Shown here piece after piece: positions 1-64,000 of a DNA stretch of 64,000 bases. The stretch lies in NCBI GenBank assembly GCA_021781215.1, contig JAJXXC010000008.1:6965-70964 (forward strand), in the 5' to 3' direction. The translations under genes and the position numbers were made by a program. The notes beneath the pieces are model-generated. The model ran no database searches. It saw only the letters and a list, made by a program, of their open reading frames with translations, and was not told the DNA's origin. The stretch comes from a bacterium (lineage in GTDB: Bacteria > Patescibacteriota > Saccharimonadia > Saccharimonadales > DATKHC01). Position 1 is the first letter of the stretch. Every line of letters starts with the position of its first letter.

Positions 1-282
1 AGCGGCGTGTTATCACTCCTAAGCAAAGACAATATTAATAACGAAGCGTTCAATATTGGAGATGATAGATCTGCGATATCGATACTTGAATTAGCAGAGC
101 TAATAGTTAAGGTTTTAGATTCGAAATCAAAAATAGTTATACTTGGAAACAATATCGAGGATGTAAAAACTAGAAGGCCAGACATAACCAAGGCCAAACA
201 GCTATTAGACTATAATCCCAAAGTTGATCTTAGCAAAGGGATTAGCGAAGTTGCAGGCTGGATCAGAAAAGACTCTAGGTAA
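1..282 (+). CDS. NAD-dependent sugar epimerase/dehydratase family protein, C-terminal fragment (UDP-glucuronate decarboxylase / ArnA-C-like); 5' end outside window
   Basis: The frame is open from base 1, and the track M at 7 is an internal GTG. The tail RRPDITKAKQLLDYNPKVDLSKGISEVAGW resembles the conserved C-terminal block of extended-SDR sugar decarboxylases/dehydratases. Stop at 280-282. Confidence 0.6.
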   Translation, partial: SGVLSLLSKDNINNEAFNIGDDRSAISILELAELIVKVLDSKSKIVILGNNIEDVKTRRPDITKAKQLLDYNPKVDLSKGISEVAGWIRKDSR

Positions 283-289
283 TAATGCT

Positions 290-1549
290 ATGAGTAAAAA
301 TAATCAATTATTGGATTATCAGGATCAAATCAATCTACTTAGAAAGCTGATTGAACTACACCCAATTTATGGTGCTGGAAGTCAAAAAGAATCTATAGAT
401 ATTATTGAGGAAATACTTCTTCAAAACAGTTGGAACGATATATATAGAGATGTATTTAAATCCAAAGAACTTATTAACGACAAGGGTTACGTTAGTATTA
501 AAGATTTCTCAGAAGAATTTAAAAATGATACAGAATTAGAAAAAATAAATCTTATATCAATTTTGGATAGTGGCTTCGATGGGCCAACAGTTATTCTAAA
601 TGGACACTATGATGTCGATATAGTTTCAAACCCACATCTATGGGAACATCGGGACGGATGGAAGAAAGCCAATATTATCGACAATAAGCTTTACGGAAGA
701 GGTTCTAGTGATATGCTAGCTGGTCTGACTTCTATGCTTTATGTCGCTAATAGTTTTACCAAAAAACAAAAACAGTGGGGAGGTAGGATAATCTTTTGTG
801 CTGTAACCGACGAGGAGCTGGGGGGTAATGGATCATTGCATGCCTTAAAAGTATTGGCTAAAAAGGGCTATCTTAATAATCCGGACGATTGCTTCGTTAT
901 CATAGCCGAACCTAGCGACAATATAATCGGCACAGAGTCACTGGGGTTTATTCATTTTAAAATCGTGATAAAAGGAAAGTCCGTACACATGGGGGTAGCG
1001 AACCAGAAAGATAACGCTATCTACAAAACTTACGAAATAATTGAAAACTTTAAAACAATAATCACCCACGCAACTGAATCATTTGGTAATACGGCCAAAC
1101 AATCTATTAAGTATAATTTCGGAATCATTAATGGCGGCAAAGACGCGGCTATCCCGATCGGAGAGATCAGCCTTGAAGGTGCAATTTTCCATCCCGAGGA
1201 TATTTCGATCGATAAATTGAAGGTAAATCTTAGGCATGAAATTAACAAATTTAACTCTGATGCATTAATTGATTTTTCGGATTTTGGTTTTAGCGGATTT
1301 AAATCTAGCCAGAATAAACTCTCAAGAATATTATTAGACACTCGAGTATCAGGTGATATAAAAGAAGGTTTATTTCCAAGTCCATGTGATGCCCGATTAT
1401 TTAATCTATACGGAATTAGCAATGTAGTCGTTTACGGTCCGGGCTCATTATCTCAGGCCCATTCCGAGAACGAGTATATTACTCTAGAATCAATCAAATC
1501 CTACAATGAGCATTTAGAGAAGGCTCTTGATATCTTATTAGCTAAATAA
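290..1549 (+). CDS. M20-family metallohydrolase (ArgE/DapE/aminoacylase-like deacylase)
   Basis: The blocks LNGHYDVD, GRGSSDMLAG and TDEELGG are typical of M20 deacetylases/peptidases. ATG at 290 (MSKNNQ) is preferred because the 224 start would overlap the upstream gene. Confidence 0.7.
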   Translation: MSKNNQLLDYQDQINLLRKLIELHPIYGAGSQKESIDIIEEILLQNSWNDIYRDVFKSKELINDKGYVSIKDFSEEFKNDTELEKINLISILDSGFDGPTVILNGHYDVDIVSNPHLWEHRDGWKKANIIDNKLYGRGSSDMLAGLTSMLYVANSFTKKQKQWGGRIIFCAVTDEELGGNGSLHALKVLAKKGYLNNPDDCFVIIAEPSDNIIGTESLGFIHFKIVIKGKSVHMGVANQKDNAIYKTYEIIENFKTIITHATESFGNTAKQSIKYNFGIINGGKDAAIPIGEISLEGAIFHPEDISIDKLKVNLRHEINKFNSDALIDFSDFGFSGFKSSQNKLSRILLDTRVSGDIKEGLFPSPCDARLFNLYGISNVVVYGPGSLSQAHSENEYITLESIKSYNEHLEKALDILLAK

Positions 1550-1559
1550 TATATAAATT

Positions 1560-2774
1560 ATGGATACTAGATTTCCACCTCAACCTAAAAGAATCAAAGT
1601 ACCCTTGTATCCCCAATTAGGAAAATTGATACCAGCCTCAGTGCTTAATAAAAATAACAGTTTGATGGATTTGATGTCTCAGATATTAGGTATGAATAAA
1701 GATAAGATTATTCTGGCGAATTCAGCTTCTGATGCTCTATATGAGTTTCTTAGAATAGTCAGAGTAGACCGGAATAAAAAACTACTGGTTGGCATGCCAT
1801 CATTTAATTGTATTGACGTGGCTGAAGCCGTGGTAGCTGCCGGATGTACCCCAGTCTTTACCGATATCGATAAGTCATTAATGATGACCGAGAAAAATAT
1901 AGATTTTATGATAGCTCAAAAATGTGAATATTTTATATGGCCTAATTTCTTTGGGGCTAGACATAGAGACAGAATGTTTGCAGAAAAACTTATCAAAAAT
2001 AATATCAAAATAATACTGGACGAAGCTCAATCATTCCCGTTTTACTATGATGAGATTAAGCCATTCGTAGATAAATATGCCCATCTGGTGCTAATCTCAT
2101 TTGGCCATAGTAAACCTATATCTGGGGTTGGTGGTGGAGCTATTTTTATGAACCAACCAAATACTAGTTTTCAGAAAATGAAAGGTTATCCAGAAGAAAG
2201 TAGAAATGAAGCTTATTTCAACTTAGTTAAAAAAGTTATGAAACAAAGAATAAATTGGCGAAGTCCACGGATTGCCAAAAAATTAGCAATAAATCCTAAA
2301 AGAGAAAAGAAGTTAGAAGTATTGCTCAATCAAAGAATAGGCAAAAAGAAATATGATCCAATTAGCCGATATCAGTCTCAGGTTGCCTATAAAAATCTAA
2401 AAACTATTAATTCGAAAAAATTCATACAATCCTATTCAATGAGATATGAAAAACTAAATAAACTTTTAAAATCAAAAGAGGGTAGTGTTGGACTAAACTA
2501 TCTCAACCAGGTCATTGGAGAACCGGCATCTATTGCTTTATCCTTAGACCCAAATCGAAGGTATGAAATCTTTACGCGTTTCTCGAATCAATCTATTGAA
2601 ACAACCTGGTATTATTATCCGATTAGCTTACTGGATAAATATAGAAAATACCCATGTGAGACTATTATTAATACCATTGGAATATCTTCGAGTATTATCA
2701 TTATTCCATTTAGATGGCAGCATAGTAACAGACAAATAAATAGATTAATAGATTCTCTAAAAGTAATCCTGTAG
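1560..2774 (+). CDS. Divergent DegT/DnrJ/EryC1-like PLP-dependent enzyme (putative sugar aminotransferase-like)
   Basis: ANSASDALYEFL and ISFGHSKPISGVGGGAIF (the SFxxxKxxxxGxGG PLP-lysine context) resemble fold-type I sugar aminotransferases. The remainder is divergent. Confidence 0.5.
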   Translation: MDTRFPPQPKRIKVPLYPQLGKLIPASVLNKNNSLMDLMSQILGMNKDKIILANSASDALYEFLRIVRVDRNKKLLVGMPSFNCIDVAEAVVAAGCTPVFTDIDKSLMMTEKNIDFMIAQKCEYFIWPNFFGARHRDRMFAEKLIKNNIKIILDEAQSFPFYYDEIKPFVDKYAHLVLISFGHSKPISGVGGGAIFMNQPNTSFQKMKGYPEESRNEAYFNLVKKVMKQRINWRSPRIAKKLAINPKREKKLEVLLNQRIGKKKYDPISRYQSQVAYKNLKTINSKKFIQSYSMRYEKLNKLLKSKEGSVGLNYLNQVIGEPASIALSLDPNRRYEIFTRFSNQSIETTWYYYPISLLDKYRKYPCETIINTIGISSSIIIIPFRWQHSNRQINRLIDSLKVIL

Positions 2775-2791
2775 ATGGAGCGGTATATATT

Positions 2792-3715
2792 ATGAAAATA
2801 AATCTACTTAATAAAACTGAATGGTCAATGAAATTGAAGCTCAGTCCGTATCGAACCGTATTTCATGAATATTGGTGGGGTAAATTTACCACTGAATATT
2901 TAGGAGGTGAATTCTTCCCAATTTTAGTAGAAGATGAAAACAGGCAGTGGCTACTACCTTGTTATATAGGTAAGCCATGGTCCGAGAATGATCAGGTAAG
3001 TATTGGCGGTATAGGTTATGGTGGACCGCTGCCATTGTATGAAATTAATAGTCCTGCGATAGAAGGGAATAGAGTGTCCGAGATACTGCCAGAGATTGCA
3101 CAGTATTTTAAAAAGAACTCTATCAAAGCAACCCTATATTCGGATAAATCTTGGAGCTTAATTGAAGACAACAGATTCCAGATGTCTTCCACAGTAAAAA
3201 TTCCATTAATAAGGTCTAAGGATTATATGTTTGAGAATATACTCACCGGGAATGTCAGGACAGCAATCAGGAAAGCACATAAGAGTGATGTAGTTGTCCG
3301 GGGAATTAATAGTTCTGAAGATGAACTGGCTCAATCATACAATCTATTGATAGATACCCAGAAACGAGTCAATTCAAAATACGTCACGGATCGAAAATTA
3401 TTTATGTCATTAGCCCAAAACAATAATTACCAAAAATCAAAATGTTTTGTAGCAATTAAAGATAGTCGCATATTAGCTACCACTATTTTGGTCTGGAATG
3501 ATTTAGAGGCCTTTCACTTATTCCATGGATGGGACAAAAATTATGATAGTCTATGCGCTAACCAATCCATCCTATGGGAAATGATAAATTTTGCGAAAGA
3601 TGAAAAATTGGAATCTTTCAATATGGGTGAATCTCATAGCGAAAACCTACTTAGAGCTAAATTAAGATGGGGTGGAAGGGTTGAGCTAGTGCCGAGAATA
3701 TCGTTATATATTTGA
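2792..3715 (+). CDS. FemAB-like / Acetyltransf_6-type GNAT-fold acyl- or aminoacyl-transferase
   Basis: NVRTAIRKAHKSDVVV, a central GNAT-like core, and the C-terminal FNMGES...LLRAKLRWGG match the pattern of FemAB-related transferases (irka.k.g...; fdfG...FK..wG). Confidence 0.55.
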   Translation: MKINLLNKTEWSMKLKLSPYRTVFHEYWWGKFTTEYLGGEFFPILVEDENRQWLLPCYIGKPWSENDQVSIGGIGYGGPLPLYEINSPAIEGNRVSEILPEIAQYFKKNSIKATLYSDKSWSLIEDNRFQMSSTVKIPLIRSKDYMFENILTGNVRTAIRKAHKSDVVVRGINSSEDELAQSYNLLIDTQKRVNSKYVTDRKLFMSLAQNNNYQKSKCFVAIKDSRILATTILVWNDLEAFHLFHGWDKNYDSLCANQSILWEMINFAKDEKLESFNMGESHSENLLRAKLRWGGRVELVPRISLYI

Positions 3716-4606
3716 TAGAGTAGCTTCAGCCCAATTTATCATCTTGAGTCCATTTTCCCTCACATAATAATCGTTTTCTTGTATCTCAAAATTAACGATA
3801 GTTTCTGAATTAGATAATTTATTGATTTGAAGCAATATGTTAGTATAAACCGTTTCCGGCATCGAACCATTCATAGGCAGCATTCCATCAAAATATCCTA
3901 ATTCCTCTTGGGGGATATTTAAGCCTTTGTACGCAGCAAAATGCCAGTGAGCTATTCTTTCGCCTAGACGCTGAAAATCGTATAAATCTACATCTTGATA
4001 ATTTAAAATTGCGGCTTTAGGCAGCAATCCTTGCTTAACTGCTTCCAGGTAACCAAGGGTACTGGTAGAATGACAGACGTCCCAGACAACTTTTACTTTT
4101 TCATCAAGATTAGAAAAGTCTTTTGAGTAGCAGAACATAGGATCTAGATCATTTCCTTCATTACCGATAACAGGCATATTTTCTAAACCCAACCAGGTTC
4201 TTGTTGGATCTTGTCCATTAACTACATCTGATAATTTTTCACAAACCCTATCCCTCTGCTCGTCCATGTTTAGTTTTATCCACTCGTTACTAGACAAAAT
4301 TTTATTCGAATGTACGACTACTCCGTCTAGGCCGATATCAGAGGCTCTTTTAAAAGTTTCTTGAAGCCTACTGTATACAAATTTATCATCAACATATTCA
4401 GAGCCATTCATTGGAAAATGATAGGTAACATTGTAGGGGCCGTAAATATCTACAGCTTTTTTTACATTCCTCCAAATCTTATCCCAATTTTGCTTATCTA
4501 AGTCAGACCTAACAAAACTTATCGCCTCGACCGCATCAATGCCATAAATATTCTTGTCGGGTAATTGTTTGAGATCACTTGCTAGAAACGATAGTGATAA
4601 TTTCAT
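3704..4606 (-). CDS. Xylose-isomerase-like TIM-barrel protein (sugar phosphate isomerase/epimerase family)
   Basis: The VVVHSN, VCHSTS and HWHFA His/Asp/Glu-containing strands are reminiscent of the AP-endonuclease-2/xylose isomerase-like fold. The start lies 1 nt after the upstream aminotransferase stop. The assignment is weak. Confidence 0.4.
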   Translation of the reverse strand: MKLSLSFLASDLKQLPDKNIYGIDAVEAISFVRSDLDKQNWDKIWRNVKKAVDIYGPYNVTYHFPMNGSEYVDDKFVYSRLQETFKRASDIGLDGVVVHSNKILSSNEWIKLNMDEQRDRVCEKLSDVVNGQDPTRTWLGLENMPVIGNEGNDLDPMFCYSKDFSNLDEKVKVVWDVCHSTSTLGYLEAVKQGLLPKAAILNYQDVDLYDFQRLGERIAHWHFAAYKGLNIPQEELGYFDGMLPMNGSMPETVYTNILLQINKLSNSETIVNFEIQENDYYVRENGLKMINWAEATLSNI

Positions 4607-4607
4607 G

Positions 4608-5744
4608 CTAAATATTGAGGAAATTATTTATCTCACCTATAACGTAATCTTGGTCCTCCAAAGATAGAGTAGGGAACATTGGAATACTCAAACATCCAGC
4701 ATAATAATTCTCAGTATTAGTCAGCGGAGAATCACTTGCATTAAAATATTTAGCGTAAGCTGGCTGCATGTGAAGTGGTACATAGTGAACCTGGGCATAG
4801 ATACCTTTTGACTTCAGATAATCATACATGCCTTTACGATTTTTAACCTGGGTAGTATATAGGTGATAGGCATTAAGACCATTTGGTATATTCGATTGTA
4901 ATTTTATATTTTTATTATTTTCAAAAGCTTTAGTATACCTATCGGCTAATCGTCTTCTATTAGATAAATTTTCATTAATTCGAGACAGCTGGCTATTTCC
5001 AAGAGATGCATTAATATCACTCATTCTATAGTTATAGCCAACATCATCTATTTCGTAATACCAACCTTCTTCACTAGATTGCTGTTTCGACCTATCCATA
5101 TTATGTGATCGGGATAATTTAATTTTTTCGTATAGCTTAGGATTATTAGTTGTAATCATGCCTCCTTCGCCAGTAGTAATATGTTTAGCGGGATGAAATG
5201 AAAAAACTGTTATATCCGAATATTTTGCATTACCAACTAAATCATCATTAAGCACTCCGCCTAATGAGTGAGCCGCGTCTTCAATTAGCCAAAGTTTGTA
5301 TTTATCACAAATCGTTTTTAGTTTTATGACATCTGATGGGAGCCCGGCATAATCAACTGTAATAATCCCGGCATATTTATCTGGATTTTGAAGTAATCTT
5401 TTTTCGATTATATTAATATCCATTAGCAACGTTTGTGGATCTATATCAATAAATTCTATATTTCCACCACTATAGAGTACGGCATTAGCCGTGGCTGCAA
5501 ACGTTAAGGAAGGGAGTAAAACAAATTTATCTTTTGGAATACCTAATGCTTTTACGGCCAGGTGCAACCCAGCAGTTCCGCTCGAAACCGATAATGCGTA
5601 TTCTGATTGGACATATTTTCTAAAATTCTCTTCAAACAGAACTACATTTTCACCACCAGTTAAGAAACCAGACTTAAGAACACTGGTAACTGAATCAACA
5701 TCATTCTCCGTTATATCATGTTTTGCATAGGGTATATTGCGCAT
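4608..5744 (-). CDS. DegT/DnrJ/EryC1/StrS-family nucleotide-sugar aminotransferase (PseC/ArnB-like)
   Basis: Canonical family blocks are present: IPYAKHDITENDVDSVTSVLKSGFLTGG, SSGTAGLHLA and FSFHPAKHITTGEGG (the PLP lysine). Confidence 0.85.
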   Translation of the reverse strand: MRNIPYAKHDITENDVDSVTSVLKSGFLTGGENVVLFEENFRKYVQSEYALSVSSGTAGLHLAVKALGIPKDKFVLLPSLTFAATANAVLYSGGNIEFIDIDPQTLLMDINIIEKRLLQNPDKYAGIITVDYAGLPSDVIKLKTICDKYKLWLIEDAAHSLGGVLNDDLVGNAKYSDITVFSFHPAKHITTGEGGMITTNNPKLYEKIKLSRSHNMDRSKQQSSEEGWYYEIDDVGYNYRMSDINASLGNSQLSRINENLSNRRRLADRYTKAFENNKNIKLQSNIPNGLNAYHLYTTQVKNRKGMYDYLKSKGIYAQVHYVPLHMQPAYAKYFNASDSPLTNTENYYAGCLSIPMFPTLSLEDQDYVIGEINNFLNI

Positions 5745-5811
5745 TAGATCAGTCCTATCAATCTACTTTACAATTTAATTATATCTATACCTACAGAATT
5801 TAACTAAATTA

Positions 5812-6693
5812 CTATCTAAGTGCCTCAACTATAGTTTGGTGCAATTTGCCATTAGAGGTAATCGAACCGCCAGATCCATTACTTAGATCTTGAGTCCCAT
5901 CAATTGCCGTCCAAGTTCCGCCCGATTCTGCTATCCCGATTTTTACTGCCGCGATATCATGATACTCGGTTAGAAAATCTATCATCACATCAGCGTGACC
6001 TCTCATAATTTCAGCGTGACCAAAAGCATCAGCATATCCTCTTTCGGCATATGCACTTAAGACTATCTTTGATAATTGATCTAATCTATTAGCTTTTTTA
6101 GCAAAATCAATACCATTATGAAGTACATATGCCTCTGGAAGTGAGCTAACACTGGAAGCCTGAAGTTTATTAATTTTATTGTTAGATATCTCCCAGCAAC
6201 CTTTATTAATTTCAGCAAATATTAATTCATTTCTAGCAGGAAAAGTAATGAAGCCCGTGGTAGTTATATCTGTGTCATCTAGAGCTAAAAGTGTTGCCCA
6301 AAATTCTTGCCCATGTATGAACTGTATCGTGCCGTCAATTGGATCAAGCGTCCATAATCTACCATTCTTTGAATCTCGTAAAAATCCTTCTTCTCCCTGA
6401 AACCCATCATCGGGTAAAATTTTGCCAAGTCGGTTAAATACATACTCTTCGATAGCTTTATCGGCATAAGTTACTGGTGAACCATCGAGTTTATGTTCCA
6501 CAGAGTCTGATTTATGTTGATAGGATAGTGCTATACCGCCAACCGTTCTAATCATTGGCAATATCTCATCAAAAACCTCAGATCGAGGATATCCATCGTT
6601 TAGCCTATACAACTCATTCATAATGTACTGATTATATAACATTTGAGCGATATTATCAAGTATTCTAGGATGGCGACTATCCCATGACAGCAA
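5812..6693 (-). CDS. Inositol-monophosphatase-family phosphatase (SuhB/HisN-like sugar-phosphate phosphatase)
   Basis: It carries the FQGEEG and WTLDPIDGT metal-binding motifs of the IMPase family. An alternative later start at 6621 (MNELYRL) is possible. Confidence 0.75.
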   Translation of the reverse strand: MLSWDSRHPRILDNIAQMLYNQYIMNELYRLNDGYPRSEVFDEILPMIRTVGGIALSYQHKSDSVEHKLDGSPVTYADKAIEEYVFNRLGKILPDDGFQGEEGFLRDSKNGRLWTLDPIDGTIQFIHGQEFWATLLALDDTDITTTGFITFPARNELIFAEINKGCWEISNNKINKLQASSVSSLPEAYVLHNGIDFAKKANRLDQLSKIVLSAYAERGYADAFGHAEIMRGHADVMIDFLTEYHDIAAVKIGIAESGGTWTAIDGTQDLSNGSGGSITSNGKLHQTIVEALR

Positions 6694-6715
6694 GTAAAAA
6701 TAGGAAGATTTCCTT

Positions 6716-6988
6716 ATGAGGTGGTTTAGGCGTTATAATAAACGCATGGAAAGTGATAAAAAAATACAAGATAAAATTACTTGGCTTAACGAGAAATATC
6801 CGCCAGCTAAATGGGATTCAGTTGAGGGGTTTCACTCAACATCTTCAGTAACAATTGGATTAAATTCTAGTATAGATCCCGGGCGAGGAATAATTTTCAA
6901 GTTATTTATAAATACTGAAACGTCGGAGGTTAAATTCTTCCCTTATCGAGAATTTCTACACAAAGTAATAATGCCAAAGAAGAAATAG
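6716..6988 (+). CDS. Hypothetical small protein
   Basis: A 90-codon ORF that is first in a tightly packed 4-ORF string, with its stop 1 nt before the next ATG. No recognisable motif. Confidence 0.35.
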   Translation: MRWFRRYNKRMESDKKIQDKITWLNEKYPPAKWDSVEGFHSTSSVTIGLNSSIDPGRGIIFKLFINTETSEVKFFPYREFLHKVIMPKKK

Positions 6989-6989
6989 T

Positions 6990-7208
6990 ATGGCTGGCAT
7001 AAATCTTGACGAACAATTTAGAGAATTGTCAGATAAAGTTAAAAACATTAATACTACAATGGCACTCGTTGTTATTGTGTTATTCGTTGGTTTCATTACC
7101 ATGCTTGTTGGATTCATTAGTCTTATAGATAGTTCTAACGGAAGCAAGCAAGCTAGCTACCAGCAATTAGTTACCGAGGTACAACAGCTAAACGATAAGG
7201 TTAAATAA
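6990..7208 (+). CDS. Small single-pass membrane protein
   Basis: 72 aa with a central hydrophobic helix (MALVVIVLFVGFITMLVGFISLI) and a short coiled tail (QQLVTEVQQLNDKVK). The stop is immediately followed by the next ATG. Confidence 0.45.
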   Translation: MAGINLDEQFRELSDKVKNINTTMALVVIVLFVGFITMLVGFISLIDSSNGSKQASYQQLVTEVQQLNDKVK

Positions 7209-7265
7209 ATGAGTAAAAAACTACTCAAACAATTAATTAAACGGGCATCACAGAAAATTGTATGA
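7209..7265 (+). CDS. Candidate 18-codon micro-ORF (MSKKLLKQLIKRASQKIV), not in the ORF track
   Basis: The ATG directly abuts the upstream TAA (7206-7208) and the TGA overlaps the downstream ATG in an ATGA junction (7262-7265). An AAGG lies about 10-14 nt upstream. It encodes a basic amphipathic peptide. Confidence 0.25.
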   Translation: MSKKLLKQLIKRASQKIV

Positions 7266-7606
7266 AGATAAATGACAAACTAGTTAAGGGGTATGTTATT
7301 GGGTCGTCGGTAGCAATCTTAGCTCTTATTGGTGGCATGATTTATCTTGGAATGCAACTACATCAGGTTAATAAAAACGTTCAGGGTGTAAACAACACTA
7401 GTACTCCAGATTATTCGTCTCAACTTGATAGTATATCTAATTCTATTAGCGACTTAACTAATAAGGTGGGTAATCTTTCTACTCCAGGGTTCACATCTTT
7501 GACGTGTACAGGGTCTAATTCATCTGCAGGCTCTGGTAGTAGTATTGGAAGTTATACATCATACACCTTTAACGGTAGTATAACGCTTAACTGTAGACCC
7601 CTATAA
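7262..7606 (+). CDS. Membrane-anchored Ser/Thr/Gly/Asn-rich small protein
   Basis: 114 aa with an N-terminal TM helix (VIGSSVAILALIGGMIYLGM). The extracytoplasmic part is S/T/N/G-rich and has two Cys (LTCTG...LNCRPL). Confidence 0.45.
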   Translation: MKINDKLVKGYVIGSSVAILALIGGMIYLGMQLHQVNKNVQGVNNTSTPDYSSQLDSISNSISDLTNKVGNLSTPGFTSLTCTGSNSSAGSGSSIGSYTSYTFNGSITLNCRPL

Positions 7607-7700
7607 TCCTAAGTCCTTATCTAATCTGTCTACTTGCTGTTAAGGGATAGTCGCCGGGTGAATGAGCTTTTTTTAGCCCTATCTTGCAATAAAGTCCGTG

Positions 7701-7776
7701 TGGTGACCCCGGCGGGATTCGAACCCGCGATTTTCTGGATGAGAACCAGATGTCCTAACCGCTAGACGACGGGGCC
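7701..7776 (-). tRNA. tRNA-Glu (anticodon CUC), CCA encoded
   Basis: The reverse complement folds as a 76-nt cloverleaf. The acceptor is GGCCCCG/CGGGGTC (one G-U pair) and the D arm is GTCT-AGCGGTTA-GGAC. The anticodon arm is TCTGG-TTCTCAT-CCAGA and the T arm is GCGGG-TTCGAAT-CCCGC, followed by discriminator A and CCA. Confidence 0.9.
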
Positions 7777-7785
7777 AATTACTTC

Positions 7786-7794
7786 ATTCTAGCA
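7786..7794 (-). promoter_or_regulatory. Extended -10 element (TGCTAGAAT) upstream of tRNA-Glu
   Basis: The minus strand reads TGCTAGAAT about 10 nt upstream of the tRNA 5' end. The -35 is weak. Confidence 0.35.
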
Positions 7795-7874
7795 TAACAG
7801 ATCGTAGGAAAATATTAACTGATTAATGCTGCTTATGATTTGAATAGAAATAAATCTAATGTATCCTTGAAATC

Positions 7875-8159
7875 ATGACTATTCACGAAGAGTTAAGAAT
7901 AATTTCCACAGAACAATTGCTTGATGTTATGGAATCAGATTTTGAAACACCTCGTAGAAGTGAAGATTATGAAGACCACATGGACTACTTAAAGAATGCC
8001 TATCCGAATATATTTGAGTTTATAGTAAGGACGGTATCTGATGGGTTACCATTTGAAAGCGAAGAACAGGCTGACTTTTTCTTAGGTGGTGCAGTGTATG
8101 CGACCGTGGCCTTATGTAGAAACGCCGAAATTCTAGGCCTACGAAATAGTTTAAGTTAA
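7875..8159 (+). CDS. Hypothetical acidic small protein
   Basis: A 94-codon ORF in an otherwise empty gap, with no recognisable motif. Confidence 0.4.
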   Translation: MTIHEELRIISTEQLLDVMESDFETPRRSEDYEDHMDYLKNAYPNIFEFIVRTVSDGLPFESEEQADFFLGGAVYATVALCRNAEILGLRNSLS

Positions 8160-8264
8160 CGATTAACTAGCGTATTAAGTTATTTTATAACTGTTGGCTT
8201 AAATAAGAGACATTGGCTATAATAAAGACAAAGAACAAGCTTATGATGACTATAGAGGGCACCG

Positions 8265-10013
8265 ATGGTCGCAGATAAATATTACAAGATATATAGATGG
8301 TTTCTATTGGCGAGTTCAATAGGGATGATCATAGCCTGGGCCGTTTTTAACCTAGTGCCATCATTAAAAAACTCTGCGTCGAAGGACGGCTTAATACTTG
8401 CAGTCCTTATTTCTAACACTATATCCGTAATCTATCTTTTGGCATTCTTCAACATTGTTGGCAAAAAATTTAACTATTGGCAATCAACACTTTTAGGTTT
8501 ATTAATATTTACATTTGGAGTTGGAGCGGCAATTAGGATAGATACCGTATCTCATTCTGGAATCGCTTTGCTTTATTTTGTCATCGTATGGCTAATCCAA
8601 ATGGCATGGTCGGGGATATTTGGTTGGCAGGCAATTGTAATTTTGAACTTTTTTACCATAACTTTTGTCTATTTTGGAGGCTTCTCGAATAAATATCTTC
8701 TCTTAATGGTATTTGGCGGTTTAATTCTAAGCCCACTATTTCAGATATTAGTATGGGGGAAACTTCAGGGTAAGGTTTTCGATGGGATAAATCGAAATAA
8801 TAAAATAAATCCTCTTAGCGGGACAATGGGTGAATCAAGGTCTAGTGCGGAAGGGCTAATCAATTCAATCAACGAGGGTGTAGTTGTAATCGACAAAACT
8901 AGTAGAATTACTATTTTTAATCCGACGGCCGAAGTTCTAACTGAATGGTCTTCTGATGATGCGAAGAATATTGACGTCAATTTAGTTGTAAAAATACTCC
9001 AAGAAAATGGTCAACCTTTTTCCCAACAAGACAATCCATTTAATTCCATCCTTCAGACACAAAAAAAGATTGATTCGACTGTGCAACTAGTAAGCAAATC
9101 AGGCAAACAAATCTTTATTTCTTTAGTGGCTGCGCCAATTATCGTTAACGGCCAAATGACCGGAGTGGCCTTTACTATGAGGGATATCACGGTTCAGCGA
9201 AATGCCGAGCAACAAAAATTAGACTTTATATCAACCGCTAGTCACGAAATGCGTACCCCGGTAGCGGCTATAGAAGGGTATTTATCTCTGGCCCTAAACG
9301 ACAAAACTAGTAGTATCGATGCAAGGGCAAGGGGATTTCTAGAAAAGGCTCATAATAGCACTAGGCAATTAGGCAAACTATTTCAAGATTTATTAAACAG
9401 CTCTAAGGCGGAAGACGGCAGATTAACCAATCACCCGGAAGTTATTGAGCTAAGTGATTACATTAGTAAAATGGCGGAAGGATTTCAACTTGCTGCAGAA
9501 CAAAAGCATCTAATAGTAAACTTTACACTTATAAATACTAAACCCGACCAAGCAGCCCCTCAGGGCAAAATAATTACACCCTTATTTTACGTATACGTTG
9601 ACCCAAGTCGCCTAATGGAAGTATTAACCAACCTGTTTGATAACGCCGTAAAATATACTGAAGCCGGAAGTATTACCATAGGCCTTGGTGGTACCGACAC
9701 TGAAGTTACATTATCAGTCAAAGATACTGGTGTCGGCATACCGGCCGAGAGCATCGATCATCTATTTCAAAAATTTTACCGAGTAGACAATTCGGCGGTT
9801 AGAACTATTGGCGGGACAGGATTAGGGCTATATATAAGTAAAAAAATTGTCGAACTATACAGAGGAAGAATCTGGGCTGAAAGCGAAGTTGGAAAGGGTA
9901 CTACTTTCTTTATTAATTTACCTAGACTATCCCAACAACAGGTTGAAACCCTTAGATCTCAAAACGATTCGCAAACACAAACTACTACATCGGCAATTAA
10001 TCCAACGGTGTAA
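8265..10013 (+). CDS. Membrane sensor histidine kinase (multi-TM N-terminus, PAS-like, HisKA, HATPase_c)
   Basis: The N-terminal half is hydrophobic. It has an H-box FISTASHEMRTPVAAIEGY, an N-box LFDNAVKYT, a G1 box DTGVGI and a G2 box GGTGLGL. Confidence 0.9.
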   Translation: MVADKYYKIYRWFLLASSIGMIIAWAVFNLVPSLKNSASKDGLILAVLISNTISVIYLLAFFNIVGKKFNYWQSTLLGLLIFTFGVGAAIRIDTVSHSGIALLYFVIVWLIQMAWSGIFGWQAIVILNFFTITFVYFGGFSNKYLLLMVFGGLILSPLFQILVWGKLQGKVFDGINRNNKINPLSGTMGESRSSAEGLINSINEGVVVIDKTSRITIFNPTAEVLTEWSSDDAKNIDVNLVVKILQENGQPFSQQDNPFNSILQTQKKIDSTVQLVSKSGKQIFISLVAAPIIVNGQMTGVAFTMRDITVQRNAEQQKLDFISTASHEMRTPVAAIEGYLSLALNDKTSSIDARARGFLEKAHNSTRQLGKLFQDLLNSSKAEDGRLTNHPEVIELSDYISKMAEGFQLAAEQKHLIVNFTLINTKPDQAAPQGKIITPLFYVYVDPSRLMEVLTNLFDNAVKYTEAGSITIGLGGTDTEVTLSVKDTGVGIPAESIDHLFQKFYRVDNSAVRTIGGTGLGLYISKKIVELYRGRIWAESEVGKGTTFFINLPRLSQQQVETLRSQNDSQTQTTTSAINPTV

Positions 10014-10083
10014 TGTTTCCATGATATAATCATAATCAGTATAATATTTACAATTCTTAACAAACTAAAAAAGGAATAAAACC

Positions 10084-11040
10084 GTGACTAAAATAATGTT
10101 AGTCGAAGACGACAACAACTTAAGAGAGATTTATCAAGCCCGTCTAAATAGTGAAGGCTATGAAACCGTTACGGCTTCTGATGGAGAGGAAGCTTTATCT
10201 ATCGTTGGTCGCGAAAAACCTGATCTAATTATCCTTGATGTTATGATGCCTAAGATTAGTGGTTTCGATACCCTAGACCTACTTAAAAACTCGCCCGTGA
10301 CTAAAGATATTAAAGTAATAATGATGACTGCATTGTCTCAAGCCGAAGATAGAGCCAGGGCTGAAAAGCTTGGTGCCCAAAATTATCTTGTAAAATCTCA
10401 AGTAACACTTGAGGATATCGTTAAGGCTGTAAAGGATGCTATAAGTGGCGTAGACGCTTACTCTGCGGAGGCGCCATCAAATTCAGCACAAGCTACAACT
10501 ACTTCGGTTTTTAATTCAGCACCAGTTGAGCAACCGGTTCCAACAACCAATGATTCAATGGTCACACCAACAGCCGAGCCATCACTAACCGAGCCACAAC
10601 CAAGCGAGATGGTTTCTCCTCAGATTCCATCAGAAGCTCCAATAGAAAACCCCGTAGTTAACCCTACGGATGCAATGAATGTTGAGCATGTAGATAATCC
10701 TATGGCTCAACAAGAAACAGCTCCAGATAATATGGCTACAGCTGTAGATTTCAATTCAGCACCAATTGAGCAACCGGCTCCAGTAACCAATGAGGCGATG
10801 GTCGCGCCAATAGCCGAGCCATCATTGCCTGAAGCGCAGCCAGCTGAAATGTTTTCTCCTCCAGCTCCAATAGAAACCCCAATAGTAAACCCTACTGACG
10901 CTATGAATGTTGAGCATGTAGATAATCCTATGACTCCACAAGAAGCTACGACTCCAGATAATATTACAGCCCCGCTAAATACCGACTCAAACCAACCAAT
11001 TGCTCAATCCGAGCAAATCAACACTAATACTCAGATTTAA
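10084..11040 (+). CDS. Response regulator: canonical receiver domain plus about 190-aa Pro/Thr/Glu/Ala-rich tail with an internal duplication; no recognisable output domain
   Basis: It has a GTG start. The receiver motifs are intact: VEDD, LIILDVMMP (phospho-Asp), MMTAL and LVKS. The tail is low-complexity and repeated. Confidence 0.85.
   Translation: MTKIMLVEDDNNLREIYQARLNSEGYETVTASDGEEALSIVGREKPDLIILDVMMPKISGFDTLDLLKNSPVTKDIKVIMMTALSQAEDRARAEKLGAQNYLVKSQVTLEDIVKAVKDAISGVDAYSAEAPSNSAQATTTSVFNSAPVEQPVPTTNDSMVTPTAEPSLTEPQPSEMVSPQIPSEAPIENPVVNPTDAMNVEHVDNPMAQQETAPDNMATAVDFNSAPIEQPAPVTNEAMVAPIAEPSLPEAQPAEMFSPPAPIETPIVNPTDAMNVEHVDNPMTPQEATTPDNITAPLNTDSNQPIAQSEQINTNTQI
10510..10975 (+). repeat. 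Tandem in-frame duplication, period 240 nt (80 codons), two copies inside the response-regulator tail
   Basis: Copy 1 starts FNSAPVEQPVPTTNDSMVTPTAEPSL...NPTDAMNVEHVDNPM at 10510. Copy 2 starts FNSAPIEQPAPVTNEAMVAPIAEPSL...NPTDAMNVEHVDNPM at 10750. Long identical nucleotide runs occur, for example aatgttgagcatgtagataatcctatg. Confidence 0.9.
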
Positions 11041-11051
11041 GACATATATCG

Positions 11052-11708
11052 ATGCGTATTAATCAATTCGTAGCCCAAGCTACAGGTTTAAGCCGTCGAA
11101 AATCAGATAAAATAATTAAAGATGGGCGTGTAACAGTTAATGGCTTGCTGGCCTATCTAGGTCAACAAGTTGAACCTAAGGATATTATTAATTACGACTC
11201 CCAGACTCTTAAGCTAGCAAAAAACCATGTAACCTTATTATTAAATAAGCCAATCGATTATGTGTGCTCTAGGGATGGCCAGGGCAGTAAGACTATTTAT
11301 GAGTTGATACCAGATAGTTATAGAAAGCTAAAGTCCGTTGGTAGACTCGACAAGGATTCGTCGGGATTAATTGTATTAACAGACGACGGACAACTCGCTC
11401 AAAAATTATCTCACCCAAGTTTCAATAAACAAAAAATTTACGAAGTTAAACTGAATAGAGAATTAACTACTGGAGAGATAGATCAGCTACAAAACGGTCA
11501 GATCAGATTAGATAAAAAACCCAGTATTCTTAAAATTAAAAAAATAAAAAACAGATTATACCTAATTACTATATCTGAAGGCAGAAATCGTCAAATTAGA
11601 CGTACTTTTGATAAATTAAATATTCTGGTGACCGAGCTAAATCGCATTCAATTTGGGTCATATAAACTCAAGGATCTAAAGGGCAGGAATTGGATTAAAC
11701 TGAACTAA
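11052..11708 (+). CDS. Pseudouridine synthase, RsuA/RluB family (S4 domain + catalytic domain)
   Basis: An N-terminal S4-like domain (RINQFVAQATGLSRRKSDKIIKDGRVTVNG) is followed by the catalytic block GRLDKDSSGLIVLTDDG. Confidence 0.85.
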   Translation: MRINQFVAQATGLSRRKSDKIIKDGRVTVNGLLAYLGQQVEPKDIINYDSQTLKLAKNHVTLLLNKPIDYVCSRDGQGSKTIYELIPDSYRKLKSVGRLDKDSSGLIVLTDDGQLAQKLSHPSFNKQKIYEVKLNRELTTGEIDQLQNGQIRLDKKPSILKIKKIKNRLYLITISEGRNRQIRRTFDKLNILVTELNRIQFGSYKLKDLKGRNWIKLN

Positions 11709-11736
11709 ACCAAAAATAGCAAATACAATAGTTTTA

Positions 11737-11745
11737 TGATATAAT
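11737..11745 (+). promoter_or_regulatory. Extended -10 element (TGATATAAT) upstream of der
   Basis: TGnTATAAT lies about 44 nt upstream of the der ATG. Confidence 0.4.
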
Positions 11746-11788
11746 ATAGCATAAATACAGTTTGTTAAAGAAAGAAAAATATACTTAA

Positions 11789-13150
11789 ATGAAAAAACTA
11801 CCAATTATAGCTATTGTAGGAAGAGCAAATGTGGGAAAATCCAGTATCTTCAACACGCTACTTAGGACTCGTGAGGCAATTGTTGCTAAAGAAGCGGGCA
11901 CTACCAGAGATTCAATCATGGGTAAGGTGAGCTACGGTAATCAAGATTTTTGGATAGTTGATACAGCCGGGATGAAGGATGCGGCTGACGACTTCGAGGC
12001 AACTATCCAAGAGCAAATTACACAAGCCGTTGATAGCGCTGAAGTAATTTGTGTAGTAATTGAGGCTGACACTATTCTTACTAACGAGGATAGAAAAGTT
12101 GCTCAACTGGCACTTAAGAGTAAGAAACCCATAGTCCTAATCGTGAATAAGGTAGACAAGGTTAAAAACTTTGAAGTGTCTGATTATCAAAAATTAGGAA
12201 TCAAAACTATACTCCCAACTAGTGCGACTCAAACAAGAGGATTTGACGCTCTTTTAGAAGAATTAACTAATCTAATACCGAAAACTAAAGACCGAGACAA
12301 TGATGATATTATTCGTTTAGCAATAGTTGGACGACCCAACGTTGGAAAATCACAGCTGTTTAACACTCTCCTGAAAAAACAACAGGCTGTAGTAGCTGAT
12401 CGTGCCGGTACCACTAGAGATGTAAATAAAATATCAATTAGATTCGAAAACAAACAAATCCAATTAATGGACACGGCCGGCATTAGACGAAGCGGCAAAA
12501 TCGGTCAGGGAATCGAACATTTCAGCGTCATTAGGACCTTAGCTGCTATTGAAAGTTCAGATATTTGTTTACTATTAATTGACGTAAATGAACTTAGCGT
12601 AGCATTAGATCAAAAAATAGCAGGCATGGTCAAGGATGCAAATAAGGGGCTCATTATAGTAGTTAGTAAGTGGGATAGCCTGGATGAAAAAACGCCATAT
12701 ATACATGATGAGTTAATCCCAAGGATAAGACACGAGTACCAGTTCGTACCATGGGCTCCGGTAGTATTTACGAGTGCCATAACCGGACAGAATGTGACTA
12801 AGCTACTCTCTCTAAGTCTAGAGATTTTTACCTCAAGAAACAGAAAAATTAAAACTAGTGAATTAAATAAATGGCTGAGGGATGCTTTGGCTAAACACCC
12901 GCCTGCAGGACTTAAGAATACCAATCCAAAATTAAACTACATGCTCCAAGAAGATGATAATAGTAGTCCAAACTTTAAGATCTACGGTTCTCACACTAGG
13001 TATCTGCACTGGAGTTATAAACGATTCCTTGAAAGAGAGTTGCGAGAAAAATACGATTTTGCAGGTACGGCAATTAAATTATGGTTCTTTGAAAAACATA
13101 TTGATAGAATAAAAAAACCTATAAAATTACCTCCATACAGGAAATCATAA
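11789..13150 (+). CDS. der: GTPase Der (EngA), tandem GTPase domains + KH-like C-terminus
   Basis: It has two P-loops (GRANVGKSS and GRPNVGKSQ), two DTAG motifs and NKVD/SKWD motifs. Confidence 0.95.
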   Translation: MKKLPIIAIVGRANVGKSSIFNTLLRTREAIVAKEAGTTRDSIMGKVSYGNQDFWIVDTAGMKDAADDFEATIQEQITQAVDSAEVICVVIEADTILTNEDRKVAQLALKSKKPIVLIVNKVDKVKNFEVSDYQKLGIKTILPTSATQTRGFDALLEELTNLIPKTKDRDNDDIIRLAIVGRPNVGKSQLFNTLLKKQQAVVADRAGTTRDVNKISIRFENKQIQLMDTAGIRRSGKIGQGIEHFSVIRTLAAIESSDICLLLIDVNELSVALDQKIAGMVKDANKGLIIVVSKWDSLDEKTPYIHDELIPRIRHEYQFVPWAPVVFTSAITGQNVTKLLSLSLEIFTSRNRKIKTSELNKWLRDALAKHPPAGLKNTNPKLNYMLQEDDNSSPNFKIYGSHTRYLHWSYKRFLERELREKYDFAGTAIKLWFFEKHIDRIKKPIKLPPYRKS

Positions 13151-13151
13151 T

Positions 13152-13790
13152 ATGGGTCTATTTGTTAATAAACCACTGCCCAGTGACAATAAATACTTCT
13201 ACACTTTGGGACAAACTAAGACCGTGCTTATCGTTGGACTAGGAAATATCGGTAAAGAATTTAACCATACGAGGCACAATATTGGCTTTGATTGCTTGGA
13301 TTTTTTTCTTGGAAAAAACACCCAAATGAGCCAATGGATAGAAAAAAAGAACCTTAAATGTCATGTTAGTATGGGTCAATTTGGTGACACTCGAACAATA
13401 GCAATAAAGCCAACGACATATATGAATCTAAGTGGAGAATCGGTTGAGTTGGTATTAAATTTTTATAAGATAAGACCTGAAGATATTTTAGTAGTCCACG
13501 ATGAGTTAGATATAGATTTTGGACATATAAGGCTTAGACTTGGTGGTAGTAGCGCAGGGAATAATGGCGTCCAGTCAGTTATAGATAAAATAGGTGATAA
13601 TTTTAATAGAATTAGGATAGGTATTGGTCCTAAAAACAGCAAAATACCAGCCGATAAATTTGTTATAGCTAGATTTAATAAAGACGAAGATTTAAGTATT
13701 CAAGAGCTTAAAAAAGAAGTGCAGTCAATTATTACTGAATTTATATATGGTGGAAAAATAAACCAAGAAACTAGATCTTTTTTGTCATAA
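13152..13790 (+). CDS. pth: Peptidyl-tRNA hydrolase
   Basis: It contains LIVGLGNIGKEFNHTRHNIGF and VHDELD blocks. The ATG lies 1 nt after the der stop. This start gives about 25 aa more N-terminal sequence than typical Pth, and an internal GTG start is possible. Confidence 0.9.
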   Translation: MGLFVNKPLPSDNKYFYTLGQTKTVLIVGLGNIGKEFNHTRHNIGFDCLDFFLGKNTQMSQWIEKKNLKCHVSMGQFGDTRTIAIKPTTYMNLSGESVELVLNFYKIRPEDILVVHDELDIDFGHIRLRLGGSSAGNNGVQSVIDKIGDNFNRIRIGIGPKNSKIPADKFVIARFNKDEDLSIQELKKEVQSIITEFIYGGKINQETRSFLS

Positions 13791-13833
13791 AAAAAACGAA
13801 CCTACAGAGGGGGTGGGCACCGCTGTAGGTTCG
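13789..13833 (-). terminator. Intrinsic-terminator-like hairpin oriented for the minus strand (11-bp perfect stem, 15-nt loop, U8 tail)
   Basis: CGAACCTACAG (13797-13807) pairs with CTGTAGGTTCG (13823-13833). A8 at 13789-13796 becomes T8 after the hairpin on the minus strand. There is no T-run on the plus-strand side. Confidence 0.45.
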
Positions 13834-13871
13834 ATTATACCCTTCAACCCACCTGAGTGAAGCGTCAAATA

Positions 13872-14325
13872 CCTTAATCCATAATGGTAATGCGCCGACC
13901 GTTAAAAGTCGTTTTGGAAGACTCACTGACCCACCAAAAGGGTCCAAGCCATCATATAAATATGACAGAGAGGAGTGTTAAAGGGGTTAGTATGCTTTAG
14001 AGCGCATATTAGCTCAAAATAAATTTGAGCAGACGCACATTAGATAGTGGAGGGTAACAACTTACTTATGGCACGCTCTAAAACAATCTAACTATAATAG
14101 TTAGAATAGGGGTATAAGGTACATAAGTCATGAATATCATGCTTACAGGTTGCCATTTTAGCAAATATATGTTTTGCTGTCAATACTATTTAAGCAATGC
14201 GTATTATTGTCAAATTTCTTATGCTTGTAGTAAAATATGTTATACCAGGCAACCTAGATAGAGCTTGCATAAAACCAAGCAGTCCAGTAATCTTACAGTT
14301 TGGATATATAAATTAATTAAGGATT
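13872..14325 (+). ncRNA. rnpB: Probable RNase P RNA (bacterial type A-like, atypical); ends approximate
   Basis: The 537-nt ORF-free gap has collinear plus-strand matches to conserved type-A blocks. These are GGGUCCAAGCC (P4 5' strand, 13940-13950), ACAGAGAG (13965-13972), GUUAAAGGGG...UUAGAGCGCA (13977-14006) and GGCACGCUCUAAAAC (14070-14084). They continue with AAUAGGGGUAUAAGGUAC (14105-14122), CCUAGAUAGAGC (14253-14264), a P18-like hairpin (14263-14280) and ACAGUUUGGAU (P4 3' strand, 14295-14305). GUCCAAGC/GUUUGGAU can form P4. The J3/4 region deviates from the consensus GAGGAAAGUCC. Confidence 0.6.
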
Positions 14326-14327
14326 AA

Positions 14328-16613
14328 ATGAGCAAGCAACTAGTTATTGTAGAGAGTCCTGCAAAGGCAAAAACCATAGAAAAATACTTAGGCAGCTCCT
14401 ACCAAGTGATGAGTAGTTTTGGCCATATTCGTGATTTACCAAAGAAACATTTAAACATAGACGTTAATGATAATTTTAAACCCACCTATGAAGTTAGTGA
14501 TGATAAGAAAAAAGTCGTTTCGGCCCTAAAAAAAGCTGCGAAAGAATCAGAACAGGTATGGCTAGCTAGTGATGAGGATAGGGAAGGAGAAGCAATAGCT
14601 TGGCACTTATGCTATGCACTAGGTCTAGATCCTAAAACTACAAAACGAATTGTATTCCATGAGATAACTAAATCAGCTATAACCGAAGCTATTAAGCACC
14701 CTAGGGTTATAGATATTAATCTAGTAGACGCTCAACAGGCCAGAAGAATACTTGATAGGCTCGTTGGCTATGAGCTAAGTCCGGTGCTTTGGAAAAAAGT
14801 CAGACCACAGCTTAGTGCCGGAAGAGTCCAATCAGTAGCAGTAAGACTGATTGTTGAAAGAGAAAGAGAAATAAATTCTTTTACACCAACGAGTGAGTAT
14901 AGAGTAAACGCACAATTTAAACTAGAAGACACTCAGCTACCCGCAGAGCTAAATACTAGATTTAAAAATCTAGAAGAGACTAAAGAATTTTTAGAGGGCT
15001 GTATAGGTTCTAAGTTTACGGTTTCAAAAATAGACGACAAGCCCGGTAAGCGAACACCAGGAGTGCCATTTACAACCAGCACGCTACAACAAGAGGCGTC
15101 TAGGGCACTTGGTTTCAGTGTTAGACAAACAATGACTCTAGCCCAAAAACTATATGAGAACGGTATTATCACATATATGAGGACTGACTCCCCAACACTA
15201 TCCGAACAATCTCTCGGCAATATTAAAGATTATGTAATTAACACTTTTGGACAAGATTATTATCACAGAAGACAATTCAAATCTAAACACTCGAGTGCTC
15301 AAGAAGCCCATGAAGCAATCAGACCAACTGATCTAAGTATTGATAAAGTACAGGACGAAGGACAGAATAGATTATACAATTTGATCTGGAGAAGAACCGT
15401 TGCAAGCCAGATGGCAGAAGCCAAATTAGCAAAAACTGAAATTACCGTTACTGTAGACAAAAGAAAAGAACTATTTTTAGCCAAGGGCGAAGTTGTGATA
15501 TTCGATGGTTTTCTAAAAGTATCGGGCAGAGCAACAAAAGACATCTTATTACCGAAGTTATCTGAAGGACAAAACCTAGACTATGATCAAATAATTGGGA
15601 GGCAAAATTTCTCCAAACCCAAGCCAAGATACTCTGAAGCAAGTTTAGTTAAAAAATTAGAAGAGCTCGGTATCGGCAGGCCAAGTACATATGCACCAAC
15701 TATTTCAACCATCCAAAACAGAGGATATGTTGAAAAAACAGATTTAGAAGGCAAGGAACGGCCAGTAGAAACAATAACCCTGTCCAACGATTCACTCTCC
15801 GAAACTGTTGAATTAGAAAACTACGGACAAGATAAATCTAAATTATTACCCACCCCAACAGCCGACGTTACGACCGACTTTCTGATGAAAAACTTTGGAT
15901 CAATTGTAGATTACGATTTTACGGCTAAGGCTGAGAAAGATTTCGATCTCGTAGCTGAAGGCAAAGAAAAATGGCAAGCGATGCTACAAAAATTCTATTC
16001 TGACTTTCATGAATTAGTAATTAAATCCGATAGCGTAACTAGGGAAGAGAGCACACAAACTAGACTAGTGGGCAAGGATCCAAAATCCGGAGAACAGATT
16101 TTTGCTAGGTATGGTAGGTTTGGCCCAATGTTACAAAAAGGTGACGCAGCGGATGAAGATAAAAAACCGGCATTTGCTTCATTGCCCAAAGATACTACTA
16201 TCGAAAGCGTAACCCTCGAACAGGCACTGGAGATGTTTAGCCTGCCAAGAATTGTCGGCAAAACGGATGACGGGCAAGAAATCACTGCCAACATCGGACG
16301 TTTTGGCCCATATATTAAAATCGACAAAACTTTTATATCTATAAAACCCCTAGATCCCTTATCTATAACCGAAGCAGAGGCAAGAACATACTATCTAGAA
16401 AATAAAGAAAAATTATCCAAGAAATATATAAAAGAATTTGATAGTGGCATTAAAATTGTTAATGGGCCCTACGGACCCTACGTAACAGATGGAAAGAAAA
16501 ACGGAAAAATACCTAAGGATACAGACGAAAATAAATTAACTGAGGCGGAAGCCAAGGAAATACTTGCAAAAGCACCAGCCAAAAAAAGATCTTTTAGAAG
16601 AAAGAAAAAATAA
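14328..16613 (+). CDS. topA: DNA topoisomerase I (type IA), Cys-free C-terminal repeats and Lys-rich tail
   Basis: It has Toprim motifs (VIVESPAKAKTI, SDEDREGEAIAWH), the active-site YMRTDS, and C-terminal GRFGPM/GRFGPY/NGPYGPY repeats. Confidence 0.95.
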   Translation: MSKQLVIVESPAKAKTIEKYLGSSYQVMSSFGHIRDLPKKHLNIDVNDNFKPTYEVSDDKKKVVSALKKAAKESEQVWLASDEDREGEAIAWHLCYALGLDPKTTKRIVFHEITKSAITEAIKHPRVIDINLVDAQQARRILDRLVGYELSPVLWKKVRPQLSAGRVQSVAVRLIVEREREINSFTPTSEYRVNAQFKLEDTQLPAELNTRFKNLEETKEFLEGCIGSKFTVSKIDDKPGKRTPGVPFTTSTLQQEASRALGFSVRQTMTLAQKLYENGIITYMRTDSPTLSEQSLGNIKDYVINTFGQDYYHRRQFKSKHSSAQEAHEAIRPTDLSIDKVQDEGQNRLYNLIWRRTVASQMAEAKLAKTEITVTVDKRKELFLAKGEVVIFDGFLKVSGRATKDILLPKLSEGQNLDYDQIIGRQNFSKPKPRYSEASLVKKLEELGIGRPSTYAPTISTIQNRGYVEKTDLEGKERPVETITLSNDSLSETVELENYGQDKSKLLPTPTADVTTDFLMKNFGSIVDYDFTAKAEKDFDLVAEGKEKWQAMLQKFYSDFHELVIKSDSVTREESTQTRLVGKDPKSGEQIFARYGRFGPMLQKGDAADEDKKPAFASLPKDTTIESVTLEQALEMFSLPRIVGKTDDGQEITANIGRFGPYIKIDKTFISIKPLDPLSITEAEARTYYLENKEKLSKKYIKEFDSGIKIVNGPYGPYVTDGKKNGKIPKDTDENKLTEAEAKEILAKAPAKKRSFRRKKK

Positions 16614-16730
16614 AAATAACTTCATAACAAAACCACCATTTAAAATAATAATGTTATAGAAGTATTGTATTCACATATTTTGTGTTTTTATGTCTATTTA
16701 ATGTTACAATAGTATTAAGATACTTTAGTA

Positions 16731-16759
16731 TTGACTTAGAGGGAAATTTATTATAAAAT
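16731..16759 (+). promoter_or_regulatory. Sigma70-type promoter (TTGACT-17 nt-TAAAAT) for the 16789 gene
   Basis: The -35 TTGACT is at 16731-16736 and the -10 TAAAAT at 16754-16759, with a GGAG Shine-Dalgarno before the ATG at 16789. Confidence 0.5.
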
Positions 16760-16788
16760 AAGAGCAATGAACTGCTCTGGAGATAATA

Positions 16789-17835
16789 ATGAACGATAAA
16801 ACAATCCTGGTGGATATAACTAAAACAGTTAACGATATCTTGGGATCAATAGAACATGAGCGAGAAAGAGAAATAATCTCTAGGCGCTTTGGTCTATTTG
16901 ATAGAAAAGAAACCTTAGAGCAAATTGGTGAATTACTTGGAATTACTCGAGAAAGAGTCAGACAGTTAGAAAAAGTAATTCTAACTAGATTAAAGTTGTC
17001 CGCAAAAGAAGGGAAGCTTAGTGGTATTAATGAGCTTCAGAGTATATTAAAAGAAACAATCAATGATCATGGTGGAATTATGAGAGTAAGTGAGCTTGGT
17101 CTTTATCTGACTAAAGCAAACTCAAAGATTGACCAAGCTCAGGTATATTTCGTTTCAGAGATGTGCCCTGATCTCATAGTTATTCCTGACAGCGATATTT
17201 TTTATCAAAGCATTGGAATATTAGCAATGCATGATGCAGCTGAAATTAAAAAACTAGTAGATATGATTACTGCTACTATTAAAAAAATTGGGGTTCAGAC
17301 AAGTATAGAGAAGGTGACTAGCGAGTTTGGTAGTGATTTAGGAACCCAAAGGATTAGAGCCCTAGCTAGTATATCTAAACAACTTGCAACCTTAAATGGC
17401 AAATGGGGACTAATTAAATGGCCTACAGTGAATCCTAAGAACATTAGAGATAAAATATACGTTATTCTAAAAGAAGAAGAATCTCCGCTACATTTCAATA
17501 AAATTTCTGAAGCTATTAAGAAATCAAGTTTTAAGCGAAAAGATGTTACAACCCAAGCCATACACAATGAATTGATAAAAGATAAGCGTTTTGTATTAAT
17601 TGGTCGCGGTATATACGCATTAAAAGAATGGGGTTACGAAAAAGGAACCGTAGCAGATATAATTGCGAATGTATTAAGAAAAGCCAACAAACCCCTACAT
17701 AGAGATGAAATTATTAAAGAAGTTCTAAAGAGTCGTTTTGTGAAAGAAACTACTATTTTACTTAATCTCCAGGGTAAATCTCAATTCAAGAGAGTTGCAA
17801 AAGCCACATACAATTTAGATGAGTCGGTTAATTAA
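16789..17835 (+). CDS. DNA-binding protein with N-terminal sigma-70 region-4-like HTH and two C-terminal HARE-HTH-like winged-helix modules
   Basis: REIISRRFGLFDRKETLEQIGELLGITRERVRQLEKVILTRLK matches the sigma region 4.2 pattern. IYVILKEEESPLHFNKISEAIKK...DKRFVLIGRGIYALKEWGY and IIANVLRKANKPLHRDEIIKEVL match the HARE-HTH (RNAP delta N-terminal-like) pattern. No sigma region 2 is present. Confidence 0.6.
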   Translation: MNDKTILVDITKTVNDILGSIEHEREREIISRRFGLFDRKETLEQIGELLGITRERVRQLEKVILTRLKLSAKEGKLSGINELQSILKETINDHGGIMRVSELGLYLTKANSKIDQAQVYFVSEMCPDLIVIPDSDIFYQSIGILAMHDAAEIKKLVDMITATIKKIGVQTSIEKVTSEFGSDLGTQRIRALASISKQLATLNGKWGLIKWPTVNPKNIRDKIYVILKEEESPLHFNKISEAIKKSSFKRKDVTTQAIHNELIKDKRFVLIGRGIYALKEWGYEKGTVADIIANVLRKANKPLHRDEIIKEVLKSRFVKETTILLNLQGKSQFKRVAKATYNLDESVN

Positions 17836-17986
17836 AAACTACCACTGTTTCGCATCTGTTAATTAGATTATACACAACAAGAACATTTTACGAACAATAT
17901 ATAAAGTTCAGTATGAACAGTGGTGAATGATAATATAGCCTAAATATTTGAAATAAGTTAAATAAATATATAGCTAGCAGGGACAT

Positions 17987-18042
17987 AAAAAAAATAAACA
18001 CGCCTAAAAAATACTGGTTTAAAGTTGGAGCAGGGCGTGTTT
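17987..18042 (-). terminator. Intrinsic-terminator-like hairpin on minus strand (9-bp stem, 29-nt loop, A + U8 tail)
   Basis: AAACACGCC (17996-18004) pairs with GGCGTGTTT (18034-18042). The minus strand reads stem-loop-stem followed by ATTTTTTTT (the complement of 17987-17995). Confidence 0.5.
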
Positions 18043-18473
18043 CCATTCAATAGATCAATATAGATTTCATGTCGCACAATGTACCTTTTGCGACGCGCTA
18101 TATTAATTTATAGTTGTCTTGTTACTCATCCCTTACAGGGGATTAGCAAGCATAATGATTGATATTGTATCAACTTTATATTACTTAGATAAATCAGATA
18201 CACTGCATTACATCTCTAACATACATATTTATATTTCTTCTATACTACCTAGCGTTAAATTATAATATTTGACACTATACTAAAAATGTTATATTTGACT
18301 TTTCCACAGCTTGTTGACTTATATGTTTTTTTATACTGCCCTACCTTTTTTATATATTATCAAAAAAAGTACTCAATTTATATTTTTGCATGTACTTATT
18401 ATTACATGTATAAATATAATAATTTTATTACACTGAACATTTTACGAACACGTGGGGGATGATAGTGGGGCGT

Positions 18474-19355
18474 TCACTTATAAAAAGCTTTTCCGGTAAC
18501 TCGTAAATCGATATACTGTGTCGGCATCGGTAGATTATTTGTTTTTAGATACTTTAGCGTCGCTAGATACGTCCCTACCTGATAGTTTGAGCTATCCAAT
18601 AGATTATATTTTGCTATAAAACCCTCCCCCCTACTCTGCACATCTATTTCGAACGGTAAGTTGGGCAATACTATATCTTGAATTGTTATTCCTTTTTTTG
18701 AATACTGGTAGATTACATTTTTAATAAACGTTACCGAATTAGTTGATATAAAACTCTTACCTAATGAAACTCTCGAATTACTCCGATCTATTAAAGTCAC
18801 TAATTTCGTCGAATTCATCTGTTTTAAAGAATTAAACTTTATAACAGCGACTCCCTGGTCGTTTAACATGTAATATCCGGTAGAGTTTTCAAGATTTAGC
18901 GCAGGTTCAGACACTTTTAGCACCAGGTTTAACTTGTGTCCATAAATCGGTATTATAACTGTTACGGAACTAAATTCGGGATAATCTGACTTAAACTGTC
19001 TAGCTACGCTATTAGAGTTAATGGTAAATTTACTTTTATTTAAGATAGATTTATCGAGTATCGATTTGATTGTTTGCTGATATTGGGCTTTACTATGTAT
19101 GAACTTTATACCATTTGTATTGCCCCTAATAATGATTTGAGGATTACTATTTAGCGTAGTTATGTAAAACAGAGTTGCTACTATAACAATGAACGAAACA
19201 ATCGCTGGTAATTGTTTTAAAAAATTTAGATTTTTAGGATTTTTCTTCTTATTGTGAGCTTTTATTTGTGAATGATACGTGAACTTATGAGTTGATAAAT
19301 TATCAATCGGGTCCATTTTTCTTACGTTAGTTTTATTGGATTTTAATTTGATCAT
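18474..19355 (-). CDS. FtsQ/DivIB-like cell division protein (N-terminal TM + POTRA-like region)
   Basis: It occupies the position after murG in the dcw cluster. It has one TM helix (LPAIVSFIVIVATLFYI) followed by a POTRA-like segment (YPEFSSVTVIIPIYGHKLNLVLKVSEPAL). Confidence 0.6.
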   Translation of the reverse strand: MIKLKSNKTNVRKMDPIDNLSTHKFTYHSQIKAHNKKKNPKNLNFLKQLPAIVSFIVIVATLFYITTLNSNPQIIIRGNTNGIKFIHSKAQYQQTIKSILDKSILNKSKFTINSNSVARQFKSDYPEFSSVTVIIPIYGHKLNLVLKVSEPALNLENSTGYYMLNDQGVAVIKFNSLKQMNSTKLVTLIDRSNSRVSLGKSFISTNSVTFIKNVIYQYSKKGITIQDIVLPNLPFEIDVQSRGEGFIAKYNLLDSSNYQVGTYLATLKYLKTNNLPMPTQYIDLRVTGKAFYK

Positions 19356-19357
19356 TT

Positions 19358-20497
19358 TTATAACTTCAATAACACTTTTGCAATCTGCATAGCTGCATCT
19401 GAAACCGCCAGCTTACTAATATTATCAGATAATTCATTTGAAAGATTCTTATTGTCTAATACACTGATTATTGCATTGAATAGGGTGCTAGGATCTTTAA
19501 TAAGTTGAGCCTCCTGAATAATAATTCCAGCATTATTATTTAATATTTCCTGGCTATTAATCAATTGATGACCGCCAGTTAGATTCGGATTAGGAATAAC
19601 TATTATCGGTTTACCCTGTATAGCCAGTTCCGCCAGAGATGTTGCAGATGCGCGTGTAATAACAATGTCAGCAGCAGCTGAATACTGATACATACCGTCT
19701 ATAAATTCACTAACCCTGGTATGGTCATCAATATCTGTATCACCATAAACATTTAGCTTGCCGCTCCCAACTTGATGAACGATATATATGCCCCTATATC
19801 GATCAAGTATCTTTTTATATATAGAAACGAATGCCTTATTAATTTCATTAGCGCCTAGGCTGCCTCCAGTTATAAAAATCATTTTAGACTCTACTGGGAC
19901 TTTAAGAATATTTCTAAAATTATCTCTGCTCTTTTGATCGACAAAACTATACTTATCAGACACTGGTACTCCTACTCTAATTAGCTTGTGGCCTTTGTAT
20001 TTATAGAATATAGGATTCGAACCAGTCATATTATAAATACCCCACCTACCTACCAAACTATTAGTGAGGCTTGCCTTAGCATCAGAATCATGTGTAATAA
20101 AAGGTATCCTTAGTAAACTGGCCGCGAAACCAATAGGAAGTCCTACATATCCTCCCTTGAGCAGTATTGCGTTTGGTCTATATCTACTTAATAGATAAAC
20201 GCTCTCAAAAAATCCAATTCCAACAAATAATAAATCTCTAGTATTTAGTAGGTTTGTTTTGTAATCCAAAAATCGCTCTACCCACGATTGTTTATGGTAT
20301 CTCCTTAGTTTGCCGGCATGTACTCTAAAAATATAATCAATATTTTTATTATTGTTCACTAGTCCAGTAAATTTACTACCACTTTCACCTACATAACTAA
20401 CTTCCGTATTTGGTGATATTTTCTTTATCTCATGAGCGATGGCCAGGATAGGCGTTATGTGTCCGCCTGTACCCCCGCCGCAAAGCAGAATTTTCAT
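19358..20497 (-). CDS. murG: UDP-GlcNAc:lipid I N-acetylglucosaminyltransferase MurG
   Basis: It starts MKILLCGGGTGGHITPILAIA and has a GT28 C-terminal domain. A GGAGC Shine-Dalgarno lies before the ATG. Confidence 0.9.
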   Translation of the reverse strand: MKILLCGGGTGGHITPILAIAHEIKKISPNTEVSYVGESGSKFTGLVNNNKNIDYIFRVHAGKLRRYHKQSWVERFLDYKTNLLNTRDLLFVGIGFFESVYLLSRYRPNAILLKGGYVGLPIGFAASLLRIPFITHDSDAKASLTNSLVGRWGIYNMTGSNPIFYKYKGHKLIRVGVPVSDKYSFVDQKSRDNFRNILKVPVESKMIFITGGSLGANEINKAFVSIYKKILDRYRGIYIVHQVGSGKLNVYGDTDIDDHTRVSEFIDGMYQYSAAADIVITRASATSLAELAIQGKPIIVIPNPNLTGGHQLINSQEILNNNAGIIIQEAQLIKDPSTLFNAIISVLDNKNLSNELSDNISKLAVSDAAMQIAKVLLKL

Positions 20498-21698
20498 TAT
20501 TAGCTCCTATTGTTGTCTCTTCATTATATATTGAATTTGAAGTAGTGTAATAAGAAATATTAAACACAACGCCAATCGCTAACATAGCAAATACTATACT
20601 AGTTCCACCGTAACTCATTAAGGGTAATGTGATACCCTTAAGCGGGAGTAGCCCTACCATAGCCCCTATATTAATCATAGTTTGAACCGATAGCCATGCC
20701 AATACCCCAGTAGCGATAAATCTAGTGTAGTTATTCGGCGCCTTTTCCATAATATCTTTTATTCGTTTGAATAACGCAAAAAAGATACAAACTAATATAG
20801 TCGTCCCTATAAAACCAAATTGTTCGGCATATGCCGCAAAAATAGTATCATTATCGCTTTCTGGTAAATACCCATTTACTTGCACTCCCCGAGCAAGTCC
20901 CTTGCCCGCTACTCCACCAGACCCAACCGCAATAATTGCTTGACATGCCTGCCAGCCAGTACTAGTCGATTGACAATTTTGAGTTGGATGCAAAAACGTT
21001 AATAATCGATTTTTTCGATAACTACTGCTAGATATAGCAATAATACCTATCAATAAAATAGCTATCGTGATATACATTAATTTTTTAATTGGTACCCCGG
21101 CGACCACAGCCACGGCTGACATCATAATTATTATAACCACTGTCGAACCTAAATCGCTTTGTAGGCCAGCAACAATAACCCCAATTATAATAAATGCATA
21201 TATCAAAGGCTTAATATTTTTATTTAAACTCGAAATTCCACCCTCTCTAATTATTTTGGCAAAAAATCCTGCAATCCAGATTAAAACAGTAAATTTTACT
21301 AACTCTACTGGCTGAAAAGAAATTCCCCCAAATTGGATCCATCTATAAGCACCATTAACTCGTATACCAACTACCCTAACAGCCAAGGAAACAATAATAG
21401 AAACGATTATTAAGGGTGTTAGATATTTCTTCCAGAGATCAATTGAAACTATTGCGCTAAAACTAAAACCTATTAAACCTATTATTATTGCTATAGATTG
21501 TTTTACAACGTAATAATTGTTAGACACATTAGTAGATCTAGTTAAGCCGGGACTTATAGCGAATATAGTAATCAAACCTATGGCTAAAAGTGCTGCGCAT
21601 AATATCAACAACACATAGTCTGGCCGATGTCTCCTAAGACCTTTTAAGGAATCTGGCTGATCTATAGTCTTATGTCTAATCCCTTGATTGGGATTCAT
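20430..21698 (-). CDS. ftsW: SEDS-family peptidoglycan polymerase FtsW/RodA
   Basis: It is a multi-TM protein with the LPESDNDTIFAAYAEQFGFIG block. The start is placed at ATG 21698 (MNPNQG), which forms an ATGA overlap with the mraY stop. The ORF-track start at 21791 would lie inside mraY. Confidence 0.9.
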   Translation of the reverse strand: MNPNQGIRHKTIDQPDSLKGLRRHRPDYVLLILCAALLAIGLITIFAISPGLTRSTNVSNNYYVVKQSIAIIIGLIGFSFSAIVSIDLWKKYLTPLIIVSIIVSLAVRVVGIRVNGAYRWIQFGGISFQPVELVKFTVLIWIAGFFAKIIREGGISSLNKNIKPLIYAFIIIGVIVAGLQSDLGSTVVIIIMMSAVAVVAGVPIKKLMYITIAILLIGIIAISSSSYRKNRLLTFLHPTQNCQSTSTGWQACQAIIAVGSGGVAGKGLARGVQVNGYLPESDNDTIFAAYAEQFGFIGTTILVCIFFALFKRIKDIMEKAPNNYTRFIATGVLAWLSVQTMINIGAMVGLLPLKGITLPLMSYGGTSIVFAMLAIGVVFNISYYTTSNSIYNEETTIGANNENSALRRGYRRTHNAYPGHRS

Positions 21699-22735
21699 AA
21701 AGCTATCCTTAATAGAAAAAGTGCTATTCCGGCTGTTGCACCTATCTGCCCGATTAACCAAAACCTCATAGTTACTTTTGTCTCCGGCCAACCGATAGCT
21801 TCAAAATGATGATGTACTGGTGACGAAAGGAATACCTTCTTCCCCTTTCTAAGTTTTTTAGATAATCTATTGATAATTACAGATCCAGTCTCGGCTAAAT
21901 AAACTATACCTATAACTGGTAATATATAAATTGTATTCGTCAACATAGCGACAACGCCTAGAGCCGTTCCCAGACCAAATGCACCCACATCCCCCATGAA
22001 GAATCTTGCAGGAAAAATATTAAACCAAGTATAGCTAATTAATGCCCCTGCAATTGATATACAAAATGCTGCTAAATTATATTTATTCTCGAATATGCAT
22101 ATGATTGAATAGGCCGTAAATGAGGTCGTTAATAGCCCACCTGCAAGACCATCAAGGCCATCCGTTATATTTACAGCATTTGCCGTCGCAATAACTACTA
22201 GCCAAAAAATTAATACGATAAAAATTCCTACGTGCACATTGCCCAAGCCTGGTATATATAAATAGTTAACACCTAATTTATAGAAAAACCACCATCCACC
22301 AACCAGGGCTACAGCACTGTGAAGAATAAATTTTAGCTTTGATCTCATTCCCGCAATTCCTTTATCACTGCCTCGAATATTGATAACATCATCTACTAAA
22401 CCAATAAAACCAGAGCCCACCATTGCAGCTAATGGAAGCCAAGTTTGAGTACGATCAAGATTATAAAATATAGTTACGAGCACTACAGCAGTTATAAATA
22501 TAAGACCCGCCATGGTTGGTACATGTCTTTTGTGTTTCTCTGCATGCAATTTGTTGTAGACTACTGCTTTTTCGCCAGTCCACGATTCCGTCCTTTGCCT
22601 TTTCCACCACTGTTTTTTATAAGCAATACGAGTATACATTGGAGTTATAATCATACTGATCATAAAACTTAAAATTCCTAAGCCAATAATCCTTGCCGCA
22701 GCATGTGATGTGATATCTAGAGCAATATAAGTCAT
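21695..22735 (-). CDS. mraY: Phospho-N-acetylmuramoyl-pentapeptide transferase MraY
   Basis: It has NAVNITDGLDGLA, FMGDVGAFGLG and SPVHHHFE motifs. Confidence 0.95.
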   Translation of the reverse strand: MTYIALDITSHAAARIIGLGILSFMISMIITPMYTRIAYKKQWWKRQRTESWTGEKAVVYNKLHAEKHKRHVPTMAGLIFITAVVLVTIFYNLDRTQTWLPLAAMVGSGFIGLVDDVINIRGSDKGIAGMRSKLKFILHSAVALVGGWWFFYKLGVNYLYIPGLGNVHVGIFIVLIFWLVVIATANAVNITDGLDGLAGGLLTTSFTAYSIICIFENKYNLAAFCISIAGALISYTWFNIFPARFFMGDVGAFGLGTALGVVAMLTNTIYILPVIGIVYLAETGSVIINRLSKKLRKGKKVFLSSPVHHHFEAIGWPETKVTMRFWLIGQIGATAGIALFLLRIAL

Positions 22736-22770
22736 GGTTAATTGTTACATTATACCTTAAAAAATTAAAT

Positions 22771-23118
22771 CTAGTTTTTAGCAACTGCTGCTGGCGTTAC
22801 TGTTGCTAATTGTTGTGTTACAGGACTGTTTGCTACTCTCTCTATAGACTGCAACCTAGTAGAATCAACCTCTAGTTGATCGTGTTGGGTTTGTAATTGA
22901 GCTTGTTGTGTTTCGAGAGAGTTAATTTGATAACTAAATGTATTCGTTTTGGTAACTTGGGTTAAATATAGTAACCCTAGTAAGCATGCCAAAACAATTA
23001 GAATTATCGTATTGCTTACTGGCCCTAAAGTCTTAGCCCTCTCATGGAAAGCTGTTGAGTTTTGGTTTCTGGTCGAGTATTTTTGTCGACTACTGGCAAT
23101 TGAATTTGAGTATGTCAT
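22771..23118 (-). CDS. FtsL-like / septum-formation-initiator-like small bitopic protein
   Basis: It lies between rsmH and mraY. It has a single TM helix (IILIVLACLLGLLYL) followed by a Q-rich coiled coil (LETQQAQLQTQHDQLEVDSTRLQ). Confidence 0.5.
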   Translation of the reverse strand: MTYSNSIASSRQKYSTRNQNSTAFHERAKTLGPVSNTIILIVLACLLGLLYLTQVTKTNTFSYQINSLETQQAQLQTQHDQLEVDSTRLQSIERVANSPVTQQLATVTPAAVAKN

Positions 23119-23148
23119 TTTTAATTCCTTTCTTTATTTTTATTCCCC

Positions 23149-23174
23149 CATCTACGCCCTAATTGGCGTAGATG
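23149..23174. other. Perfect 10-bp inverted repeat with 6-nt spacer in the rsmH-ftsL gap
   Basis: CATCTACGCC (23149-23158), then ctaatt, then GGCGTAGATG (23165-23174). No U-run follows on the transcribed (minus) strand. Confidence 0.6.
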
Positions 23175-23236
23175 AGAGTAGATATATAAAGCTTTATCCT
23201 ATTCGGACTTTTACTTTATATGCTCTGGAGAGGTTT

Positions 23237-24187
23237 TTAACCTGTATAGGCATTAGCCCCTCCTTTCTTTATTTTTATTTTTGCAACGGCTCGTAGTTTA
23301 GCACTACGTGCACGCGGATTGATAGCTATTTCAGTCTTACCGGCTATAACTGGATTCTTAGTCAGCAAGTTCATAGTAGAGTCGTAATTGGCTGATGCAT
23401 TTTTCTTGAAGTAATTTTTAACCATTCTATCTTCAAGACTATGAAAACTTATAACTGCTAACCTACCTTCTGGTTTTAATAACTTTCCCCAGATGGGCAG
23501 ACTTGCCTCTAATTGCCCCAGCTCATCGTTAACTAAGATTCTTATTGCTTGGAATGTTTTAGTAGCAGGATGAGTTTTGGTATAGCCAGGCCACGCCTTT
23601 TTTACTATTTGAGCTAATTGCAGAGTACTTTTGATTGGCCTATTCTCTATAATAAGCCTAGCAATTCTCTGCGACTTAGGGTCTTCACCATACTCTTTAA
23701 TTAATTGAGCTAATTTATGTTGGTTATATTTATTAACCACGTAATCAGCTGTTAACTCTTGAGTTTGATCCATTCTCATATCCAATTTATTGTCGGATAA
23801 GAAACTGAATCCCCTATTAGCCTCGTTAAGGTGCAGTGACGATACCCCTAGATCTACCAATATAAGATCATACCTACGGTTTGCATTTTGTAAATTTATA
23901 GAGGCTGCTAAGAAATCACTATGAATAATCTCACAGCTCTTACTCTTAAACTTATCTCTTAGGTACGTAATTGCTTCTAAATCACGATCTACGAGCGTTA
24001 TCTCAGAGCTCTTAGTTCTTTCTATAATCCTCTCTGCGTGCCCGCCATATCCTGCAGTCAAATCTAAATACGAATTACCTAACTGTGGATCAAGATATTC
24101 AAGCACTTCATCGAGAAGAACCGGTGTATGTATATTGTTAATTTCTTGGTGTATTTTTTTCATGCGTTTTTGTTTTTGCAAGGCCAC
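23237..24187 (-). CDS. rsmH: 16S rRNA (cytosine1402-N4)-methyltransferase RsmH
   Basis: It has HTPVLLDEV, DLTAGYGGHAERI and ISFHSLEDR motifs. The 24187 start is GTG, and ATG at 24163 (MKKIHQ) is an equally plausible start. Confidence 0.9.
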   Translation of the reverse strand: MALQKQKRMKKIHQEINNIHTPVLLDEVLEYLDPQLGNSYLDLTAGYGGHAERIIERTKSSEITLVDRDLEAITYLRDKFKSKSCEIIHSDFLAASINLQNANRRYDLILVDLGVSSLHLNEANRGFSFLSDNKLDMRMDQTQELTADYVVNKYNQHKLAQLIKEYGEDPKSQRIARLIIENRPIKSTLQLAQIVKKAWPGYTKTHPATKTFQAIRILVNDELGQLEASLPIWGKLLKPEGRLAVISFHSLEDRMVKNYFKKNASANYDSTMNLLTKNPVIAGKTEIAINPRARSAKLRAVAKIKIKKGGANAYTG

Positions 24188-24203
24188 CTATTCAGCAGTC
24201 AAC

Positions 24204-24235
24204 TTTTTGTTTTTGTTGGATTTTTGTTTTTGTTG
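24204..24235 (-). repeat. Two tandem 17-nt CA-rich units (CAACAAAAACAAAAA on the transcribed strand) in the rsmH leader
   Basis: The plus strand has tttttgtttttgttg at 24204-24218 and again at 24221-24235. A third AAAAACAAAAA lies at the rsmH 5' end. Confidence 0.7.
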
Positions 24236-24457
24236 TTCGATAAATAAATAATGAAGAACTTTACGAAGAATATCCTTCAATTATTATCGAAACTGAGACT
24301 TTTTGTGTGAGGTGGAGTTTTGGGAGGTTTTTCATACAAAGTACTAGGGTTTTTAAGATGGTTGCCCTAAAATTCCATCTGTTGACTGCCAAATAGCTAT
24401 TCTCGAGACTATTTTTGTTTTTAATTATTAATGTACCTGCAAAGAAGCTACTGGATT

Positions 24458-24817
24458 TTAACCTGCGGTTAATCGCCAATATTTTCCCGCACGAACTGCA
24501 ACAATATCCTTGTCTATAGATGCATAATCAAGTAGGTGTTGTTCGATAACAATACGCCCTTGTTTATCATCAAGATTTTGTTCAGTCTTACCGGTCCTAA
24601 GCTTAACATTTAGGTCTGCTATACCTTCATCTAATATATTGCCTGTTAATGCTGGTTCTACCAACTCGTTCCAAACCGACAACGTATACAGATGTAGGTA
24701 ATTTTTAAAACCTCTTGTAACTATTGCGCCATGACTAAACTCTTCGCGTAGCTCGGATGGTATTGTTAACCTCCTTTTTTCATCTAGCTTTCTTTCGAAG
24801 TAATCTGTTATGGCCAT
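24458..24817 (-). CDS. mraZ: Transcriptional regulator MraZ (two SpoVT/AbrB-like half domains)
   Basis: MAITDYFERKLDEKRRLTIPSELRE and LDDKQGRIVIEQHLLDY match the duplicated MraZ xLDxKGRxxIP pattern. The start is placed at ATG 24817. The ORF-track extension to 24910 covers the putative operator. Confidence 0.8.
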   Translation of the reverse strand: MAITDYFERKLDEKRRLTIPSELREEFSHGAIVTRGFKNYLHLYTLSVWNELVEPALTGNILDEGIADLNVKLRTGKTEQNLDDKQGRIVIEQHLLDYASIDKDIVAVRAGKYWRLTAG

Positions 24818-24871
24818 ATTATATTTTTTAGTGGTGTTTTTATTTTTTATATAAGTAATTCTTATTGAGTT

Positions 24872-24918
24872 ACCCACTTTTACCCACTGAATTGATAATA
24901 CAGTTAGCAATCACCCAC
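24872..24918 (-). promoter_or_regulatory. Putative MraZ operator: three direct GTGGGT boxes upstream of mraZ
   Basis: ACCCAC occurs on the plus strand at 24872-24877, 24882-24887 and 24913-24918, so the spacings are 10 and 31 nt. These sit 55-100 nt upstream of the mraZ ATG. E. coli MraZ is known to bind phased TGGGN/GTGGG direct repeats. Confidence 0.5.
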
Positions 24919-25006
24919 TGCAAGTATAAAAAAAGGAAAACTACACTTTTAATGCGCAGTTTTCCACAGGTATGATTTATACACCATATACAGTGTCTAG
25001 GTTCGA

Positions 25007-25540
25007 CTATTGTCCGCTAGTATATATCCCCTGTTTAGCTTCAGCGTTTGCTAGTTCAATTGCTCCAGCCGTTGCGGGCACAATAAATTCTTGTCCGGGA
25101 GTAACAATAGTCCTATCCACTATCGTCTCATTTGGACTTTGGTTATTGATTAGCGTATTTGCCACTACATTCATGTCACCATTTTTCGGTGTAATAATTT
25201 CAGCGATGTTAGAGTAGCTATTTGGTAATGGAAGGATTGAATTTTTAAACGGTATATCATCTACAAATACTTCTACTAAACTTCCATTTCTTATTGCTTC
25301 TCTGGCCTGGTGTGACTTTGCTAGAAACGTTTCTGCACTTTGCCCGTGAAAATTTGGCATTTCAGCGGTTACTGCAGCAGTAGCACTATTAACAGCTCCA
25401 TCTATAGTGCCAACCTCATACGCACCAACAGCTAGGGTTGCTAATAATCCTATGGTCATAGCCTTTTTTAAGGAATACCTAGACTCATGCCTTGCAATTG
25501 GTACGGCAATTGATCTTTTTATATTTTCTTTACTTTTCAT
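25007..25540 (-). CDS. Hypothetical membrane-anchored exported protein (possible degenerate LysM-like C-terminus)
   Basis: It has an N-terminal TM helix (AMTIGLLATLAVGAYEV). The C-terminal segment NIAEIITPKNGDMNVVANTLINNQ...IVTPGQEFIVP loosely resembles LysM. Confidence 0.4.
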   Translation of the reverse strand: MKSKENIKRSIAVPIARHESRYSLKKAMTIGLLATLAVGAYEVGTIDGAVNSATAAVTAEMPNFHGQSAETFLAKSHQAREAIRNGSLVEVFVDDIPFKNSILPLPNSYSNIAEIITPKNGDMNVVANTLINNQSPNETIVDRTIVTPGQEFIVPATAGAIELANAEAKQGIYTSGQ

Positions 25541-25575
25541 AGTAATACTATAGCAAACATTAGCGTTATTGTCAA

Positions 25576-26859
25576 CTATAAGTTAGTACCCTGCTGCGGT
25601 GCAGGCTTACATTTTCTTATGAGATCCGCATATACATACGCACTCTTCCTTACGGTTCTACTCATGTCTTTTCTATTAACTTCTATTAATCCAAATTTTG
25701 GGCACCATCCATCAGCCCACTCAAAATTATCCAACAAGCTCCAGTGTAGGTAGCCAAACACATCAGTCCCTTCACTCTTAACCTTTCTTAAGGCATCAAC
25801 CGTTTGTTCAAGCCACCACTCTCTGTATTGATCTTTAGAGTCTGCTAAACCATTTTCACTGACGATTATCGGCTTTTTGTATTTTTCCCAAATATTTTCG
25901 ATCGCAACAGATATTGATGCAGGATCCATATGCCACCCAAGGTCATTTAGAGGCTCTGGATTATATCCTGTAACTGGATTGTCTATTTTACCTTTTTCAA
26001 TGTAACTCATGAAATAATAGTTAATTCCTATGAAGTCTAGTTCTTTTCGTATTCTGTTTAAAAACCATTTGTTCCAAAAATAATCAGAAAATTTAGCAAT
26101 AATTTTATTAATTAGATTATTGTTTAAGGTTTTGAAGTTTGTTATATTTGCTGCAATACCTACATCGACCGATGGTTTTTTAGATTTAATATTTTTATAT
26201 CCAATTTTGTGAGATCTAATAAGGTTTAATAATACTTTCATAGCCTTGTATATGTTCTTATTGCCGGGTGGCCATTGACCATACACATAGCTCATTGATG
26301 TATACACAATAGGTTCATTTAATATAATAACAAAATTAATTTCGTCCAATAACTCATCCGCAATCTTTTTAGTAAATCTATCAAAATATTTTAAATTTTT
26401 TCTTTTAGTAAACCCACCGGCTTCAGAGAACCAAATCGGTTCTGATGTATGCCAAATATTTAAAAAAGGTTCCAGTCCTCTCTTGCGCATTTCCAAAATA
26501 TACCTTTTGTAATGCCCAATTTCCTTTTGGTCCCATTCTCCATTTTTTGGTTCTATCCTAGACCACTCAATGCTGAACCTCAGACTATTCAAATTTAACT
26601 TTGAGGCTAAGTTAAAATCTTCTTCAAAACGATTATAATGGTCTACCCCACTTCCTGAAATATAATTATTTGGATCCGTAGCCTGTACTTTAATGTCCTT
26701 CCAATTTTTTAAATACCCATACTTTTTTTCTGCTTCATTTGCCAATCTAATAGAATTCATTTTTTCCCATTCAGTCCATTGGTTGTAGTTGCCACCCTCG
26801 ACTTGATGCGAGGCTGTACTAGCACCCCAATAAAAGACTTTTTTTATAGGTTCTATCAT
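25576..26859 (-). CDS. Glycoside hydrolase family 1 beta-glucosidase/6-phospho-beta-glucosidase-like
   Basis: It has ASTASHQVEGG, an acid/base ILNEP, a nucleophile VSENG, and WSLLDNFEW. Confidence 0.9.
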   Translation of the reverse strand: MIEPIKKVFYWGASTASHQVEGGNYNQWTEWEKMNSIRLANEAEKKYGYLKNWKDIKVQATDPNNYISGSGVDHYNRFEEDFNLASKLNLNSLRFSIEWSRIEPKNGEWDQKEIGHYKRYILEMRKRGLEPFLNIWHTSEPIWFSEAGGFTKRKNLKYFDRFTKKIADELLDEINFVIILNEPIVYTSMSYVYGQWPPGNKNIYKAMKVLLNLIRSHKIGYKNIKSKKPSVDVGIAANITNFKTLNNNLINKIIAKFSDYFWNKWFLNRIRKELDFIGINYYFMSYIEKGKIDNPVTGYNPEPLNDLGWHMDPASISVAIENIWEKYKKPIIVSENGLADSKDQYREWWLEQTVDALRKVKSEGTDVFGYLHWSLLDNFEWADGWCPKFGLIEVNRKDMSRTVRKSAYVYADLIRKCKPAPQQGTNL

Positions 26860-28229
26860 AAAACAATACTATTTTTTACTAGTTCGAGAACTGCGTCTAT
26901 ACTGAGTCGCTTTTGTTTTGTAGTATCACGATCCCTAATAGTTACAGTGCCATCGGACAGGCTATCGTAATCAATCGTTATACAGAACGGAGTCCCAACC
27001 TCATCTTGCTTTCGATATCTCTTGCCGATATTTCCGCTATCGTCCCAGGCTACAAACTTTAATTCTTTCTTAAAATGTTTATATATCTTCCTAGCAAGTT
27101 CGACAATTTCAGGTTTATTTTTCAAAAGCGGGAAGACGGCAACTTTTACTGGAGCAAGATAATTTGGTAATGATAAATACACTCTTTTCTCACCATTAAT
27201 CTCATCTTCACGATAACTCTCAGCCAAAACCGCTAAAAGATTTCTGTCTAACCCAAAGGTTGGCTCTATAACATGAGGAACTAGCCTTTCAGTAGTACCT
27301 TTCACTATATATTCCATATTCTTTCCTGAAAGGGTCTGGTGATTCTTCAAGTCGAAATCTGATCTATACGCTATGCCACCAACCTCCTTAAATCCTATAG
27401 AAAAATTATATTCAAAATCAATAGTCCGCTTACTATAATGCGCTCTTTCCTCTGCGCCTATTTCTTTTATTCTTATATTGTCCTTTGATAGTTTTAGCTT
27501 ATTGAAGTACCAATCTTTTGTGCCATTTAATAAAATTTCAAAATGTTTTTCCCAATTATCTGGCTTAATAAAATACTCGAATTCCATTATTTCAAATTCG
27601 CGAGATCGAAAAATATAGTCTCTAGGGCTAATTTCATTTCGAAAGTTTCTTCCAATTTGTGCTATGCCAAAAGGTAGGTCTGGATAAAAACTATCTACAA
27701 TATTCTTATAATTGAGAAAAGTACCCTGTGCAGTTTCTGGTCTTAAATAAGTTGTTGAAGCGCTTCCCGTCTCGGGCCCAACATTAGTTCTAAACATCAA
27801 ATTAAAATTCGATGCCTTGCCTAATTTATTCCCTTCTGGGCTTTTGATAGATTTGTCTTCAACAGCTTTTAGCATCTGCACCAAGGTAAGTCCATCTGAA
27901 CTAATACCGTTGTCTTCAAGCAAATGATCTAGCCTATATTGTTTCTTAGTAACAACGTCTTCAATAACTTGATCACTGAATGTTGCGACATGCCCACTTG
28001 CTTCCCAAACCTTCTGATTCATAATTATAGTAGAATCTAAGCCATAAATATTATCAGTATCTTCAACAAAAGTTTGCCACCATAAATTGACAATATTTCT
28101 CTTTAGCGAAATTCCTAGTGGTCCATAATCCCAGGTTCCGGCCATTCCACCGTAAAGTTCTGAGCCTTGATATATAAAGCCACGTCTTTTACATAAGCTG
28201 GCAAGTGTTTCTAGCGATACCTTTTGCAT
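26856..28229 (-). CDS. glyQS: Glycine--tRNA ligase (dimeric alpha2 type)
   Basis: LCKRRGFIYQGSELYGGMAGTWDYGPLG is followed by class II motifs (FRNEISPR, GLDR). Confidence 0.95.
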   Translation of the reverse strand: MQKVSLETLASLCKRRGFIYQGSELYGGMAGTWDYGPLGISLKRNIVNLWWQTFVEDTDNIYGLDSTIIMNQKVWEASGHVATFSDQVIEDVVTKKQYRLDHLLEDNGISSDGLTLVQMLKAVEDKSIKSPEGNKLGKASNFNLMFRTNVGPETGSASTTYLRPETAQGTFLNYKNIVDSFYPDLPFGIAQIGRNFRNEISPRDYIFRSREFEIMEFEYFIKPDNWEKHFEILLNGTKDWYFNKLKLSKDNIRIKEIGAEERAHYSKRTIDFEYNFSIGFKEVGGIAYRSDFDLKNHQTLSGKNMEYIVKGTTERLVPHVIEPTFGLDRNLLAVLAESYREDEINGEKRVYLSLPNYLAPVKVAVFPLLKNKPEIVELARKIYKHFKKELKFVAWDDSGNIGKRYRKQDEVGTPFCITIDYDSLSDGTVTIRDRDTTKQKRLSIDAVLELVKNSIVL

Positions 28230-28296
28230 ATTTATATTCTATCCTTAATTTGAATTATATATAAACTCTTCTCAAGAGTACAGCAATAATTATTTA

Positions 28297-28977
28297 TTAA
28301 TATTCAAAACCGTTGCTTCTCATTATTAATGGCAATAAATCAGATAATCTTTCGAGCGTAGGGTTGTTGGAATGGATTTTTGATAAGAGCACTGGGCTAT
28401 GGGATATAGCTAATCTTAAAAATTTTATATCATTTTTGGTATATTTACCACTGTCATTAGATATAAACTCCATACTATCCATATTAAAATCAAATCCCAA
28501 CACATTATCAGATACAGTTTTAACTTCTAGATTTGGTTGGTGCCCTGTAAGTGCTAAGAAATTTAGTACAAACCATACTTCGACTATCCTTACATCGATT
28601 GCTTTATTAAGGTCTATGTAGGATTCTCTCACAAGATTATAAAACTCGCCACCTGAGCCAGATTCTAGGTGTCTATTTATTAATTTTATGATTCTATACG
28701 CAGCATTAGTTATTGATAAATCTTTTACAATATTCCCATAGTTACTAATTAGCCTAGCAGACATGAGATTGCCTATATCTCCCCTGCCATTTATAAAAGT
28801 TAACTGAGACTCACCAAATAATTCTATACTGCCGGCAAGTTTTGATTTTTGTTTTCTAGTCCCCTTAGCTATTAATGAAATCTTTCCCATGTCAGGGGTA
28901 ATGTAGGTTATAATCCTGTCTGCCTCACCATAATTTATCCGTCTTAGTACTATTCCTGTAGTTACTATTCTATTCAT
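28297..28977 (-). CDS. recO: DNA repair protein RecO
   Basis: It has an N-terminal OB-fold block, GIVLRRINYGEADRIITYITPDMGKISLIAKGTRK. Confidence 0.85.
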   Translation of the reverse strand: MNRIVTTGIVLRRINYGEADRIITYITPDMGKISLIAKGTRKQKSKLAGSIELFGESQLTFINGRGDIGNLMSARLISNYGNIVKDLSITNAAYRIIKLINRHLESGSGGEFYNLVRESYIDLNKAIDVRIVEVWFVLNFLALTGHQPNLEVKTVSDNVLGFDFNMDSMEFISNDSGKYTKNDIKFLRLAISHSPVLLSKIHSNNPTLERLSDLLPLIMRSNGFEY

Positions 28978-29366
28978 ATGTGCGTTGTTAAGACATAATT
29001 TTCTACAAGATTTTTTAATTTTTCTAAACTTGAGGTTGGTTTATACAAATATCCGACGACCCCCAAGTCGTGGATATTATTACTATTTAGTCTGGTCTTT
29101 GATTCAGGAATCAATGTATTTATAATCACAGGTATTGTTTGCCATTCCTTGTAAGACCTTAGTTCATACAAAAATTCATAACCATTATGACTAGTTAACT
29201 GTAATTCTAAAATTATAAGATCAGGCTTAGCATTGTCGACCGCATCTATAGCTTTCTGACCATCATTGCAAAGCACTACTTCAAAGCCTGCTTTAGTAAA
29301 AAAATCTTTATAGATATTACTCAGCACAGTATCCGGCTCAACTATTAATATATTAGCTAAATTCAT
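28974..29366 (-). CDS. Single-domain receiver-like protein with Glu at the phospho-acceptor position (pseudo-receiver)
   Basis: The CheY-like fold pattern is kept, including NTL for the conserved Thr and LYKP for the conserved Lys. The acceptor reads DLIILELQL (E instead of D) and the acidic pair reads IVEPD. It has 4-nt overlaps with both neighbours. Confidence 0.75.
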   Translation of the reverse strand: MNLANILIVEPDTVLSNIYKDFFTKAGFEVVLCNDGQKAIDAVDNAKPDLIILELQLTSHNGYEFLYELRSYKEWQTIPVIINTLIPESKTRLNSNNIHDLGVVGYLYKPTSSLEKLKNLVENYVLTTHI

Positions 29367-30028
29367 ATAAGGCTTAGTTGTTGGCTGGGAGTAAAATTAG
29401 CCGCCAGTCCTGATAAATTATTATGACGTAAGACCTGTAATTTTGAGGCTAGCCTGGATAGTAAAAGGTCGGCTGCGTAAATTCCAGCTACAGAATTATA
29501 GCTAAAATTTGGCAATCCTTGCCTAACTCTACCGGCTGAAATAATGGCTTTTCTAAGGCTGTTTTTGGTAATCCCTAAGTTGGGTGTAAATATGCCGGCA
29601 ACAATTCTATCTTGAGATTTATATGCATTTATAAAAACTTCAGCATTTTCTGCTATATTAGACTCGATAATTGTTTGCCCTATTAATGTTAATGCAGACT
29701 CCATTTCAGCCCTACTACTCATAACAGGTACGAATTTGCCCTCTATCTTTAGATTTAGATTACAATTATACATTTTAGCAATCTTCGATAAATTGTGCGC
29801 CGTATCATTTAACACTTCAGATACTGAAACTGGTTCAAAATCTAACTGATGTTGATCCGTGTTAAGACCGAGAACATATCCATCAATTAATCTAATTGAA
29901 CTATCGGCCAAACTTTTTATATCAGTTATATTAGCATTCTCAGACTTTAGAGATATATTGATTAGGGGAAGTTTTAGGTGCTCAACTATATTCACTAATA
30001 ATTGATTATCTTCTGAGGGGTATGGCAT
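29363..30028 (-). CDS. Hypothetical cytoplasmic protein, possibly a degenerate histidine-kinase-like partner
   Basis: VNIVEHLKLPLINIS is H-box-like. LIGQTIIESNIAENAEV is N-box-like. The G1/G2 boxes are not convincing. It is translationally coupled to the receiver-like gene. Confidence 0.35.
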   Translation of the reverse strand: MPYPSEDNQLLVNIVEHLKLPLINISLKSENANITDIKSLADSSIRLIDGYVLGLNTDQHQLDFEPVSVSEVLNDTAHNLSKIAKMYNCNLNLKIEGKFVPVMSSRAEMESALTLIGQTIIESNIAENAEVFINAYKSQDRIVAGIFTPNLGITKNSLRKAIISAGRVRQGLPNFSYNSVAGIYAADLLLSRLASKLQVLRHNNLSGLAANFTPSQQLSLI

Positions 30029-30076
30029 ATAAAAATTTTACTTTTTTCTTAAGTGTAATTATATCACCTCTACTGA

Positions 30077-30565
30077 TTAGTTATACCTATATAAGAAAAT
30101 GCCTTTTTTTTGACGATCTATCTTTCGCCCCGGAATCTTAAACGCAAAGCTTACTAGTTTAATTGGGGTTTTATACTCTTGAATAATTTTATTGTTCAAT
30201 CTTGACATATACTTATCAAGTAGAAAAACAGATATTCCATCTGCTGAAGGCCATTTCTTTTGCCAATAATTACCCCAAATAACCCTGACGCTTTTCCTGT
30301 ATTTCCAAGTCTTAGCTATTGAATATATAACCAACACCGGATTTAACTCATAGCCAATGGCGTTGATACCTCTTTTACCGGCTTCATATAGAATTCTTCC
30401 GTCGCCACTACCCAGCTCAATAAGAGTCTGCCCTTCACTCAAATCTAATAATTCAAAAATTGGATCAATTTGTTTAGTTAGAGTAGGTAAAAACGGGGCT
30501 CCAAATAAAATAACAAAACCAAAAAGTAGAATAACAGCTGAGACTATGTAGATTAGATACGACAA
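30077..30565 (-). CDS. Class I SAM-dependent methyltransferase with N-terminal TM helix
   Basis: It has a TTG start, a hydrophobic N-terminus, and SAM motif I LIELGSGDGRIL. Confidence 0.6.
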   Translation of the reverse strand: MSYLIYIVSAVILLFGFVILFGAPFLPTLTKQIDPIFELLDLSEGQTLIELGSGDGRILYEAGKRGINAIGYELNPVLVIYSIAKTWKYRKSVRVIWGNYWQKKWPSADGISVFLLDKYMSRLNNKIIQEYKTPIKLVSFAFKIPGRKIDRQKKGIFLYRYN

Positions 30566-30569
30566 AATT

Positions 30570-30767
30570 CTATATTTCCAGATTATTCTTTAATTCTTTG
30601 ATTGTATTTTTTGTTTTACTTAGGTATTCCTCAATCTCTTCTACTAAATTTAGTCCTTCTTTATATTTAGATATTGCTTCTTCTAAATCTAAGTCGGGTG
30701 ATTGGAGTTGGTTTAATATTTTCTCTAAATCATTTTTTTTATCTGTATAAACAAATTTTTTTACCAT
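30570..30767 (-). CDS. xseB: Exodeoxyribonuclease VII small subunit
   Basis: 65 aa. LEKILNQLQSPDLDLEEAISKYKEGLNLV matches the XseB pattern, and it lies directly downstream of xseA. Confidence 0.8.
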   Translation of the reverse strand: MVKKFVYTDKKNDLEKILNQLQSPDLDLEEAISKYKEGLNLVEEIEEYLSKTKNTIKELKNNLEI

Positions 30768-30771
30768 AAAA

Positions 30772-31899
30772 CTACTCCTTAATTGATTTTAATTTTACAT
30801 TTTTTACTTTTACTTCTAAATTAGCCGAATATGTTTCAATAGTTAACTCATCTTCTATTTTTACTAGGCTAGAATCTATCAACTTTCCATTGCTTTTAAT
30901 AACTGCATAGCCCCTTTTTAAGATATCTAATGGATTTAAGGCATTTAATAGGTTCTTATAATCCATAGTCTGTTTTTTGTACTGATCGAACAATATATCA
31001 ATTTTTTTACTAAGATTATCCCTGTTATCCACCAAATCTTTATACGAAAAATTTATATTTCTCTCAATCATATTTTCCATCTGAAAACCAATCGACTTTA
31101 GCTCTTTTTTTATATCTTTTTTATCAGGCGTAAGAGTTTCGGCCGCATGAGTAGGAGTGCTACACCTTATGTCTGCTACTAGTTCGGAAAGACAAATATC
31201 GACTTCGTGGCCTATAGCGACTATAGTTGGAATCCTGCTAGATGCGATGACCCTAACTAACTGTTCTTCATTAAATGAAGACAAATCTTCAACGCTACCC
31301 CCTCCTCTGATAATTACTAACACGTCTACGGGATCAACGTCTTTATTGAAACTATTGATAGCACTTATTATCTGAGATGAGGCGATGTCTCCCTGCACCT
31401 GTACGTCCCTAACTCTAATATCTAACCCGGCCCATCGTTCGCTAATTATCTTAATAAAATCATGAAAGGCCGCAGAGCCAATAGATGTAATTAATCCAAT
31501 TTTAGTCGAAGGATATGAAATTGTTCTTTTACGCGAAGAATCGAACAAACCTTCATTCTTTAATTTAACTTCCAATAATTTTGTTGCTTTCTTAATAGAC
31601 CCCTCACCAATAGGCCTGATTTGACTGACATTAATACTAAATCCATATAACGGGTGTAAAAATGGGACTCCTTTGACCCTAATTTTCAAACCATCTTCCA
31701 GCGGTCCGGGTAATTGAAAAATAGTTCCAAAAAACCTAACAGAAGCAAAGTCGTCTCTAAGACTAAAATATACCCATTTATTTTTACTTATTTTATAGTT
31801 TTCGATCTCACCTTCTATATAGACGTGGGGATAGGCATAAGATATTGACTGATTAAAAACTGCTACAAAATCACTAACGCTAAAAATTTGATCTTCCAT
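30772..31899 (-). CDS. xseA: Exodeoxyribonuclease VII large subunit
   Basis: An N-terminal OB-fold (FSVSDFVAVFNQ...VYIEGEIENY) is followed by IIRGGGSVEDL. The start is placed at ATG 31899 (MEDQIF), 1 nt after the upstream stop. The ORF-track start at 31956 overlaps the upstream gene. Confidence 0.9.
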   Translation of the reverse strand: MEDQIFSVSDFVAVFNQSISYAYPHVYIEGEIENYKISKNKWVYFSLRDDFASVRFFGTIFQLPGPLEDGLKIRVKGVPFLHPLYGFSINVSQIRPIGEGSIKKATKLLEVKLKNEGLFDSSRKRTISYPSTKIGLITSIGSAAFHDFIKIISERWAGLDIRVRDVQVQGDIASSQIISAINSFNKDVDPVDVLVIIRGGGSVEDLSSFNEEQLVRVIASSRIPTIVAIGHEVDICLSELVADIRCSTPTHAAETLTPDKKDIKKELKSIGFQMENMIERNINFSYKDLVDNRDNLSKKIDILFDQYKKQTMDYKNLLNALNPLDILKRGYAVIKSNGKLIDSSLVKIEDELTIETYSANLEVKVKNVKLKSIKE

Positions 31900-31900
31900 T

Positions 31901-32938
31901 TTAATTTTTTTCTCGAGGAATAAGAGCCCTTTGATACAGCACGTAACCAGGTACAATTTGGATAATAGTGTTTAAAATTCTATAAGTTATTGTTACTGGC
32001 AAACTAAGCGAAGCAGAAATACCAGCGGTAGCTAAAACTATAGTCATTAAAGATTCGTAAACACCGACCCCTCCCGGTAATACAGATAAGAAACCACCTA
32101 AATTGGCAACTGCATATGCTAAGATTATAACCCCAGGATTAACCCAATGGCCAAAAGCTATATAAACAACATATAAAACTGCTACTTCCGTAAAGTTAGC
32201 TAACAAACCCCAAATAAATGGGCCCTTAAACTGGTTGGGGTCATTTCTAAACAGCATGTAACTATTATGGAGATCGTTAAAAACCTTTTTAGCCCTCACT
32301 ATATTTATAGCTTCGTGAATCCTGGGCCTAAAGGTTTTAACTACCTTATTTAAGAATAGTGTCACCCATGTAAAGAAACTATCTATTCTTTTATCGCTAC
32401 CTACTATAAAAAATGCTCCACCAGTTAAAATAACAAGAATAGTTATTACTACTGATGCGAATAAAATTATAATTGAACTTGCCTTACCACCTATAGCCAT
32501 AATCAACAGTCCGAAAATTAATAGAGCTAAAAATGATATAAAAACACTAATTGTTTTAATGAGATGTAATAAAGTCGCATCAGCACCAGATATTGATTTT
32601 GATTTTAATCTAAGGTTAGTGTACGAAACCGCCGATAAACCGGCGCTAGGTAGTAAGGTAGCTATAAAATTAAGTTCTAAACTAAATCCATATAGAAATT
32701 TACTAGTAATTTCATACCCCATAGTTTTAAGGGCGTCTCGATATAATAATGTCTGTGCTTGATAATTAAGCACTTCCAACGGTATCATTAACCAAAGTAC
32801 CCAAAGATCAGCTTTTCTCAAACCCCTAAAAGTATCAACTATATGACCACCAGAAGTAATTATAAAAATCAACAACGCAAGAATTGTTATAACAGTAAGT
32901 ATCTTACGCCAATTCTTCTTATTAACGATAGACTTCAT
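31901..32938 (-). CDS. Polytopic membrane protein, LPG-synthase-TM/UPF0104-like (flippase-like)
   Basis: About 8 predicted TM helices, a basic N-terminus (KKNWRKILTVITILALLIF) and a GGxG-containing helix (LPGGVGVYE), typical of this family. Confidence 0.5.
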   Translation of the reverse strand: MKSIVNKKNWRKILTVITILALLIFIITSGGHIVDTFRGLRKADLWVLWLMIPLEVLNYQAQTLLYRDALKTMGYEITSKFLYGFSLELNFIATLLPSAGLSAVSYTNLRLKSKSISGADATLLHLIKTISVFISFLALLIFGLLIMAIGGKASSIIILFASVVITILVILTGGAFFIVGSDKRIDSFFTWVTLFLNKVVKTFRPRIHEAINIVRAKKVFNDLHNSYMLFRNDPNQFKGPFIWGLLANFTEVAVLYVVYIAFGHWVNPGVIILAYAVANLGGFLSVLPGGVGVYESLMTIVLATAGISASLSLPVTITYRILNTIIQIVPGYVLYQRALIPREKN

Positions 32939-32977
32939 TAGTTACTTATTATATATGAAGCCGTATACTATTGTTAT

Positions 32978-34147
32978 ATGACCAAAACATTATTTATTCT
33001 AGGCAGACAACCAATATTTGGTATGGCTGAGCTCAAAAGCCTATTTCCGGATAATACTATCGAAAAGATGAGTGAAAATATAATTTCCATAAACCGTTAT
33101 GTCGAACCAAATTTGATAAACAGGCTTGGGGGAACAATTAAAATAGCCGAAGAGATTGCTAGTATACAAAATATCAATAATAAATCACTAGAAGCATTAA
33201 TAATCGAAAACGTACTTAGTCATATACAAGATCTCCCAGCCGGAAAAATTACCCTTGGAATTAGCTACTATGGCAACAATCAAACGGTAAGAAATATTGA
33301 AATTATTGCCTTGAAATTAAAAAAATCTCTAAAACAAAGTGGGAGATCAATAAGAATAGTCCCGAATAAAGAACTTGAACTATCTTCGGCGCAAGTCTTC
33401 CATAATAGACTCACTAAAGATGCTAGTTTCGAATTGATCATAATTGATGCTGGCGACCCCATAACCTTTGCTAGATCAATTGCAGTACAAAATATAGAAT
33501 CATATAGCTCTAGGGACCAAAAAAGGCCCTATAGAGACGCTAGGGTCGGTATGCTACCACCAAAACTCGCTCAAATAATGATTAACCTATTAAACCCATT
33601 GCCAAATCAAATAATTTTGGACCCATTTTGTGGCACTGGCGTTGTACTCCAAGAAGCCCTACTAATGGGCCTAAGAACCATTGGTAGCGATCTAGATAAT
33701 AGAATGGTAGATTATTCTACGCGTAATATAGAATGGCTACGCCAAAAATATAATAACCTACCGGATTGTCAGATATCCGACGGTGATGCAACTAGCCATC
33801 ATTGGCCCAAAGACATAGACTACGTTGTAACTGAAGCTTATCTGGGAAAACCATTTTTTCAAAGCCCAAGCATTAATTCTATTGATAAGGAAAAAGAAAT
33901 TGTGGGTAACATATTACTAAGATTCTTGAAAAATATCCAACCCCAAATCAAATCTGGTACAAAATTATGTATAGCGGTGCCAACCTGGAGATATAATAAT
34001 AAATTCATACACCTTTCAATACTTGACCAACTAGTGCAAATCGGTTACAATCCTATGAGTTTTAAAAATCTTGAAACTAAGGATTTGATCTATTACAGAC
34101 CAGACCAAATAGTAGCAAGACAAATATTATTATTGATCAGGAAGTAA
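32978..34147 (+). CDS. Putative RNA/DNA methyltransferase (UPF0020/Trm11-like class I SAM MTase)
   Basis: It has ILDPFCGTGVVLQEALLMG (motif I) and VVTEAYLG in place of (D/N)PPY. The N-terminal domain is unassigned. Confidence 0.55.
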   Translation: MTKTLFILGRQPIFGMAELKSLFPDNTIEKMSENIISINRYVEPNLINRLGGTIKIAEEIASIQNINNKSLEALIIENVLSHIQDLPAGKITLGISYYGNNQTVRNIEIIALKLKKSLKQSGRSIRIVPNKELELSSAQVFHNRLTKDASFELIIIDAGDPITFARSIAVQNIESYSSRDQKRPYRDARVGMLPPKLAQIMINLLNPLPNQIILDPFCGTGVVLQEALLMGLRTIGSDLDNRMVDYSTRNIEWLRQKYNNLPDCQISDGDATSHHWPKDIDYVVTEAYLGKPFFQSPSINSIDKEKEIVGNILLRFLKNIQPQIKSGTKLCIAVPTWRYNNKFIHLSILDQLVQIGYNPMSFKNLETKDLIYYRPDQIVARQILLLIRK

Positions 34148-34148
34148 A

Positions 34149-34421
34149 ATGTCACACGTAAAAGCAGGCGGAACAAGTAAAAATATACACGACAGCCCAG
34201 GACAACGTCTTGGTGTTAAATTATTTGGCGGAGAAAGTGTTAAAACTGGTCAAATTATCGTCAGACAGACCGGTTCTAATAAAAGATCTGGCAAAGGAAC
34301 TTTTATTAGTCGTAACTACACTATTCATGCGACTAAAGATGGTATTGTTAGATTCCAACCACGAAGAGTTAGGTTATTTAGCGGAAAATCACAAAAAATA
34401 ACCGAAGTTACAGTCGAATAG
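34149..34421 (+). CDS. rpmA: 50S ribosomal protein L27
   Basis: It has HVKAGGTSKNIHDSPGQRLGVKLFGGESVKTGQIIVRQTG. Confidence 0.95.
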   Translation: MSHVKAGGTSKNIHDSPGQRLGVKLFGGESVKTGQIIVRQTGSNKRSGKGTFISRNYTIHATKDGIVRFQPRRVRLFSGKSQKITEVTVE

Positions 34422-34446
34422 AAAATTCACAATAACATAGGGTTCT

Positions 34447-36060
34447 CTAGCCTTTATTGGCAATCGCTGCACTAATTAGCCCCATAAACATAGGGTGAGG
34501 TTTATTGGGTCTTGATTTAAACTCTGGGTGAAATTGAGATGCCACAAAGTACGGATGATCTAGCCCCTCTATCATCTCTACTAAATTCTCATCTGGGCTA
34601 TAGCCAACTACCTTGATGCCCCAGTCTCTATATTGGTCCCTATAAACATTATTGCATTCATATCTATGACGATGACGCTCATATATAAGATCTTTCTTAT
34701 ATAAATCAGCAGCCAAAGAATCTTTAGCTAATACACACGGGTATTCACCTAGTCTCATAGTGCCACCAGTATTTTCTTTACCTACTTGCCCAAGCATCGT
34801 ATTTATAACCGGATGCTTAGTTTTTAGATTAATTTCAACTGAGTTAGCATCAATTAATCCAGCATTTCTTGCAGCAGCTATTACGCCAACCTGAAGACCC
34901 AAACAAAGTCCTAAGTAAGGCATCTTGGATTTTAAAGAAAACTGAGCAGCTTTAATTTTACCTTCAATACCTCGTTTGCCAAAACCGCCCGGAACAACTA
35001 TGCCATCACATTTTATTGCACTCTTAACTTGAGACATGCTCATATCTTCAAGACTAGTAGAATCAATCCACTCTATATTAAGACCTATATCTTTTGCCCA
35101 TGCCGCAGCCTTTAGGGCCTCAGTTACCGACATATAAGTATCTTGGTTGTCCAGGTATTTTGCCACGATACCTATGGTGATACTTTTTTTATACGTTCTT
35201 TGTGCTCGTTCAATTAAACCGATCCATTCTTCCAATTTCGGTTTAGAATATTTCAACTTTAATTTATCTAATATAACTTTAGCTATACCGTTTTCTTCAA
35301 GAGTAATTGGTACTTCATATATAGTTGAAGCATTCGGAAGTAGCACAATAGCATCTTCCGATACCCCGGAGAAAAGACTTAGTTTCTTTATTACGGATGC
35401 CGGAGCCGTGTTTTCACTTCTGGAAACTAATATATCTGGGAAAATACCCAATCCGCGCAGCTCTCTAACGGCATTTTGGGCTGGCTTTGTTTTGAATTCT
35501 TGACTTGCACCAAGATAAGGCATATATACAACATGAACAAAAATGCAATTTTCCTTACCAACACCTAGCCCAAATTCTCTGATCGCTTCTAGAAAACTTA
35601 GCCCCTCGTAATCACCGACAGTACCGCCTATCTCAACTATATGTACATCAAACCCCTTCGAAGCTTTTTTAATTTCTTTTTGTATTGCTTTCGTGACGTG
35701 AGGAATGAATTGTACAGTACTGCCTAAATACCTGCCGCTACGTTCGTCATTTATAACTTTGTATAGCACCTTGCCACTCATCAATGAACTCGATTGATCT
35801 AACTCCTGATCTAAAAATCTTTCATAATGTCCAAGGTCTAAATCTGTTTCAGCACCATCACGAGTTACAAAACATTCACCGTGTTCAGCGGGGTTTAGCG
35901 TACCAGCATCAACATTTAGATATGGGTCACATTTTTGAATGTTTACTTTAAGGCCTCGGGCCTTGAGAATGTTCCCTATCGAAGCGGCCGTGATTCCCTT
36001 TCCTAACCCAGAAAGCACACCTCCAGTAACAAAAACATACTTAATAGGTTGCTTAGACAC
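34447..36060 (-). CDS. pyrG: CTP synthase
   Basis: It has a GTG start, YVFVTGGVLSGLGKG, and a C-terminal glutamine amidotransferase domain (GLCLGLQ, HRHRYE). Confidence 0.95.
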   Translation of the reverse strand: MSKQPIKYVFVTGGVLSGLGKGITAASIGNILKARGLKVNIQKCDPYLNVDAGTLNPAEHGECFVTRDGAETDLDLGHYERFLDQELDQSSSLMSGKVLYKVINDERSGRYLGSTVQFIPHVTKAIQKEIKKASKGFDVHIVEIGGTVGDYEGLSFLEAIREFGLGVGKENCIFVHVVYMPYLGASQEFKTKPAQNAVRELRGLGIFPDILVSRSENTAPASVIKKLSLFSGVSEDAIVLLPNASTIYEVPITLEENGIAKVILDKLKLKYSKPKLEEWIGLIERAQRTYKKSITIGIVAKYLDNQDTYMSVTEALKAAAWAKDIGLNIEWIDSTSLEDMSMSQVKSAIKCDGIVVPGGFGKRGIEGKIKAAQFSLKSKMPYLGLCLGLQVGVIAAARNAGLIDANSVEINLKTKHPVINTMLGQVGKENTGGTMRLGEYPCVLAKDSLAADLYKKDLIYERHRHRYECNNVYRDQYRDWGIKVVGYSPDENLVEMIEGLDHPYFVASQFHPEFKSRPNKPHPMFMGLISAAIANKG

Positions 36061-36131
36061 TCATAAACCCCTACTTTAAATTTATACTACGATACTACCT
36101 TAGCTTATCTATTCAAGCAAGCAAAATATTT

Positions 36132-37325
36132 TTAATGGCTCAATATATAATTTATAGCCGCATTTTCTTGCGTATCTATACCTTTTTGCTGATCAGATTG
36201 TGTTAAAGGTACAATAATGTCAGGAGTAATACCGATTTTATCTATATTTATATTATCCGGCGTAAACCAATGCGCAATAGTAACTTTAATCTCCTTGCCA
36301 CCACTTAGATTAAATATCTGTTGTACACTTCCCTTGCCATAACTTTTCACGCCAATTAATGTTGCTGCGTGATTATCTCTTAATGCTCCGGCAGTGATCT
36401 CACTCGCACTAGCACTGCCACCATTAATTAATACAACCGTAGGTATACCATTTAATATGTTGCCACCTAACGATTGATATGATTGAACAACTTGATTGTT
36501 GTGCCTTTCGGTCATTATAGTCATCCCCTCAGGCAACCATAGGCTACAAACGCTAACGGCGGAAGAGACTAGTCCGCCCGGGTTGCCTCTTAAATCTAGG
36601 ATTATGCCTTTCACATTATGCTGTTTAAAGTCAGCGGCAGCCTGCTGAGCTAAACTTGGGGTATCGTTAGCGAAACTAATGATGTTCATATAGCCTATAT
36701 TATTAGGTAAAATCTTATAATTAACACTGGGCACGACAATGTCGGCTCTAACTATTTTTACAATCACATTATTTGAACCCCTAATAATACCTAGCGTTAC
36801 CGTGCTTCCACTAGGTCCATGTATTGCGTTGACCGCACTCTCAAGAGATTCGCCCTGCGTGCTCTTACCATTAATGCTATTAACAATATCTCCTGTGAGT
36901 AATCCAGCCTTAGATGCAGGTGTACCTGCTAAAGTTGATACGATCACTATTTGGTCAGCGGAGTTATTGTCTAACTCTGCTCCGATGCCAGAAAAAGTAT
37001 TATTAAGTTCATTAGTAAATTGTTGAGCCTGAGCCGCATTATAATAATTTGTATGAACATCGCCCGTAGCATTTGCTAAGCCGCTTAAGATACCATCCTC
37101 TAAACTATTAGCATTTAGTTTACCGTCATAATTATTCTTTAGTATTGAATATTCCTGCTGAATTAATGAATAATTCAAGGTGCTCGGAAGGCTACTATTC
37201 ATACTATTCCATCGCAGATCAAAACTTCCGTTCCCGATCTTATAGCCAAACACAAATATCACTATAAATGCCAGTAATATAGCTACAATTTTAAAATTTT
37301 TATTTTTCAAAAGTCTAAAACTCAT
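36132..37325 (-). CDS. Carboxy-terminal processing protease (S41, PDZ-containing)
   Basis: It has an N-terminal anchor, a PDZ segment (GLLTGDIVNSING), DLRGNPGG and GGSASASE. Confidence 0.9.
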   Translation of the reverse strand: MSFRLLKNKNFKIVAILLAFIVIFVFGYKIGNGSFDLRWNSMNSSLPSTLNYSLIQQEYSILKNNYDGKLNANSLEDGILSGLANATGDVHTNYYNAAQAQQFTNELNNTFSGIGAELDNNSADQIVIVSTLAGTPASKAGLLTGDIVNSINGKSTQGESLESAVNAIHGPSGSTVTLGIIRGSNNVIVKIVRADIVVPSVNYKILPNNIGYMNIISFANDTPSLAQQAAADFKQHNVKGIILDLRGNPGGLVSSAVSVCSLWLPEGMTIMTERHNNQVVQSYQSLGGNILNGIPTVVLINGGSASASEITAGALRDNHAATLIGVKSYGKGSVQQIFNLSGGKEIKVTIAHWFTPDNINIDKIGITPDIIVPLTQSDQQKGIDTQENAAINYILSH

Positions 37326-37368
37326 TTATCTATTATTCTATCACTAATATACCGCTATTTGAAGATAT

Positions 37369-38583
37369 TTAACTAGCTGGCGGAAACGTAATGTAATAAT
37401 AATAAGAAGGATTTATATTAAATGCTTCGTCGAAGCCACCGACAACCCTAGCGTTGTATTCACTTACATTTATAGTACCGTTGGCATTAACACTCATGAC
37501 ATACATTGCATGTCCAACTGGACTTATCCCACCCGGACCTGTAGCAGGTAATATTGCGATATCTCCTGCGTGAGGAGTTCTACCTACTGGTATCCCCATA
37601 CTATGAGCGTCAGCAATCCATTCGCCAGCATTTCCAACTCCCTGAAGACCCCAAGATGGCATGTATTTCCCTGTAGATGCAACCATCCAGGCTGCATAAC
37701 TTACGCATTCTCGGTTATACATACCCCATGTATCAAACATTGTATCCTGAGGAGCACTACACCAAGGATTAGGATATGAGTCATTCGATGATCCACAGTT
37801 ACCATATACGATCGTACCACCTGCTTCATTTCTAGCTATAGTAGCCGCTTCTTCTATCTGCAGCTGAGCAACCTTTGCATTATTTGCTTGAAGCTGCTGA
37901 CTGTAAGCTGCTTGTTGTTGTTGGTCTAAGTTTAATAATGAATTCTCTTTATTTTGCGCAGTTGATAATGCGGCATTTTGTTGTTGTTGGTCTAAGAGCG
38001 TTATAGAGAGCGTCTTGTTTTGCAATGTTAATAGAGCCTGAGTATCATTAATTTGTTTAAGATCTCCTTGTATCGTTTGCTGTACTAAATTCTGGTATTC
38101 AATTTTAGTAACAAAATCACTCATATTCTGACTTGTAGCCAATGACTCAAGCGTGCTCATATGTCCGTCTACGTACATACTCTGTAAAATACTTGCCAAT
38201 GTAGCCTTTTCTTTAGCTAGTTGTAACTGATTTTTTGCTATTTTTGCCTGTATATTAGTGATCTGTGTCTGAGTCTGAACAATCTGGTTCTGGATTGCAA
38301 TAATCTGATTTTGTAAATCGCTTAATGATTGTTGATAAGTACTAGCTTGTGCTTGTAAATTTGAAATATTTTGCTGTACAATAGCGTTTTGAGTCTGTAA
38401 ATTTTGTATCTGTTGAGTATATTGATCGGCAAAAACTAAAGTCGGGGTTAAAATTGTTCCTAAAAAAGACAAGCTAATAACAGCAGAGTAAAATCTAGGT
38501 ACACTAATCCGAATTTTTTCTAGCATATTTTTGTTTTTTATTGACAAATTAATCATACCACCCCCTGCAATAGTTGTAAACAT
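37369..38583 (-). CDS. Secreted coiled-coil + C-terminal CHAP-domain peptidoglycan hydrolase (PcsB-like)
   Basis: A signal/anchor region is followed by a long Q-rich coiled coil. The CHAP Cys block is NRECVSYAAWMV and the His block is VGHAMYV. The true start may be an internal Met (MINLS or MLEK). Confidence 0.8.
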   Translation of the reverse strand: MFTTIAGGGMINLSIKNKNMLEKIRISVPRFYSAVISLSFLGTILTPTLVFADQYTQQIQNLQTQNAIVQQNISNLQAQASTYQQSLSDLQNQIIAIQNQIVQTQTQITNIQAKIAKNQLQLAKEKATLASILQSMYVDGHMSTLESLATSQNMSDFVTKIEYQNLVQQTIQGDLKQINDTQALLTLQNKTLSITLLDQQQQNAALSTAQNKENSLLNLDQQQQAAYSQQLQANNAKVAQLQIEEAATIARNEAGGTIVYGNCGSSNDSYPNPWCSAPQDTMFDTWGMYNRECVSYAAWMVASTGKYMPSWGLQGVGNAGEWIADAHSMGIPVGRTPHAGDIAILPATGPGGISPVGHAMYVMSVNANGTINVSEYNARVVGGFDEAFNINPSYYYYITFPPAS

Positions 38584-38617
38584 AAGCTCTACTCTATTGC
38601 CCGTTTAAAGACTAGTT

Positions 38618-39562
38618 CTATCTTTTTGTCTTATATTTTAAATACCGTCTCGTTGCGACTAATGCTGATCCGGCACCTATAATTATACCGATGCTAAAAA
38701 TCACTAACAACATATAAAAAAAGTTATGCTTAAAATAATACTGAGAATAGCTAATGTCCAGTAGTCCAAAACTACTTGCCTGTAAACTATTAGAGATAGT
38801 TGTGAACATTATTTCCACAAAAGCAAGCGAGATAGTCGCAGACAATATGCCATATATTATATTCTCTACCACATACGGTCCCTTAATGTACCATGTACTT
38901 GCCCCAAGCAATCTCATAGTCTGAATCTCGTCTCTACGGTTGAATATAGTCATTCTGATAGTGTTGAAAATAATCAGTACTGAGGTAGTTCCAAATACAA
39001 TAATACTTATGAGTCCGATTTCTCTCAACAGTCTAGTAGTCTTTGCAATCTTATTGATAGCAGTCTGTAATGCCCCAGAATAGGATGAGTTTGTTGCTTG
39101 CAATGCGACAACACTCGGCTCATCTAAAAATTGTTTTATACCTTCTAGCTGGTTAGGTGTAATTGGCGTAATATTAATGGTTGCAGGAATAGGATTTATG
39201 CCTAGTGCTGTTGTAGCTGACTGGATTGTTTTATTGCCAGCATTTTGCGCTTCATATATTGCTAGTGCCTGATCCTTTGATATATATTTTACTGACTTAA
39301 CTTCACTTAGATTCTTTAGCTGAGTTAGTAGTGTATCTTTTTGCTGTACAGTAATCGAATCCTTAAGATATACTGAGATATCTATCTTATTATTAATCTG
39401 ACTAATAGTATTATTTAGGGTCGCATTCGTTATAATCAAAATTAAAATAGTTGTTAGAGTGATGGTCATTACAGCTATCGCCGCAACAGCTAAAGTAATA
39501 TTCCTTAAAAAATTCTGTATTCCATTTTTTAGGATTCTTCCGAAGGTCATTGATATTTTCAT
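38618..39562 (-). CDS. ftsX: Cell division permease-like protein FtsX
   Basis: It has 4 TM helices with a large first extracytoplasmic loop. The start is placed at ATG 39562 (MKISMTF), 1 nt after the ftsE stop. Confidence 0.85.
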   Translation of the reverse strand: MKISMTFGRILKNGIQNFLRNITLAVAAIAVMTITLTTILILIITNATLNNTISQINNKIDISVYLKDSITVQQKDTLLTQLKNLSEVKSVKYISKDQALAIYEAQNAGNKTIQSATTALGINPIPATINITPITPNQLEGIKQFLDEPSVVALQATNSSYSGALQTAINKIAKTTRLLREIGLISIIVFGTTSVLIIFNTIRMTIFNRRDEIQTMRLLGASTWYIKGPYVVENIIYGILSATISLAFVEIMFTTISNSLQASSFGLLDISYSQYYFKHNFFYMLLVIFSIGIIIGAGSALVATRRYLKYKTKR

Positions 39563-39563
39563 A

Positions 39564-40247
39564 TTACGTGTGTTTATACTCCGCTTTAGCGTGATCTCCA
39601 ACAACTTGACCATCTTTCAGTGTTATTACTCTTCGTTTTATCTTATTAACTATCTCTTGGTTATGTGTGGTTAGCAGTACTGTTGTTCCGTACTTGTTAA
39701 TCTTCTCTAAAACCTTGATTATGTCCCATGCATTCTTCGGATCCAAATTTCCGGTCGGCTCGTCCGCAATTAATATTTTAGGCTGTCTAGCAATAGATCT
39801 CGCAATTGCAACTCTTTGCCTCTCACCGCCCGATAGTTGCGCTGGCATAGATTTTTCTTTACCAGTAAGTCCAACTATTTCAAGAACCCTAGGTACGGTC
39901 TTTTTAATCTGAGCATTGGTCTTGCCAACTATTTCAAGTGCAAATGCTACATTTTCATAAACATTTTTATTCGGGAGCAATTTAAAGTCCTGAAAGACGA
40001 CACCTATGCGCCTTCTAAGCATAGGTATATTACGGTCCTTGAGCTTATCATAGTCTATGCCACCTACAACAATTTTTCCTGAAGTTTGTCTTTCTTCCCT
40101 CGTTAGTAATCTAAGTAGTGTGGTCTTGCCTGCACCACTCTTACCTATTATAACCACAAACTCTTTAGCATTAATTTTGAGGCTAATCTTTTTTAACGCA
40201 GGAGATTTGTTGTTATAGTTTTTTGTTACTCTATCTAGAACAATCAT
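39564..40247 (-). CDS. ftsE: Cell division ATP-binding protein FtsE
   Basis: It has Walker A GKSGAGKTT, the signature LSGGERQR and Walker B ILIADEPTG. Confidence 0.95.
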   Translation of the reverse strand: MIVLDRVTKNYNNKSPALKKISLKINAKEFVVIIGKSGAGKTTLLRLLTREERQTSGKIVVGGIDYDKLKDRNIPMLRRRIGVVFQDFKLLPNKNVYENVAFALEIVGKTNAQIKKTVPRVLEIVGLTGKEKSMPAQLSGGERQRVAIARSIARQPKILIADEPTGNLDPKNAWDIIKVLEKINKYGTTVLLTTHNQEIVNKIKRRVITLKDGQVVGDHAKAEYKHT

Positions 40248-40291
40248 CTAGCCATATTATAGACTATATTTTCAGAAAATACTTATGCTTC

Positions 40292-41014
40292 TCAAAAATA
40301 TTCATTCAAAAATACATATTGATCAATGGCTAATTTATACTCCTCCAATCTATCACGATCAATCGTATCTGCATTATCGCGTGATTTGCCCCTTAAACGT
40401 TCGAACAAAACTATTAGATCGGCGTCATAAAGCTCATTAAGATTATCCTCAGTAATAATACCTAATTCAACCATTCTCCAAAAACCTAAATCATCATAGA
40501 TTTGTCTTCTATGCATCATTAAGTTATCGTTAATCGCTTTCCTTGATTGAATAAATTCATCTGCGTACTTTATAGTTGAATCCTTAGCGTCTACAGCTTT
40601 TTTCTGATCACTCACATTTTCAATTTCTAGCCCAAGATTCACGATATTTTTTAGAGCATTAGCATTTTGTACAAATGTTAACCTGTTCTTAGGACCAAAT
40701 ACTATATTCTGTATCACCCCTACTCTTTCTAAAAAATCCTCAGGATTAGCAATGAGGGAAACTTCTGTAGGTATAAAATATATTGAAGAAAAATCATACA
40801 TTTCCCTTAATAGCCCAAGCCGATCGCTTTCTCTTGCAACATGCCCTAGATTTATTATGAGAGATTGTTCAGCGGCAGGTTTTGCAATTTCTTGAGGCGC
40901 ATATAATTCTTTCACCTCTGGTACAGAGTCAAACAATGAAGGGTGGTCGCCTGGACCCATACGTTTTACTGTCATATTAATTTTATTTATAACATATAAA
41001 CGTAATAAATACAA
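40292..41014 (-). CDS. Hypothetical protein (no recognisable motif)
   Basis: A 240-codon ORF that fills the gap between ftsE and prfB on the same strand. The start is uncertain (41014, or 40975 MTVKRMG). Confidence 0.4.
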   Translation of the reverse strand: MYLLRLYVINKINMTVKRMGPGDHPSLFDSVPEVKELYAPQEIAKPAAEQSLIINLGHVARESDRLGLLREMYDFSSIYFIPTEVSLIANPEDFLERVGVIQNIVFGPKNRLTFVQNANALKNIVNLGLEIENVSDQKKAVDAKDSTIKYADEFIQSRKAINDNLMMHRRQIYDDLGFWRMVELGIITEDNLNELYDADLIVLFERLRGKSRDNADTIDRDRLEEYKLAIDQYVFLNEYF

Positions 41015-41027
41015 GTTAATATAGTGC

Positions 41028-42113
41028 TTAGTCCTTGGGTATATTCTCTATATTGTACTCAAGAATTTCGTCTAAATTACCGTCCAGAATCCCATCAATA
41101 TTGCTAGTTTCATATTTTGATCTTAAATCCTTAACCTGCTTATACGGATGCATAACATATGATCTTATTTGATTACCCCATTCAGCAGATAAGTTTGGCC
41201 CCTTTATATCTTGCATATTAGATAAATGCTGTTCTATTTTTAGCTGAGCTAATTTTGATCTTAGGATCGTCATTGCTAGCTCCCGATTCTGTGTTTGAGA
41301 TCTTTCATTCTGGATACTAACTACTATACTGGTTGGTAAATGAGTAATCCTGACGGCTGAATCTGTAGTATTAACACTTTGACCACCCTTACCACCGCTT
41401 CTAAAAACATCTACTCTGAGATCTTTCTCATCAATAACTACTGCATCTGATTGGTCTATCTTTGGTAACACCTCAACTTTTGCAAAACTCGTTTGTCTCA
41501 AATTATCTGCGTTAAATGGGCTTAATCTAACTAAGCGATGCACGCCATTTTCATTTTTCAACATACCATACGCAAACGGTCCATCTAGCTCAAAAGTTAC
41601 ACTTTTTAATCCCGCAGTATCGCCCAAAGACTGGTCTAAAATATTAACGTTAAAATTACGCTTTTCAGCATATCTCACATACATTCTAAGAAGTATTTGT
41701 GCCCAGTCTTGAGCATCGGTTCCGCCAGCCCCTGCATAAATACTTACTATCGTATTCAATTTATCATATTGACCGCTGAATTTAAGTTGTTTTTTAGTTT
41801 CTCTATATTCCTCTTCAGATTTATTCAAAAGATCTTCGATAATTTCACTGGAATCCTCATCCCCAGTATTCATCCAATCCACTAGTTCATTAATACTGTC
41901 CCTTAGCTTTAGCCATGGGCTAAGTTCAAGCTCGTAACTAGAAATCTGTTTCATGGTATCCTGGGCTTTTAAATTATCTTTCCAGAAATCTAGAGTTTTA
42001 GTTTTTGCATTCAAGATTTCCAATTTATCTTCGATCTCACCTAATTTTAATTTCTCAAAAGCGGCAAGAACATCAAGCTTTAATTTATCAACCCTACTAC
42101 TATAGTTTTCCAT
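41028..42113 (-). CDS. prfB: Peptide chain release factor 2 (single uninterrupted frame)
   Basis: It has the SPF tripeptide (RLSPFNA) and the GGQ motif ([20 protein letters not shown]). There is no internal in-frame TGA frameshift site. Confidence 0.95.
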   Translation of the reverse strand: MENYSSRVDKLKLDVLAAFEKLKLGEIEDKLEILNAKTKTLDFWKDNLKAQDTMKQISSYELELSPWLKLRDSINELVDWMNTGDEDSSEIIEDLLNKSEEEYRETKKQLKFSGQYDKLNTIVSIYAGAGGTDAQDWAQILLRMYVRYAEKRNFNVNILDQSLGDTAGLKSVTFELDGPFAYGMLKNENGVHRLVRLSPFNADNLRQTSFAKVEVLPKIDQSDAVVIDEKDLRVDVFRSGGKGGQSVNTTDSAVRITHLPTSIVVSIQNERSQTQNRELAMTILRSKLAQLKIEQHLSNMQDIKGPNLSAEWGNQIRSYVMHPYKQVKDLRSKYETSNIDGILDGNLDEILEYNIENIPKD

Positions 42114-43404
42114 AATCTTGTTCCCATAAAACCGCTAATTTATTGTAAATCTTAGCCATTAATTCGTCATTCGAATTACCTAAACCACCTACGCCCCACA
42201 CGTCTTGAGAAAATAAATCTCTAGTAATATCAATAATCTGTTGTTTGCTAACTAATTCAATTCTTTGTGGGTATTTGTAATAGTCGTATACCCTCCCCTC
42301 AGAAAAAAAATTACTACTATAGCTTCCGACCATATAACCAACAGTCTGTCCAGCTCTTTGGAATCTACCTAACGCATACTGTTTGGCTGACTTAATGTCT
42401 TTGTCAGCAATTTTACCCATAAAGATTTTTTTAATTTCCCGGACTACTATATCGAGCAATTCTAGAATATTATCTGGAGAAATCTGCACACTTAACCACC
42501 AATTTGCATTACCATTAAACTTAGAGAAGCTTGAATCTACGTGATACGCTATCCCTTTCTCTCTAGCAGTCCCTAAAATTTTAGAATAATACGTTTCGGT
42601 CAGAATAATATCCAACAACTCTGCGGCATGAGCTTCAGAAATTTTAATTTTGCGTTTCAAAAATGTATCTATGTAAAAATATAAATTTTTTACAGTTTCG
42701 TTTTCTATTCTAACCGGACTATCAATTTTAACAGGTTTTTCTTTAGGAAGCGCGAGCCTACCAGGACCTTCTGGCATACTCATTTGAGATAGAATATCTA
42801 CGATTTTTTGCCGACGTTCAATTGGTAACTTACCCCCGATAACAAACCTCATATTTGAAGCAAAATGAGTTTTTTTATAGTGATTTCTAATATCCTTCAG
42901 CTTCACATTTTCCATTAATTCTAGCCTCTCCTGATCAACAACAGCCATAAACCCAAATGCTTCCCTCATTGCTAAACTAAGATGTCTAAAATGATTATTT
43001 GAACGGTAAACTAACTCTTCTTTAACATTTCCAAACTCTGAGTTGAACTCGTGTCTTAAAAATAACGGCTTATCGATTGCTAAAAATAATAAATCAGCTA
43101 TTCTCTCCCATTCAAAATCAGCACACTCAGCTTCATAATTGACATCGTATATGCTGGTGCTGGCATTACAATATGCACCATTCTTTTCAAACTCAGCCTG
43201 AAACGCTTTAGTCTTCTTAATCTTCTGGTTCGCACCAAGCAACATATGTTCCATTAAGTGTGGCGTTTCTAATTTTTTCCTTTCTACCAGATATTCGCCA
43301 GCCCTAAAATTAACTTCAAAATTCATAACACTGGCGTCTGGGATATCAACAAAAAGACCCTTAGCCCCATTTGCTAATGTAACTTTATGGACTTTATGAA
43401 TCAT
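42100..43404 (-). CDS. M16-family (pitrilysin/insulinase-like) zinc peptidase
   Basis: It has the inverted zinc motif HLMEHML (HxxEH) near the N-terminus and a length typical of M16B. Confidence 0.8.
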   Translation of the reverse strand: MIHKVHKVTLANGAKGLFVDIPDASVMNFEVNFRAGEYLVERKKLETPHLMEHMLLGANQKIKKTKAFQAEFEKNGAYCNASTSIYDVNYEAECADFEWERIADLLFLAIDKPLFLRHEFNSEFGNVKEELVYRSNNHFRHLSLAMREAFGFMAVVDQERLELMENVKLKDIRNHYKKTHFASNMRFVIGGKLPIERRQKIVDILSQMSMPEGPGRLALPKEKPVKIDSPVRIENETVKNLYFYIDTFLKRKIKISEAHAAELLDIILTETYYSKILGTAREKGIAYHVDSSFSKFNGNANWWLSVQISPDNILELLDIVVREIKKIFMGKIADKDIKSAKQYALGRFQRAGQTVGYMVGSYSSNFFSEGRVYDYYKYPQRIELVSKQQIIDITRDLFSQDVWGVGGLGNSNDELMAKIYNKLAVLWEQDYGKL

Positions 43405-43407
43405 GAT

Positions 43408-46020
43408 TTATTTTTTCTTTTTACCCTTAGCTCTTCTTTGTCGTTCAGCCTTGCGTTGTTTCTTGATATTATCTTTGGTATTTTTCTTAGTTTTTTGTTC
43501 ATGTTGCTTAGTTACGAAATCAGTTTCCTTAAATTCTTCAACGTCAATTATCCGATTAGCGTTATCTACTGACTGCCTAGCTGCTCTAGTTAAATCCGAC
43601 TCAAAGGGTTCATTTAAAATATTTGAATCGTCAACGGGATGTGCTGAAAAAATTCCGCTAATTATATCTCTCCTCAAAGTTAATTGAAAGGCATCAAACA
43701 ATATTTGTCCTTGTTTTCGATACTCTACCAGAGGGTCTCTTTGGCCGACACTCATCCAATGAATTCCTTCCCGTAAATGGTCCATATTTTCAAGGTGTTG
43801 CATCCAAAGATTATCTAAAATTTGAAGATATACTTCTCTTTCAACTTTACGCATTATTTCGGGGGTGAAGGCTTTCTCTTTATCTCTATATACTGAATCA
43901 ACTATTTTGTGTAAATTTTTTTCAAAATCCACGGCCGGAGAATCAAATAGATCGTCTAGAACTCTCGGCTCAATTGGGAATACCTCACTAACCACCGACT
44001 CGTAATCACTCGTTAATAAATCTGGCGATTGTGCGATTCTTTCTATTTCTTGATTAAAATAGGTTTTAATACGCTGGCTTATATCTGGCTGCATCAATAT
44101 TTCCCTACGCATTGAATAAATTGCCTTACGGTGTCGATTCATTACATCATCATATTGGACAACGTCTTTACGCATATCAAAGTTATAGCCTTCAACTTTT
44201 TTCTGTGCAGCTTCAAGTGATTTTGAAATCATTCTATTTTCAATCGGGGTACTGTCATCTACTCCCAACCTATTCATAAGACTTGATATTCGCTCACCAC
44301 CAAAAATTCGCATTAAGTCGTCTTCAGTACTCACAAAAAATTGAGTAACACCAGGATCACCCTGACGACCAGATCTACCCCGCAGTTGATTGTCGATTCT
44401 TCTTGATTCGTGTCTTTCGCTGCCTAGAACAAAGAGTCCCTCCAATTCTTTGACTCCTTCTCCCAGTACAATATCTGTTCCCCTACCGGCTATATTAGTC
44501 GCCAAAGTTACTGCACCTTTCTCTCCAGCCTTAGATACGATATTCGCTTCCTTCTCATTATTCTTTGCATTTAGTGTTTGGTGAGGTATTCCGGCTTTAG
44601 TCAATAGTGAGCTTAACACTTCATTTTTTTCAATCGAAGCAGTACCAATTAAAACTGGTTGACCTTTTTGATGTAAAACTGCGACTTCTCGAATAAGAGC
44701 CTTAAACTTACCCATCTCAGTCTTATAGATTCTATCTGGTCTATCCTTTCTATTAGCGGGACGATTTGAAGGAATTTCAACTACATCCAATTTATATATT
44801 TGATGAAACTCCTCGCTCTCAGTTGAGGCAGTACCAGTCATTCCAGATAATTTATTGTATAACCTAAAATAATTTTGGAATGAAATTGTCGCTAAAGTCA
44901 TCGACTCTTCCTTAACTTCTACTCCTTCTTTAGCTTCGATGGCCTGGTGGAGCCCTTCGTTATATCTTCGCCCTTTCAATAGCCGACCAGTAAATTCATC
45001 GACAATGACAATCTCATTATCGACAGTAACAACATAGTCCTTATCTCTCTTAAAAATAGCATGCGCTTTTACGGCTTGATCCAGGTGATATATAGTTCGA
45101 ATATTCTCAGTACCATAAAGATTAGTGATTCCTAGTATTTTTTCAACTTTCTCTACGCCCTGATCTGTTAAAATAACAGTTTTTCTTTTTTCATCAACTT
45201 CAAAATCAATGTCTCTATTTAACTGACTAGCAACTTTTGCAAATTGATTATAGGCACTACCTGTAGTTACCGAAGGGGCTGATATAATAAGAGGTGTTCT
45301 AGCTTCATCTATTAAAATTGAGTCTACCTCATCAACTATTGCGAAATTTAATTCACGTTGTCGTAATTGATCAATTTCACGGACCATATTGTCCCTTAGG
45401 TAGTCAAAACCAAATTCATTATTAGTCCCGTATGTTATGTCTGCTCCATAGGCCTCTTGTCTAGTTGCTGGTCTAAGATGTCTGAACCTAACGTCCGTAT
45501 GCTGTTCATTCACAAACTCAGAGTCAAAAATAAAAGACGAATCCGCAATTATTATCCCTACAGTCATTCCTAGAAAACTATATACTTGAGCCATCCAGCC
45601 CGCATCACGTTGTGCCAGGTAGTCATTTACAGTAACAACATGCACTCCTTTTCCAGATAGCGCGTTCAAATATACAGGCAATGTGGCCACTAAGGTCTTA
45701 CCCTCACCCGTCTTCATTTCTGCGACTTTGCCTTCGTGCAAAACTATCCCACCCATTAGCTGAACGTCAAAATGACGTTGACCAAGGGACCGTGTTGAAG
45801 CCTCTCTAACCAAAGCAAATGCATCAGGTAGTATTTTATCTAAGGATTCTTTTTTTAATCTATTTTTTAGCTCTTCAGTTTGGCTCTTTAGCTTAGCGTC
45901 AGACATCTTTTGGTACTTATCCGCCAATGCGTTAATATGAACGACTTTTGCCCTTAGCCTTTTGATTGTTTTGGCTTGAGGATCACCCAAGACTCTATTT
46001 AAAAATCTATTCTTCACCAA
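43408..46020 (-). CDS. secA: Preprotein translocase ATPase SecA (Cys-free, Lys/Arg-rich C-terminal tail)
   Basis: It has a TTG start preceded by AGGAGG, MKTGEGKTLVATLP, DEVDSILIDEARTPLII and TNIAGRGTDI. Confidence 0.97.
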   Translation of the reverse strand: MVKNRFLNRVLGDPQAKTIKRLRAKVVHINALADKYQKMSDAKLKSQTEELKNRLKKESLDKILPDAFALVREASTRSLGQRHFDVQLMGGIVLHEGKVAEMKTGEGKTLVATLPVYLNALSGKGVHVVTVNDYLAQRDAGWMAQVYSFLGMTVGIIIADSSFIFDSEFVNEQHTDVRFRHLRPATRQEAYGADITYGTNNEFGFDYLRDNMVREIDQLRQRELNFAIVDEVDSILIDEARTPLIISAPSVTTGSAYNQFAKVASQLNRDIDFEVDEKRKTVILTDQGVEKVEKILGITNLYGTENIRTIYHLDQAVKAHAIFKRDKDYVVTVDNEIVIVDEFTGRLLKGRRYNEGLHQAIEAKEGVEVKEESMTLATISFQNYFRLYNKLSGMTGTASTESEEFHQIYKLDVVEIPSNRPANRKDRPDRIYKTEMGKFKALIREVAVLHQKGQPVLIGTASIEKNEVLSSLLTKAGIPHQTLNAKNNEKEANIVSKAGEKGAVTLATNIAGRGTDIVLGEGVKELEGLFVLGSERHESRRIDNQLRGRSGRQGDPGVTQFFVSTEDDLMRIFGGERISSLMNRLGVDDSTPIENRMISKSLEAAQKKVEGYNFDMRKDVVQYDDVMNRHRKAIYSMRREILMQPDISQRIKTYFNQEIERIAQSPDLLTSDYESVVSEVFPIEPRVLDDLFDSPAVDFEKNLHKIVDSVYRDKEKAFTPEIMRKVEREVYLQILDNLWMQHLENMDHLREGIHWMSVGQRDPLVEYRKQGQILFDAFQLTLRRDIISGIFSAHPVDDSNILNEPFESDLTRAARQSVDNANRIIDVEEFKETDFVTKQHEQKTKKNTKDNIKKQRKAERQRRAKGKKKK

Positions 46021-46094
46021 TTCCTCCTAGGATACAAAAAACATCATAAAAACAATGATAACTTAGACAATTATACCTTGAAAACTAAATTTTT

Positions 46095-46451
46095 TTAAGG
46101 TTTTCTTTTAAAAGCCCTTATAAGTCTCATTGTTTTAGATTTATTTGAATTTTTTTGTTTATACCTACGCAATTGATTTTTTAATTTTGCCTCTACAATA
46201 TCGACGGCTGCGTAAATATTAATTGTTGTCTCTTCTATGGCAAACATATCATTAGGCAGATGCATCACCGCCTCACAAGTACATTGTTTTTTGCCTCTTG
46301 TATCAAATTCTTTTAAGAAAACTTCTACATGCGCACTAGATCTAGCATGTTTAGGGATATATTTCTCTAGTTTTGTAATCTTCTTGGTTACATATTTCAA
46401 TATATCATCGCCGACCACATAGTGCACTCCGTTAACTTGGATTTTTAACAT
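46095..46451 (-). CDS. hpf: Ribosome hibernation/associated factor (HPF/RaiA, S30AE family, short form)
   Basis: IQVNGVHYVVGDDILKYVTKKITKLEKY and IYAAVDIVEAKLKNQLRRYK match the family pattern. Confidence 0.75.
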   Translation of the reverse strand: MLKIQVNGVHYVVGDDILKYVTKKITKLEKYIPKHARSSAHVEVFLKEFDTRGKKQCTCEAVMHLPNDMFAIEETTINIYAAVDIVEAKLKNQLRRYKQKNSNKSKTMRLIRAFKRKP

Positions 46452-46452
46452 T

Positions 46453-47751
46453 TCAAATCTGCTCCTTATTATTCATCAATGGTCTTAAAATATTAGGTAC
46501 AATAATATGCCCATCTTCTGTTTGATAATTTTCAATTATCGCAGCTAGTGTTCTAGACATAGCTAAAGCCGTAGCATCATTAGTATGGGCAAGATCAATG
46601 CTGCCATCACTGCTCCTTTTAACTCTAGTTTTTAATGACCTAGTTTGATAGTCGGTCATGTAATCTGCGGAATGGGTTTCTTTATAGCAATCCTGTCCAG
46701 GCATCCATGTTTCTATATCAACACCTCTAGCATTAGGATCTCCAATGTCGGCCGTACATTTTAATATAACTCTATACGGTAGTTCTAGAAGTTTAGTTAA
46801 TTCTTCTTGAATGGCTATTGCTAGAAAATGTTCGTCACGAGAAGTTTCTGGCGTACTAAATATTTCCATTTCTAGTTTATCGAAGTGATGCATTCTTATT
46901 AACCCATTCGTGTCTTTTCCATAGGTTCCTGCTTCTCTTCTGAAAGCAGTACTATAACCTATATATCTTATGGGTAAATCTTTATCAGCTATAATCTCGT
47001 CAGCATACATTGAACACAGACTATGCTCTGCGCTAGCAATTAGCCATAAATCATCGTCGGCTAACTTATAGGTAGTATCTTCCGCCTTCAGCCTACCGGT
47101 TGCCTCATACGGCTCCGTCTTCATCATCATTGGTGGCAAAATTGGAATAAACGGCTTAGAGACTAGATCTAAATTATTATCTTTGATTATTTTTTCAATA
47201 AAAGATTCATCTCCCAATAATTTAAATACTAGGTTGATCAATGCAAATTGCATCTCTACAAGACCGCCCTTCAAATAAGTAAATCGGCTACCAGAAATTT
47301 TTGCAGCTCGTTGCCTATCCATTAAGCCCAATGTTTCTGCTACCTCCCAATGAGTTTTTGGCTTAAAATTAAAGTCTTTTTTGTCACCAAAATATTTGAT
47401 TACTTTATTATCATCTTCGCTACTACCGACCGGAACGTCATCCGACGGCATATTGGGGATAGATTTTAGAGTGTCTTTGAACGACTTGTCTACTGGACCA
47501 AATTCTAATTCTAAATCAGCAATCTGTTTCTTTAACTTTACGCCCAAATCTATTTCTTCAAGGGTTGGCTTGCTTTTAATCTTAGATGTTAATTTATTTC
47601 TCTGTCCACGTAAGTCTTCTAGCTCTTGAATTAAAGATTTATGCTTTTTATCAATTTTTAAGAAATCGTTAATATTAATATTCTTATTTTTCTGGTTTGA
47701 TTTTTGCTGAACCAAATCAGGATTAGCCCTAATAAACTGTATATCTAACAT
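46453..47751 (-). CDS. serS: Serine--tRNA ligase
   Basis: It has an N-terminal coiled-coil arm (MLDIQFIRANPDLV...) and class II motifs (FRREAG, GSRFTYL). Confidence 0.95.
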   Translation of the reverse strand: MLDIQFIRANPDLVQQKSNQKNKNININDFLKIDKKHKSLIQELEDLRGQRNKLTSKIKSKPTLEEIDLGVKLKKQIADLELEFGPVDKSFKDTLKSIPNMPSDDVPVGSSEDDNKVIKYFGDKKDFNFKPKTHWEVAETLGLMDRQRAAKISGSRFTYLKGGLVEMQFALINLVFKLLGDESFIEKIIKDNNLDLVSKPFIPILPPMMMKTEPYEATGRLKAEDTTYKLADDDLWLIASAEHSLCSMYADEIIADKDLPIRYIGYSTAFRREAGTYGKDTNGLIRMHHFDKLEMEIFSTPETSRDEHFLAIAIQEELTKLLELPYRVILKCTADIGDPNARGVDIETWMPGQDCYKETHSADYMTDYQTRSLKTRVKRSSDGSIDLAHTNDATALAMSRTLAAIIENYQTEDGHIIVPNILRPLMNNKEQI

Positions 47752-47767
47752 AATCTATATTATAGCC

Positions 47768-48556
47768 TCATTTACTATTATTTTTTAGGTGTTTTAATGT
47801 GATAGCGGTTCGTTCTTTAGAATAACTACAATAATCGCAATCGCCCCCCATCGCCGCCATGCCAACTTCTGGCATATCTGCCTCTAAACATTTCTTTATA
47901 TTCAATATCGTACCTTCTACCCAATTGGTATTGCCATCGTACGCAATAACTTTAGTCTTAAATTCCAATTTATCAAAAAACCCATCAGCGTCAATTCGAG
48001 CATTTGTATAAACAAAATACCCACGGCTGCTTACTTTGAAACCATTTTGTTTGAGCAGCCATTGATACACTTCCATCTGCCGTTTATAACTAATCTGCCA
48101 ATCAGCATCTAGAGATACTTCGCTATTCTTGGACGTAGCTTTATAGTCAACGACGATTAGCTGATCGTCCTTATCTATCCATACATCATCTACTGCGCCA
48201 TAAATATGCAAGTTTGTTGTTTTATGTAAGGTGCTAACGCCGGTAAAGTTATGCCTCCACTTATTAAGGTCCTCGTGAGAAAATGGTATTGCATCGATGC
48301 CATTTTCTACCATAATTGGATGCGCTTCTTTTTTTATTCTATAACCATCGAATTCCTTTTTAAAAAGTTCATCTATAGCTTTATTAATCTGAAAAGGTGG
48401 ACCATTAGGCCTTTTGATTTTCAGCCTAGCATCCAACCAAAAACATCTAGGGCATTGAGTGTATAACTCTATTTTAGATCTAGATATCTTAAAAGATGTT
48501 TTTTGTCCAGGTTTATATGGCAGACTCTTTTCATATTTATAACTATAACTGGCCAT
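47768..48556 (-). CDS. PD-(D/E)XK nuclease, RecB/Cas4-like with four-Cys cluster
   Basis: N-terminal CPRC pairs with C-terminal CDYC as candidate 4Fe-4S ligands. The catalytic blocks are GAVDDVWI and VVDYKATSK, and a QMEVYQWLL (QxxxY) motif is present. Confidence 0.65.
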   Translation of the reverse strand: MASYSYKYEKSLPYKPGQKTSFKISRSKIELYTQCPRCFWLDARLKIKRPNGPPFQINKAIDELFKKEFDGYRIKKEAHPIMVENGIDAIPFSHEDLNKWRHNFTGVSTLHKTTNLHIYGAVDDVWIDKDDQLIVVDYKATSKNSEVSLDADWQISYKRQMEVYQWLLKQNGFKVSSRGYFVYTNARIDADGFFDKLEFKTKVIAYDGNTNWVEGTILNIKKCLEADMPEVGMAAMGGDCDYCSYSKERTAITLKHLKNNSK

Positions 48557-48587
48557 AGGTTACTCCATATATTATTAATTAAAAAAC

Positions 48588-49331
48588 TTAATGAATTCCG
48601 ACTAAGAGCACTATAAAAAAGCCAACTTTCAATAACAAGTCTGTGTAATAATTTATAAATTCCTTGTTTTTACGTTTTTTGGCATGCCTTGAGCTACTCA
48701 TAACTAATAATCCAAGATAAATTAAGCCTATTAGATCAAGCACATATACATACCAAGTTGATCTTACGCCACCATATACAAGGGTACCTATTGAATAGAT
48801 TATTACCGACAACCAACTAGTTAGGATTAATAAAATACCAAAAAATCTAATGCTTCCCAGTTTATCTATTTTCTCTTTGTAGTCAGACATTATAAGCCTA
48901 GCTCCTATGAAAGAGCTAAATAAGACGAATATTGTAGTTGAAATATCTTGCAATCCAGCAGCTAGACAAATAAATACTATCAGAATTGAATAACTTAAAC
49001 TACTCAAGTTAAGGTCTAGTTTATCGCTACTTTTTTGGTATATATTTTTAGTCTTTATATATTCCTTATATACTTTATATCCAAATTTAATTACCAATAT
49101 CAACAATACAATTATCGCTAAATATCTATATTCAACACTGAATAGATTTCTACTTGCTGAGGTAAAAAGAGTAGAGTTTGGATTGGTAAAATTATTGTTA
49201 GTCCAAAAACTAGTATTTAATTGAAAATATTTATTACCACTAAAAATAAAAAATAAAATTAGTATTACCGAGAAAGATACTAGACTAACCGTATCTTTAA
49301 GTTGTTTCGTTTGAGCTATTTTTTTTAACAT
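48588..49331 (-). CDS. Hypothetical polytopic membrane protein
   Basis: About 6 hydrophobic helices and no recognisable motif. Confidence 0.4.
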   Translation of the reverse strand: MLKKIAQTKQLKDTVSLVSFSVILILFFIFSGNKYFQLNTSFWTNNNFTNPNSTLFTSASRNLFSVEYRYLAIIVLLILVIKFGYKVYKEYIKTKNIYQKSSDKLDLNLSSLSYSILIVFICLAAGLQDISTTIFVLFSSFIGARLIMSDYKEKIDKLGSIRFFGILLILTSWLSVIIYSIGTLVYGGVRSTWYVYVLDLIGLIYLGLLVMSSSRHAKKRKNKEFINYYTDLLLKVGFFIVLLVGIH

Positions 49332-49434
49332 ATATATCTTAATAATAGCACGGTTAACAATTTGGTTTTCTAGGTTGTTGCCAGCCCTATCAATGAAATC
49401 AGTTATTGATTGCTAGTTTTAAAATATATCAAAA

Positions 49435-50970
49435 TTATTTTGATTGTTTTTTTCTAAATACTTCGGGATATATTGAGGTTGTTAGCTCATCAATTTCTTG
49501 CCTTAACTGGGGAAATGGAACACCTTCCCTGGCGGTGATGTTTTCTAACGTCCAAAAAACACGCTCACTAAACCCAAAACCACAAGCTGGCGGCATACCG
49601 AACTCTAGCATTTCGATAAAATCAATGTCTAACATTTGAGCTTCTTCGTCGCCGGCGTTTCGTAAATCTCTTTGTTCTAAAAATCGAGCAAGTTGGTCGA
49701 TTGGATCATTCAATTCAGAATAAGCCTTACATATTTCTGTACCACCTAGAATCAAATTGAATTGTTCACTTAGTCGCGAATCTTTTTTCTGAGCTTTAGC
49801 TAGAGGTTGCATAAATACAGGGATATCTATGAGATATGCTGGGCCGCTAATCTCTGTTCTAACTTTTTTCCATAATTTATCTAGTGATCTTACTCTGTTA
49901 TCTTCTTTGGCAACTTCCAACTTATTTTCCTTAAGCTTACGTTTTATATCATTCATATCACTATTAAAAACGTCGATATCGTATTTATCTTTTATGATTT
50001 TAATAAAGCTAATTTTGGGCCAATCTATTCCGTCCTTACCTAAATCGACTGCTTGATCGCCGTTGATTACAAAACTCCTCTTATTCCAAGTTTTATCACA
50101 CACATATCTGAATAAATCTTGTGTGAATTTCATACCATCATTCCAGTCCGCGTAGGCCCAGTACCACTCCATAGCAACATGCTCGGGCAAGTGTTCGTCA
50201 GAATAATTCTCGTTTCGAAATCTTGGTCCTATATCAAAAACTTTCTCATAACCTCCCCCTAAAAGTCGTTTTAGTGGCAACTCATGACTTATTCTTAGAT
50301 AGAAATCTTGGTTCAAAGAATCCATGTGTGTAATAAAAGGTTTTGCGTCAGCGCCACCGGTAGTATGTTCTAAAACTGGAGTATTAATCTCAATAAACCC
50401 ATTTTTAACTAAAAAATCTCTTGTAGATTGCCAGAAATTACTTCTTCTAATAAATCTTTGGTATACGTCTTGATTAACGTTCAAATCTACATATCTTCTT
50501 CTGAGTCTTTCTTCTTTATTAGTAAAACCATCGTGAGACGTTGGCATCGGCCTAAGAGTCTTTGACAATAACTTAATTTCTTCAACCGCTACAGATATCT
50601 CACCAGTCTGAGTCTTTATTACTATGCCTGAAGCCTGAATAAAATCACCGCTATCAAGTAAATTTATCTCCGAAAAAGCCAGATAAGTTCTAGGCTTAGT
50701 GTCGATCTTAATTTTATCTTGTTTTAAAAAAAGCTGTAAATCGCCTGATGCATCGTGAATCACGATAAAGGCAATTTTACCTATCTTTCTAATTCCTTTA
50801 ATTCTTCCAACGACACTAACGTGTTTATCTTTAAACCGGTCAAAATCAGCCTGAATATTGCCAAGATTATCTGATCTTTGCGAATCAGCTGGATAGGGGT
50901 TGATCCCCAAGCTCTTTATTTCTTGAAGTTTTCTAAGTCTTTCGTCTCTCAGGGATTTAAGTGTTGCCAT
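49435..50970 (-). CDS. lysS: Lysine--tRNA ligase (class II)
   Basis: An N-terminal OB anticodon-binding domain is followed by class II motifs (FRNE, ELNDPIDQ, PPACGFGFS). Confidence 0.95.
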   Translation of the reverse strand: MATLKSLRDERLRKLQEIKSLGINPYPADSQRSDNLGNIQADFDRFKDKHVSVVGRIKGIRKIGKIAFIVIHDASGDLQLFLKQDKIKIDTKPRTYLAFSEINLLDSGDFIQASGIVIKTQTGEISVAVEEIKLLSKTLRPMPTSHDGFTNKEERLRRRYVDLNVNQDVYQRFIRRSNFWQSTRDFLVKNGFIEINTPVLEHTTGGADAKPFITHMDSLNQDFYLRISHELPLKRLLGGGYEKVFDIGPRFRNENYSDEHLPEHVAMEWYWAYADWNDGMKFTQDLFRYVCDKTWNKRSFVINGDQAVDLGKDGIDWPKISFIKIIKDKYDIDVFNSDMNDIKRKLKENKLEVAKEDNRVRSLDKLWKKVRTEISGPAYLIDIPVFMQPLAKAQKKDSRLSEQFNLILGGTEICKAYSELNDPIDQLARFLEQRDLRNAGDEEAQMLDIDFIEMLEFGMPPACGFGFSERVFWTLENITAREGVPFPQLRQEIDELTTSIYPEVFRKKQSK

Positions 50971-51008
50971 AACTAATATATATTCTATATCAATCTAGGC
51001 CGGTGTGA

Positions 51009-51470
51009 CTAGGAGATACTAATAATTTTATATATTACGGTCTCTGCTGGAGTTGCAATTTCTACACTATCTCCAACAATTTTCTTTAATAAAGCCTGTC
51101 CAATAGGCGACTCATCGGATATTTTGCCCTCTGAAGGGTTTGCCTCAACAGTACCGACTACTTTATAGGCCTTGCTCTTTCCGTTTTTACTCCTAAGCTC
51201 TACGGTTGAACCGAGTTGAACAGTGCCACCCTTAGTAGGTTTTGCTATTTCTTCGACATTCTGAAGGATATATTCAATTTCTACAATTCTGTTTTCAGTC
51301 CTGTCTTGTTCCTGAATTGCTGCTGAGTATTCAGCATTTTCACTTAAATCACCAAATTCTCTAGCAGTTTTTATTTTGTCAGCAATAGCAGTCCTAGAAG
51401 CTATTAAAGTTTTTAGCTCCTCCTTGAACTCGCTAATACCTTCTGCTGTTAGATGAAATTGTTTATTCAT
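51009..51470 (-). CDS. greA: Transcription elongation factor GreA
   Basis: It has REFGDLSENAEYSAA and a C-terminal FKBP-like domain (SDESPIGQALLKKIVGDSVEI). Confidence 0.9.
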   Translation of the reverse strand: MNKQFHLTAEGISEFKEELKTLIASRTAIADKIKTAREFGDLSENAEYSAAIQEQDRTENRIVEIEYILQNVEEIAKPTKGGTVQLGSTVELRSKNGKSKAYKVVGTVEANPSEGKISDESPIGQALLKKIVGDSVEIATPAETVIYKIISIS

Positions 51471-51519
51471 ATACTTATTTTACCTTACGATTAAATCTTA
51501 AAACTTATTAGGTCGACGT

Positions 51520-51548
51520 ATTATAGCATCACTATTTTAGGCTGACAA
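51520..51548 (-). promoter_or_regulatory. Sigma70-type promoter for greA (TTGTCA-17 nt-TGCTATAAT)
   Basis: On the minus strand the -35 TTGTCA is at 51548-51543 and the extended -10 TGCTATAAT at 51528-51520, about 50 nt upstream of the greA ATG. Confidence 0.5.
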
Positions 51549-51579
51549 ACAAAAAAATTATTACAAACATAGCAAAAAA

Positions 51580-52833
51580 TTATTTATCAAACAATTTTGC
51601 CATAAGGGCTGATTCCGATATCTGTTGAGACTCCGTAGACGTCCTATCTTTAAATTCAAAAAGCCCAGACTCGACTGTCTTATCACTAACAATTACTCTT
51701 GATGGTATACCTAATAAATCAGCGTCAGAAAATTTTTCACCTGGTCTTACGTCTCTATCGTCATAAATAATTTCTATACCTTTAGACATAATGCTTTCGT
51801 ATAGCTTGTCTGCGACTTTAATAACCTTAGAGTTGTCGCCAACCCTAACTAAAATTATTCTTGCTGGGGCTATAGACTTAGGCCATACTATTCCTTTGTC
51901 ATCAGAATAAAATTCGACAATAGTTCCCAATACCCGGCTAATTCCAATTCCATAGCATCCCATTATTAAGGTTTGGGTTTCACCAGCCCGATTATTAACT
52001 TTTAGCCCAAAAGGCTCCGTAAATTTTGTTCCAAGACTAAATATATTACCTACTTCAATGGCTCGAACCTGTTCGAGCCTCTCGCGCTTCAGGCCCAGGC
52101 CTGCAATCACATCATCTGTAAAAACTTCTTTATTAATTGCAACCTTCTTATCTCTATCAATATAAATCGTGTCTTCACCGGCTTGGCTTAAAGTTTGAAA
52201 TTCATGACTATATTTACTAAAGCTTCCACCACTGGCCGTTGTTATATATGTCTCACTAGCCAATCCTAGTCGACTAAACACTTTTAAATAGGCTTCTTTG
52301 ACTCTTGTATAAATTACTTCGTGTTCTTCTTGAGAGATTGCAAACGAGTACATATCTTTCATCAAAAATTCACGGCCACGCATTAACCCACTTTTTGAGC
52401 GAAGCTCATTACGAAACTTAGTTTGTATCTGGTAGGCTAGGATTGGGAGATCACGGTAAGAACTTATGTACTTCCTCATTAGTGGCACGAGGTTTTCCTC
52501 ATGAGAAAAACCAAGACCTAATTCGGTACCATTAACTAATTTAGTTTTAAACCAATCATCGACAATCCTATCGTCCCAGCGTCCGGTCGTTGTATATCGC
52601 TCTTTTATTTGAAGTGCGGGCATCAATATTTCTTGACCATCAATAGAATTCATTTCTTCTCGAACTATATTAGCTATATTATTCAGAACACGAAGCCCAA
52701 GGGGAAGATAACTATATACTCCAGCCATCTCTTTATGTACATAACCAGCTTTTATTAATAGCTGTGCGTTCTTAGCTTTCTCATCAGAAGGTACATTCTT
52801 AGTGGATTTAGCAAATGTTTTAGAAAGTCTCAT
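51580..52833 (-). CDS. proS: Proline--tRNA ligase, bacterial-type N-terminus but lacking the INS editing domain
   Basis: It has MRLSKTFAKSTKNVPSDEKAKNAQLLIKAGYV, motif 2 FRNELRSKSGLMRGREFLMKD and motif 3 GCYGIGISR. Only about 110 aa lie between motifs 2 and 3, and the protein is 417 aa in total. Confidence 0.9.
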   Translation of the reverse strand: MRLSKTFAKSTKNVPSDEKAKNAQLLIKAGYVHKEMAGVYSYLPLGLRVLNNIANIVREEMNSIDGQEILMPALQIKERYTTTGRWDDRIVDDWFKTKLVNGTELGLGFSHEENLVPLMRKYISSYRDLPILAYQIQTKFRNELRSKSGLMRGREFLMKDMYSFAISQEEHEVIYTRVKEAYLKVFSRLGLASETYITTASGGSFSKYSHEFQTLSQAGEDTIYIDRDKKVAINKEVFTDDVIAGLGLKRERLEQVRAIEVGNIFSLGTKFTEPFGLKVNNRAGETQTLIMGCYGIGISRVLGTIVEFYSDDKGIVWPKSIAPARIILVRVGDNSKVIKVADKLYESIMSKGIEIIYDDRDVRPGEKFSDADLLGIPSRVIVSDKTVESGLFEFKDRTSTESQQISESALMAKLFDK

Positions 52834-52874
52834 ATCTAACCCTAATAATAACTTATTTTATTAACTATTACACC

Positions 52875-53645
52875 CTAACTACTATGCAAAAGATACAGGC
52901 TGGCGAAAGCAACAAAGTTTTTCAAAAAGTGAATTATTATCGATGCCCATAATTTATCAGTTTTTTCTCGCACATAAACCAATACCATCGAAAGCGTAAA
53001 AGTATCGATTCCTGCTACCCACAGAAGACCATTATTACTTTCAAATAAATGAGGAGTCGCAAACAGTAAACTTACTATTATGGCGGCAATTATTTTATTC
53101 ATCTTAGGTCTCAGGCTAGTATATATAAAGCCTCTGAACAGTAATTCTTCCGCTATTGGCGGTAGAATTACTAACATAATAAACAACAACCATAAATTTC
53201 CACCGTGAGCAGAATTTGGAATTCCCAGATTTTGTTTTTGTGAAGTATTAAAGCCATGAATTAAATATTGCAATACAGAAACTACTGATAGATAAATTAA
53301 TAAATAGGCAGAAAAACCCACGATTGCATATTTTAAATCTCTTAATAAAAATTTACCCCTTATACCTATAGACTTAAAAGATATATTCCTGCGGCGCATG
53401 AACGCATATAAAAATAAAACAACAAATGATTCTACTAGAAAGGTCTCTATGAATAGAGCTGGCACTGAATTTGTTAACCAAGAACTCGCAGTTGAAGTTG
53501 ACCAATGTCTAATCGCTACATACTCACGGAAAAGTATTGCTACAACAATTTGAGAGCCAAAAAAAATAAAAATTGCAATTAATACACTCGATATGGGGCT
53601 CCAATTACCCTTTTCTTGATGATAATTAATTTCAGGTTTAAGCAT
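52875..53645 (-). CDS. CPBP-family intramembrane glutamic protease (CAAX protease-like)
   Basis: It has the EELLFRG motif and FATPH, in a multi-TM protein. Confidence 0.8.
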   Translation of the reverse strand: MLKPEINYHQEKGNWSPISSVLIAIFIFFGSQIVVAILFREYVAIRHWSTSTASSWLTNSVPALFIETFLVESFVVLFLYAFMRRRNISFKSIGIRGKFLLRDLKYAIVGFSAYLLIYLSVVSVLQYLIHGFNTSQKQNLGIPNSAHGGNLWLLFIMLVILPPIAEELLFRGFIYTSLRPKMNKIIAAIIVSLLFATPHLFESNNGLLWVAGIDTFTLSMVLVYVREKTDKLWASIIIHFLKNFVAFASLYLLHSS

Positions 53646-53654
53646 ATTGTGAGT

Positions 53655-54785
53655 TTAAAAATATCTTTTTATATCAACTATAGTAATTAAAACAAAGATC
53701 AAAAGTAATGCCGCCATTCCACTCCCGTGTATTAATTCTTCAGTTTTCTGTTTTAGTGGCCTTTTTAATAAAACACGTGGTATCACAGTGAAAAATAATC
53801 GCCCGCCATCTAGGGCTGGGATCGGTAAAATATTGATTATGGCCAAAGATAGAGAGATTATTGCAACTATTAGAAATATAAACCTATAGCCTAGAAGACT
53901 GCCATTCTTTAAGAGGACTACGATACCAACTGGTCCCGAAACCTGTGAAGACGCTTTAGTAGTATTGCCCTGTATAAGTCCCATAATAGCATTGCCTATA
54001 CCCTTGAAAGTAAGGACGGTTACCTGTTTCATGAAACCAACTGCAACTATTGGTGCAGACCAAGTATACTTTTTAATTATATAATTTGATGGCTCTACCC
54101 CCAAATACCCCTTAGGACTACTCGTTTTAAGGCTAGCTCTAACATCAGAGGCCGTACGAAGCGTAACTTTACTAGAATAATTAACACCATTACGTTGATA
54201 ATTGATAATTATATTATTTCCTGCATTATCTTCCGTGATCTTTGATAGCGTAGTTATGTTATTAACATCTATAGTTTCTCCATGAGAATTAACTATACTT
54301 AGTATATTATCTTGCGGTTTAATATTGATTTTTGATGCCGGAGAATTGGGCTGTATATACCCTGCCAATACTTCTTGTTTAGTTATTGTTGAGTCACCAG
54401 CTATGCTAAACTGATGATTCACAATCTGCGGCAGCCCTATGATTGCCAAAAAAGTTAATATAATAAAACTAGCCGCTAGATTCATCCCCACGCCAGCACT
54501 AATAATTTTAGTTTTAGCCCATAGACTTGCTTCGCCAAAGCTGCCCTTCCCCCTATCACTATCATGTTCTCCCTTTAACCGTACGAAGCCGCCTAATGGT
54601 AGCCAATTGAGGCTAAGTATATAGCCTGATGACATCTTCTTAGATAATGCAGTTGGCGGGAAGCCAATACCAAATTCTTCAACTATTACCTTGTTTCTTC
54701 TAGCAACTATAAAATGACCAAATTCATGAATTATTATTAAAGAGATGAATAATACTATCCCAAGAATTAGTAAAAAAACTGACAT
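53655..54785 (-). CDS. rseP: Site-2 (M50) intramembrane zinc metalloprotease RseP-like with PDZ
   Basis: It has HEFGHFIVAR (HExxH), a central PDZ-like region, and C-terminal NILPIPALDGG. Confidence 0.85.
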   Translation of the reverse strand: MSVFLLILGIVLFISLIIIHEFGHFIVARRNKVIVEEFGIGFPPTALSKKMSSGYILSLNWLPLGGFVRLKGEHDSDRGKGSFGEASLWAKTKIISAGVGMNLAASFIILTFLAIIGLPQIVNHQFSIAGDSTITKQEVLAGYIQPNSPASKINIKPQDNILSIVNSHGETIDVNNITTLSKITEDNAGNNIIINYQRNGVNYSSKVTLRTASDVRASLKTSSPKGYLGVEPSNYIIKKYTWSAPIVAVGFMKQVTVLTFKGIGNAIMGLIQGNTTKASSQVSGPVGIVVLLKNGSLLGYRFIFLIVAIISLSLAIINILPIPALDGGRLFFTVIPRVLLKRPLKQKTEELIHGSGMAALLLIFVLITIVDIKRYF

Positions 54786-55480
54786 TATTTACCAAATCTT
54801 CTTTCGCGCCTAGAGTACTCTTCTAAGGCTTTGTTCAGATCATCTTTAGTAAATGCCGGCCAATGTTTTTCCACGAATAATAGTTCTGCATAACTAATTC
54901 TCCAAAGCATAAAATTGCTAATCCTTTGCTCTCCAGAAGTTCTAACCATAAGATCTATTTTTGGAATATTCGTGCCATATAGATTATTTTCTATCATATC
55001 TGAGTTGATCTTTTCCTTTGGAATTTTTTTATCTATTATTTTATGGAAGGCTTCGACTATTTCTTGATATCCACCATAGTTAAAGCAAATACATAGCGTC
55101 CCTTTTTTGTTATTTTTAGTTTTTTCTTCTGCAACATGAATAGAATCAAGTAATTTTTTGCTAAGCTTTTGCGTACTACCCAACCAAACAATTCGTATCT
55201 TATTTTTATTCAACTCGTCGATATCTTTTGTAAGCATTCTATATGCAAGATTCATCAAATAAGTCACCTCTCTCTTAGAGCGGTCCCAGTTTTCTAATGA
55301 AAAAATATAAGCCGAAACGTAATTTACTCCAGAATCAAATGCATACTTAGCTATTGTTTTGAGATTATCGTAACCTTTTTTATGGCCCTGGAATGAGGTC
55401 ATGTCATGTTCTCTTGCCCAGCGTCGATTTCCGTCTAAAATTAATCCTAAATGATTTGGTATTGATATATTATCGGGCAT
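54785..55480 (-). CDS. uppS: Undecaprenyl-diphosphate synthase (cis-isoprenyl transferase)
   Basis: It has HLGLILDGNRRWA, FSLENW and RTSGEQRISNFMLWRISYAEL. Confidence 0.95.
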   Translation of the reverse strand: MPDNISIPNHLGLILDGNRRWAREHDMTSFQGHKKGYDNLKTIAKYAFDSGVNYVSAYIFSLENWDRSKREVTYLMNLAYRMLTKDIDELNKNKIRIVWLGSTQKLSKKLLDSIHVAEEKTKNNKKGTLCICFNYGGYQEIVEAFHKIIDKKIPKEKINSDMIENNLYGTNIPKIDLMVRTSGEQRISNFMLWRISYAELLFVEKHWPAFTKDDLNKALEEYSRRERRFGK

Positions 55481-55491
55481 AATTATTAAGA

Positions 55492-56055
55492 CTAAATAGT
55501 CATAACCTCTTTCTCTTTAGCAGAGATTAGCAATTCAACCTTGTTTTTGTACTCAATCATTAATGAGTCAATTTGCTTAGATAACCTGTTGAAATCATCT
55601 TCGCTAATTAACTTAGATTTTTTATCATTTTCCAACAGCTTTAAGGAGTCGTGTCTTACCCCCCTCATTGATATTAGACATTTTTCTGATATATCACCCA
55701 ATTGCTTAACAATAGCCTGCCTTCTCTCGGTAGTTAAGGATGGTATTGAGATTCTAATCACTGTTCCATCATCAACTGGATTAAGGCCCAGGTTTTGGTC
55801 TTCTCTAATGGACTTAGCTATTGACTGGATATTAGAGCTGTCAAACGGCGTGATCTGCAGTAGTTGAGCCTCCGGAGCAATGACAGTTGCTAACTGCTTT
55901 AGTGGCATTTCAGTCTGATAAGCATTAACCATAATTTTATCAAGAATGGCTGCATTAGCCCTGCCGGTTCTAATCTTAGCCAAATCATCTTCAAAATAAG
56001 CCAATGACTGCTTTAACTTAGTAATAGTATTTTCTATTATTTTACTGCTGTCCAT
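55492..56055 (-). CDS. frr: Ribosome recycling factor
   Basis: It has FEDDLAKIRTGRANAAILDKI and PSLTTERRQAIVKQ. Confidence 0.95.
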   Translation of the reverse strand: MDSSKIIENTITKLKQSLAYFEDDLAKIRTGRANAAILDKIMVNAYQTEMPLKQLATVIAPEAQLLQITPFDSSNIQSIAKSIREDQNLGLNPVDDGTVIRISIPSLTTERRQAIVKQLGDISEKCLISMRGVRHDSLKLLENDKKSKLISEDDFNRLSKQIDSLMIEYKNKVELLISAKEKEVMTI

Positions 56056-56123
56056 TTATAAAATCCGGTCTATTGAAAAATATATTTAAGCTTTTAGTTT
56101 GTAGTATTCTAATTTTACTAGGA

Positions 56124-56720
56124 CTAGTTGACTTCGCCTAGTGCCATTCTATTGAAACGTCTAACTACTATGTTTTCGCCTAATTTGGCAATATGCTCTT
56201 TTATGTAATTTCCCACTGTTTGATCAGGATTCTTTACATATGGTTGGTCTAGTAGGCATATTTCGGAAAAATGTTTCTTTATCATACCCTGCACGATTTG
56301 CGGCAATATATTATCTGGCTTGCCCTCAGACTTAGCTTTTTTCATAAACTCTTCTTCAGTTTTAGCCATCACGTTCTTGTCCACGTCATCAATGCTTACA
56401 TATATTGGATTACTGGCAGCGATATGCATGGCTAAGTCTTTAACAAGATTTGTGAAAAGTTCATTTCTAGCAACAAAATCTGTTTCACAATTTACCTCAA
56501 GCAATACTCCGATTCGATTATCGTGGTTATAAGTAGATATAACACCCGATCTAGCCTCGCGCTCTGATCTTTTATCAGCCTTAGTGATACCTTTTTTGCG
56601 CATGGCGTCAAGGGCTTTATCAAAGTCCCCCTTAGCCTCAACAAGGGCCTTTTTTGCATCAGTAATACCAACGCCAGTTAATGATCTTAGCCGTTTAATT
56701 TCTTCTATCGTAATATCCAT
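56124..56720 (-). CDS. tsf: Elongation factor Ts (short form)
   Basis: It has an N-terminal UBA-like block (IKRLRSLTGVGITDAKKALVEAKGDFDKALDAMRKKG) and LLEVNCETDFVARN. Confidence 0.9.
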   Translation of the reverse strand: MDITIEEIKRLRSLTGVGITDAKKALVEAKGDFDKALDAMRKKGITKADKRSEREARSGVISTYNHDNRIGVLLEVNCETDFVARNELFTNLVKDLAMHIAASNPIYVSIDDVDKNVMAKTEEEFMKKAKSEGKPDNILPQIVQGMIKKHFSEICLLDQPYVKNPDQTVGNYIKEHIAKLGENIVVRRFNRMALGEVN

Positions 56721-56730
56721 ATTTACCTCC

Positions 56731-57465
56731 TTATTTATCTTTAGCTTCAGGCTCAGCTAGAGTATTTTTATCTTTTTTAACCATACCAGTCGATATGGCT
56801 TTATCTAAATATTCCGCAACCAATTTAATGGTTTGAATAGAGTCGTCATTACAAGGTATCGGAAAATCTACTAAACTTGGGTCTGCATTAGTATCGACCA
56901 AGGCAATAACAGGAATACTAAGCTTCTTTGCCTCTTTAATAGCATTTAGCTCATGCATAACGTCTTCAACAAACACTACTCCTGGCTTACCATTTAAATT
57001 CTTAATCCCGCCATATAGATGATTCATGCTATCAATTTCTTCTTGATATCTCTGAACTTCAAGTTTGCTATATTTAGCGCTAAGCTGTCCAGACTCCATT
57101 CTTGTCTCAAGATCCTTCAAATGTTTAATTCGATTACCTATGGTATCAGAATTAGTAAGCATGCCTCCAAGCCACCTCTCTACAACGTATGGCATTTTAG
57201 TTTTTACGGCTAAGTCTTTCAAGGTATCGTGTGCCTGAGTTTTAGTCCCCACTAATAAGATTTGCTTACCCTGGCTAACAATTTCCTCAATATAGGAAAG
57301 CGCAGGACCAAAGGCCTCTACGGTTTTATTTAAGTCTATAATGTGTCCTCCATTTCGAGAACTATGTATGAATTGCTTCATCTTAGGGTGCCACTTACTA
57401 GTCTTGTGACCAAAATGAGCACCAGATTCAAATAATTTTTTTATATCTATATCTACACTTGCCAC
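56731..57465 (-). CDS. rpsB: 30S ribosomal protein S2
   Basis: It has a GTG start preceded by GGAAGAAGGA, LFESGAHFGHKTSKWHPKM and VALVDTNADP. Confidence 0.95.
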   Translation of the reverse strand: MASVDIDIKKLFESGAHFGHKTSKWHPKMKQFIHSSRNGGHIIDLNKTVEAFGPALSYIEEIVSQGKQILLVGTKTQAHDTLKDLAVKTKMPYVVERWLGGMLTNSDTIGNRIKHLKDLETRMESGQLSAKYSKLEVQRYQEEIDSMNHLYGGIKNLNGKPGVVFVEDVMHELNAIKEAKKLSIPVIALVDTNADPSLVDFPIPCNDDSIQTIKLVAEYLDKAISTGMVKKDKNTLAEPEAKDK

Positions 57466-57647
57466 ATCATCCTTCTTCCTCGTTTAGGCAACCTATTTTT
57501 ATAGGAGGATAAACATCCTAAACTGTTCTTTAGTTTATTATTATGAGTAATATATTAACAGATATTTACATCTGTTTCAATATATAAAATGTCTCGATTT
57601 ATCAAAGGCTATATTTTACAGAATAAATAATATACATACGCATACTG

Positions 57648-57676
57648 TTGACCGGTGATAAATTTTAATCTATAAT
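57648..57676 (+). promoter_or_regulatory. Sigma70-type promoter for rpmE (TTGACC-17 nt-TATAAT)
   Basis: The -35 is at 57648-57653 and the -10 at 57671-57676. The ATG at 57692 is only 15 nt past the -10, implying a very short leader without a Shine-Dalgarno. Confidence 0.5.
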
Positions 57677-57691
57677 TACTCCTAAATAATT

Positions 57692-58027
57692 ATGAAAAAA
57701 TCGATTCACCCACAAAACTACAGACCCGTAGTCTTTCAAGATCTTAATAATAGCCAAACATTTTTAACTAAATCAACGGCCGAGACTGATGCCACTATCA
57801 TTTTAGACGGAGTCGAATATCCATTGGTAAAAATCCATATTTCAAGTGCGTCTCACCCATTCTTTACCGGACAAGAAAAACTTGTAGACATAGAAGGTCG
57901 AGTAGATAAATTCAATGCACGACTAGCCGCATCAAAAAATAAAAAGAAAGTTCAAAAAAAGAGCTTAAAAGCTGCTCCTAAAAGCGAACCTTCAAAAAAA
58001 TTGTCTGACCTAAAACCAAAGAACTAA
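57692..58027 (+). CDS. rpmE: 50S ribosomal protein L31, type B (no CxxC zinc motif) with Lys-rich C-terminal extension
   Basis: It has MKKSIHPQNYRPVVFQD and SSASHPFFTGQEKLVDIEGRVDKF. The last about 35 aa are K/S/P-rich. Confidence 0.9.
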   Translation: MKKSIHPQNYRPVVFQDLNNSQTFLTKSTAETDATIILDGVEYPLVKIHISSASHPFFTGQEKLVDIEGRVDKFNARLAASKNKKKVQKKSLKAAPKSEPSKKLSDLKPKN

Positions 58028-58086
58028 AGATTACTTAGTCTACACTACTAGCGTCAAAATATAGCATATAGCGCGAGGAATTCTAA

Positions 58087-59142
58087 ATGGAACAACAAGA
58101 ATCTAATCTTAGAAATGAGCTAGACTCAATAAATATCGAACTGGCTAACCCGGAGATTTTCTCATCAAAAAAATATCCACAAATTGCTAGAAGAAAAAAT
58201 CAGATCGAATCCATATTAGTACTATTCGACCAGAATAAAAAAATATTGAGTGGATTAGAGTCGAACAAGTTACTCCTAGAATCCAGTGATCATGATTTAG
58301 CCGAATTAGCCAATCAAGAACGACAAGAACTAGAGCTGTCTCTTGAACAAAATATCAATGCATTACGTGAAGCGTTAATACCAAAAGATCCAAATGATGA
58401 ACGAAATGTAATTATTGAGATCAGGGCGGCTGCTGGTGGTGACGAGGCTAGTTTATTCGCGAGTGAACTATTAAAAATGTATATGAAATGGTCCGAAAAT
58501 CATAATTATAAGTTTGAATTAATTAGTCAAAGTATTAATGAAGCTGGTGGATTAAAAGAAGTTGTAGCCAGTATTAACGGTTTAGATGCGTACAAAAATC
58601 TTAAATTCGAGGGTGGGGTTCACAGAGTGCAACGTATACCGTCTACCGAATCCCAGGGCAGAATCCACACTAGCACAGTAACTGTCGCAATTATGCCCGA
58701 AGCAGAAGAAACAGACATTGAAATAGACCCAAAAGATTTAAGAATTGATGTCTATCGATCTGGAGGAAATGGCGGACAAAGTGTTAATACAACGGATTCA
58801 GCGGTAAGAATAACCCACATACCTTCAGGGATAGTGGTAACTCAACAAGACGAAAAAAGCCAAATAAAGAATAGGAATAAGGCAATGAACGTCTTAAAAG
58901 CTAGACTATTAGCCCAAAAAATTAGTGAAGAACAAAAATTATTATCAGACGCAAGAATTAAACTAATAGGCTCTGGCGATAGGAGCGAAAAAATTAGAAC
59001 TTATAATTTTCCCCAAGATCGTATAACTGATCATCGTATTGGCTATAGCAGAAGTAATATTCCCGCGGCCCTAAATGGTGAAATTGATGATTTAATATCT
59101 AGACTTAAAGACTATGAGAACCAACTTATTAACAACGAATAG
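58087..59142 (+). CDS. prfA: Peptide chain release factor 1
   Basis: It has the PxT-type motif [14 protein letters not shown] and the GGQ motif [20 protein letters not shown]. Confidence 0.95.
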
Positions 59143-59935
59143 CGAATGGCTTAAAAACGCAACTCAGAAATTAACAGTCGCTGGTGTTGAATCGGCCTCT
59201 ATTGATTCGTTGATAATACTTTGCTTTAGTTTAAGTCTTCCGAAGCTTGAAATATTAACAAACCCCAACAAAATACTCACTAGAAAAGAATTGAAGTTGG
59301 CAAATAAACTTCTTACTAAAAGATTAGAGCATTATCCAATCTCGTATCTTACTAAACAGGTTGAATTTTATAATCGAACATTTTATATCGACAGGCGAGT
59401 TCTTTCACCCAGACCAGAATCAGAATCATTTATTAATTTATTGAAATTATCTGATATATCTAACCTAAAATATCTAACTGATGTAGGCTGCGGCAGTGGT
59501 GTATTGGGAATAACTTCAAAATTGGAATTTCCACATTTAAATATAGAGCTACTGGATAATTCAAAAAACGCACTTAAAGTAACTGGCATAAATGTAGATA
59601 AATTTCAAATATCCTCGAAGATTAAATTAAGCAATCTTATCGGTAATTCCGATTACAAATTCGATATTATTTTAGCCAATTTACCATACATACCATACAC
59701 AACAACTATTAATAGGGCTGCTAGTTTTGAACCTAAGATGTCAATTTTTGCGCCTGATAATGGACTACATTTCTATAAGGCACTGGCTAGACAACTAGTT
59801 GTAAAAAAAAAGAATCCAAAATATATTTTCATTGAATGTCTCGACAACCAAATAACAGAGTTAACCAAATTATTTAGCAATAATTCTTACAAGCTAACAA
59901 TGTCAGAAGGACTAGTTCATCGTTTTAGTAGATGA
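59114..59935 (+). CDS. prmC: Release factor glutamine N5-methyltransferase PrmC (HemK)
   Basis: It has SAM motif [11 protein letters not shown] and the catalytic ANLPYIP (NPPY variant). It lies directly after prfA with a 29-nt overlap. Confidence 0.8.
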
Positions 59936-59938
59936 ATT

Positions 59939-61204
59939 TTACTCACTACCTACTGTTATCGGAATATTTTCAAGTACTCCGTTTCTAAGTACGCTAAGAT
60001 TTAGCTGTGTGCCGGCTTGGTTTTGGTCGATTATTGACACTAGGCTATTATTTTGATTAATAGGAACGCCATTAACTGATTCAATAACATCCCCTTCCCG
60101 AAGACCTGCACGCGATGCAGGACTATTCGCTACTATCGGAGACCGATTCTGATTCTGGGTCGAAGTCGGTATATATGCTCCAGATGTTACGCTCAAATTA
60201 TACTGTTTAGCTACCGCGGGGGAGATTGACACGTAATAAACTCCAAGATACGGTCTCATAAATTTGCCGGTATCTAGAACGCCCTTAATGATGCCCTTAA
60301 CGTCATTGATGGGTATGGAAAAGCCGATGTTTTGGGCGCCATTGCTCGCAACTGCAGTATTAATTCCTATTACCCTGCCGCTATCATCAATTAGTGGACC
60401 CCCAGAGTTGCCTGAGTTTATAGCTGCGTCTGTCTGTATCATGTCCTGTAAAGTCTCCGTGTTTGTTGACATAATATTACCACTGCTATCGCCTGCCTGA
60501 ATTGATCTACCGCGACCAGATATTATTCCACTAGTTACTGTATTTTGAAACTCACCCAAAGCATTGCCAATAGCCACTACGCTGTCGCCTATGGCTATCT
60601 TATTTGAATCCCCAAGAAGAGCTGGCTGTAAATTTGCTGGTGGATTATTAATTTTTAATACCGCTATATCAAGCGAATCACTCTGGCTAGTCTCACCCAC
60701 TACGCTAATATTATTCAAAACTGTTCCGTTGCTCATAGTAATACTAACTGACATAGTACCGGCTGGAACTACGTGCCTATTGGTCACGACATAACCACTA
60801 TTGCTAACAATGATTCCAGTGCCTGAACTTTCCTGCTGACTTGGTTGACTAAATCCAAATACATTGGTGACTTGAGTGGCGCTGATCGCATTCACAGACA
60901 CTACACTCGGACTGACAGTACTAGCTATAACAGATACAAGTTGGCTATTCGCTGGGCTAACAATTTCTTTAACTTGAGTTGAGGCTATGCTTTGATGCCT
61001 GTATTGCAAAATTGCCCCTGCATAACCAGCACCAAAACTGATTACTAAGATAATAAAAAGGTATGTAAACCTATTATTCAGCTTTTTTAAATCTTGGACC
61101 TTGCCTGAGTTTATAAAATTAGATTTTATCTCGTTAATCTTCCTATTAGGTACAGGAAGTGCTTCGTATGATCCTTCCTTTGATTTTTTAGTTTCTGGTT
61201 TCAT
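59939..61204 (-). CDS. HtrA/DegP-family serine protease (S1C) with one PDZ domain
   Basis: It has an N-terminal anchor, a catalytic triad (TNRHVV, DIAVLKI, GNSGGPL) and a C-terminal PDZ (GLREGDVIESVNG). Confidence 0.85.
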   Translation of the reverse strand: MKPETKKSKEGSYEALPVPNRKINEIKSNFINSGKVQDLKKLNNRFTYLFIILVISFGAGYAGAILQYRHQSIASTQVKEIVSPANSQLVSVIASTVSPSVVSVNAISATQVTNVFGFSQPSQQESSGTGIIVSNSGYVVTNRHVVPAGTMSVSITMSNGTVLNNISVVGETSQSDSLDIAVLKINNPPANLQPALLGDSNKIAIGDSVVAIGNALGEFQNTVTSGIISGRGRSIQAGDSSGNIMSTNTETLQDMIQTDAAINSGNSGGPLIDDSGRVIGINTAVASNGAQNIGFSIPINDVKGIIKGVLDTGKFMRPYLGVYYVSISPAVAKQYNLSVTSGAYIPTSTQNQNRSPIVANSPASRAGLREGDVIESVNGVPINQNNSLVSIIDQNQAGTQLNLSVLRNGVLENIPITVGSE

Positions 61205-61282
61205 TTAATCTCCAAAATTTTTACTTATCTTGATATAAACATTTTTGTCTGAATAACGACTGAATAACGATAGATTTTTTTT

Positions 61283-62038
61283 CTAAAATGTCTTAGAGCT
61301 CCAGTCAGAAAGAAATACAATTACAAACACCAACGCTATCATTACCATAATGATCTGTTTTTTATTTTGATTATTCAGTTTATCGTTTTCTTTAAGATAG
61401 TATAGACTACCCAACCCAAGACCAATAGTGCTGAGTAGTACAGTTGGCTGGGCATAGGTGCCGTAATAATATAGTAGCCAATGACCCAAAACCCAGACTA
61501 ATGCAGCTGAAAAATATCCCCACGCGTGTGAATACATTGAGGCAAACGATTCATCAAATATAGTAAAGAAGTGTCTGGCCGCAAGGTAGCAAACAAGCCA
61601 CGTAGCTATTATTAAAAGCACTAGCGGGGGGGCTAAACTGCTTTGGAAGCTAAAAATAGCCATAAGGCCAATAAATTGACCAAAAAAAGCCTGCATTGCA
61701 ATAAAAATACCGCTAGATCTTGGCTTAATTACCGTCAGCCATATAACGTATAGCACAGCAAATATTAACTGCACTACTTCTGAGCTAGTATGATTTAGAA
61801 ACTCTAGATACGATAGGCCAATAATTATATCTATGCCGTTAGCACGTAGATTAGGCAACCAATATCTGGGTTTTACTGCTAAAACACGCCATTTACTTAT
61901 CAGAAATAGTATAATCGCAAACCACGGATCAAAATGCATGAGTATGAATAGCAGAAATGGTAATAGCGCATTCAGCCCCACATGGATTACATACGGAACG
62001 CCATTCTTTGGTTTTAGTCTTTCCCTAATTGATCTCAT
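61283..62038 (-). CDS. Hypothetical polytopic membrane protein
   Basis: About 7 hydrophobic helices and no recognisable motif. Confidence 0.4.
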   Translation of the reverse strand: MRSIRERLKPKNGVPYVIHVGLNALLPFLLFILMHFDPWFAIILFLISKWRVLAVKPRYWLPNLRANGIDIIIGLSYLEFLNHTSSEVVQLIFAVLYVIWLTVIKPRSSGIFIAMQAFFGQFIGLMAIFSFQSSLAPPLVLLIIATWLVCYLAARHFFTIFDESFASMYSHAWGYFSAALVWVLGHWLLYYYGTYAQPTVLLSTIGLGLGSLYYLKENDKLNNQNKKQIIMVMIALVFVIVFLSDWSSKTF

Positions 62039-62190
62039 AGTAGTTTGTAGATAATTATATCAAATAGTGGCCAATAGTAGCATCTCTAGTCTTATAAATA
62101 CTATATAGCTAGTATGATACAGCTATAAATTCAAATTTGCATACTTTAGAATTAACTAAAATATAATGTTATAATTTAAGTAACTTACCT

Positions 62191-62784
62191 ATGGAATCAG
62201 ATCAAATAAAACCAAAAAGACACGAGATATTTTCCACTCTTTTAATGTTTTTTTTAGCAATACTAATTGCCTTTTTACTTACAGCTTACGTTTTTCAACA
62301 ATATCAAGTTGATGGACCAAGTATGCAAACATCTCTATATAATCAAAACAGACTTATAGTCGTAAAATACAAAAGAACTTGGGCAAGAATTACTGGGCAT
62401 CCATATATTCCTAAGCGAGGTGACATAATTATTTTTAATCAAAATGGTCTTTATAATATTAATGGACTACCAGAAAAAACATTAGTAAAAAGAGTTATCG
62501 GCCTACCCGGTGATCGAGTAGTCATATCTAACGGCGTGGTAAAAATATACAATAAAAAACACCCTGCTGGCTTTTATCCCGACAAAACACTATCTTATGG
62601 CAAAGTAATTGGTTACACTAGTGGCAATATTGATATAACACTACCTAAAAATTATATTTATGTTATGGGTGACAATCGATCAGACTCACTAGATTCTAGG
62701 GTTTTTGGGCCAGTTAATGCTAATCAGATTATCGGCAAACTAGTGCTTAGAGTATACCCTTTTAATACCGTAAAACTTTTTTAG
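62191..62784 (+). CDS. lepB: Signal peptidase I
   Basis: It has the GPSMQTSL catalytic Ser box, the KRVIGLPGD Lys box, and GDNRSDSLDSR. Confidence 0.9.
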   Translation: MESDQIKPKRHEIFSTLLMFFLAILIAFLLTAYVFQQYQVDGPSMQTSLYNQNRLIVVKYKRTWARITGHPYIPKRGDIIIFNQNGLYNINGLPEKTLVKRVIGLPGDRVVISNGVVKIYNKKHPAGFYPDKTLSYGKVIGYTSGNIDITLPKNYIYVMGDNRSDSLDSRVFGPVNANQIIGKLVLRVYPFNTVKLF

Positions 62785-62792
62785 TGTCGGAC

Positions 62793-63665
62793 TTATATTA
62801 ATATTTGATTGATTATATCCTTGAGATTCTGGTCGGAAGTAAAGCTAATTTCGAGCTTACCTCCATTGGCAGTTCTCCTTATACTCACAGGTGCAGATAT
62901 CGCTCTTGCTAACATCTGCGTTTCTACGGTCTCTTTTGCCATATGTAGTCTCATGTCGTCTATTGGCTTATTCTGTTTTTTAACACCAACGACAAACTGT
63001 TCAGCTTGTCTCACAGACCAATGATACTTTATTATAGATTCCAACAGTTGGTTAAGTTTATCTGGATCATCCTTGAGCGATACGAGAGCTTTTGCATGGC
63101 CTTCAGTTATCTGTCTATTTTCTAATGCCTTCTTAGCCGACTCTGGTAGCGACAAGAGCCTTACACTATTAGTGATAGTTGGTTCAGCCTTACCTAGCCT
63201 AAGAGCAATAGCTGAATAAGGCATTTTGAATATATCATGTAGCTTCTCGATTGATAATGCTTGCTCTAGTGGTGATAGATCAACTCTTTGAACATTTTCT
63301 ACTATGGCAATTTCTAGCTTTTCAAGCTCTTTAAGGGTTCTAACTATTACCGGTAAGCTCTTTAGGCCAATTTTTTTTGCAGCCTGCCATCGTCTTTCAC
63401 CTGCGATAATAATGTATTTAGCTCCGTCTTTAGATTTTGGAGATACAATTAACGGTTGTAGGATCCCGTGTTGTTTTATAGATTCACCCAATTCGTCAAT
63501 CGCATCTTGATTAAAATTTTTACGAGGCTGATCCTTATTGGGTTCAATCTTGTCTATATCTATCTTTTGAATCCTTTCACTCTCATTCAGCAAAAAACTA
63601 GAGTCGAAGTTTTTAGGCAATAACGATTCTATTCCCCGTCCTAAACTTATATTTTTTTTAGCCAT
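62793..63665 (-). CDS. parB: Chromosome partitioning protein ParB/Spo0J
   Basis: It has GILQPLIV, IIAGERRWQAAK and an HTH region (SAIALRLGKAEPTITNSVRLL). Confidence 0.9.
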   Translation of the reverse strand: MAKKNISLGRGIESLLPKNFDSSFLLNESERIQKIDIDKIEPNKDQPRKNFNQDAIDELGESIKQHGILQPLIVSPKSKDGAKYIIIAGERRWQAAKKIGLKSLPVIVRTLKELEKLEIAIVENVQRVDLSPLEQALSIEKLHDIFKMPYSAIALRLGKAEPTITNSVRLLSLPESAKKALENRQITEGHAKALVSLKDDPDKLNQLLESIIKYHWSVRQAEQFVVGVKKQNKPIDDMRLHMAKETVETQMLARAISAPVSIRRTANGGKLEISFTSDQNLKDIINQILI

Positions 63666-64000
63666 TTTGTTTCTCCATTATTAGTACTTCATTTGCAAAT
63701 TGTTTATATGCTCTAGCCCCTTTACTCCATCTGTCGTGTTGAAATATAGTTTTACCAAAACTTGGCGCCTCTGCTAATCTAACATTCCTAGGAATAATAG
63801 CTTTAAAAACTTTATTTCCAAAATGTTGTCTAATCTGCATGCTGACTTGCTCAGATAAGCTAGTCCTTTTATCATACATAGTTAGCAAAACTCCTAATAG
63901 TTCTAACCTTGGATTTAAGCCTTCTCTAACTCTCTGGGTAACATCCAAGAGCTGTCCAAGTCCTTCCATGGCGTAATACTCAGTTTGTACAGGAATAATT
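63658..64000 (-). CDS. parA: Chromosome partitioning ATPase ParA/Soj, C-terminal part; 5' end outside window
   Basis: The frame stays open to the window edge (IIPVQTEYYAMEGL...), followed by LLTMYDKRTSL and RLAEAPSFGKTI. It overlaps the parB start by 8 nt. Confidence 0.85.
   Translation of the reverse strand, partial: IIPVQTEYYAMEGLGQLLDVTQRVREGLNPRLELLGVLLTMYDKRTSLSEQVSMQIRQHFGNKVFKAIIPRNVRLAEAPSFGKTIFQHDRWSKGARAYKQFANEVLIMEKQNG

Follow-up and report, generated by a model that had tools for sequence, protein, structure and literature searches.

A rare nine-gene cassette for the probable tRNA-dependent synthesis of an aminoacylated amino sugar in distantly related, host-associated bacteria

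In the Ara4N (Arn/Pmr) pathway (Ugd, ArnA, ArnB, ArnC, ArnD, ArnE/F and ArnT), a sugar-nucleotide 6-dehydrogenase acts together with an oxidative decarboxylase of the UXS/ArnA type and a DegT 4-aminotransferase, and an N-acylating is paired with an N-deacylating enzyme. Another layout, WbpA-WbpB-WbpD-WbpE-SDR-DegT-N-acyl transferase, occurs in O-antigen loci with an SDR of the 8vr2 type and is expected to serve 2,3,4-triacylamido-2,3,4-trideoxy-L-arabinose-type sugars. Prumycin, known from Streptomyces and Bacillus, is 4-N-alanyl-2,4-diamino-2,4-dideoxy-arabinose; no description of its gene cluster was found in the searchable literature. In the biosynthesis of streptothricin-related (BD-12) antibiotics, Orf11, Sba18 and Sbb17 attach an amino acid from aminoacyl-tRNA to the amino group of an amino sugar (PMC12945691).

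Here we describe a locus that shares some features with these enzyme systems. The seven ORFs at the left end of the window, i.e., the whole stretch of 64,000 nucleotides that was analysed, belong to a rare cassette of nine genes, the other two of which encode a dehydrogenase and an APH-fold kinase (Table 1). The window edge cuts the unit, and the source contig (L001) extends it leftward. Directly upstream on L001 are the kinase gene and the full SDR gene (321 aa, L001 6526-7491, starting 683 nt left of the window), and further left that of an NDP-sugar 6-dehydrogenase, split from the other cassette genes by an IS1595/P63C insertion. The ORF listing bore out the seven genes and positions of the initial annotation, with open frames from 7 in the SDR gene and from 224 or 290 in the M20 gene, and up to 6693 in the phosphatase gene; gene calls favour starts at 290 and 6621 for the last two. 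It also confirmed the 3′-to-3′ overlap of 12 nt (3704-3715) between the FemAB-like and TIM-barrel ORFs, a convergent overlap that recurs in the 40%-identical homologous locus L005 (10922-10933). The block had been called tRNA-proximal, and a tRNA-Glu(CTC) does lie at 7701-7776 of the window. However, as GC content is flat throughout the window and a search of the source contig revealed neither an integrase nor a tRNA-derived direct repeat at the block, that term is descriptive only. The 38-nt repeat listed in Table 1 has a partner copy outside the window, 10.9 kb further left, where it precedes the P63C gene. Elsewhere, the window encodes an LPG_synthase_TM-only membrane protein.

Table 1. Positions of the cassette genes and of an associated repeat in the window.
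Feature	Position	Strand	Remarks
SDR gene, 3′ end	1..282	+	Candidate UXS/ArnA-type NAD-dependent 4-oxidase/decarboxylase
M20 (ArgE/DapE-type) metallo-amidohydrolase	290..1549	+	Probable N-deacylase; TTG at 224 is an alternative start
DegT2, highly divergent DegT-fold PLP enzyme	1560..2774	+	Second aminotransferase or other PLP chemistry
FemAB-like double-GNAT transferase	2792..3715	+	Probable aminoacyl-tRNA-dependent N-aminoacyl transferase
Xylose-isomerase-like TIM-barrel metalloenzyme	3704..4606	-	Probable epimerase or ketol-isomerase next to a carbonyl
PseC/ArnB-like sugar 4-aminotransferase, canonical DegT family	4608..5744	-	Just under the PseC equivalog cut-off
IMPase-family (HisN-like) phosphatase	5812..6621	-	TTG at 6693 is an alternative start
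38-nt promoter-like direct repeat, right-hand copy	6672..6709	+	May bound or regulate the block

At least eight independent loci, with amino-acid identities of 27-60%, share the core order SDR-M20-DegT2-FemAB converging on TIM-PseC, an arrangement far beyond chance. Its carriers are Saccharibacteria MAGs, one Chlamydiales MAG and one contig with Gram-negative outer-membrane genes; the cassette is common to distantly related host-associated bacteria, and the expected co-occurrence of the genes was found in both related and unrelated genomes. The DegT2, TIM-barrel and FemAB-like families are all very rare, DegT2 having only 44 representatives at E<=1e-30 among 1.84 billion and the FemAB-like family only 30 clusters. 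Catalytic motifs are invariant throughout the cassette enzymes, indicating that these are intact. In four loci (L007, L008, L010 and L013), an MFS transporter gene lies within or beside the cassette. L010 contains only M20-DegT2-FemAB, TIM-PseC and MFS within 17 kb, showing that the dehydrogenase/decarboxylase front end is not always linked. Genes for glycosyltransferases, polyprenyl-phosphate transferases, flippases or ArnT-like enzymes are not conserved beside the cassette at any of approximately nine loci, and none of these gene types is found in 71 kb of this contig. As first reported for the window, an ArnA formyltransferase, PseG/PseI and glycosyltransferases are absent, and this holds over 7 kb more leftward sequence and at the other loci; a surface-glycan acceptor gains no support.

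Profile searches placed every protein in the family initially named for it. The C-terminal SDR fragment encoded in the window yields weak matches to ArnA and UDP-xylose synthase, and the full-length protein bears the UXS/ArnA-type STSE/YxxxK signature, with the motifs STSE(I/V)YG, YAxSK and RPFNVYG kept in 8 orthologues. Among solved structures, 8vr2 is closest to it (205 bits, 37% identity), human UDP-GlcA decarboxylase (UXS) scoring 117 bits. The 8vr2 family is found in O-antigen loci (DH, GFO, LbH, DegT, SDR, DegT, N-acyl/formyl transferase), between the WbpE-position aminotransferase and a second one, and its putative function is read from this gene context. Similarly, the cassette dehydrogenase is nearer in profile searches to the UDP-HexNAc dehydrogenases WecC, WbpA and TviB than to Ugd, and is 37% identical to the WbpA-position enzyme of O-antigen loci. 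The PseC-like aminotransferase (PF01041, 344 bits; invariant K187) reaches 414 bits for TIGR03588 (PseC), just below the equivalog cut-off of 423.5, which fits a UDP-2-acetamido-4-keto sugar as substrate. In the PDB, it matches 8vr3/8vr5, 7b0d and ArnB best, and it scores 165-187 bits against the post-SDR aminotransferase of O-antigen loci and 128-143 bits against the WbpE-position enzyme. The SDR signature, the presence of a 6-dehydrogenase and this affinity to the post-SDR aminotransferase strengthen the previously proposed logic of a decarboxylase plus a 4-aminotransferase.

The FemAB-like protein matches PF13480 (Acetyltransf_6, 32 bits) and PF02388 (FemAB, 30 bits), both above gathering scores. 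Its AF2 model (pLDDT 94.9) is a double-GNAT, and the top Foldseek matches are Sbb17/Sba18 with streptothrisamine (E 2.6e-15, TM 0.70), followed by FemX, acetyl-CoA tandem GNATs scoring lower. K290 is invariant in 11 homologues. From an extrapolation of the NF047883 alignment (residues 155-283 matched to profile positions 171-297) and from PMC12945691, it maps to FemX K305 to within about one residue. The model and its matches upgrade the earlier assignment, making this protein a probable aminoacyl-tRNA-dependent N-aminoacyl transferase. Sequence identity to Sbb17/Sba18 is just 14-15%, the other streptothricin cluster genes are absent, and the hosts are Saccharibacteria and Chlamydiales rather than Streptomyces. 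The protein shares with FemX, FemA, FemB and MurM the double-GNAT fold and a conserved C-terminal lysine whose sequence surroundings resemble K-x-[KR]-[FW]-G-G; in contrast, it has 307 aa, lacks the FemA coiled-coil insert, and is encoded in a sugar-modifying operon with no peptidoglycan-precursor context.

The remaining proteins are without close characterised homologues, and their roles are proposed from family and fold. The M20 protein matches PF01546 (74 bits) and TIGR01910 (158 bits, cut-off 217.6), in the PDB it is closest to a DapE-like enzyme (81 bits), and all 8 orthologues keep H106, D108, D141, E175, E176, E207 and H391. DegT2 (PF01041, 60 bits) keeps the PLP lysine in SFGxSKxxxGxGGG and a DEAQ motif in 9 orthologues; among the O-antigen aminotransferases, it matches only the WbpE-position enzyme. 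The TIM barrel (PF01261, 42 bits; AF2 pLDDT 92.3) has an invariant metal site of the E-D-H-E type, with H63, H99, E142, D176, H179, H220, H222 and E274 invariant, and the folds nearest to its model are keto-sugar or inosose isomerases/epimerases (IolI, ketose 3-epimerases, Art22 isomerase and YcjR; TM ~0.6). The phosphatase (PF00459, 114 bits; TIGR02067, 167 bits, cut-off 275) has GEE and DPIDGT motifs invariant in 7 orthologues and matches HisN (101 bits) and Thermotoga maritima IMPase (80 bits) in the PDB. The kinase profile is closest to type-II homoserine kinase, at 64 bits against an equivalog cut-off of 271, and to the antibiotic-inactivating amicoumacin kinase.

Compared with the Ara4N system, the cassette lacks a formyltransferase domain, ArnC, ArnT and ArnE/F, and has a kinase, a phosphatase, a TIM barrel and a second PLP enzyme in addition. 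Acylation would be performed by the tRNA-dependent FemAB-like enzyme, and deacylation by the M20 protein instead of a polysaccharide-deacetylase-type enzyme like ArnD. The O-antigen loci, which hold the closest relatives of its SDR, dehydrogenase and PseC-like aminotransferase, differ in having a GFO-type 3-oxidase, an LbH acetyltransferase, a formyltransferase, Wzx/Wzy and glycosyltransferases, in place of which the cassette has FemAB-like, M20, TIM-barrel, kinase and phosphatase genes.

The reading that we favour, to which we assign a probability of roughly 45%, is a nucleotide-sugar-derived, tRNA-dependent route to an N-aminoacyl (di)amino-pentose, encoded by a nine-gene cassette that has spread horizontally. 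From the observed gene content, synteny, motifs, folds and rarity, we infer its substrates and the order of its steps as follows. The dehydrogenase, of NDP-N-acetylhexosamine type, would turn UDP-HexNAc into its uronic acid, and the SDR would oxidise C4 and decarboxylate to give a UDP-4-keto-pentose. The TIM-barrel metalloenzyme might then epimerise or keto-isomerise beside that carbonyl. The PseC-like enzyme would transaminate C4, and DegT2 may catalyse a further PLP-dependent reaction, in the simplest case another amination. The FemAB-like enzyme would transfer an amino acid from aminoacyl-tRNA to the sugar amine, and the M20 hydrolase would take off an N-acyl group, e.g., a 2-N-acetyl or a protective aminoacyl group. 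Kinase and phosphatase could act in releasing the sugar from phosphate or in a self-protection cycle of phosphorylation and dephosphorylation, and the MFS transporter, where present, would export the product. Against this pathway, the cassette contains neither an enzyme cleaving the nucleotide from the sugar nor a 3-oxidase permitting a second amination.

Envelope decoration by an Arn-like logic is a less probable explanation, but one to be taken seriously: a UDP-4-amino-pentose would be made, N-aminoacylated to pull the unfavourable transamination as formylation by ArnA does, later deacylated by M20 as by ArnD, and transferred to wall glycan, lipid or S-layer by enzymes encoded elsewhere. Dehydrogenase, SDR and ArnB/PseC-like aminotransferase do form the front half of the Ara4N route, the acylation/deacylation pair is present, and the closest SDR relatives are O-antigen enzymes; polysaccharide genes (GtrA, Wzy_C and Bac_transf) 4-7 kb from the cassette at L005 and the LPG_synthase_TM-only protein also speak for it. 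Nevertheless, the transfer and flipping genes listed above are not conserved beside the cassette, the recurrent partner is an MFS transporter, Arn-type pathways have no use for a kinase or an IMPase-type phosphatase, and some of the hosts are Gram-positive-like Saccharibacteria without lipid A. We regard as improbable an aminocyclitol (aminoglycoside-like) pathway, in which the IMPase would yield inositol, a dehydrogenase inosose and the IolI-like TIM barrel an isomer of it, followed by one or two DegT aminations, phosphorylation of the inosamine by the APH-fold kinase, and FemAB-like aminoacylation reminiscent of the glycyl group of fortimicin-type compounds. The IMPase, APH-fold kinase and MFS transporter would fit, as would the lack of SDR and dehydrogenase at L010, the rank of the inosose isomerase IolI as best structural neighbour of the TIM barrel, and the 174.9 bits of the PseC-like protein against glutamine:scyllo-inositol transaminase 7b0d, equal to 8vr3. 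However, the TM to IolI is only ~0.6, the PseC-like protein is less than 10 bits from the PseC cut-off, the co-occurring SDR and dehydrogenase are nucleotide-sugar enzymes by motif and closest relatives, and no locus has an inositol dehydrogenase (GFO/IDH/MocA), inositol-1-phosphate synthase or glycosyltransferase.

Host dependence and reduced metabolism of the carriers might suggest salvage of a host-derived N-acyl amino sugar, by MFS import, M20 deacylation, phosphorylation by the kinase, aminotransferases working in the deaminating direction, and isomerisation into central metabolism; kinase, deacylase, isomerase and transporter do look like catabolic operon content. This is highly improbable, as FemAB-type aminoacyl transferases and the combination of an NDP-sugar dehydrogenase with a decarboxylase serve anabolism and have no catabolic role, and a general nutrient pathway should be far more common and less patchy than this cassette. 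Chance juxtaposition of amino-acid metabolism genes with unrelated sugar genes is hardly credible. HisN, ArgE/DapE and homoserine kinase (ThrB) are the best NCBIfam names of three proteins, yet all score far under the curated equivalog cut-offs (167 vs 275, 158 vs 218 and 64 vs 271), and linkage of the genes persists between phyla at low sequence identity.

The probable role of the cassette is thus to make an amino sugar to which a charged tRNA donates an amino acid. Under the favoured route to an N-aminoacyl (di)amino-pentose, HexNAc-uronate decarboxylation, 4-amination, N-aminoacylation and 2-N-deacetylation would give the chemotype of prumycin, a likeness of chemistry only. The predicted product is more likely a soluble small molecule, perhaps secreted, than a glycan building block.

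All seven genes of the initial annotation were recovered in the ORF list, each of its family assignments was confirmed by Pfam and NCBIfam profile searches, and the ORF coordinates bore out two convergent gene sets overlapping by 12 nt (positions 3704-3715). This 3′-to-3′ overlap, between the FemAB-like and TIM-barrel genes, is kept at 10922-10933 of L005, one of the homologous loci found elsewhere, where the proteins are only ~40% identical; it is absent in the homologous loci L008, L009, and L013. The cassette extends to the left beyond the window. On the source contig (L001; ENA k141_466056, 78.8 kb, same sequence as contig DAIEGS010000005.1 of GCA_027356125.1; window position equals L001 position minus 7209), the rest of the SDR gene (full product, 321 aa) and an APH-family kinase gene (327 aa) are found directly upstream of the SDR fragment. 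An IS1595-family transposase gene and a P63C-domain gene (L001 3014-5008) sit between the kinase gene and the NDP-sugar dehydrogenase gene, splitting the cassette in this genome only. The initial annotation had seen no glycosyltransferase and had proposed looking farther left; neither a glycosyltransferase nor a flippase was found in the 7 kb left of the window. The remainder of the window holds housekeeping genes (mraZ-rsmH-mraY-ftsW-murG, topA, secA, release factors, tRNA synthetases, and ribosomal proteins), a content typical of a Saccharibacteria genome.

Features of the cassette region in the window and, in order, of the DNA left of the APH kinase gene
Feature	Position	Strand	Source or match
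SDR, C-terminal fragment	7-282	+	ORF list
M20	224/290-1549	+	ORF list
DegT-like (DegT2)	1560-2774	+	ORF list
FemAB-like	2792-3715	+	ORF list
TIM barrel	3704-4606	-	ORF list
PseC-like	4608-5744	-	ORF list
IMPase	5812-6693, likelier 5812-6621	-	ORF list
tRNA-Glu(CTC)	7701-7776		
129-aa ORF	left of APH kinase (1)		no family match
IS1595 transposase	left of APH kinase (2)		
P63C protein	left of APH kinase (3)		
NDP-sugar 6-dehydrogenase	left of APH kinase (4)		TIGR03026, 363 bits
HTH gene, PLD-like gene, Fic gene	left of APH kinase (5)		

The genes had been described as a tRNA-proximal island. The tRNA-Glu(CTC) gene is indeed nearby. GC content is flat (~0.36) throughout the window, and there is thus no compositional island. 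With neither an integrase nor a tRNA-derived direct repeat in addition to the flat GC content, integration at the tRNA site is unsupported. A tRNA dedicated to the cassette was rejected, as the tRNA genes near other loci are of different identity (Asn, Gln) or absent. A 38-nt imperfect direct repeat (31/38 matches, including two 12-mers that are identical and in register) is present at 6672-6709 of the window, upstream of a 90-aa ORF at 6716, and at L001 2973-3010, upstream of the P63C gene. The 10.9 kb between the two copies comprises P63C, IS1595, and eight cassette genes but not the dehydrogenase gene. At the start of the IS1595 gene, a partial third copy (L001 4131-4155) reads TTGACA-N17-TATAAT, and the motif does not occur again in the window. 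The repeat may be what is left of a recombination event or may act as a shared promoter. Between the cassette and a two-component system, four small ORFs on the + strand (6716-8159; 90, 72, 114, and 94 aa) without a Pfam match flank the tRNA-Glu gene; the 114-aa product has a hydrophobic N-terminal segment and a Ser/Gly-rich tail.

Independent loci were collected from the gene contexts of divergent FemAB-like members and from a scan of one genome per species. Besides Saccharibacteria MAGs, they come from two chlamydial sequences, a Chlamydiales MAG (L013) and a Chlamydiia contig (L014); from L008, a contig that also encodes Legionella_OMP and OMP-barrel proteins; and from a short Pleomorphomonas contig. 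The initial annotation had made co-occurrence in related genomes a check on its proposal, and the same core, SDR-M20-DegT2-FemAB converging on TIM-PseC, is present in six loci (L005, L008, L009, L011, L012, and L013), at 27 to 60% identity to the window proteins in tblastn searches. We therefore conclude that the genes form one functional module. The IMPase, APH kinase, and NDP-sugar dehydrogenase genes are found in most loci at variable positions, and a second APH subtype adjoins PseC in L005, L011, and L012. L010 holds only M20-DegT2-FemAB, TIM-PseC, and an MFS gene within 17 kb. An MFS transporter is encoded inside or beside the cassette in L007, L008, L010, and L013, and no conserved glycosyltransferase was found across the homologous loci. 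In L007, a rearranged cassette variant adjoins genes for a ResT/TelK-type protelomerase, an AAA_22 ATPase, and a Mu-like transposase (13695-18303), a hint that a linear plasmid, prophage, or transposon carries this copy.

Other neighbors recur more sporadically. An RNHCP-domain gene (PF12647) directly precedes the SDR/M20 operon in three loci from Saccharibacteria (L005 5980-6519, L010 3045-3599, and L012 6064-6606) and is absent from the contig of the window. Genes for an HTH_19 regulator and a Fic-domain protein adjoin the cassette both in L001 (1-1468) and in the unrelated Gram-negative contig L008 (18996-20023); the pair may act as a stabilizing module of toxin-antitoxin type, or its occurrence at both may be coincidental. 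An Idiomarina-type O-antigen locus with an SDR of the type described below is likewise flanked by a Fic gene (L016/L017 1-1320). The cassette of L011 is flanked by a small cytidylyltransferase-like gene (3550-4029), the sole nucleotidyltransferase-type gene seen near any cassette copy, and by a peptidase S51 gene (14185-14913).

Three of the families are rare. The FemAB-like protein has only 30 relatives (90%-identity clusters) among 5.8 billion proteins, one of them labeled Saccharimonadales, and the search with the TIM barrel returned 10 clusters. An E-value limit of 1e-30 leaves DegT2 with 44 representatives among 1.84 billion proteins, and a limit of 1e-10 with 136, which sets it clearly apart from ordinary DegT enzymes.

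The early enzymes point to a 4-amino-pentose. The motif TSE is the UXS/ArnA signature of 4-oxidase/decarboxylases, and TDE that of 4,6-dehydratases; eight SDR orthologues keep FSTSE(I/V)YG, YAxSK, and RPFNVYG. The SDR scored 72 bits against the ArnA equivalog NF005998 (cut-off, 777) and 20 bits against the PseB model TIGR03589 (cut-off, 408). Judging from the motifs and the ArnA score, the SDR appears to be of the same class as the ArnA-type oxidative decarboxylase without being an ArnA orthologue. Its best solved relative is 8vr2 (205 bits, 37% identity), with human UDP-glucuronate decarboxylase far behind (117 bits); compared with the 8vr2-type SDRs of the O-antigen loci described next, it is 37 to 38% identical (205 to 214 bits). 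As the literature search found no paper on 8vr2, 8vr3, or 8vr5, we infer the function of 8vr2 from gene context. The family is large in marine Gammaproteobacteria, where O-antigen loci run Wzz, WbpA-like dehydrogenase, GFO oxidase, LbH acetyltransferase, DegT, SDR, DegT, and LbH or formyltransferase. This layout is as would be expected for conversion of UDP-diacetamido-glucuronic acid to a 4-amino-pentose. One such sugar, 2,3,4-triacetamido-2,3,4-trideoxy-L-arabinose, is known from Psychrobacter (PMC8040287). The cassette dehydrogenase is 37% identical to the enzyme at the WbpA position and has WecC and TviB, dehydrogenases of UDP-ManNAc/UDP-GlcNAc, rather than Ugd as its closest relatives. 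The PseC-like aminotransferase matched the enzyme encoded after the SDR in these loci at 165 to 187 bits and that at the WbpE position at 128 to 143 bits; it fell just under the cut-off of the PseC equivalog TIGR03588 (414.2 bits; cut-off, 423.5) and did not reach that of the ArnB equivalog NF008658 (219 bits; cut-off, 631). Among the O-antigen aminotransferases compared, DegT2 matched only the WbpE-position enzyme, and weakly so.

PDB searches with the single sequences of the TIM barrel, the FemAB-like protein, and the kinase gave nothing useful; the first two were resolved by structure prediction and the kinase by profile search. The FemAB-like protein matched PF02388 (30.3 bits; cut-off, 24) and PF13480 (32.2 bits; cut-off, 22), and its AlphaFold model (pLDDT 94.9) displays the double-GNAT fold of FemABX transferases. 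The best PDB matches of the model were Sbb17 and Sba18 (E = 2.6e-15; TM = 0.70), which are described as aminoacyl-tRNA-dependent peptide synthases and have structures with streptothrisamine. FemX, FemA, and MprF C-terminal domains came next, and acetyl-CoA tandem GNATs lower. Residue K290 is a candidate counterpart of the catalytic lysines FemX K305 and DhpH K329: it is invariant in two alignments, of 29 and 11 homologues, and falls within about one residue of FemX K305 in an extrapolated NF047883 profile alignment. K305 is the catalytic lysine of FemX (review PMC12945691). The model thus suggests that the FemAB-like protein is probably an aminoacyl-tRNA-dependent N-aminoacyl transferase. It also matched LPG_synthase_C weakly (20.5 bits). 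At 31901-32938 on the - strand, 25 kb from the cassette, the window encodes a 345-aa LPG_synthase_TM-only protein, which has the membrane/flippase part of MprF but no aminoacyl-transferase domain.

In DegT2, the lysine of the Schiff base and the aspartate of the DEAQ motif are retained, and the protein has motifs of its own, DTRFPPxPK at the N terminus and TTWYYYP at the C terminus. The TIM-barrel model (pLDDT 92.3) is a divergent xylose-isomerase-like barrel (TM ~0.6) with IolI (inosose isomerase), ketose 3-epimerases, Art22 isomerase, YcjR (3-keto-glucoside 4-epimerase), and endonuclease IV as its nearest folds; H63, H99, E142, D176, H179, H220, H222, and E274 are invariant. The catalytic motifs of the M20, IMPase, kinase, and dehydrogenase proteins are intact. 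An anomeric sugar kinase of the NahK/AmgK type is not supported: in the profile search, type-II homoserine kinase and amicoumacin kinase were the closest matches. None of the 10 proteins had a PADLOC match, and a known anti-phage defense system was accordingly rejected.

Individual cassette enzymes do belong to superfamilies of known pathways, but the cassette lies outside the Arn, pseudaminic acid, triacylamido-arabinose, and aminocyclitol pathways, each of which has defining genes that it lacks. The Arn N-formyltransferase, ArnC, ArnD, ArnE/F, and ArnT are missing from the 64-kb window, the 7 kb to its left, and the homologous loci, and no cassette locus has a gene for PseG, PseH, PseI, or PseF, the SDR not being PseB; the initial annotation was thus right that ArnA formyltransferase, PseG, and PseI are lacking. 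With the triacylamido-arabinose pathway the cassette shares the WbpA-like dehydrogenase, the 8vr2-type SDR, and the following 4-aminotransferase, but the GFO-type 3-oxidase, LbH N-acetyltransferases, Wzx/Wzy, and glycosyltransferases of the O-antigen loci L016-L018 are absent from every cassette locus. Decoration of the envelope in the manner of Arn, with transferases encoded elsewhere, is a credible, if less likely, explanation: the acylation/deacylation pair parallels ArnA-FT and ArnD, and polysaccharide genes lie near the cassette in L005, yet a transferase is never linked to the cassette.

We regard an aminocyclitol route as unlikely. The IMPase and a DegT enzyme are shared with streptomycin- and spectinomycin-type pathways, and the IolI-like fold of the TIM barrel, an equal score to scyllo-inositol transaminase, and the APH-fold kinase agree with it. 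However, the GFO/IDH/MocA (inositol) dehydrogenase, inositol-1-phosphate synthase, and glycosyltransferase are absent from all cassette loci, and the cassette dehydrogenase and SDR would be left unexplained. Catabolic salvage is contradicted by the anabolic enzymes and appears quite improbable. Assignment to unrelated families such as those of amino-acid metabolism, which would have spoken against the initial annotation, was not obtained, as the HisN, ArgE/DapE, and ThrB equivalogs all scored far under their cut-offs; a chance adjacency of amino-acid enzymes, contradicted also by the conserved synteny, is hardly credible.

The cassette most resembles an Ara4N-type front end combined with the aminoacylation of amino sugars from tRNA that is known from streptothricin-related antibiotics. 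The literature search found no description of this gene combination, nor of FemAB in nucleotide-sugar contexts. The gene-level evidence is solid; what is made, and what half of the enzymes do, is conjectural. All substrates and the step order of the following route are likewise our inference, with the front end as its best-supported part. A UDP-HexNAc would be oxidized to its uronic acid and converted to a UDP-4-keto-pentose and then to a UDP-4-amino-pentose, and the aminoacyl-tRNA-dependent enzyme would N-aminoacylate the sugar. The TIM barrel plausibly epimerizes or keto-isomerizes beside the 4-keto group, DegT2 plausibly supplies a second amine, and M20 plausibly strips an N-acyl group. Release of the sugar from phosphate, or else a protective phosphorylation cycle, may be the task of the kinase and phosphatase. 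Combined, these steps would yield an N-aminoacyl-2,4-diaminopentose, which we take to be the prumycin chemotype; a prumycin gene cluster was not found in the literature search. That an MFS transporter recurs and a glycosyltransferase is lacking tilts the fate of the product toward a soluble, exported molecule. We tentatively propose, with a probability of roughly one in five, that the cassette is a mobile, self-contained cluster by which ultra-small, epibiotic Saccharibacteria and environmental Chlamydiales make an aminoacyl-diaminopentose antibiotic that resembles prumycin and is secreted, with the amide formed from aminoacyl-tRNA and the kinase/phosphatase and M20 serving as pro-drug or self-protection steps.

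If this is true, the Candidate Phyla Radiation would gain one of its first defined pathways to a bioactive small molecule, and functions would be found for DegT2, the TIM barrel, and the FemAB-like clade, three enzyme subfamilies that are nearly orphan. The nine-gene unit is compact and easily synthesized, and its expression would let these very rare enzymes be assigned functions. tRNA-dependent amide formation on amino sugars is known so far from streptothricin-type antibiotics and would, if our reading is right, reach beyond Streptomyces. Saccharibacteria and Chlamydiales are genome-reduced and host-dependent and are usually credited with almost no specialized metabolism, making them an unusual setting for it. 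The product, an antibiotic-like molecule or an envelope modification, could mediate the interaction with the host bacterium or host cell.

Follow-up and report, generated by a model that had tools for sequence, protein, structure and literature searches.

The dif site of the E. coli XerCD system spans 28 bp (GGTGCGCATAA-TGTATA-TTATGTTAAAT), and classical chromosomal dif sites need no accessory sites. The plasmid sites cer and psi, served by ArgR or ArcA plus PepA, combine a Xer core with flanking conserved sequences; these accessory sequences are confined to one side, extend over ~180 bp, and are plasmid features. Further described systems are XerS/difSL, XerH/difH, and the archaeal XerA/dif. 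An 11-6-11 layout and linkage of the site to the xer gene are published definitions for dif, difSL/XerS, and XerA (PMC5357621). On dif or Xer in the Patescibacteria (CPR), and on the core sequence described here, nothing relevant was found in the limited literature searched.

We analyzed a window of 64 kb (the whole stretch of DNA under study), in which a gap of 638 bp between two convergent genes has a GC content of 28.7%, compared with 35.8% for the window. This gap is best explained as a conserved, non-transcript DNA region at the meeting point of the chromosome's two gene-orientation domains. It is made up of a conserved cluster of DNA sites around an imperfect palindrome of 24-28 bp which, judged by its sequence, is the same in very different Patescibacteria. 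The individual features of the gap are given below with their window coordinates and strand.

17854-17861, no strand assigned: ATCTGTTA motif just past the stop of the 348-aa HTH gene, invariant or near-invariant in the alignment and recurring in relatives; inverted partner of CAACAGAT at ~18047
17881-17896, plus strand: left 16-mer GAACATTTTACGAACA, 190 bp left of the core; exact copy, conserved in relatives
17976-17998, plus strand: AGCAGGG followed by an A-tract (A-run confirmed at 17985-17998), conserved as RGYAGGG plus A-run; AGYAGGG is polar in the window
18048-18065, no strand assigned: left-flank motifs CAAYAGAT...TAGAT (ATAGA-type), 6-20 bp from the core, conserved in the alignment
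18069-18096, plus strand: candidate dif core at-GTCGCACAA-TGTACC-TTTTGCGAC-gc with two inverted arms of 9-11 bp and a 6-bp centre; contains hairpin 2 (18071-18094)
18110-18116, no strand assigned: ATAGTTG motif, conserved in the alignment
18134-18145, plus strand: companion motif TACAGGGGATTA, 61 bp right of the core; 3' arm of hairpin 3
18249-18275, plus strand: CTAGYGT ... ATTTGACAC block, conserved in the alignment
18293-18315, plus strand: ATTTGACTTTTCCACAGCTTGTT, invariant; includes the DnaA-box-like 9-mer TTTTCCACA at 18300-18308
18320-18345, no strand assigned: TATATGTTTTT and CTGCCCTRC (inverted copy of the GCAGGG motif), conserved and followed by a very AT-rich, variable stretch of ~90 bp
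18432-18470, plus strand: right conserved block ACTGAACATTTTACGAACACGTGGGGGATGATAGTGGGG holding the right 16-mer (18435-18450), which ends 23 nt before the ftsQ stop codon

Relatives were located by protein search and contig look-ups, while a genome scan with FtsQ peptide patterns recovered none. Those with an FtsQ of 57-74% identity retain the syntenic gap at a length of 637-653 bp. The alignment (mean column identity 72%) shows short invariant islands with indel-rich AT spacers in between; among these islands are both 16-mers, hairpin 2, the TACAGGGGA of hairpin 3, and the DnaA-box-like TTTTCCACAG block. The arrangement is syntenic across the bacterial class Saccharimonadia, and no empty site was seen among the loci compared. 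In the preliminary description, the gap had been characterized by four hairpins in a GC-richer core and by a 9-bp inverted repeat (17841-17849/17916-17924). All of these are present, the hairpins being located at 17996-18004/18034-18042, 18071-18094, 18128-18143, and 18159-18173, but conservation is confined to hairpin 2 and the TACAGGGGA part of hairpin 3; hairpin 4 and the inverted repeat are not conserved, hairpin 1 is without equivalent in relatives, and the GC-richer core is simply the place where the conserved sites sit. Hairpin 2, a recombinase-type palindrome found throughout the CPR, had been ranked no higher than the other three. A protein-coding gene is not indicated in the gap, with similarity over the DNA islands running through all frames of both strands and frames and starts breaking among relatives. 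A 58-aa ORF (18286-18462) and other small ORFs were dropped, as their frames are not conserved in relatives.

An exact scan for the core 20-mer in GTDB contigs from one genome per species returned 24 matches, one per genome, compared with ~1 match expected by chance. Approximately 21 of them belong to CPR species of several classes, and the 3 non-CPR matches lie inside ORFs and come without the left arm. Within the 64-kb window, the core including its half-sites likewise occurs a single time. In nearly every CPR locus the core is intergenic at a convergent junction, and the neighbouring genes differ between loci. Comparison of 55 distinct contexts revealed nearly invariant core positions 0-8 and 15-23, variable positions 10-13, invariant T9 and C14, and a spacing of exactly 6 bp; in the variant GTCGTA...TACGAC both arms are altered together. 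Since invariant arms around a variable centre represent the anatomy of a tyrosine-recombinase core site, we read the core as a CPR dif. With reasonable probability, the palindrome at 18069-18096 in the CPR convergent gap would be the chromosomal Xer/dif dimer-resolution site of the Patescibacteria. Two partly symmetric arms of ~11 bp around a central region of 6-8 bp, as expected of a dif site, are found in GTCGCACAA-TGTACC-TTTTGCGAC.

In our own alignment, E. coli dif and the CPR core are identical at 15/28 positions, and at 14/18 in the inner part CGCAnAATGTAnnTTnTG. Both have two inverted arms round a 6-bp centre, and the CPR core probably also shares the single copy and the position at the junction of the two chromosome polarity domains. 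Unlike in E. coli, the arms of the CPR core are near-identical to each other, the outer arm positions are poorly conserved, and the core is embedded in a conserved non-coding region of ~640 bp with companion motifs. The near-symmetry of the arms is shared with the dif site of archaeal XerA. In contrast, the centre comprises 6 bp compared with 11 bp in difSL, and the core sequence is unrelated to both difSL and difH.

A genetic link to an Xer gene was found in the metagenomic data. An Xer alignment led to 80 metagenomic xer loci, in which a site was called at no more than 4 mismatches (chance ~5e-5 per locus). The core site is carried by 27 of these 80 loci, and in all 27 it is found on the upstream side of xer in one single orientation; within this xer-linked CPR clade, the core lies 59-3649 bp upstream of the Xer-family gene. 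Such genetic linkage of one clade's site to xer resembles XerS/difSL (PMC5357621), with the difference that in Saccharimonadia xer is not adjacent to the site: no Xer gene was detected in the 64-kb window or adjoining the site in any Saccharimonadia locus examined. The linked recombinases show a Phage_integrase plus SAM_1 architecture (Pfam), match the XerC and XerD models over their full length with equal scores (229-248 bits), and are approximately at the cut-off for XerA (NCBIfam), and scoring about equally as XerC, XerD, and XerA likens them to the recombinases of XerS/difSL, XerH/difH, and XerA/dif. The near-identity of the arms is suggestive of a single recombinase instead of a XerC/XerD pair. 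An Xer-family tyrosine recombinase would bind GTCGCACAA and TTTTGCGAC and would exchange strands across the 6-bp centre, so that dimers of the chromosome would be resolved into monomers ahead of division.

Half-sites that stay constant around a changing spacer, as seen in the 55 contexts, would also fit an operator. The palindrome could accordingly be the operator or landmark of another conserved dimeric DNA-binding protein (terminus-organising, fork-barrier, or transcription factor) instead of a recombination site, with the other islands as further binding sites of a terminus-organising region, and the several further conserved motifs around the palindrome speak in favor of it. Operators, however, do not sit at one site per genome between convergent genes without a downstream gene. 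Furthermore, the exact 6-bp spacing with invariant T9 and C14 corresponds to what is found at cleavage positions, and the fixed orientation of all 27 Xer-linked sites points to a recombinase. We regard the operator reading as unlikely. As identities of the core, parS, LexA box, RTP/Tus Ter, and matS were set aside in a by-eye comparison, with symmetry, spacing, or copy number being wrong. A hairpin telomere or protelomerase site is ruled out by the two flanks, which are different unique DNA.

Around the CPR core sites, 155 ORFs of at least 120 aa are directed toward the core and 12 away from it. The point at which the orientation domains converge is probably the replication terminus. Assignment as terminus versus origin leans mainly on this gene orientation, because the GC3 skew shifts at the gap with no reversal of sign. 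In the window, it passes abruptly at the gap from ~0 in the left arm to -0.17 in the right arm. Third codon positions of the right arm are G-rich on the minus strand irrespective of gene direction (coding-strand skew of +0.155 for minus-strand and -0.185 for plus-strand genes). A polar fork barrier could likewise produce this abrupt shift without sign change, which counts in favor of the operator reading. Pooled GC3 skew of "toward" and "away" genes in the other loci was uninformative due to too few "away" genes. Several words are polar as well: GCAGGG is the most skewed hexamer of the window in converging sense (16:0), and AGYAGGG converges 11:1 (left arm 3:1 on the plus strand, right arm 0:8), a trend followed by all 3 of the copies that lie within counter-oriented genes. 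As KOPS do on dif, these G-rich words converge on the CPR core; as a KOPS-like polarity, the AGYAGGG/GCAGGG skew toward the gap is suggestive only, being confounded with coding-strand composition. TACAGGGGA at +61 was rejected as KOPS, its orientation being wrong.

The gap also hosts a putative DnaA box. TTTTCCACA/TTATCCACA fits the consensus TTATNCACA, and the motif is conserved near the core across CPR: in the 55 contexts, TTWTCCACA occurs 35 times within 320 bp on either side of the core compared with 1.75 expected. Its position relative to the core differs by CPR class (+45, +230, or -170 inverted). This 20-fold enrichment, the presence of 2-3 boxes in a few loci, the adjoining very-low-GC stretch of ~90 bp, and GAACA repeats co-evolving in iteron manner could be taken to indicate a replication origin, either oriC or a second, plasmid-like one. 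Against this reading, a single box is present in most loci, genes converge on the site 155:12, and the right-arm skew is that of forks running toward the site. An origin at this gap would place >90% of the genes head-on, which to our knowledge is without precedent in bacteria. Neither dnaA nor dnaN was found among 20 flanking ORFs from ~17 GTDB loci or in Pfam annotations of the window and close relatives, and the putative box, judged from its context, sits at a convergent junction instead of at dnaA/oriC. The box is likewise conserved in the promoter region upstream of mraZ, suggesting a role as a transcription factor site. An origin is therefore extremely improbable, and we retain the candidate dif site at a probable terminus as the preferred reading.

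The paired 16-mers held up well against the preliminary description. GAACATTTTACGAACA at 17881-17896 and 18435-18450 is exact, these are its only two exact copies in 64 kb, and the proposal that the pair exceeds chance is borne out by the relatives, all of which carry both copies at the corresponding positions. Each copy has the form GAACA-N6-GAACA with two half-sites 11 bp apart, a pattern detected nowhere else in the 8-21 kb examined per locus. The copies lie at -190 and +364 from the core in the window, and they flank the core in most Saccharimonadia, with the left copy at -173 to -250; the right block is also found ~110 nt past ftsQ in the distant locus L025. The pair co-evolves: the two copies of a genome match each other fully or almost fully, while their spacer varies by lineage (TTTTAC, AAWWTA, or AAAACC). 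Direct half-sites one helical turn apart are the binding mode of OmpR/ArcA-type regulators, and because of this spacing the 16-mer resembles a site for a head-to-tail dimer. The earlier suggestion of paired protein-binding sites is thus supported in spirit, the pattern of conservation being that of DNA sites. Candidate companion protein-binding sites would include, besides the 16-mers, TACAGGGGA at +61, AGYAGGG/CCCTRC, and the DnaA-box-like TTTTCCACAG at +229; the TACAGGGGATTA-type companion motif recurs at +61 to +65 from the core in Saccharimonadia, and TGATATAG motifs, similar to the ATAGA-type motifs of the left flank, adjoin the DnaA box in the xer-linked clade. Possible binding proteins for the 16-mer, TACAGGGGA, and TTTTCCACAG would be DnaA, the Sigma70_r4/HARE-HTH product (348 aa) of the neighbouring gene, and an OmpR-type regulator whose gene lies at 10084-11040.

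As a guess of low confidence, the 16-mer pair may assist the core in an accessory or architectural role, by analogy with the conserved sequences flanking the cores of cer and psi. The role remains an analogy because classical chromosomal dif does without such sites, and unlike in cer/psi the CPR repeats are chromosomal and flank the core on either side at distances of 190 and 364 bp. An alternative explanation of the direct orientation of the copies, their (near-)identity within a genome, and the differing spacer between lineages is that the 16-mers are att-type direct repeats bounding a small integrated or excisable element of 554 bp. The syntenic place kept across Saccharimonadia with no empty site, the segment being free of any recombinase or mobility gene, an inter-repeat distance ranging from 550 to 1100 bp, and a conserved half-site pattern GAACA...GAACA as in a protein-binding site make this very unlikely. 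The preliminary description had considered a decayed version of such an element, which does not agree with the whole arrangement being kept syntenic across the class.

A structured non-coding RNA or a long 3'-UTR of ftsQ had been the first explanation it offered. The plus-strand pyrimidine/GGGG pairing at 18128-18143 tolerates G-U, TTGAC-type -35-like hexamers are present at 18268-18300, and the minus strand carries a T-run. Scanning the window against Rfam 15 at gathering thresholds gave nothing in the gap, and at E<=10 the gap gave only chance-level hits, the best being STnc180 with 20 bits versus a gathering threshold of 50. Compensatory changes were not observed (RNAalifold covariation term +0.17), the islands stand between indel-rich spacers, and the shift in place and orientation of the DnaA box relative to the core between CPR classes is that of modular DNA sites, not of one fold. 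For comparison, the pth-topA RNA, a genuine structured RNA located at a distance of 4 kb in these genomes, is 91% identical over ~360 nt and has a promoter, a terminator, and compensatory pairs. The proposed minus-strand terminator (18042-17985) did not withstand analysis: its 9-bp stem with a 29-nt loop folds at -12.7 kcal/mol (z-score -1.5), 18 of 200 shuffles fold as well, and a terminator scan did not detect hairpin 1. Folding of five relatives gave no equivalent hairpin, ruling out that hairpin 1 covaries as a terminator. Promoter-like sites in the gap are no commoner than in shuffles. ARAGORN identified no tmRNA, in line with the earlier by-eye impression, and only one tRNA-Glu elsewhere in the window. 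In sum, an RNA origin of the conservation appears quite improbable, and the dif reading of the core is kept.

The arms of the core are not restricted to chromosomes. In total 60 IMG/VR contigs carry them, located in large non-coding regions and in some cases beside primase genes, with centres differing and with AACAGGGGT/ACCCCTGTT copies flanking the arms. Presence on mobile replicons with other centres parallels the relation of cer/psi to dif. It would also be compatible with two of the alternatives: large non-coding phage regions often hold host regulator sites, which would suit an operator, and the proximity to primase genes would suit an origin. Integration between a phage attP and the chromosomal site is doubtful, because none of the 30 phage centres equals any of the chromosomal centres sampled.

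A DnaA box near dif is not predicted by classical dif biology. As a speculative extension, to which we assign little probability, the gap could constitute a CPR "terminus module", in which a DnaA box, paired regulator-type sites (GAACA-N6-GAACA, ACAGGGG), and a single-recombinase dif core form one fixed array. By way of this array, dimer resolution or the neighbouring cell-division operon would be controlled by replication status (via DnaA) and by a DNA-binding protein dedicated to the task. By copying the core and ACAGGGG, CPR phages would gain the use of the host recombinase for cyclisation or for resolving multimers close to their packaging genes.

Much of bacterial diversity belongs to the CPR, nearly all of which are uncultured, and their chromosome biology is very little described. 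Should the 24-bp sequence denote the terminus or the site of dimer resolution in the majority of CPR classes, it would provide a landmark for checking MAG assemblies, for orienting them, and for estimating replication rates. It would further imply that the reduced CPR genomes retain a Xer system, apparently of the single-recombinase kind, and biochemical work would have a defined substrate in the core. The core would then also represent a host-linking signal for CPR phages, given the presence of its arms on 60 IMG/VR contigs. The combination of a DnaA box with co-evolving paired sites was unexpected and may offer a lead on the coupling of replication, dimer resolution, and division in the CPR.

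The non-coding gap at 17836-18473 marks a flip in gene orientation: between 8265 and 17835 all genes are encoded on the plus strand, and between 18474 and 57465 nearly all on the minus strand. The window itself is Saccharimonadia-like in composition (GC ~36%). All features listed in the preliminary description were located again at the same positions; those needed here are as follows.

16789-17835, plus strand: 348-aa Sigma70_r4/HARE-HTH protein (HTH348), left neighbour of the gap, downstream of topA
17881-17896 and 18435-18450: two direct copies of the 16-mer GAACA-N6-GAACA
18069-18096: imperfect palindrome (hairpin 2), hereafter the core or site
18128-18143: hairpin 3
18474-19355, minus strand: FtsQ-like protein, right neighbour of the gap, end gene of the mraZ-rsmH-ftsL-mraY-ftsW-murG-ftsQ operon

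The 16-mer occurs exactly twice in the 64-kb window, and a search with the degenerate motif returned the same two exact copies only. Contigs encoding FtsQ homologues of 57-74% identity share the synteny and a gap of 637-653 bp. Alignment of these gaps gave a mean column identity of 72%, with invariant islands separated by indel-bearing AT-rich spacers.

Conserved islands in the gap alignment
ATCTGTTA
left 16-mer
AGYAGGG followed by an A-tract
CAACAGAT..TAGAT
GTCGCACAATGTACCTTTTGCGACG
ATAGTTG
CCYTACAGGGGATTA
block of ~100 bp with ATTTGACAC and ATTTGACTTTTCCACAGCTTGTT
CTGCCCTGC
right block ACTGAACAWTTTACGAACAYGTGGGGGAT.AT.GTGGGG

The initial impression of a non-random arrangement holds in its main points, namely the two 16-mers, hairpin 2 and a motif in hairpin 3; hairpin 4 and a 9-bp inverted repeat are not conserved. 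The closest relative (protein entry P0002, locus L009; GCA_035531815.1) is labeled "Candidatus Dormibacteraeota bacterium" at NCBI, probably a binning or taxonomy error, because its contig has the Saccharimonadia-type synteny of the window together with the site.

A structured RNA had been the favored explanation of the gap. This ncRNA interpretation is not supported, as an Rfam search of the gap returned no match, ARAGORN found no tmRNA, and RNAalifold assigned the core region a covariation term of +0.17. The proposed minus-strand terminator turned out to be weak: its 9-bp stem closes a loop of 29 nt (z-score -1.5), a terminator scan remained silent on it, and no equivalent hairpin is present in relatives. 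The same genomes provide an internal benchmark in the pth-topA gap (13791-14327), where relatives with protein identities of 60-74% share 91% sequence identity, and which is also kept in the more distant locus L049. On its minus strand (~14150 to 13792), a fold of ~360 nt is predicted with compensatory changes at 12 pairs, preceded by the promoter TTGACA-17-TAAAAT (14183-14155) and ending in a terminator hairpin plus T8 adjoining the pth stop. Neither Rfam, even at E<=10, nor ARAGORN gave a match here; this RNA is a strong candidate for an ncRNA that is either undescribed or highly divergent. The gap at 17836-18473 looks nothing like it. A protein-coding gap was rejected on translated similarity among relatives in all frames of both strands, and so was a 58-aa ORF, of which the start or frame is lost in relatives.

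The core 20-mer CGCACAATGTACCTTTTGCG was matched 24 times in a one-genome-per-species collection (chance expectation ~1), never more than once per genome. Approximately 21 of these matches fall into the CPR (Patescibacteria), covering Saccharimonadia, Andersenbacteria, Shapirobacteria, Parcubacteria, and further Patescibacteria; the three non-CPR matches lie within ORFs and are devoid of the left arm. In CPR loci the core is intergenic almost everywhere and situated between genes converging on it (ORFs >=120 aa: 155 toward, 12 away), with neighbors varying from class to class. Within Saccharimonadia the order ftsQ → site ← (traG/virD4-like) ← HTH348 ← topA is kept. Across 55 distinct contexts, hardly any variation is seen at positions 0-8 (GTCGCACAA) and 15-23 (TTTTGCGAC), and T9 and C14 are likewise fixed or almost so; positions 10-13 vary, resulting in ten centers including TGTACC, TGATAC, TGTAGC, TAATAC, TATAAC, and TGTATC. 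In one variant, GTCGTA...TACGAC, both arms are altered together. At the sequence level, a free 6-bp center between conserved arms is how the core site of a tyrosine recombinase is built, and the layout agrees with the 11-6-11 description of dif (PMC5357621). Aligned by hand, 15 of 28 positions are identical to E. coli dif, with 14 matches among the 18 inner positions.

Two neighbors of the site deserve mention. HTH348 is a conserved neighbor across Saccharimonadia at 42-73% identity (window 16789-17835; L029, L040, L043, L045, L047, L049). For binding to one of the conserved motifs, this protein is an obvious candidate. Between the site and the HTH gene, and directly beside the site, several Saccharimonadia (L028, L033, L037, L040, L043, and L045) carry a gene for a ~900-aa TraG/VirD4-like coupling protein (Pfam matches TrwB_AAD_bind, T4SS-DNA_transf, DUF87/HerA), i.e., an FtsK/HerA-superfamily ATPase next to a putative dif.

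In four non-Saccharimonadia loci, an orthologous tyrosine recombinase (Phage_integrase plus SAM_1 domains, C-terminal end ...LGHKNIATTQIYTH) is encoded 0.3-1.7 kb from the site. Searching metagenome contigs with these four recombinases as queries yielded 80 xer loci, 27 of which contain the site (<=4 mismatches; chance ~5e-5 per locus), in all 27 upstream of xer at 59-3649 bp and in one orientation. The recombinases score 229-248 bits on the NCBIfam XerC and XerD equivalog models alike (cut-offs ~330) and 213-223 bits on archaeal XerA (cut-off 220); being below the XerC/XerD cut-offs and similar on both, they are therefore Xer-family proteins not assignable to C or D. The linkage has a precedent in xerS, which is genetically linked to difSL (PMC5357621). 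At ~165 bp on the left side of the core, the xer-linked CPR clade (L027, L035, L038, L044, L052, L056, L059, L061, L081) also has a conserved module, TTTTCACGAA ... TTGATATAGTTTGATATAGT ... (GC-rich, ~13 bp) ... TGTGGATAA, its layout loosely resembling a DnaA box plus repeats.

The arms GTCGCACAA-N6-TTTTGCGAC with any 6-bp center were furthermore found in 60 IMG/VR contigs (L130-L189), 59 of which carry a single site, the exception being L146 with an additional degenerate copy at a distance of 67 bp. The viral sites comprise 30 different centers, none shared with chromosomal sites, and occupy non-coding regions 0.7-1.4 kb long, from which genes diverge (405 away vs 153 toward). Several are directly upstream of terminase genes (terS/terL) or adjoin a primase gene, and in 7 of 20 contigs examined in full the site falls within the outermost 6% of the sequence. 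Copies of AACAGGGGT/ACCCCTGTT occur <=320 bp from the site in 14/60 contigs, in a few on both sides, and a Xer-like gene is near the site in only one of the 60. Such mobile replicons, combining the arms of the host recombinase with a center of their own, are reminiscent of cer/psi in relation to dif. In phage P1, loxP lies near pac. By this analogy, the phage arms would fit a host-Xer site, short of proof.

In most Saccharimonadia, the core has a GAACA-N6-GAACA on either side, both in direct orientation: the left copy is located at -173 to -250 bp (-516 to -568 in L033/L037/L040/L045), the right copy at +358 to +453 (+164 to +565 in L037/L040/L045). The DNA of the loci examined contains no further copies, and the pair was not seen in the compared loci of other CPR classes. 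Its spacer is lineage-specific (TTTTAC, AAWWTA, or AAAACC) and similar between both copies of one genome; the whole 16-mer therefore appears to be constrained in a lineage-specific manner, as would be the case for the site of a protein co-evolving with it. Homogenization of the two copies is an alternative explanation for the likeness of their spacers. The two 16-mers can be described as companion sites of the core that are conserved and co-evolve. Saccharimonadia additionally share TACAGGGGA at +61 to +65 from the core. The DnaA-box-like TTWTCCACA reaches 35 copies in the ±320 bp around the core vs 1.75 expected from the remainder of the same loci (Poisson P ~5e-33), at positions fixed per clade: +204 to +249, +43 to +55, or inverted at ~-165 beside TTGATATAG repeats. 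TTTTCCACAGG is invariant upstream of mraZ as well, a hint that DnaA or a DnaA-like binder may act as a transcription factor. This mraZ-side copy, a second TTTTCCACA (as AGTTTTCCACAGG), is found at 24960-24968 in the dcw operon promoter region, ~50 bp before mraZ, and is invariant in L009, L012, L013, L016, and L019. With copies at the gap and upstream of mraZ, there is therefore a DnaA-box-like site at each end of the cell-division operon.

Concerning replication, third-codon GC skew of the right arm (18500-64000) is, in coding-strand terms, +0.155 for minus-strand and -0.185 for plus-strand genes; the minus strand is G-rich (plus strand ~-0.16) independent of gene direction, a strongly replication-like pattern. 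Skew of the left arm (1-18000) is ~zero, so that the change at the gap is a step without a sign change; forks meeting over a broad zone on its left side, a polar barrier located at the gap, or rearrangement are possible causes. GCAGGG is the most skewed hexamer in the converging sense (16:0); AGYAGGG is skewed 11:1, and 3/3 of its copies within counter-oriented genes still face the gap. Converging genes, right-arm skew, and polar words suggest that forks move toward the gap, with the near-zero left-arm skew as a caveat. The opposite reading, a replication origin at the gap, is very unlikely, because it would place >90% of the genes head-on to replication and neither dnaA nor dnaN is among the neighbor genes tested.

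Taken together, we favor with moderate confidence a reading of the gap as a cluster of conserved DNA sites at the chromosome's convergence point, centered on a candidate CPR dif. The center of the gap would be this dif, placed where the genes of the chromosome converge, and the 16-mers might tentatively be regarded as its accessory or architectural companions, by analogy with cer/psi (ArgR or ArcA plus PepA).
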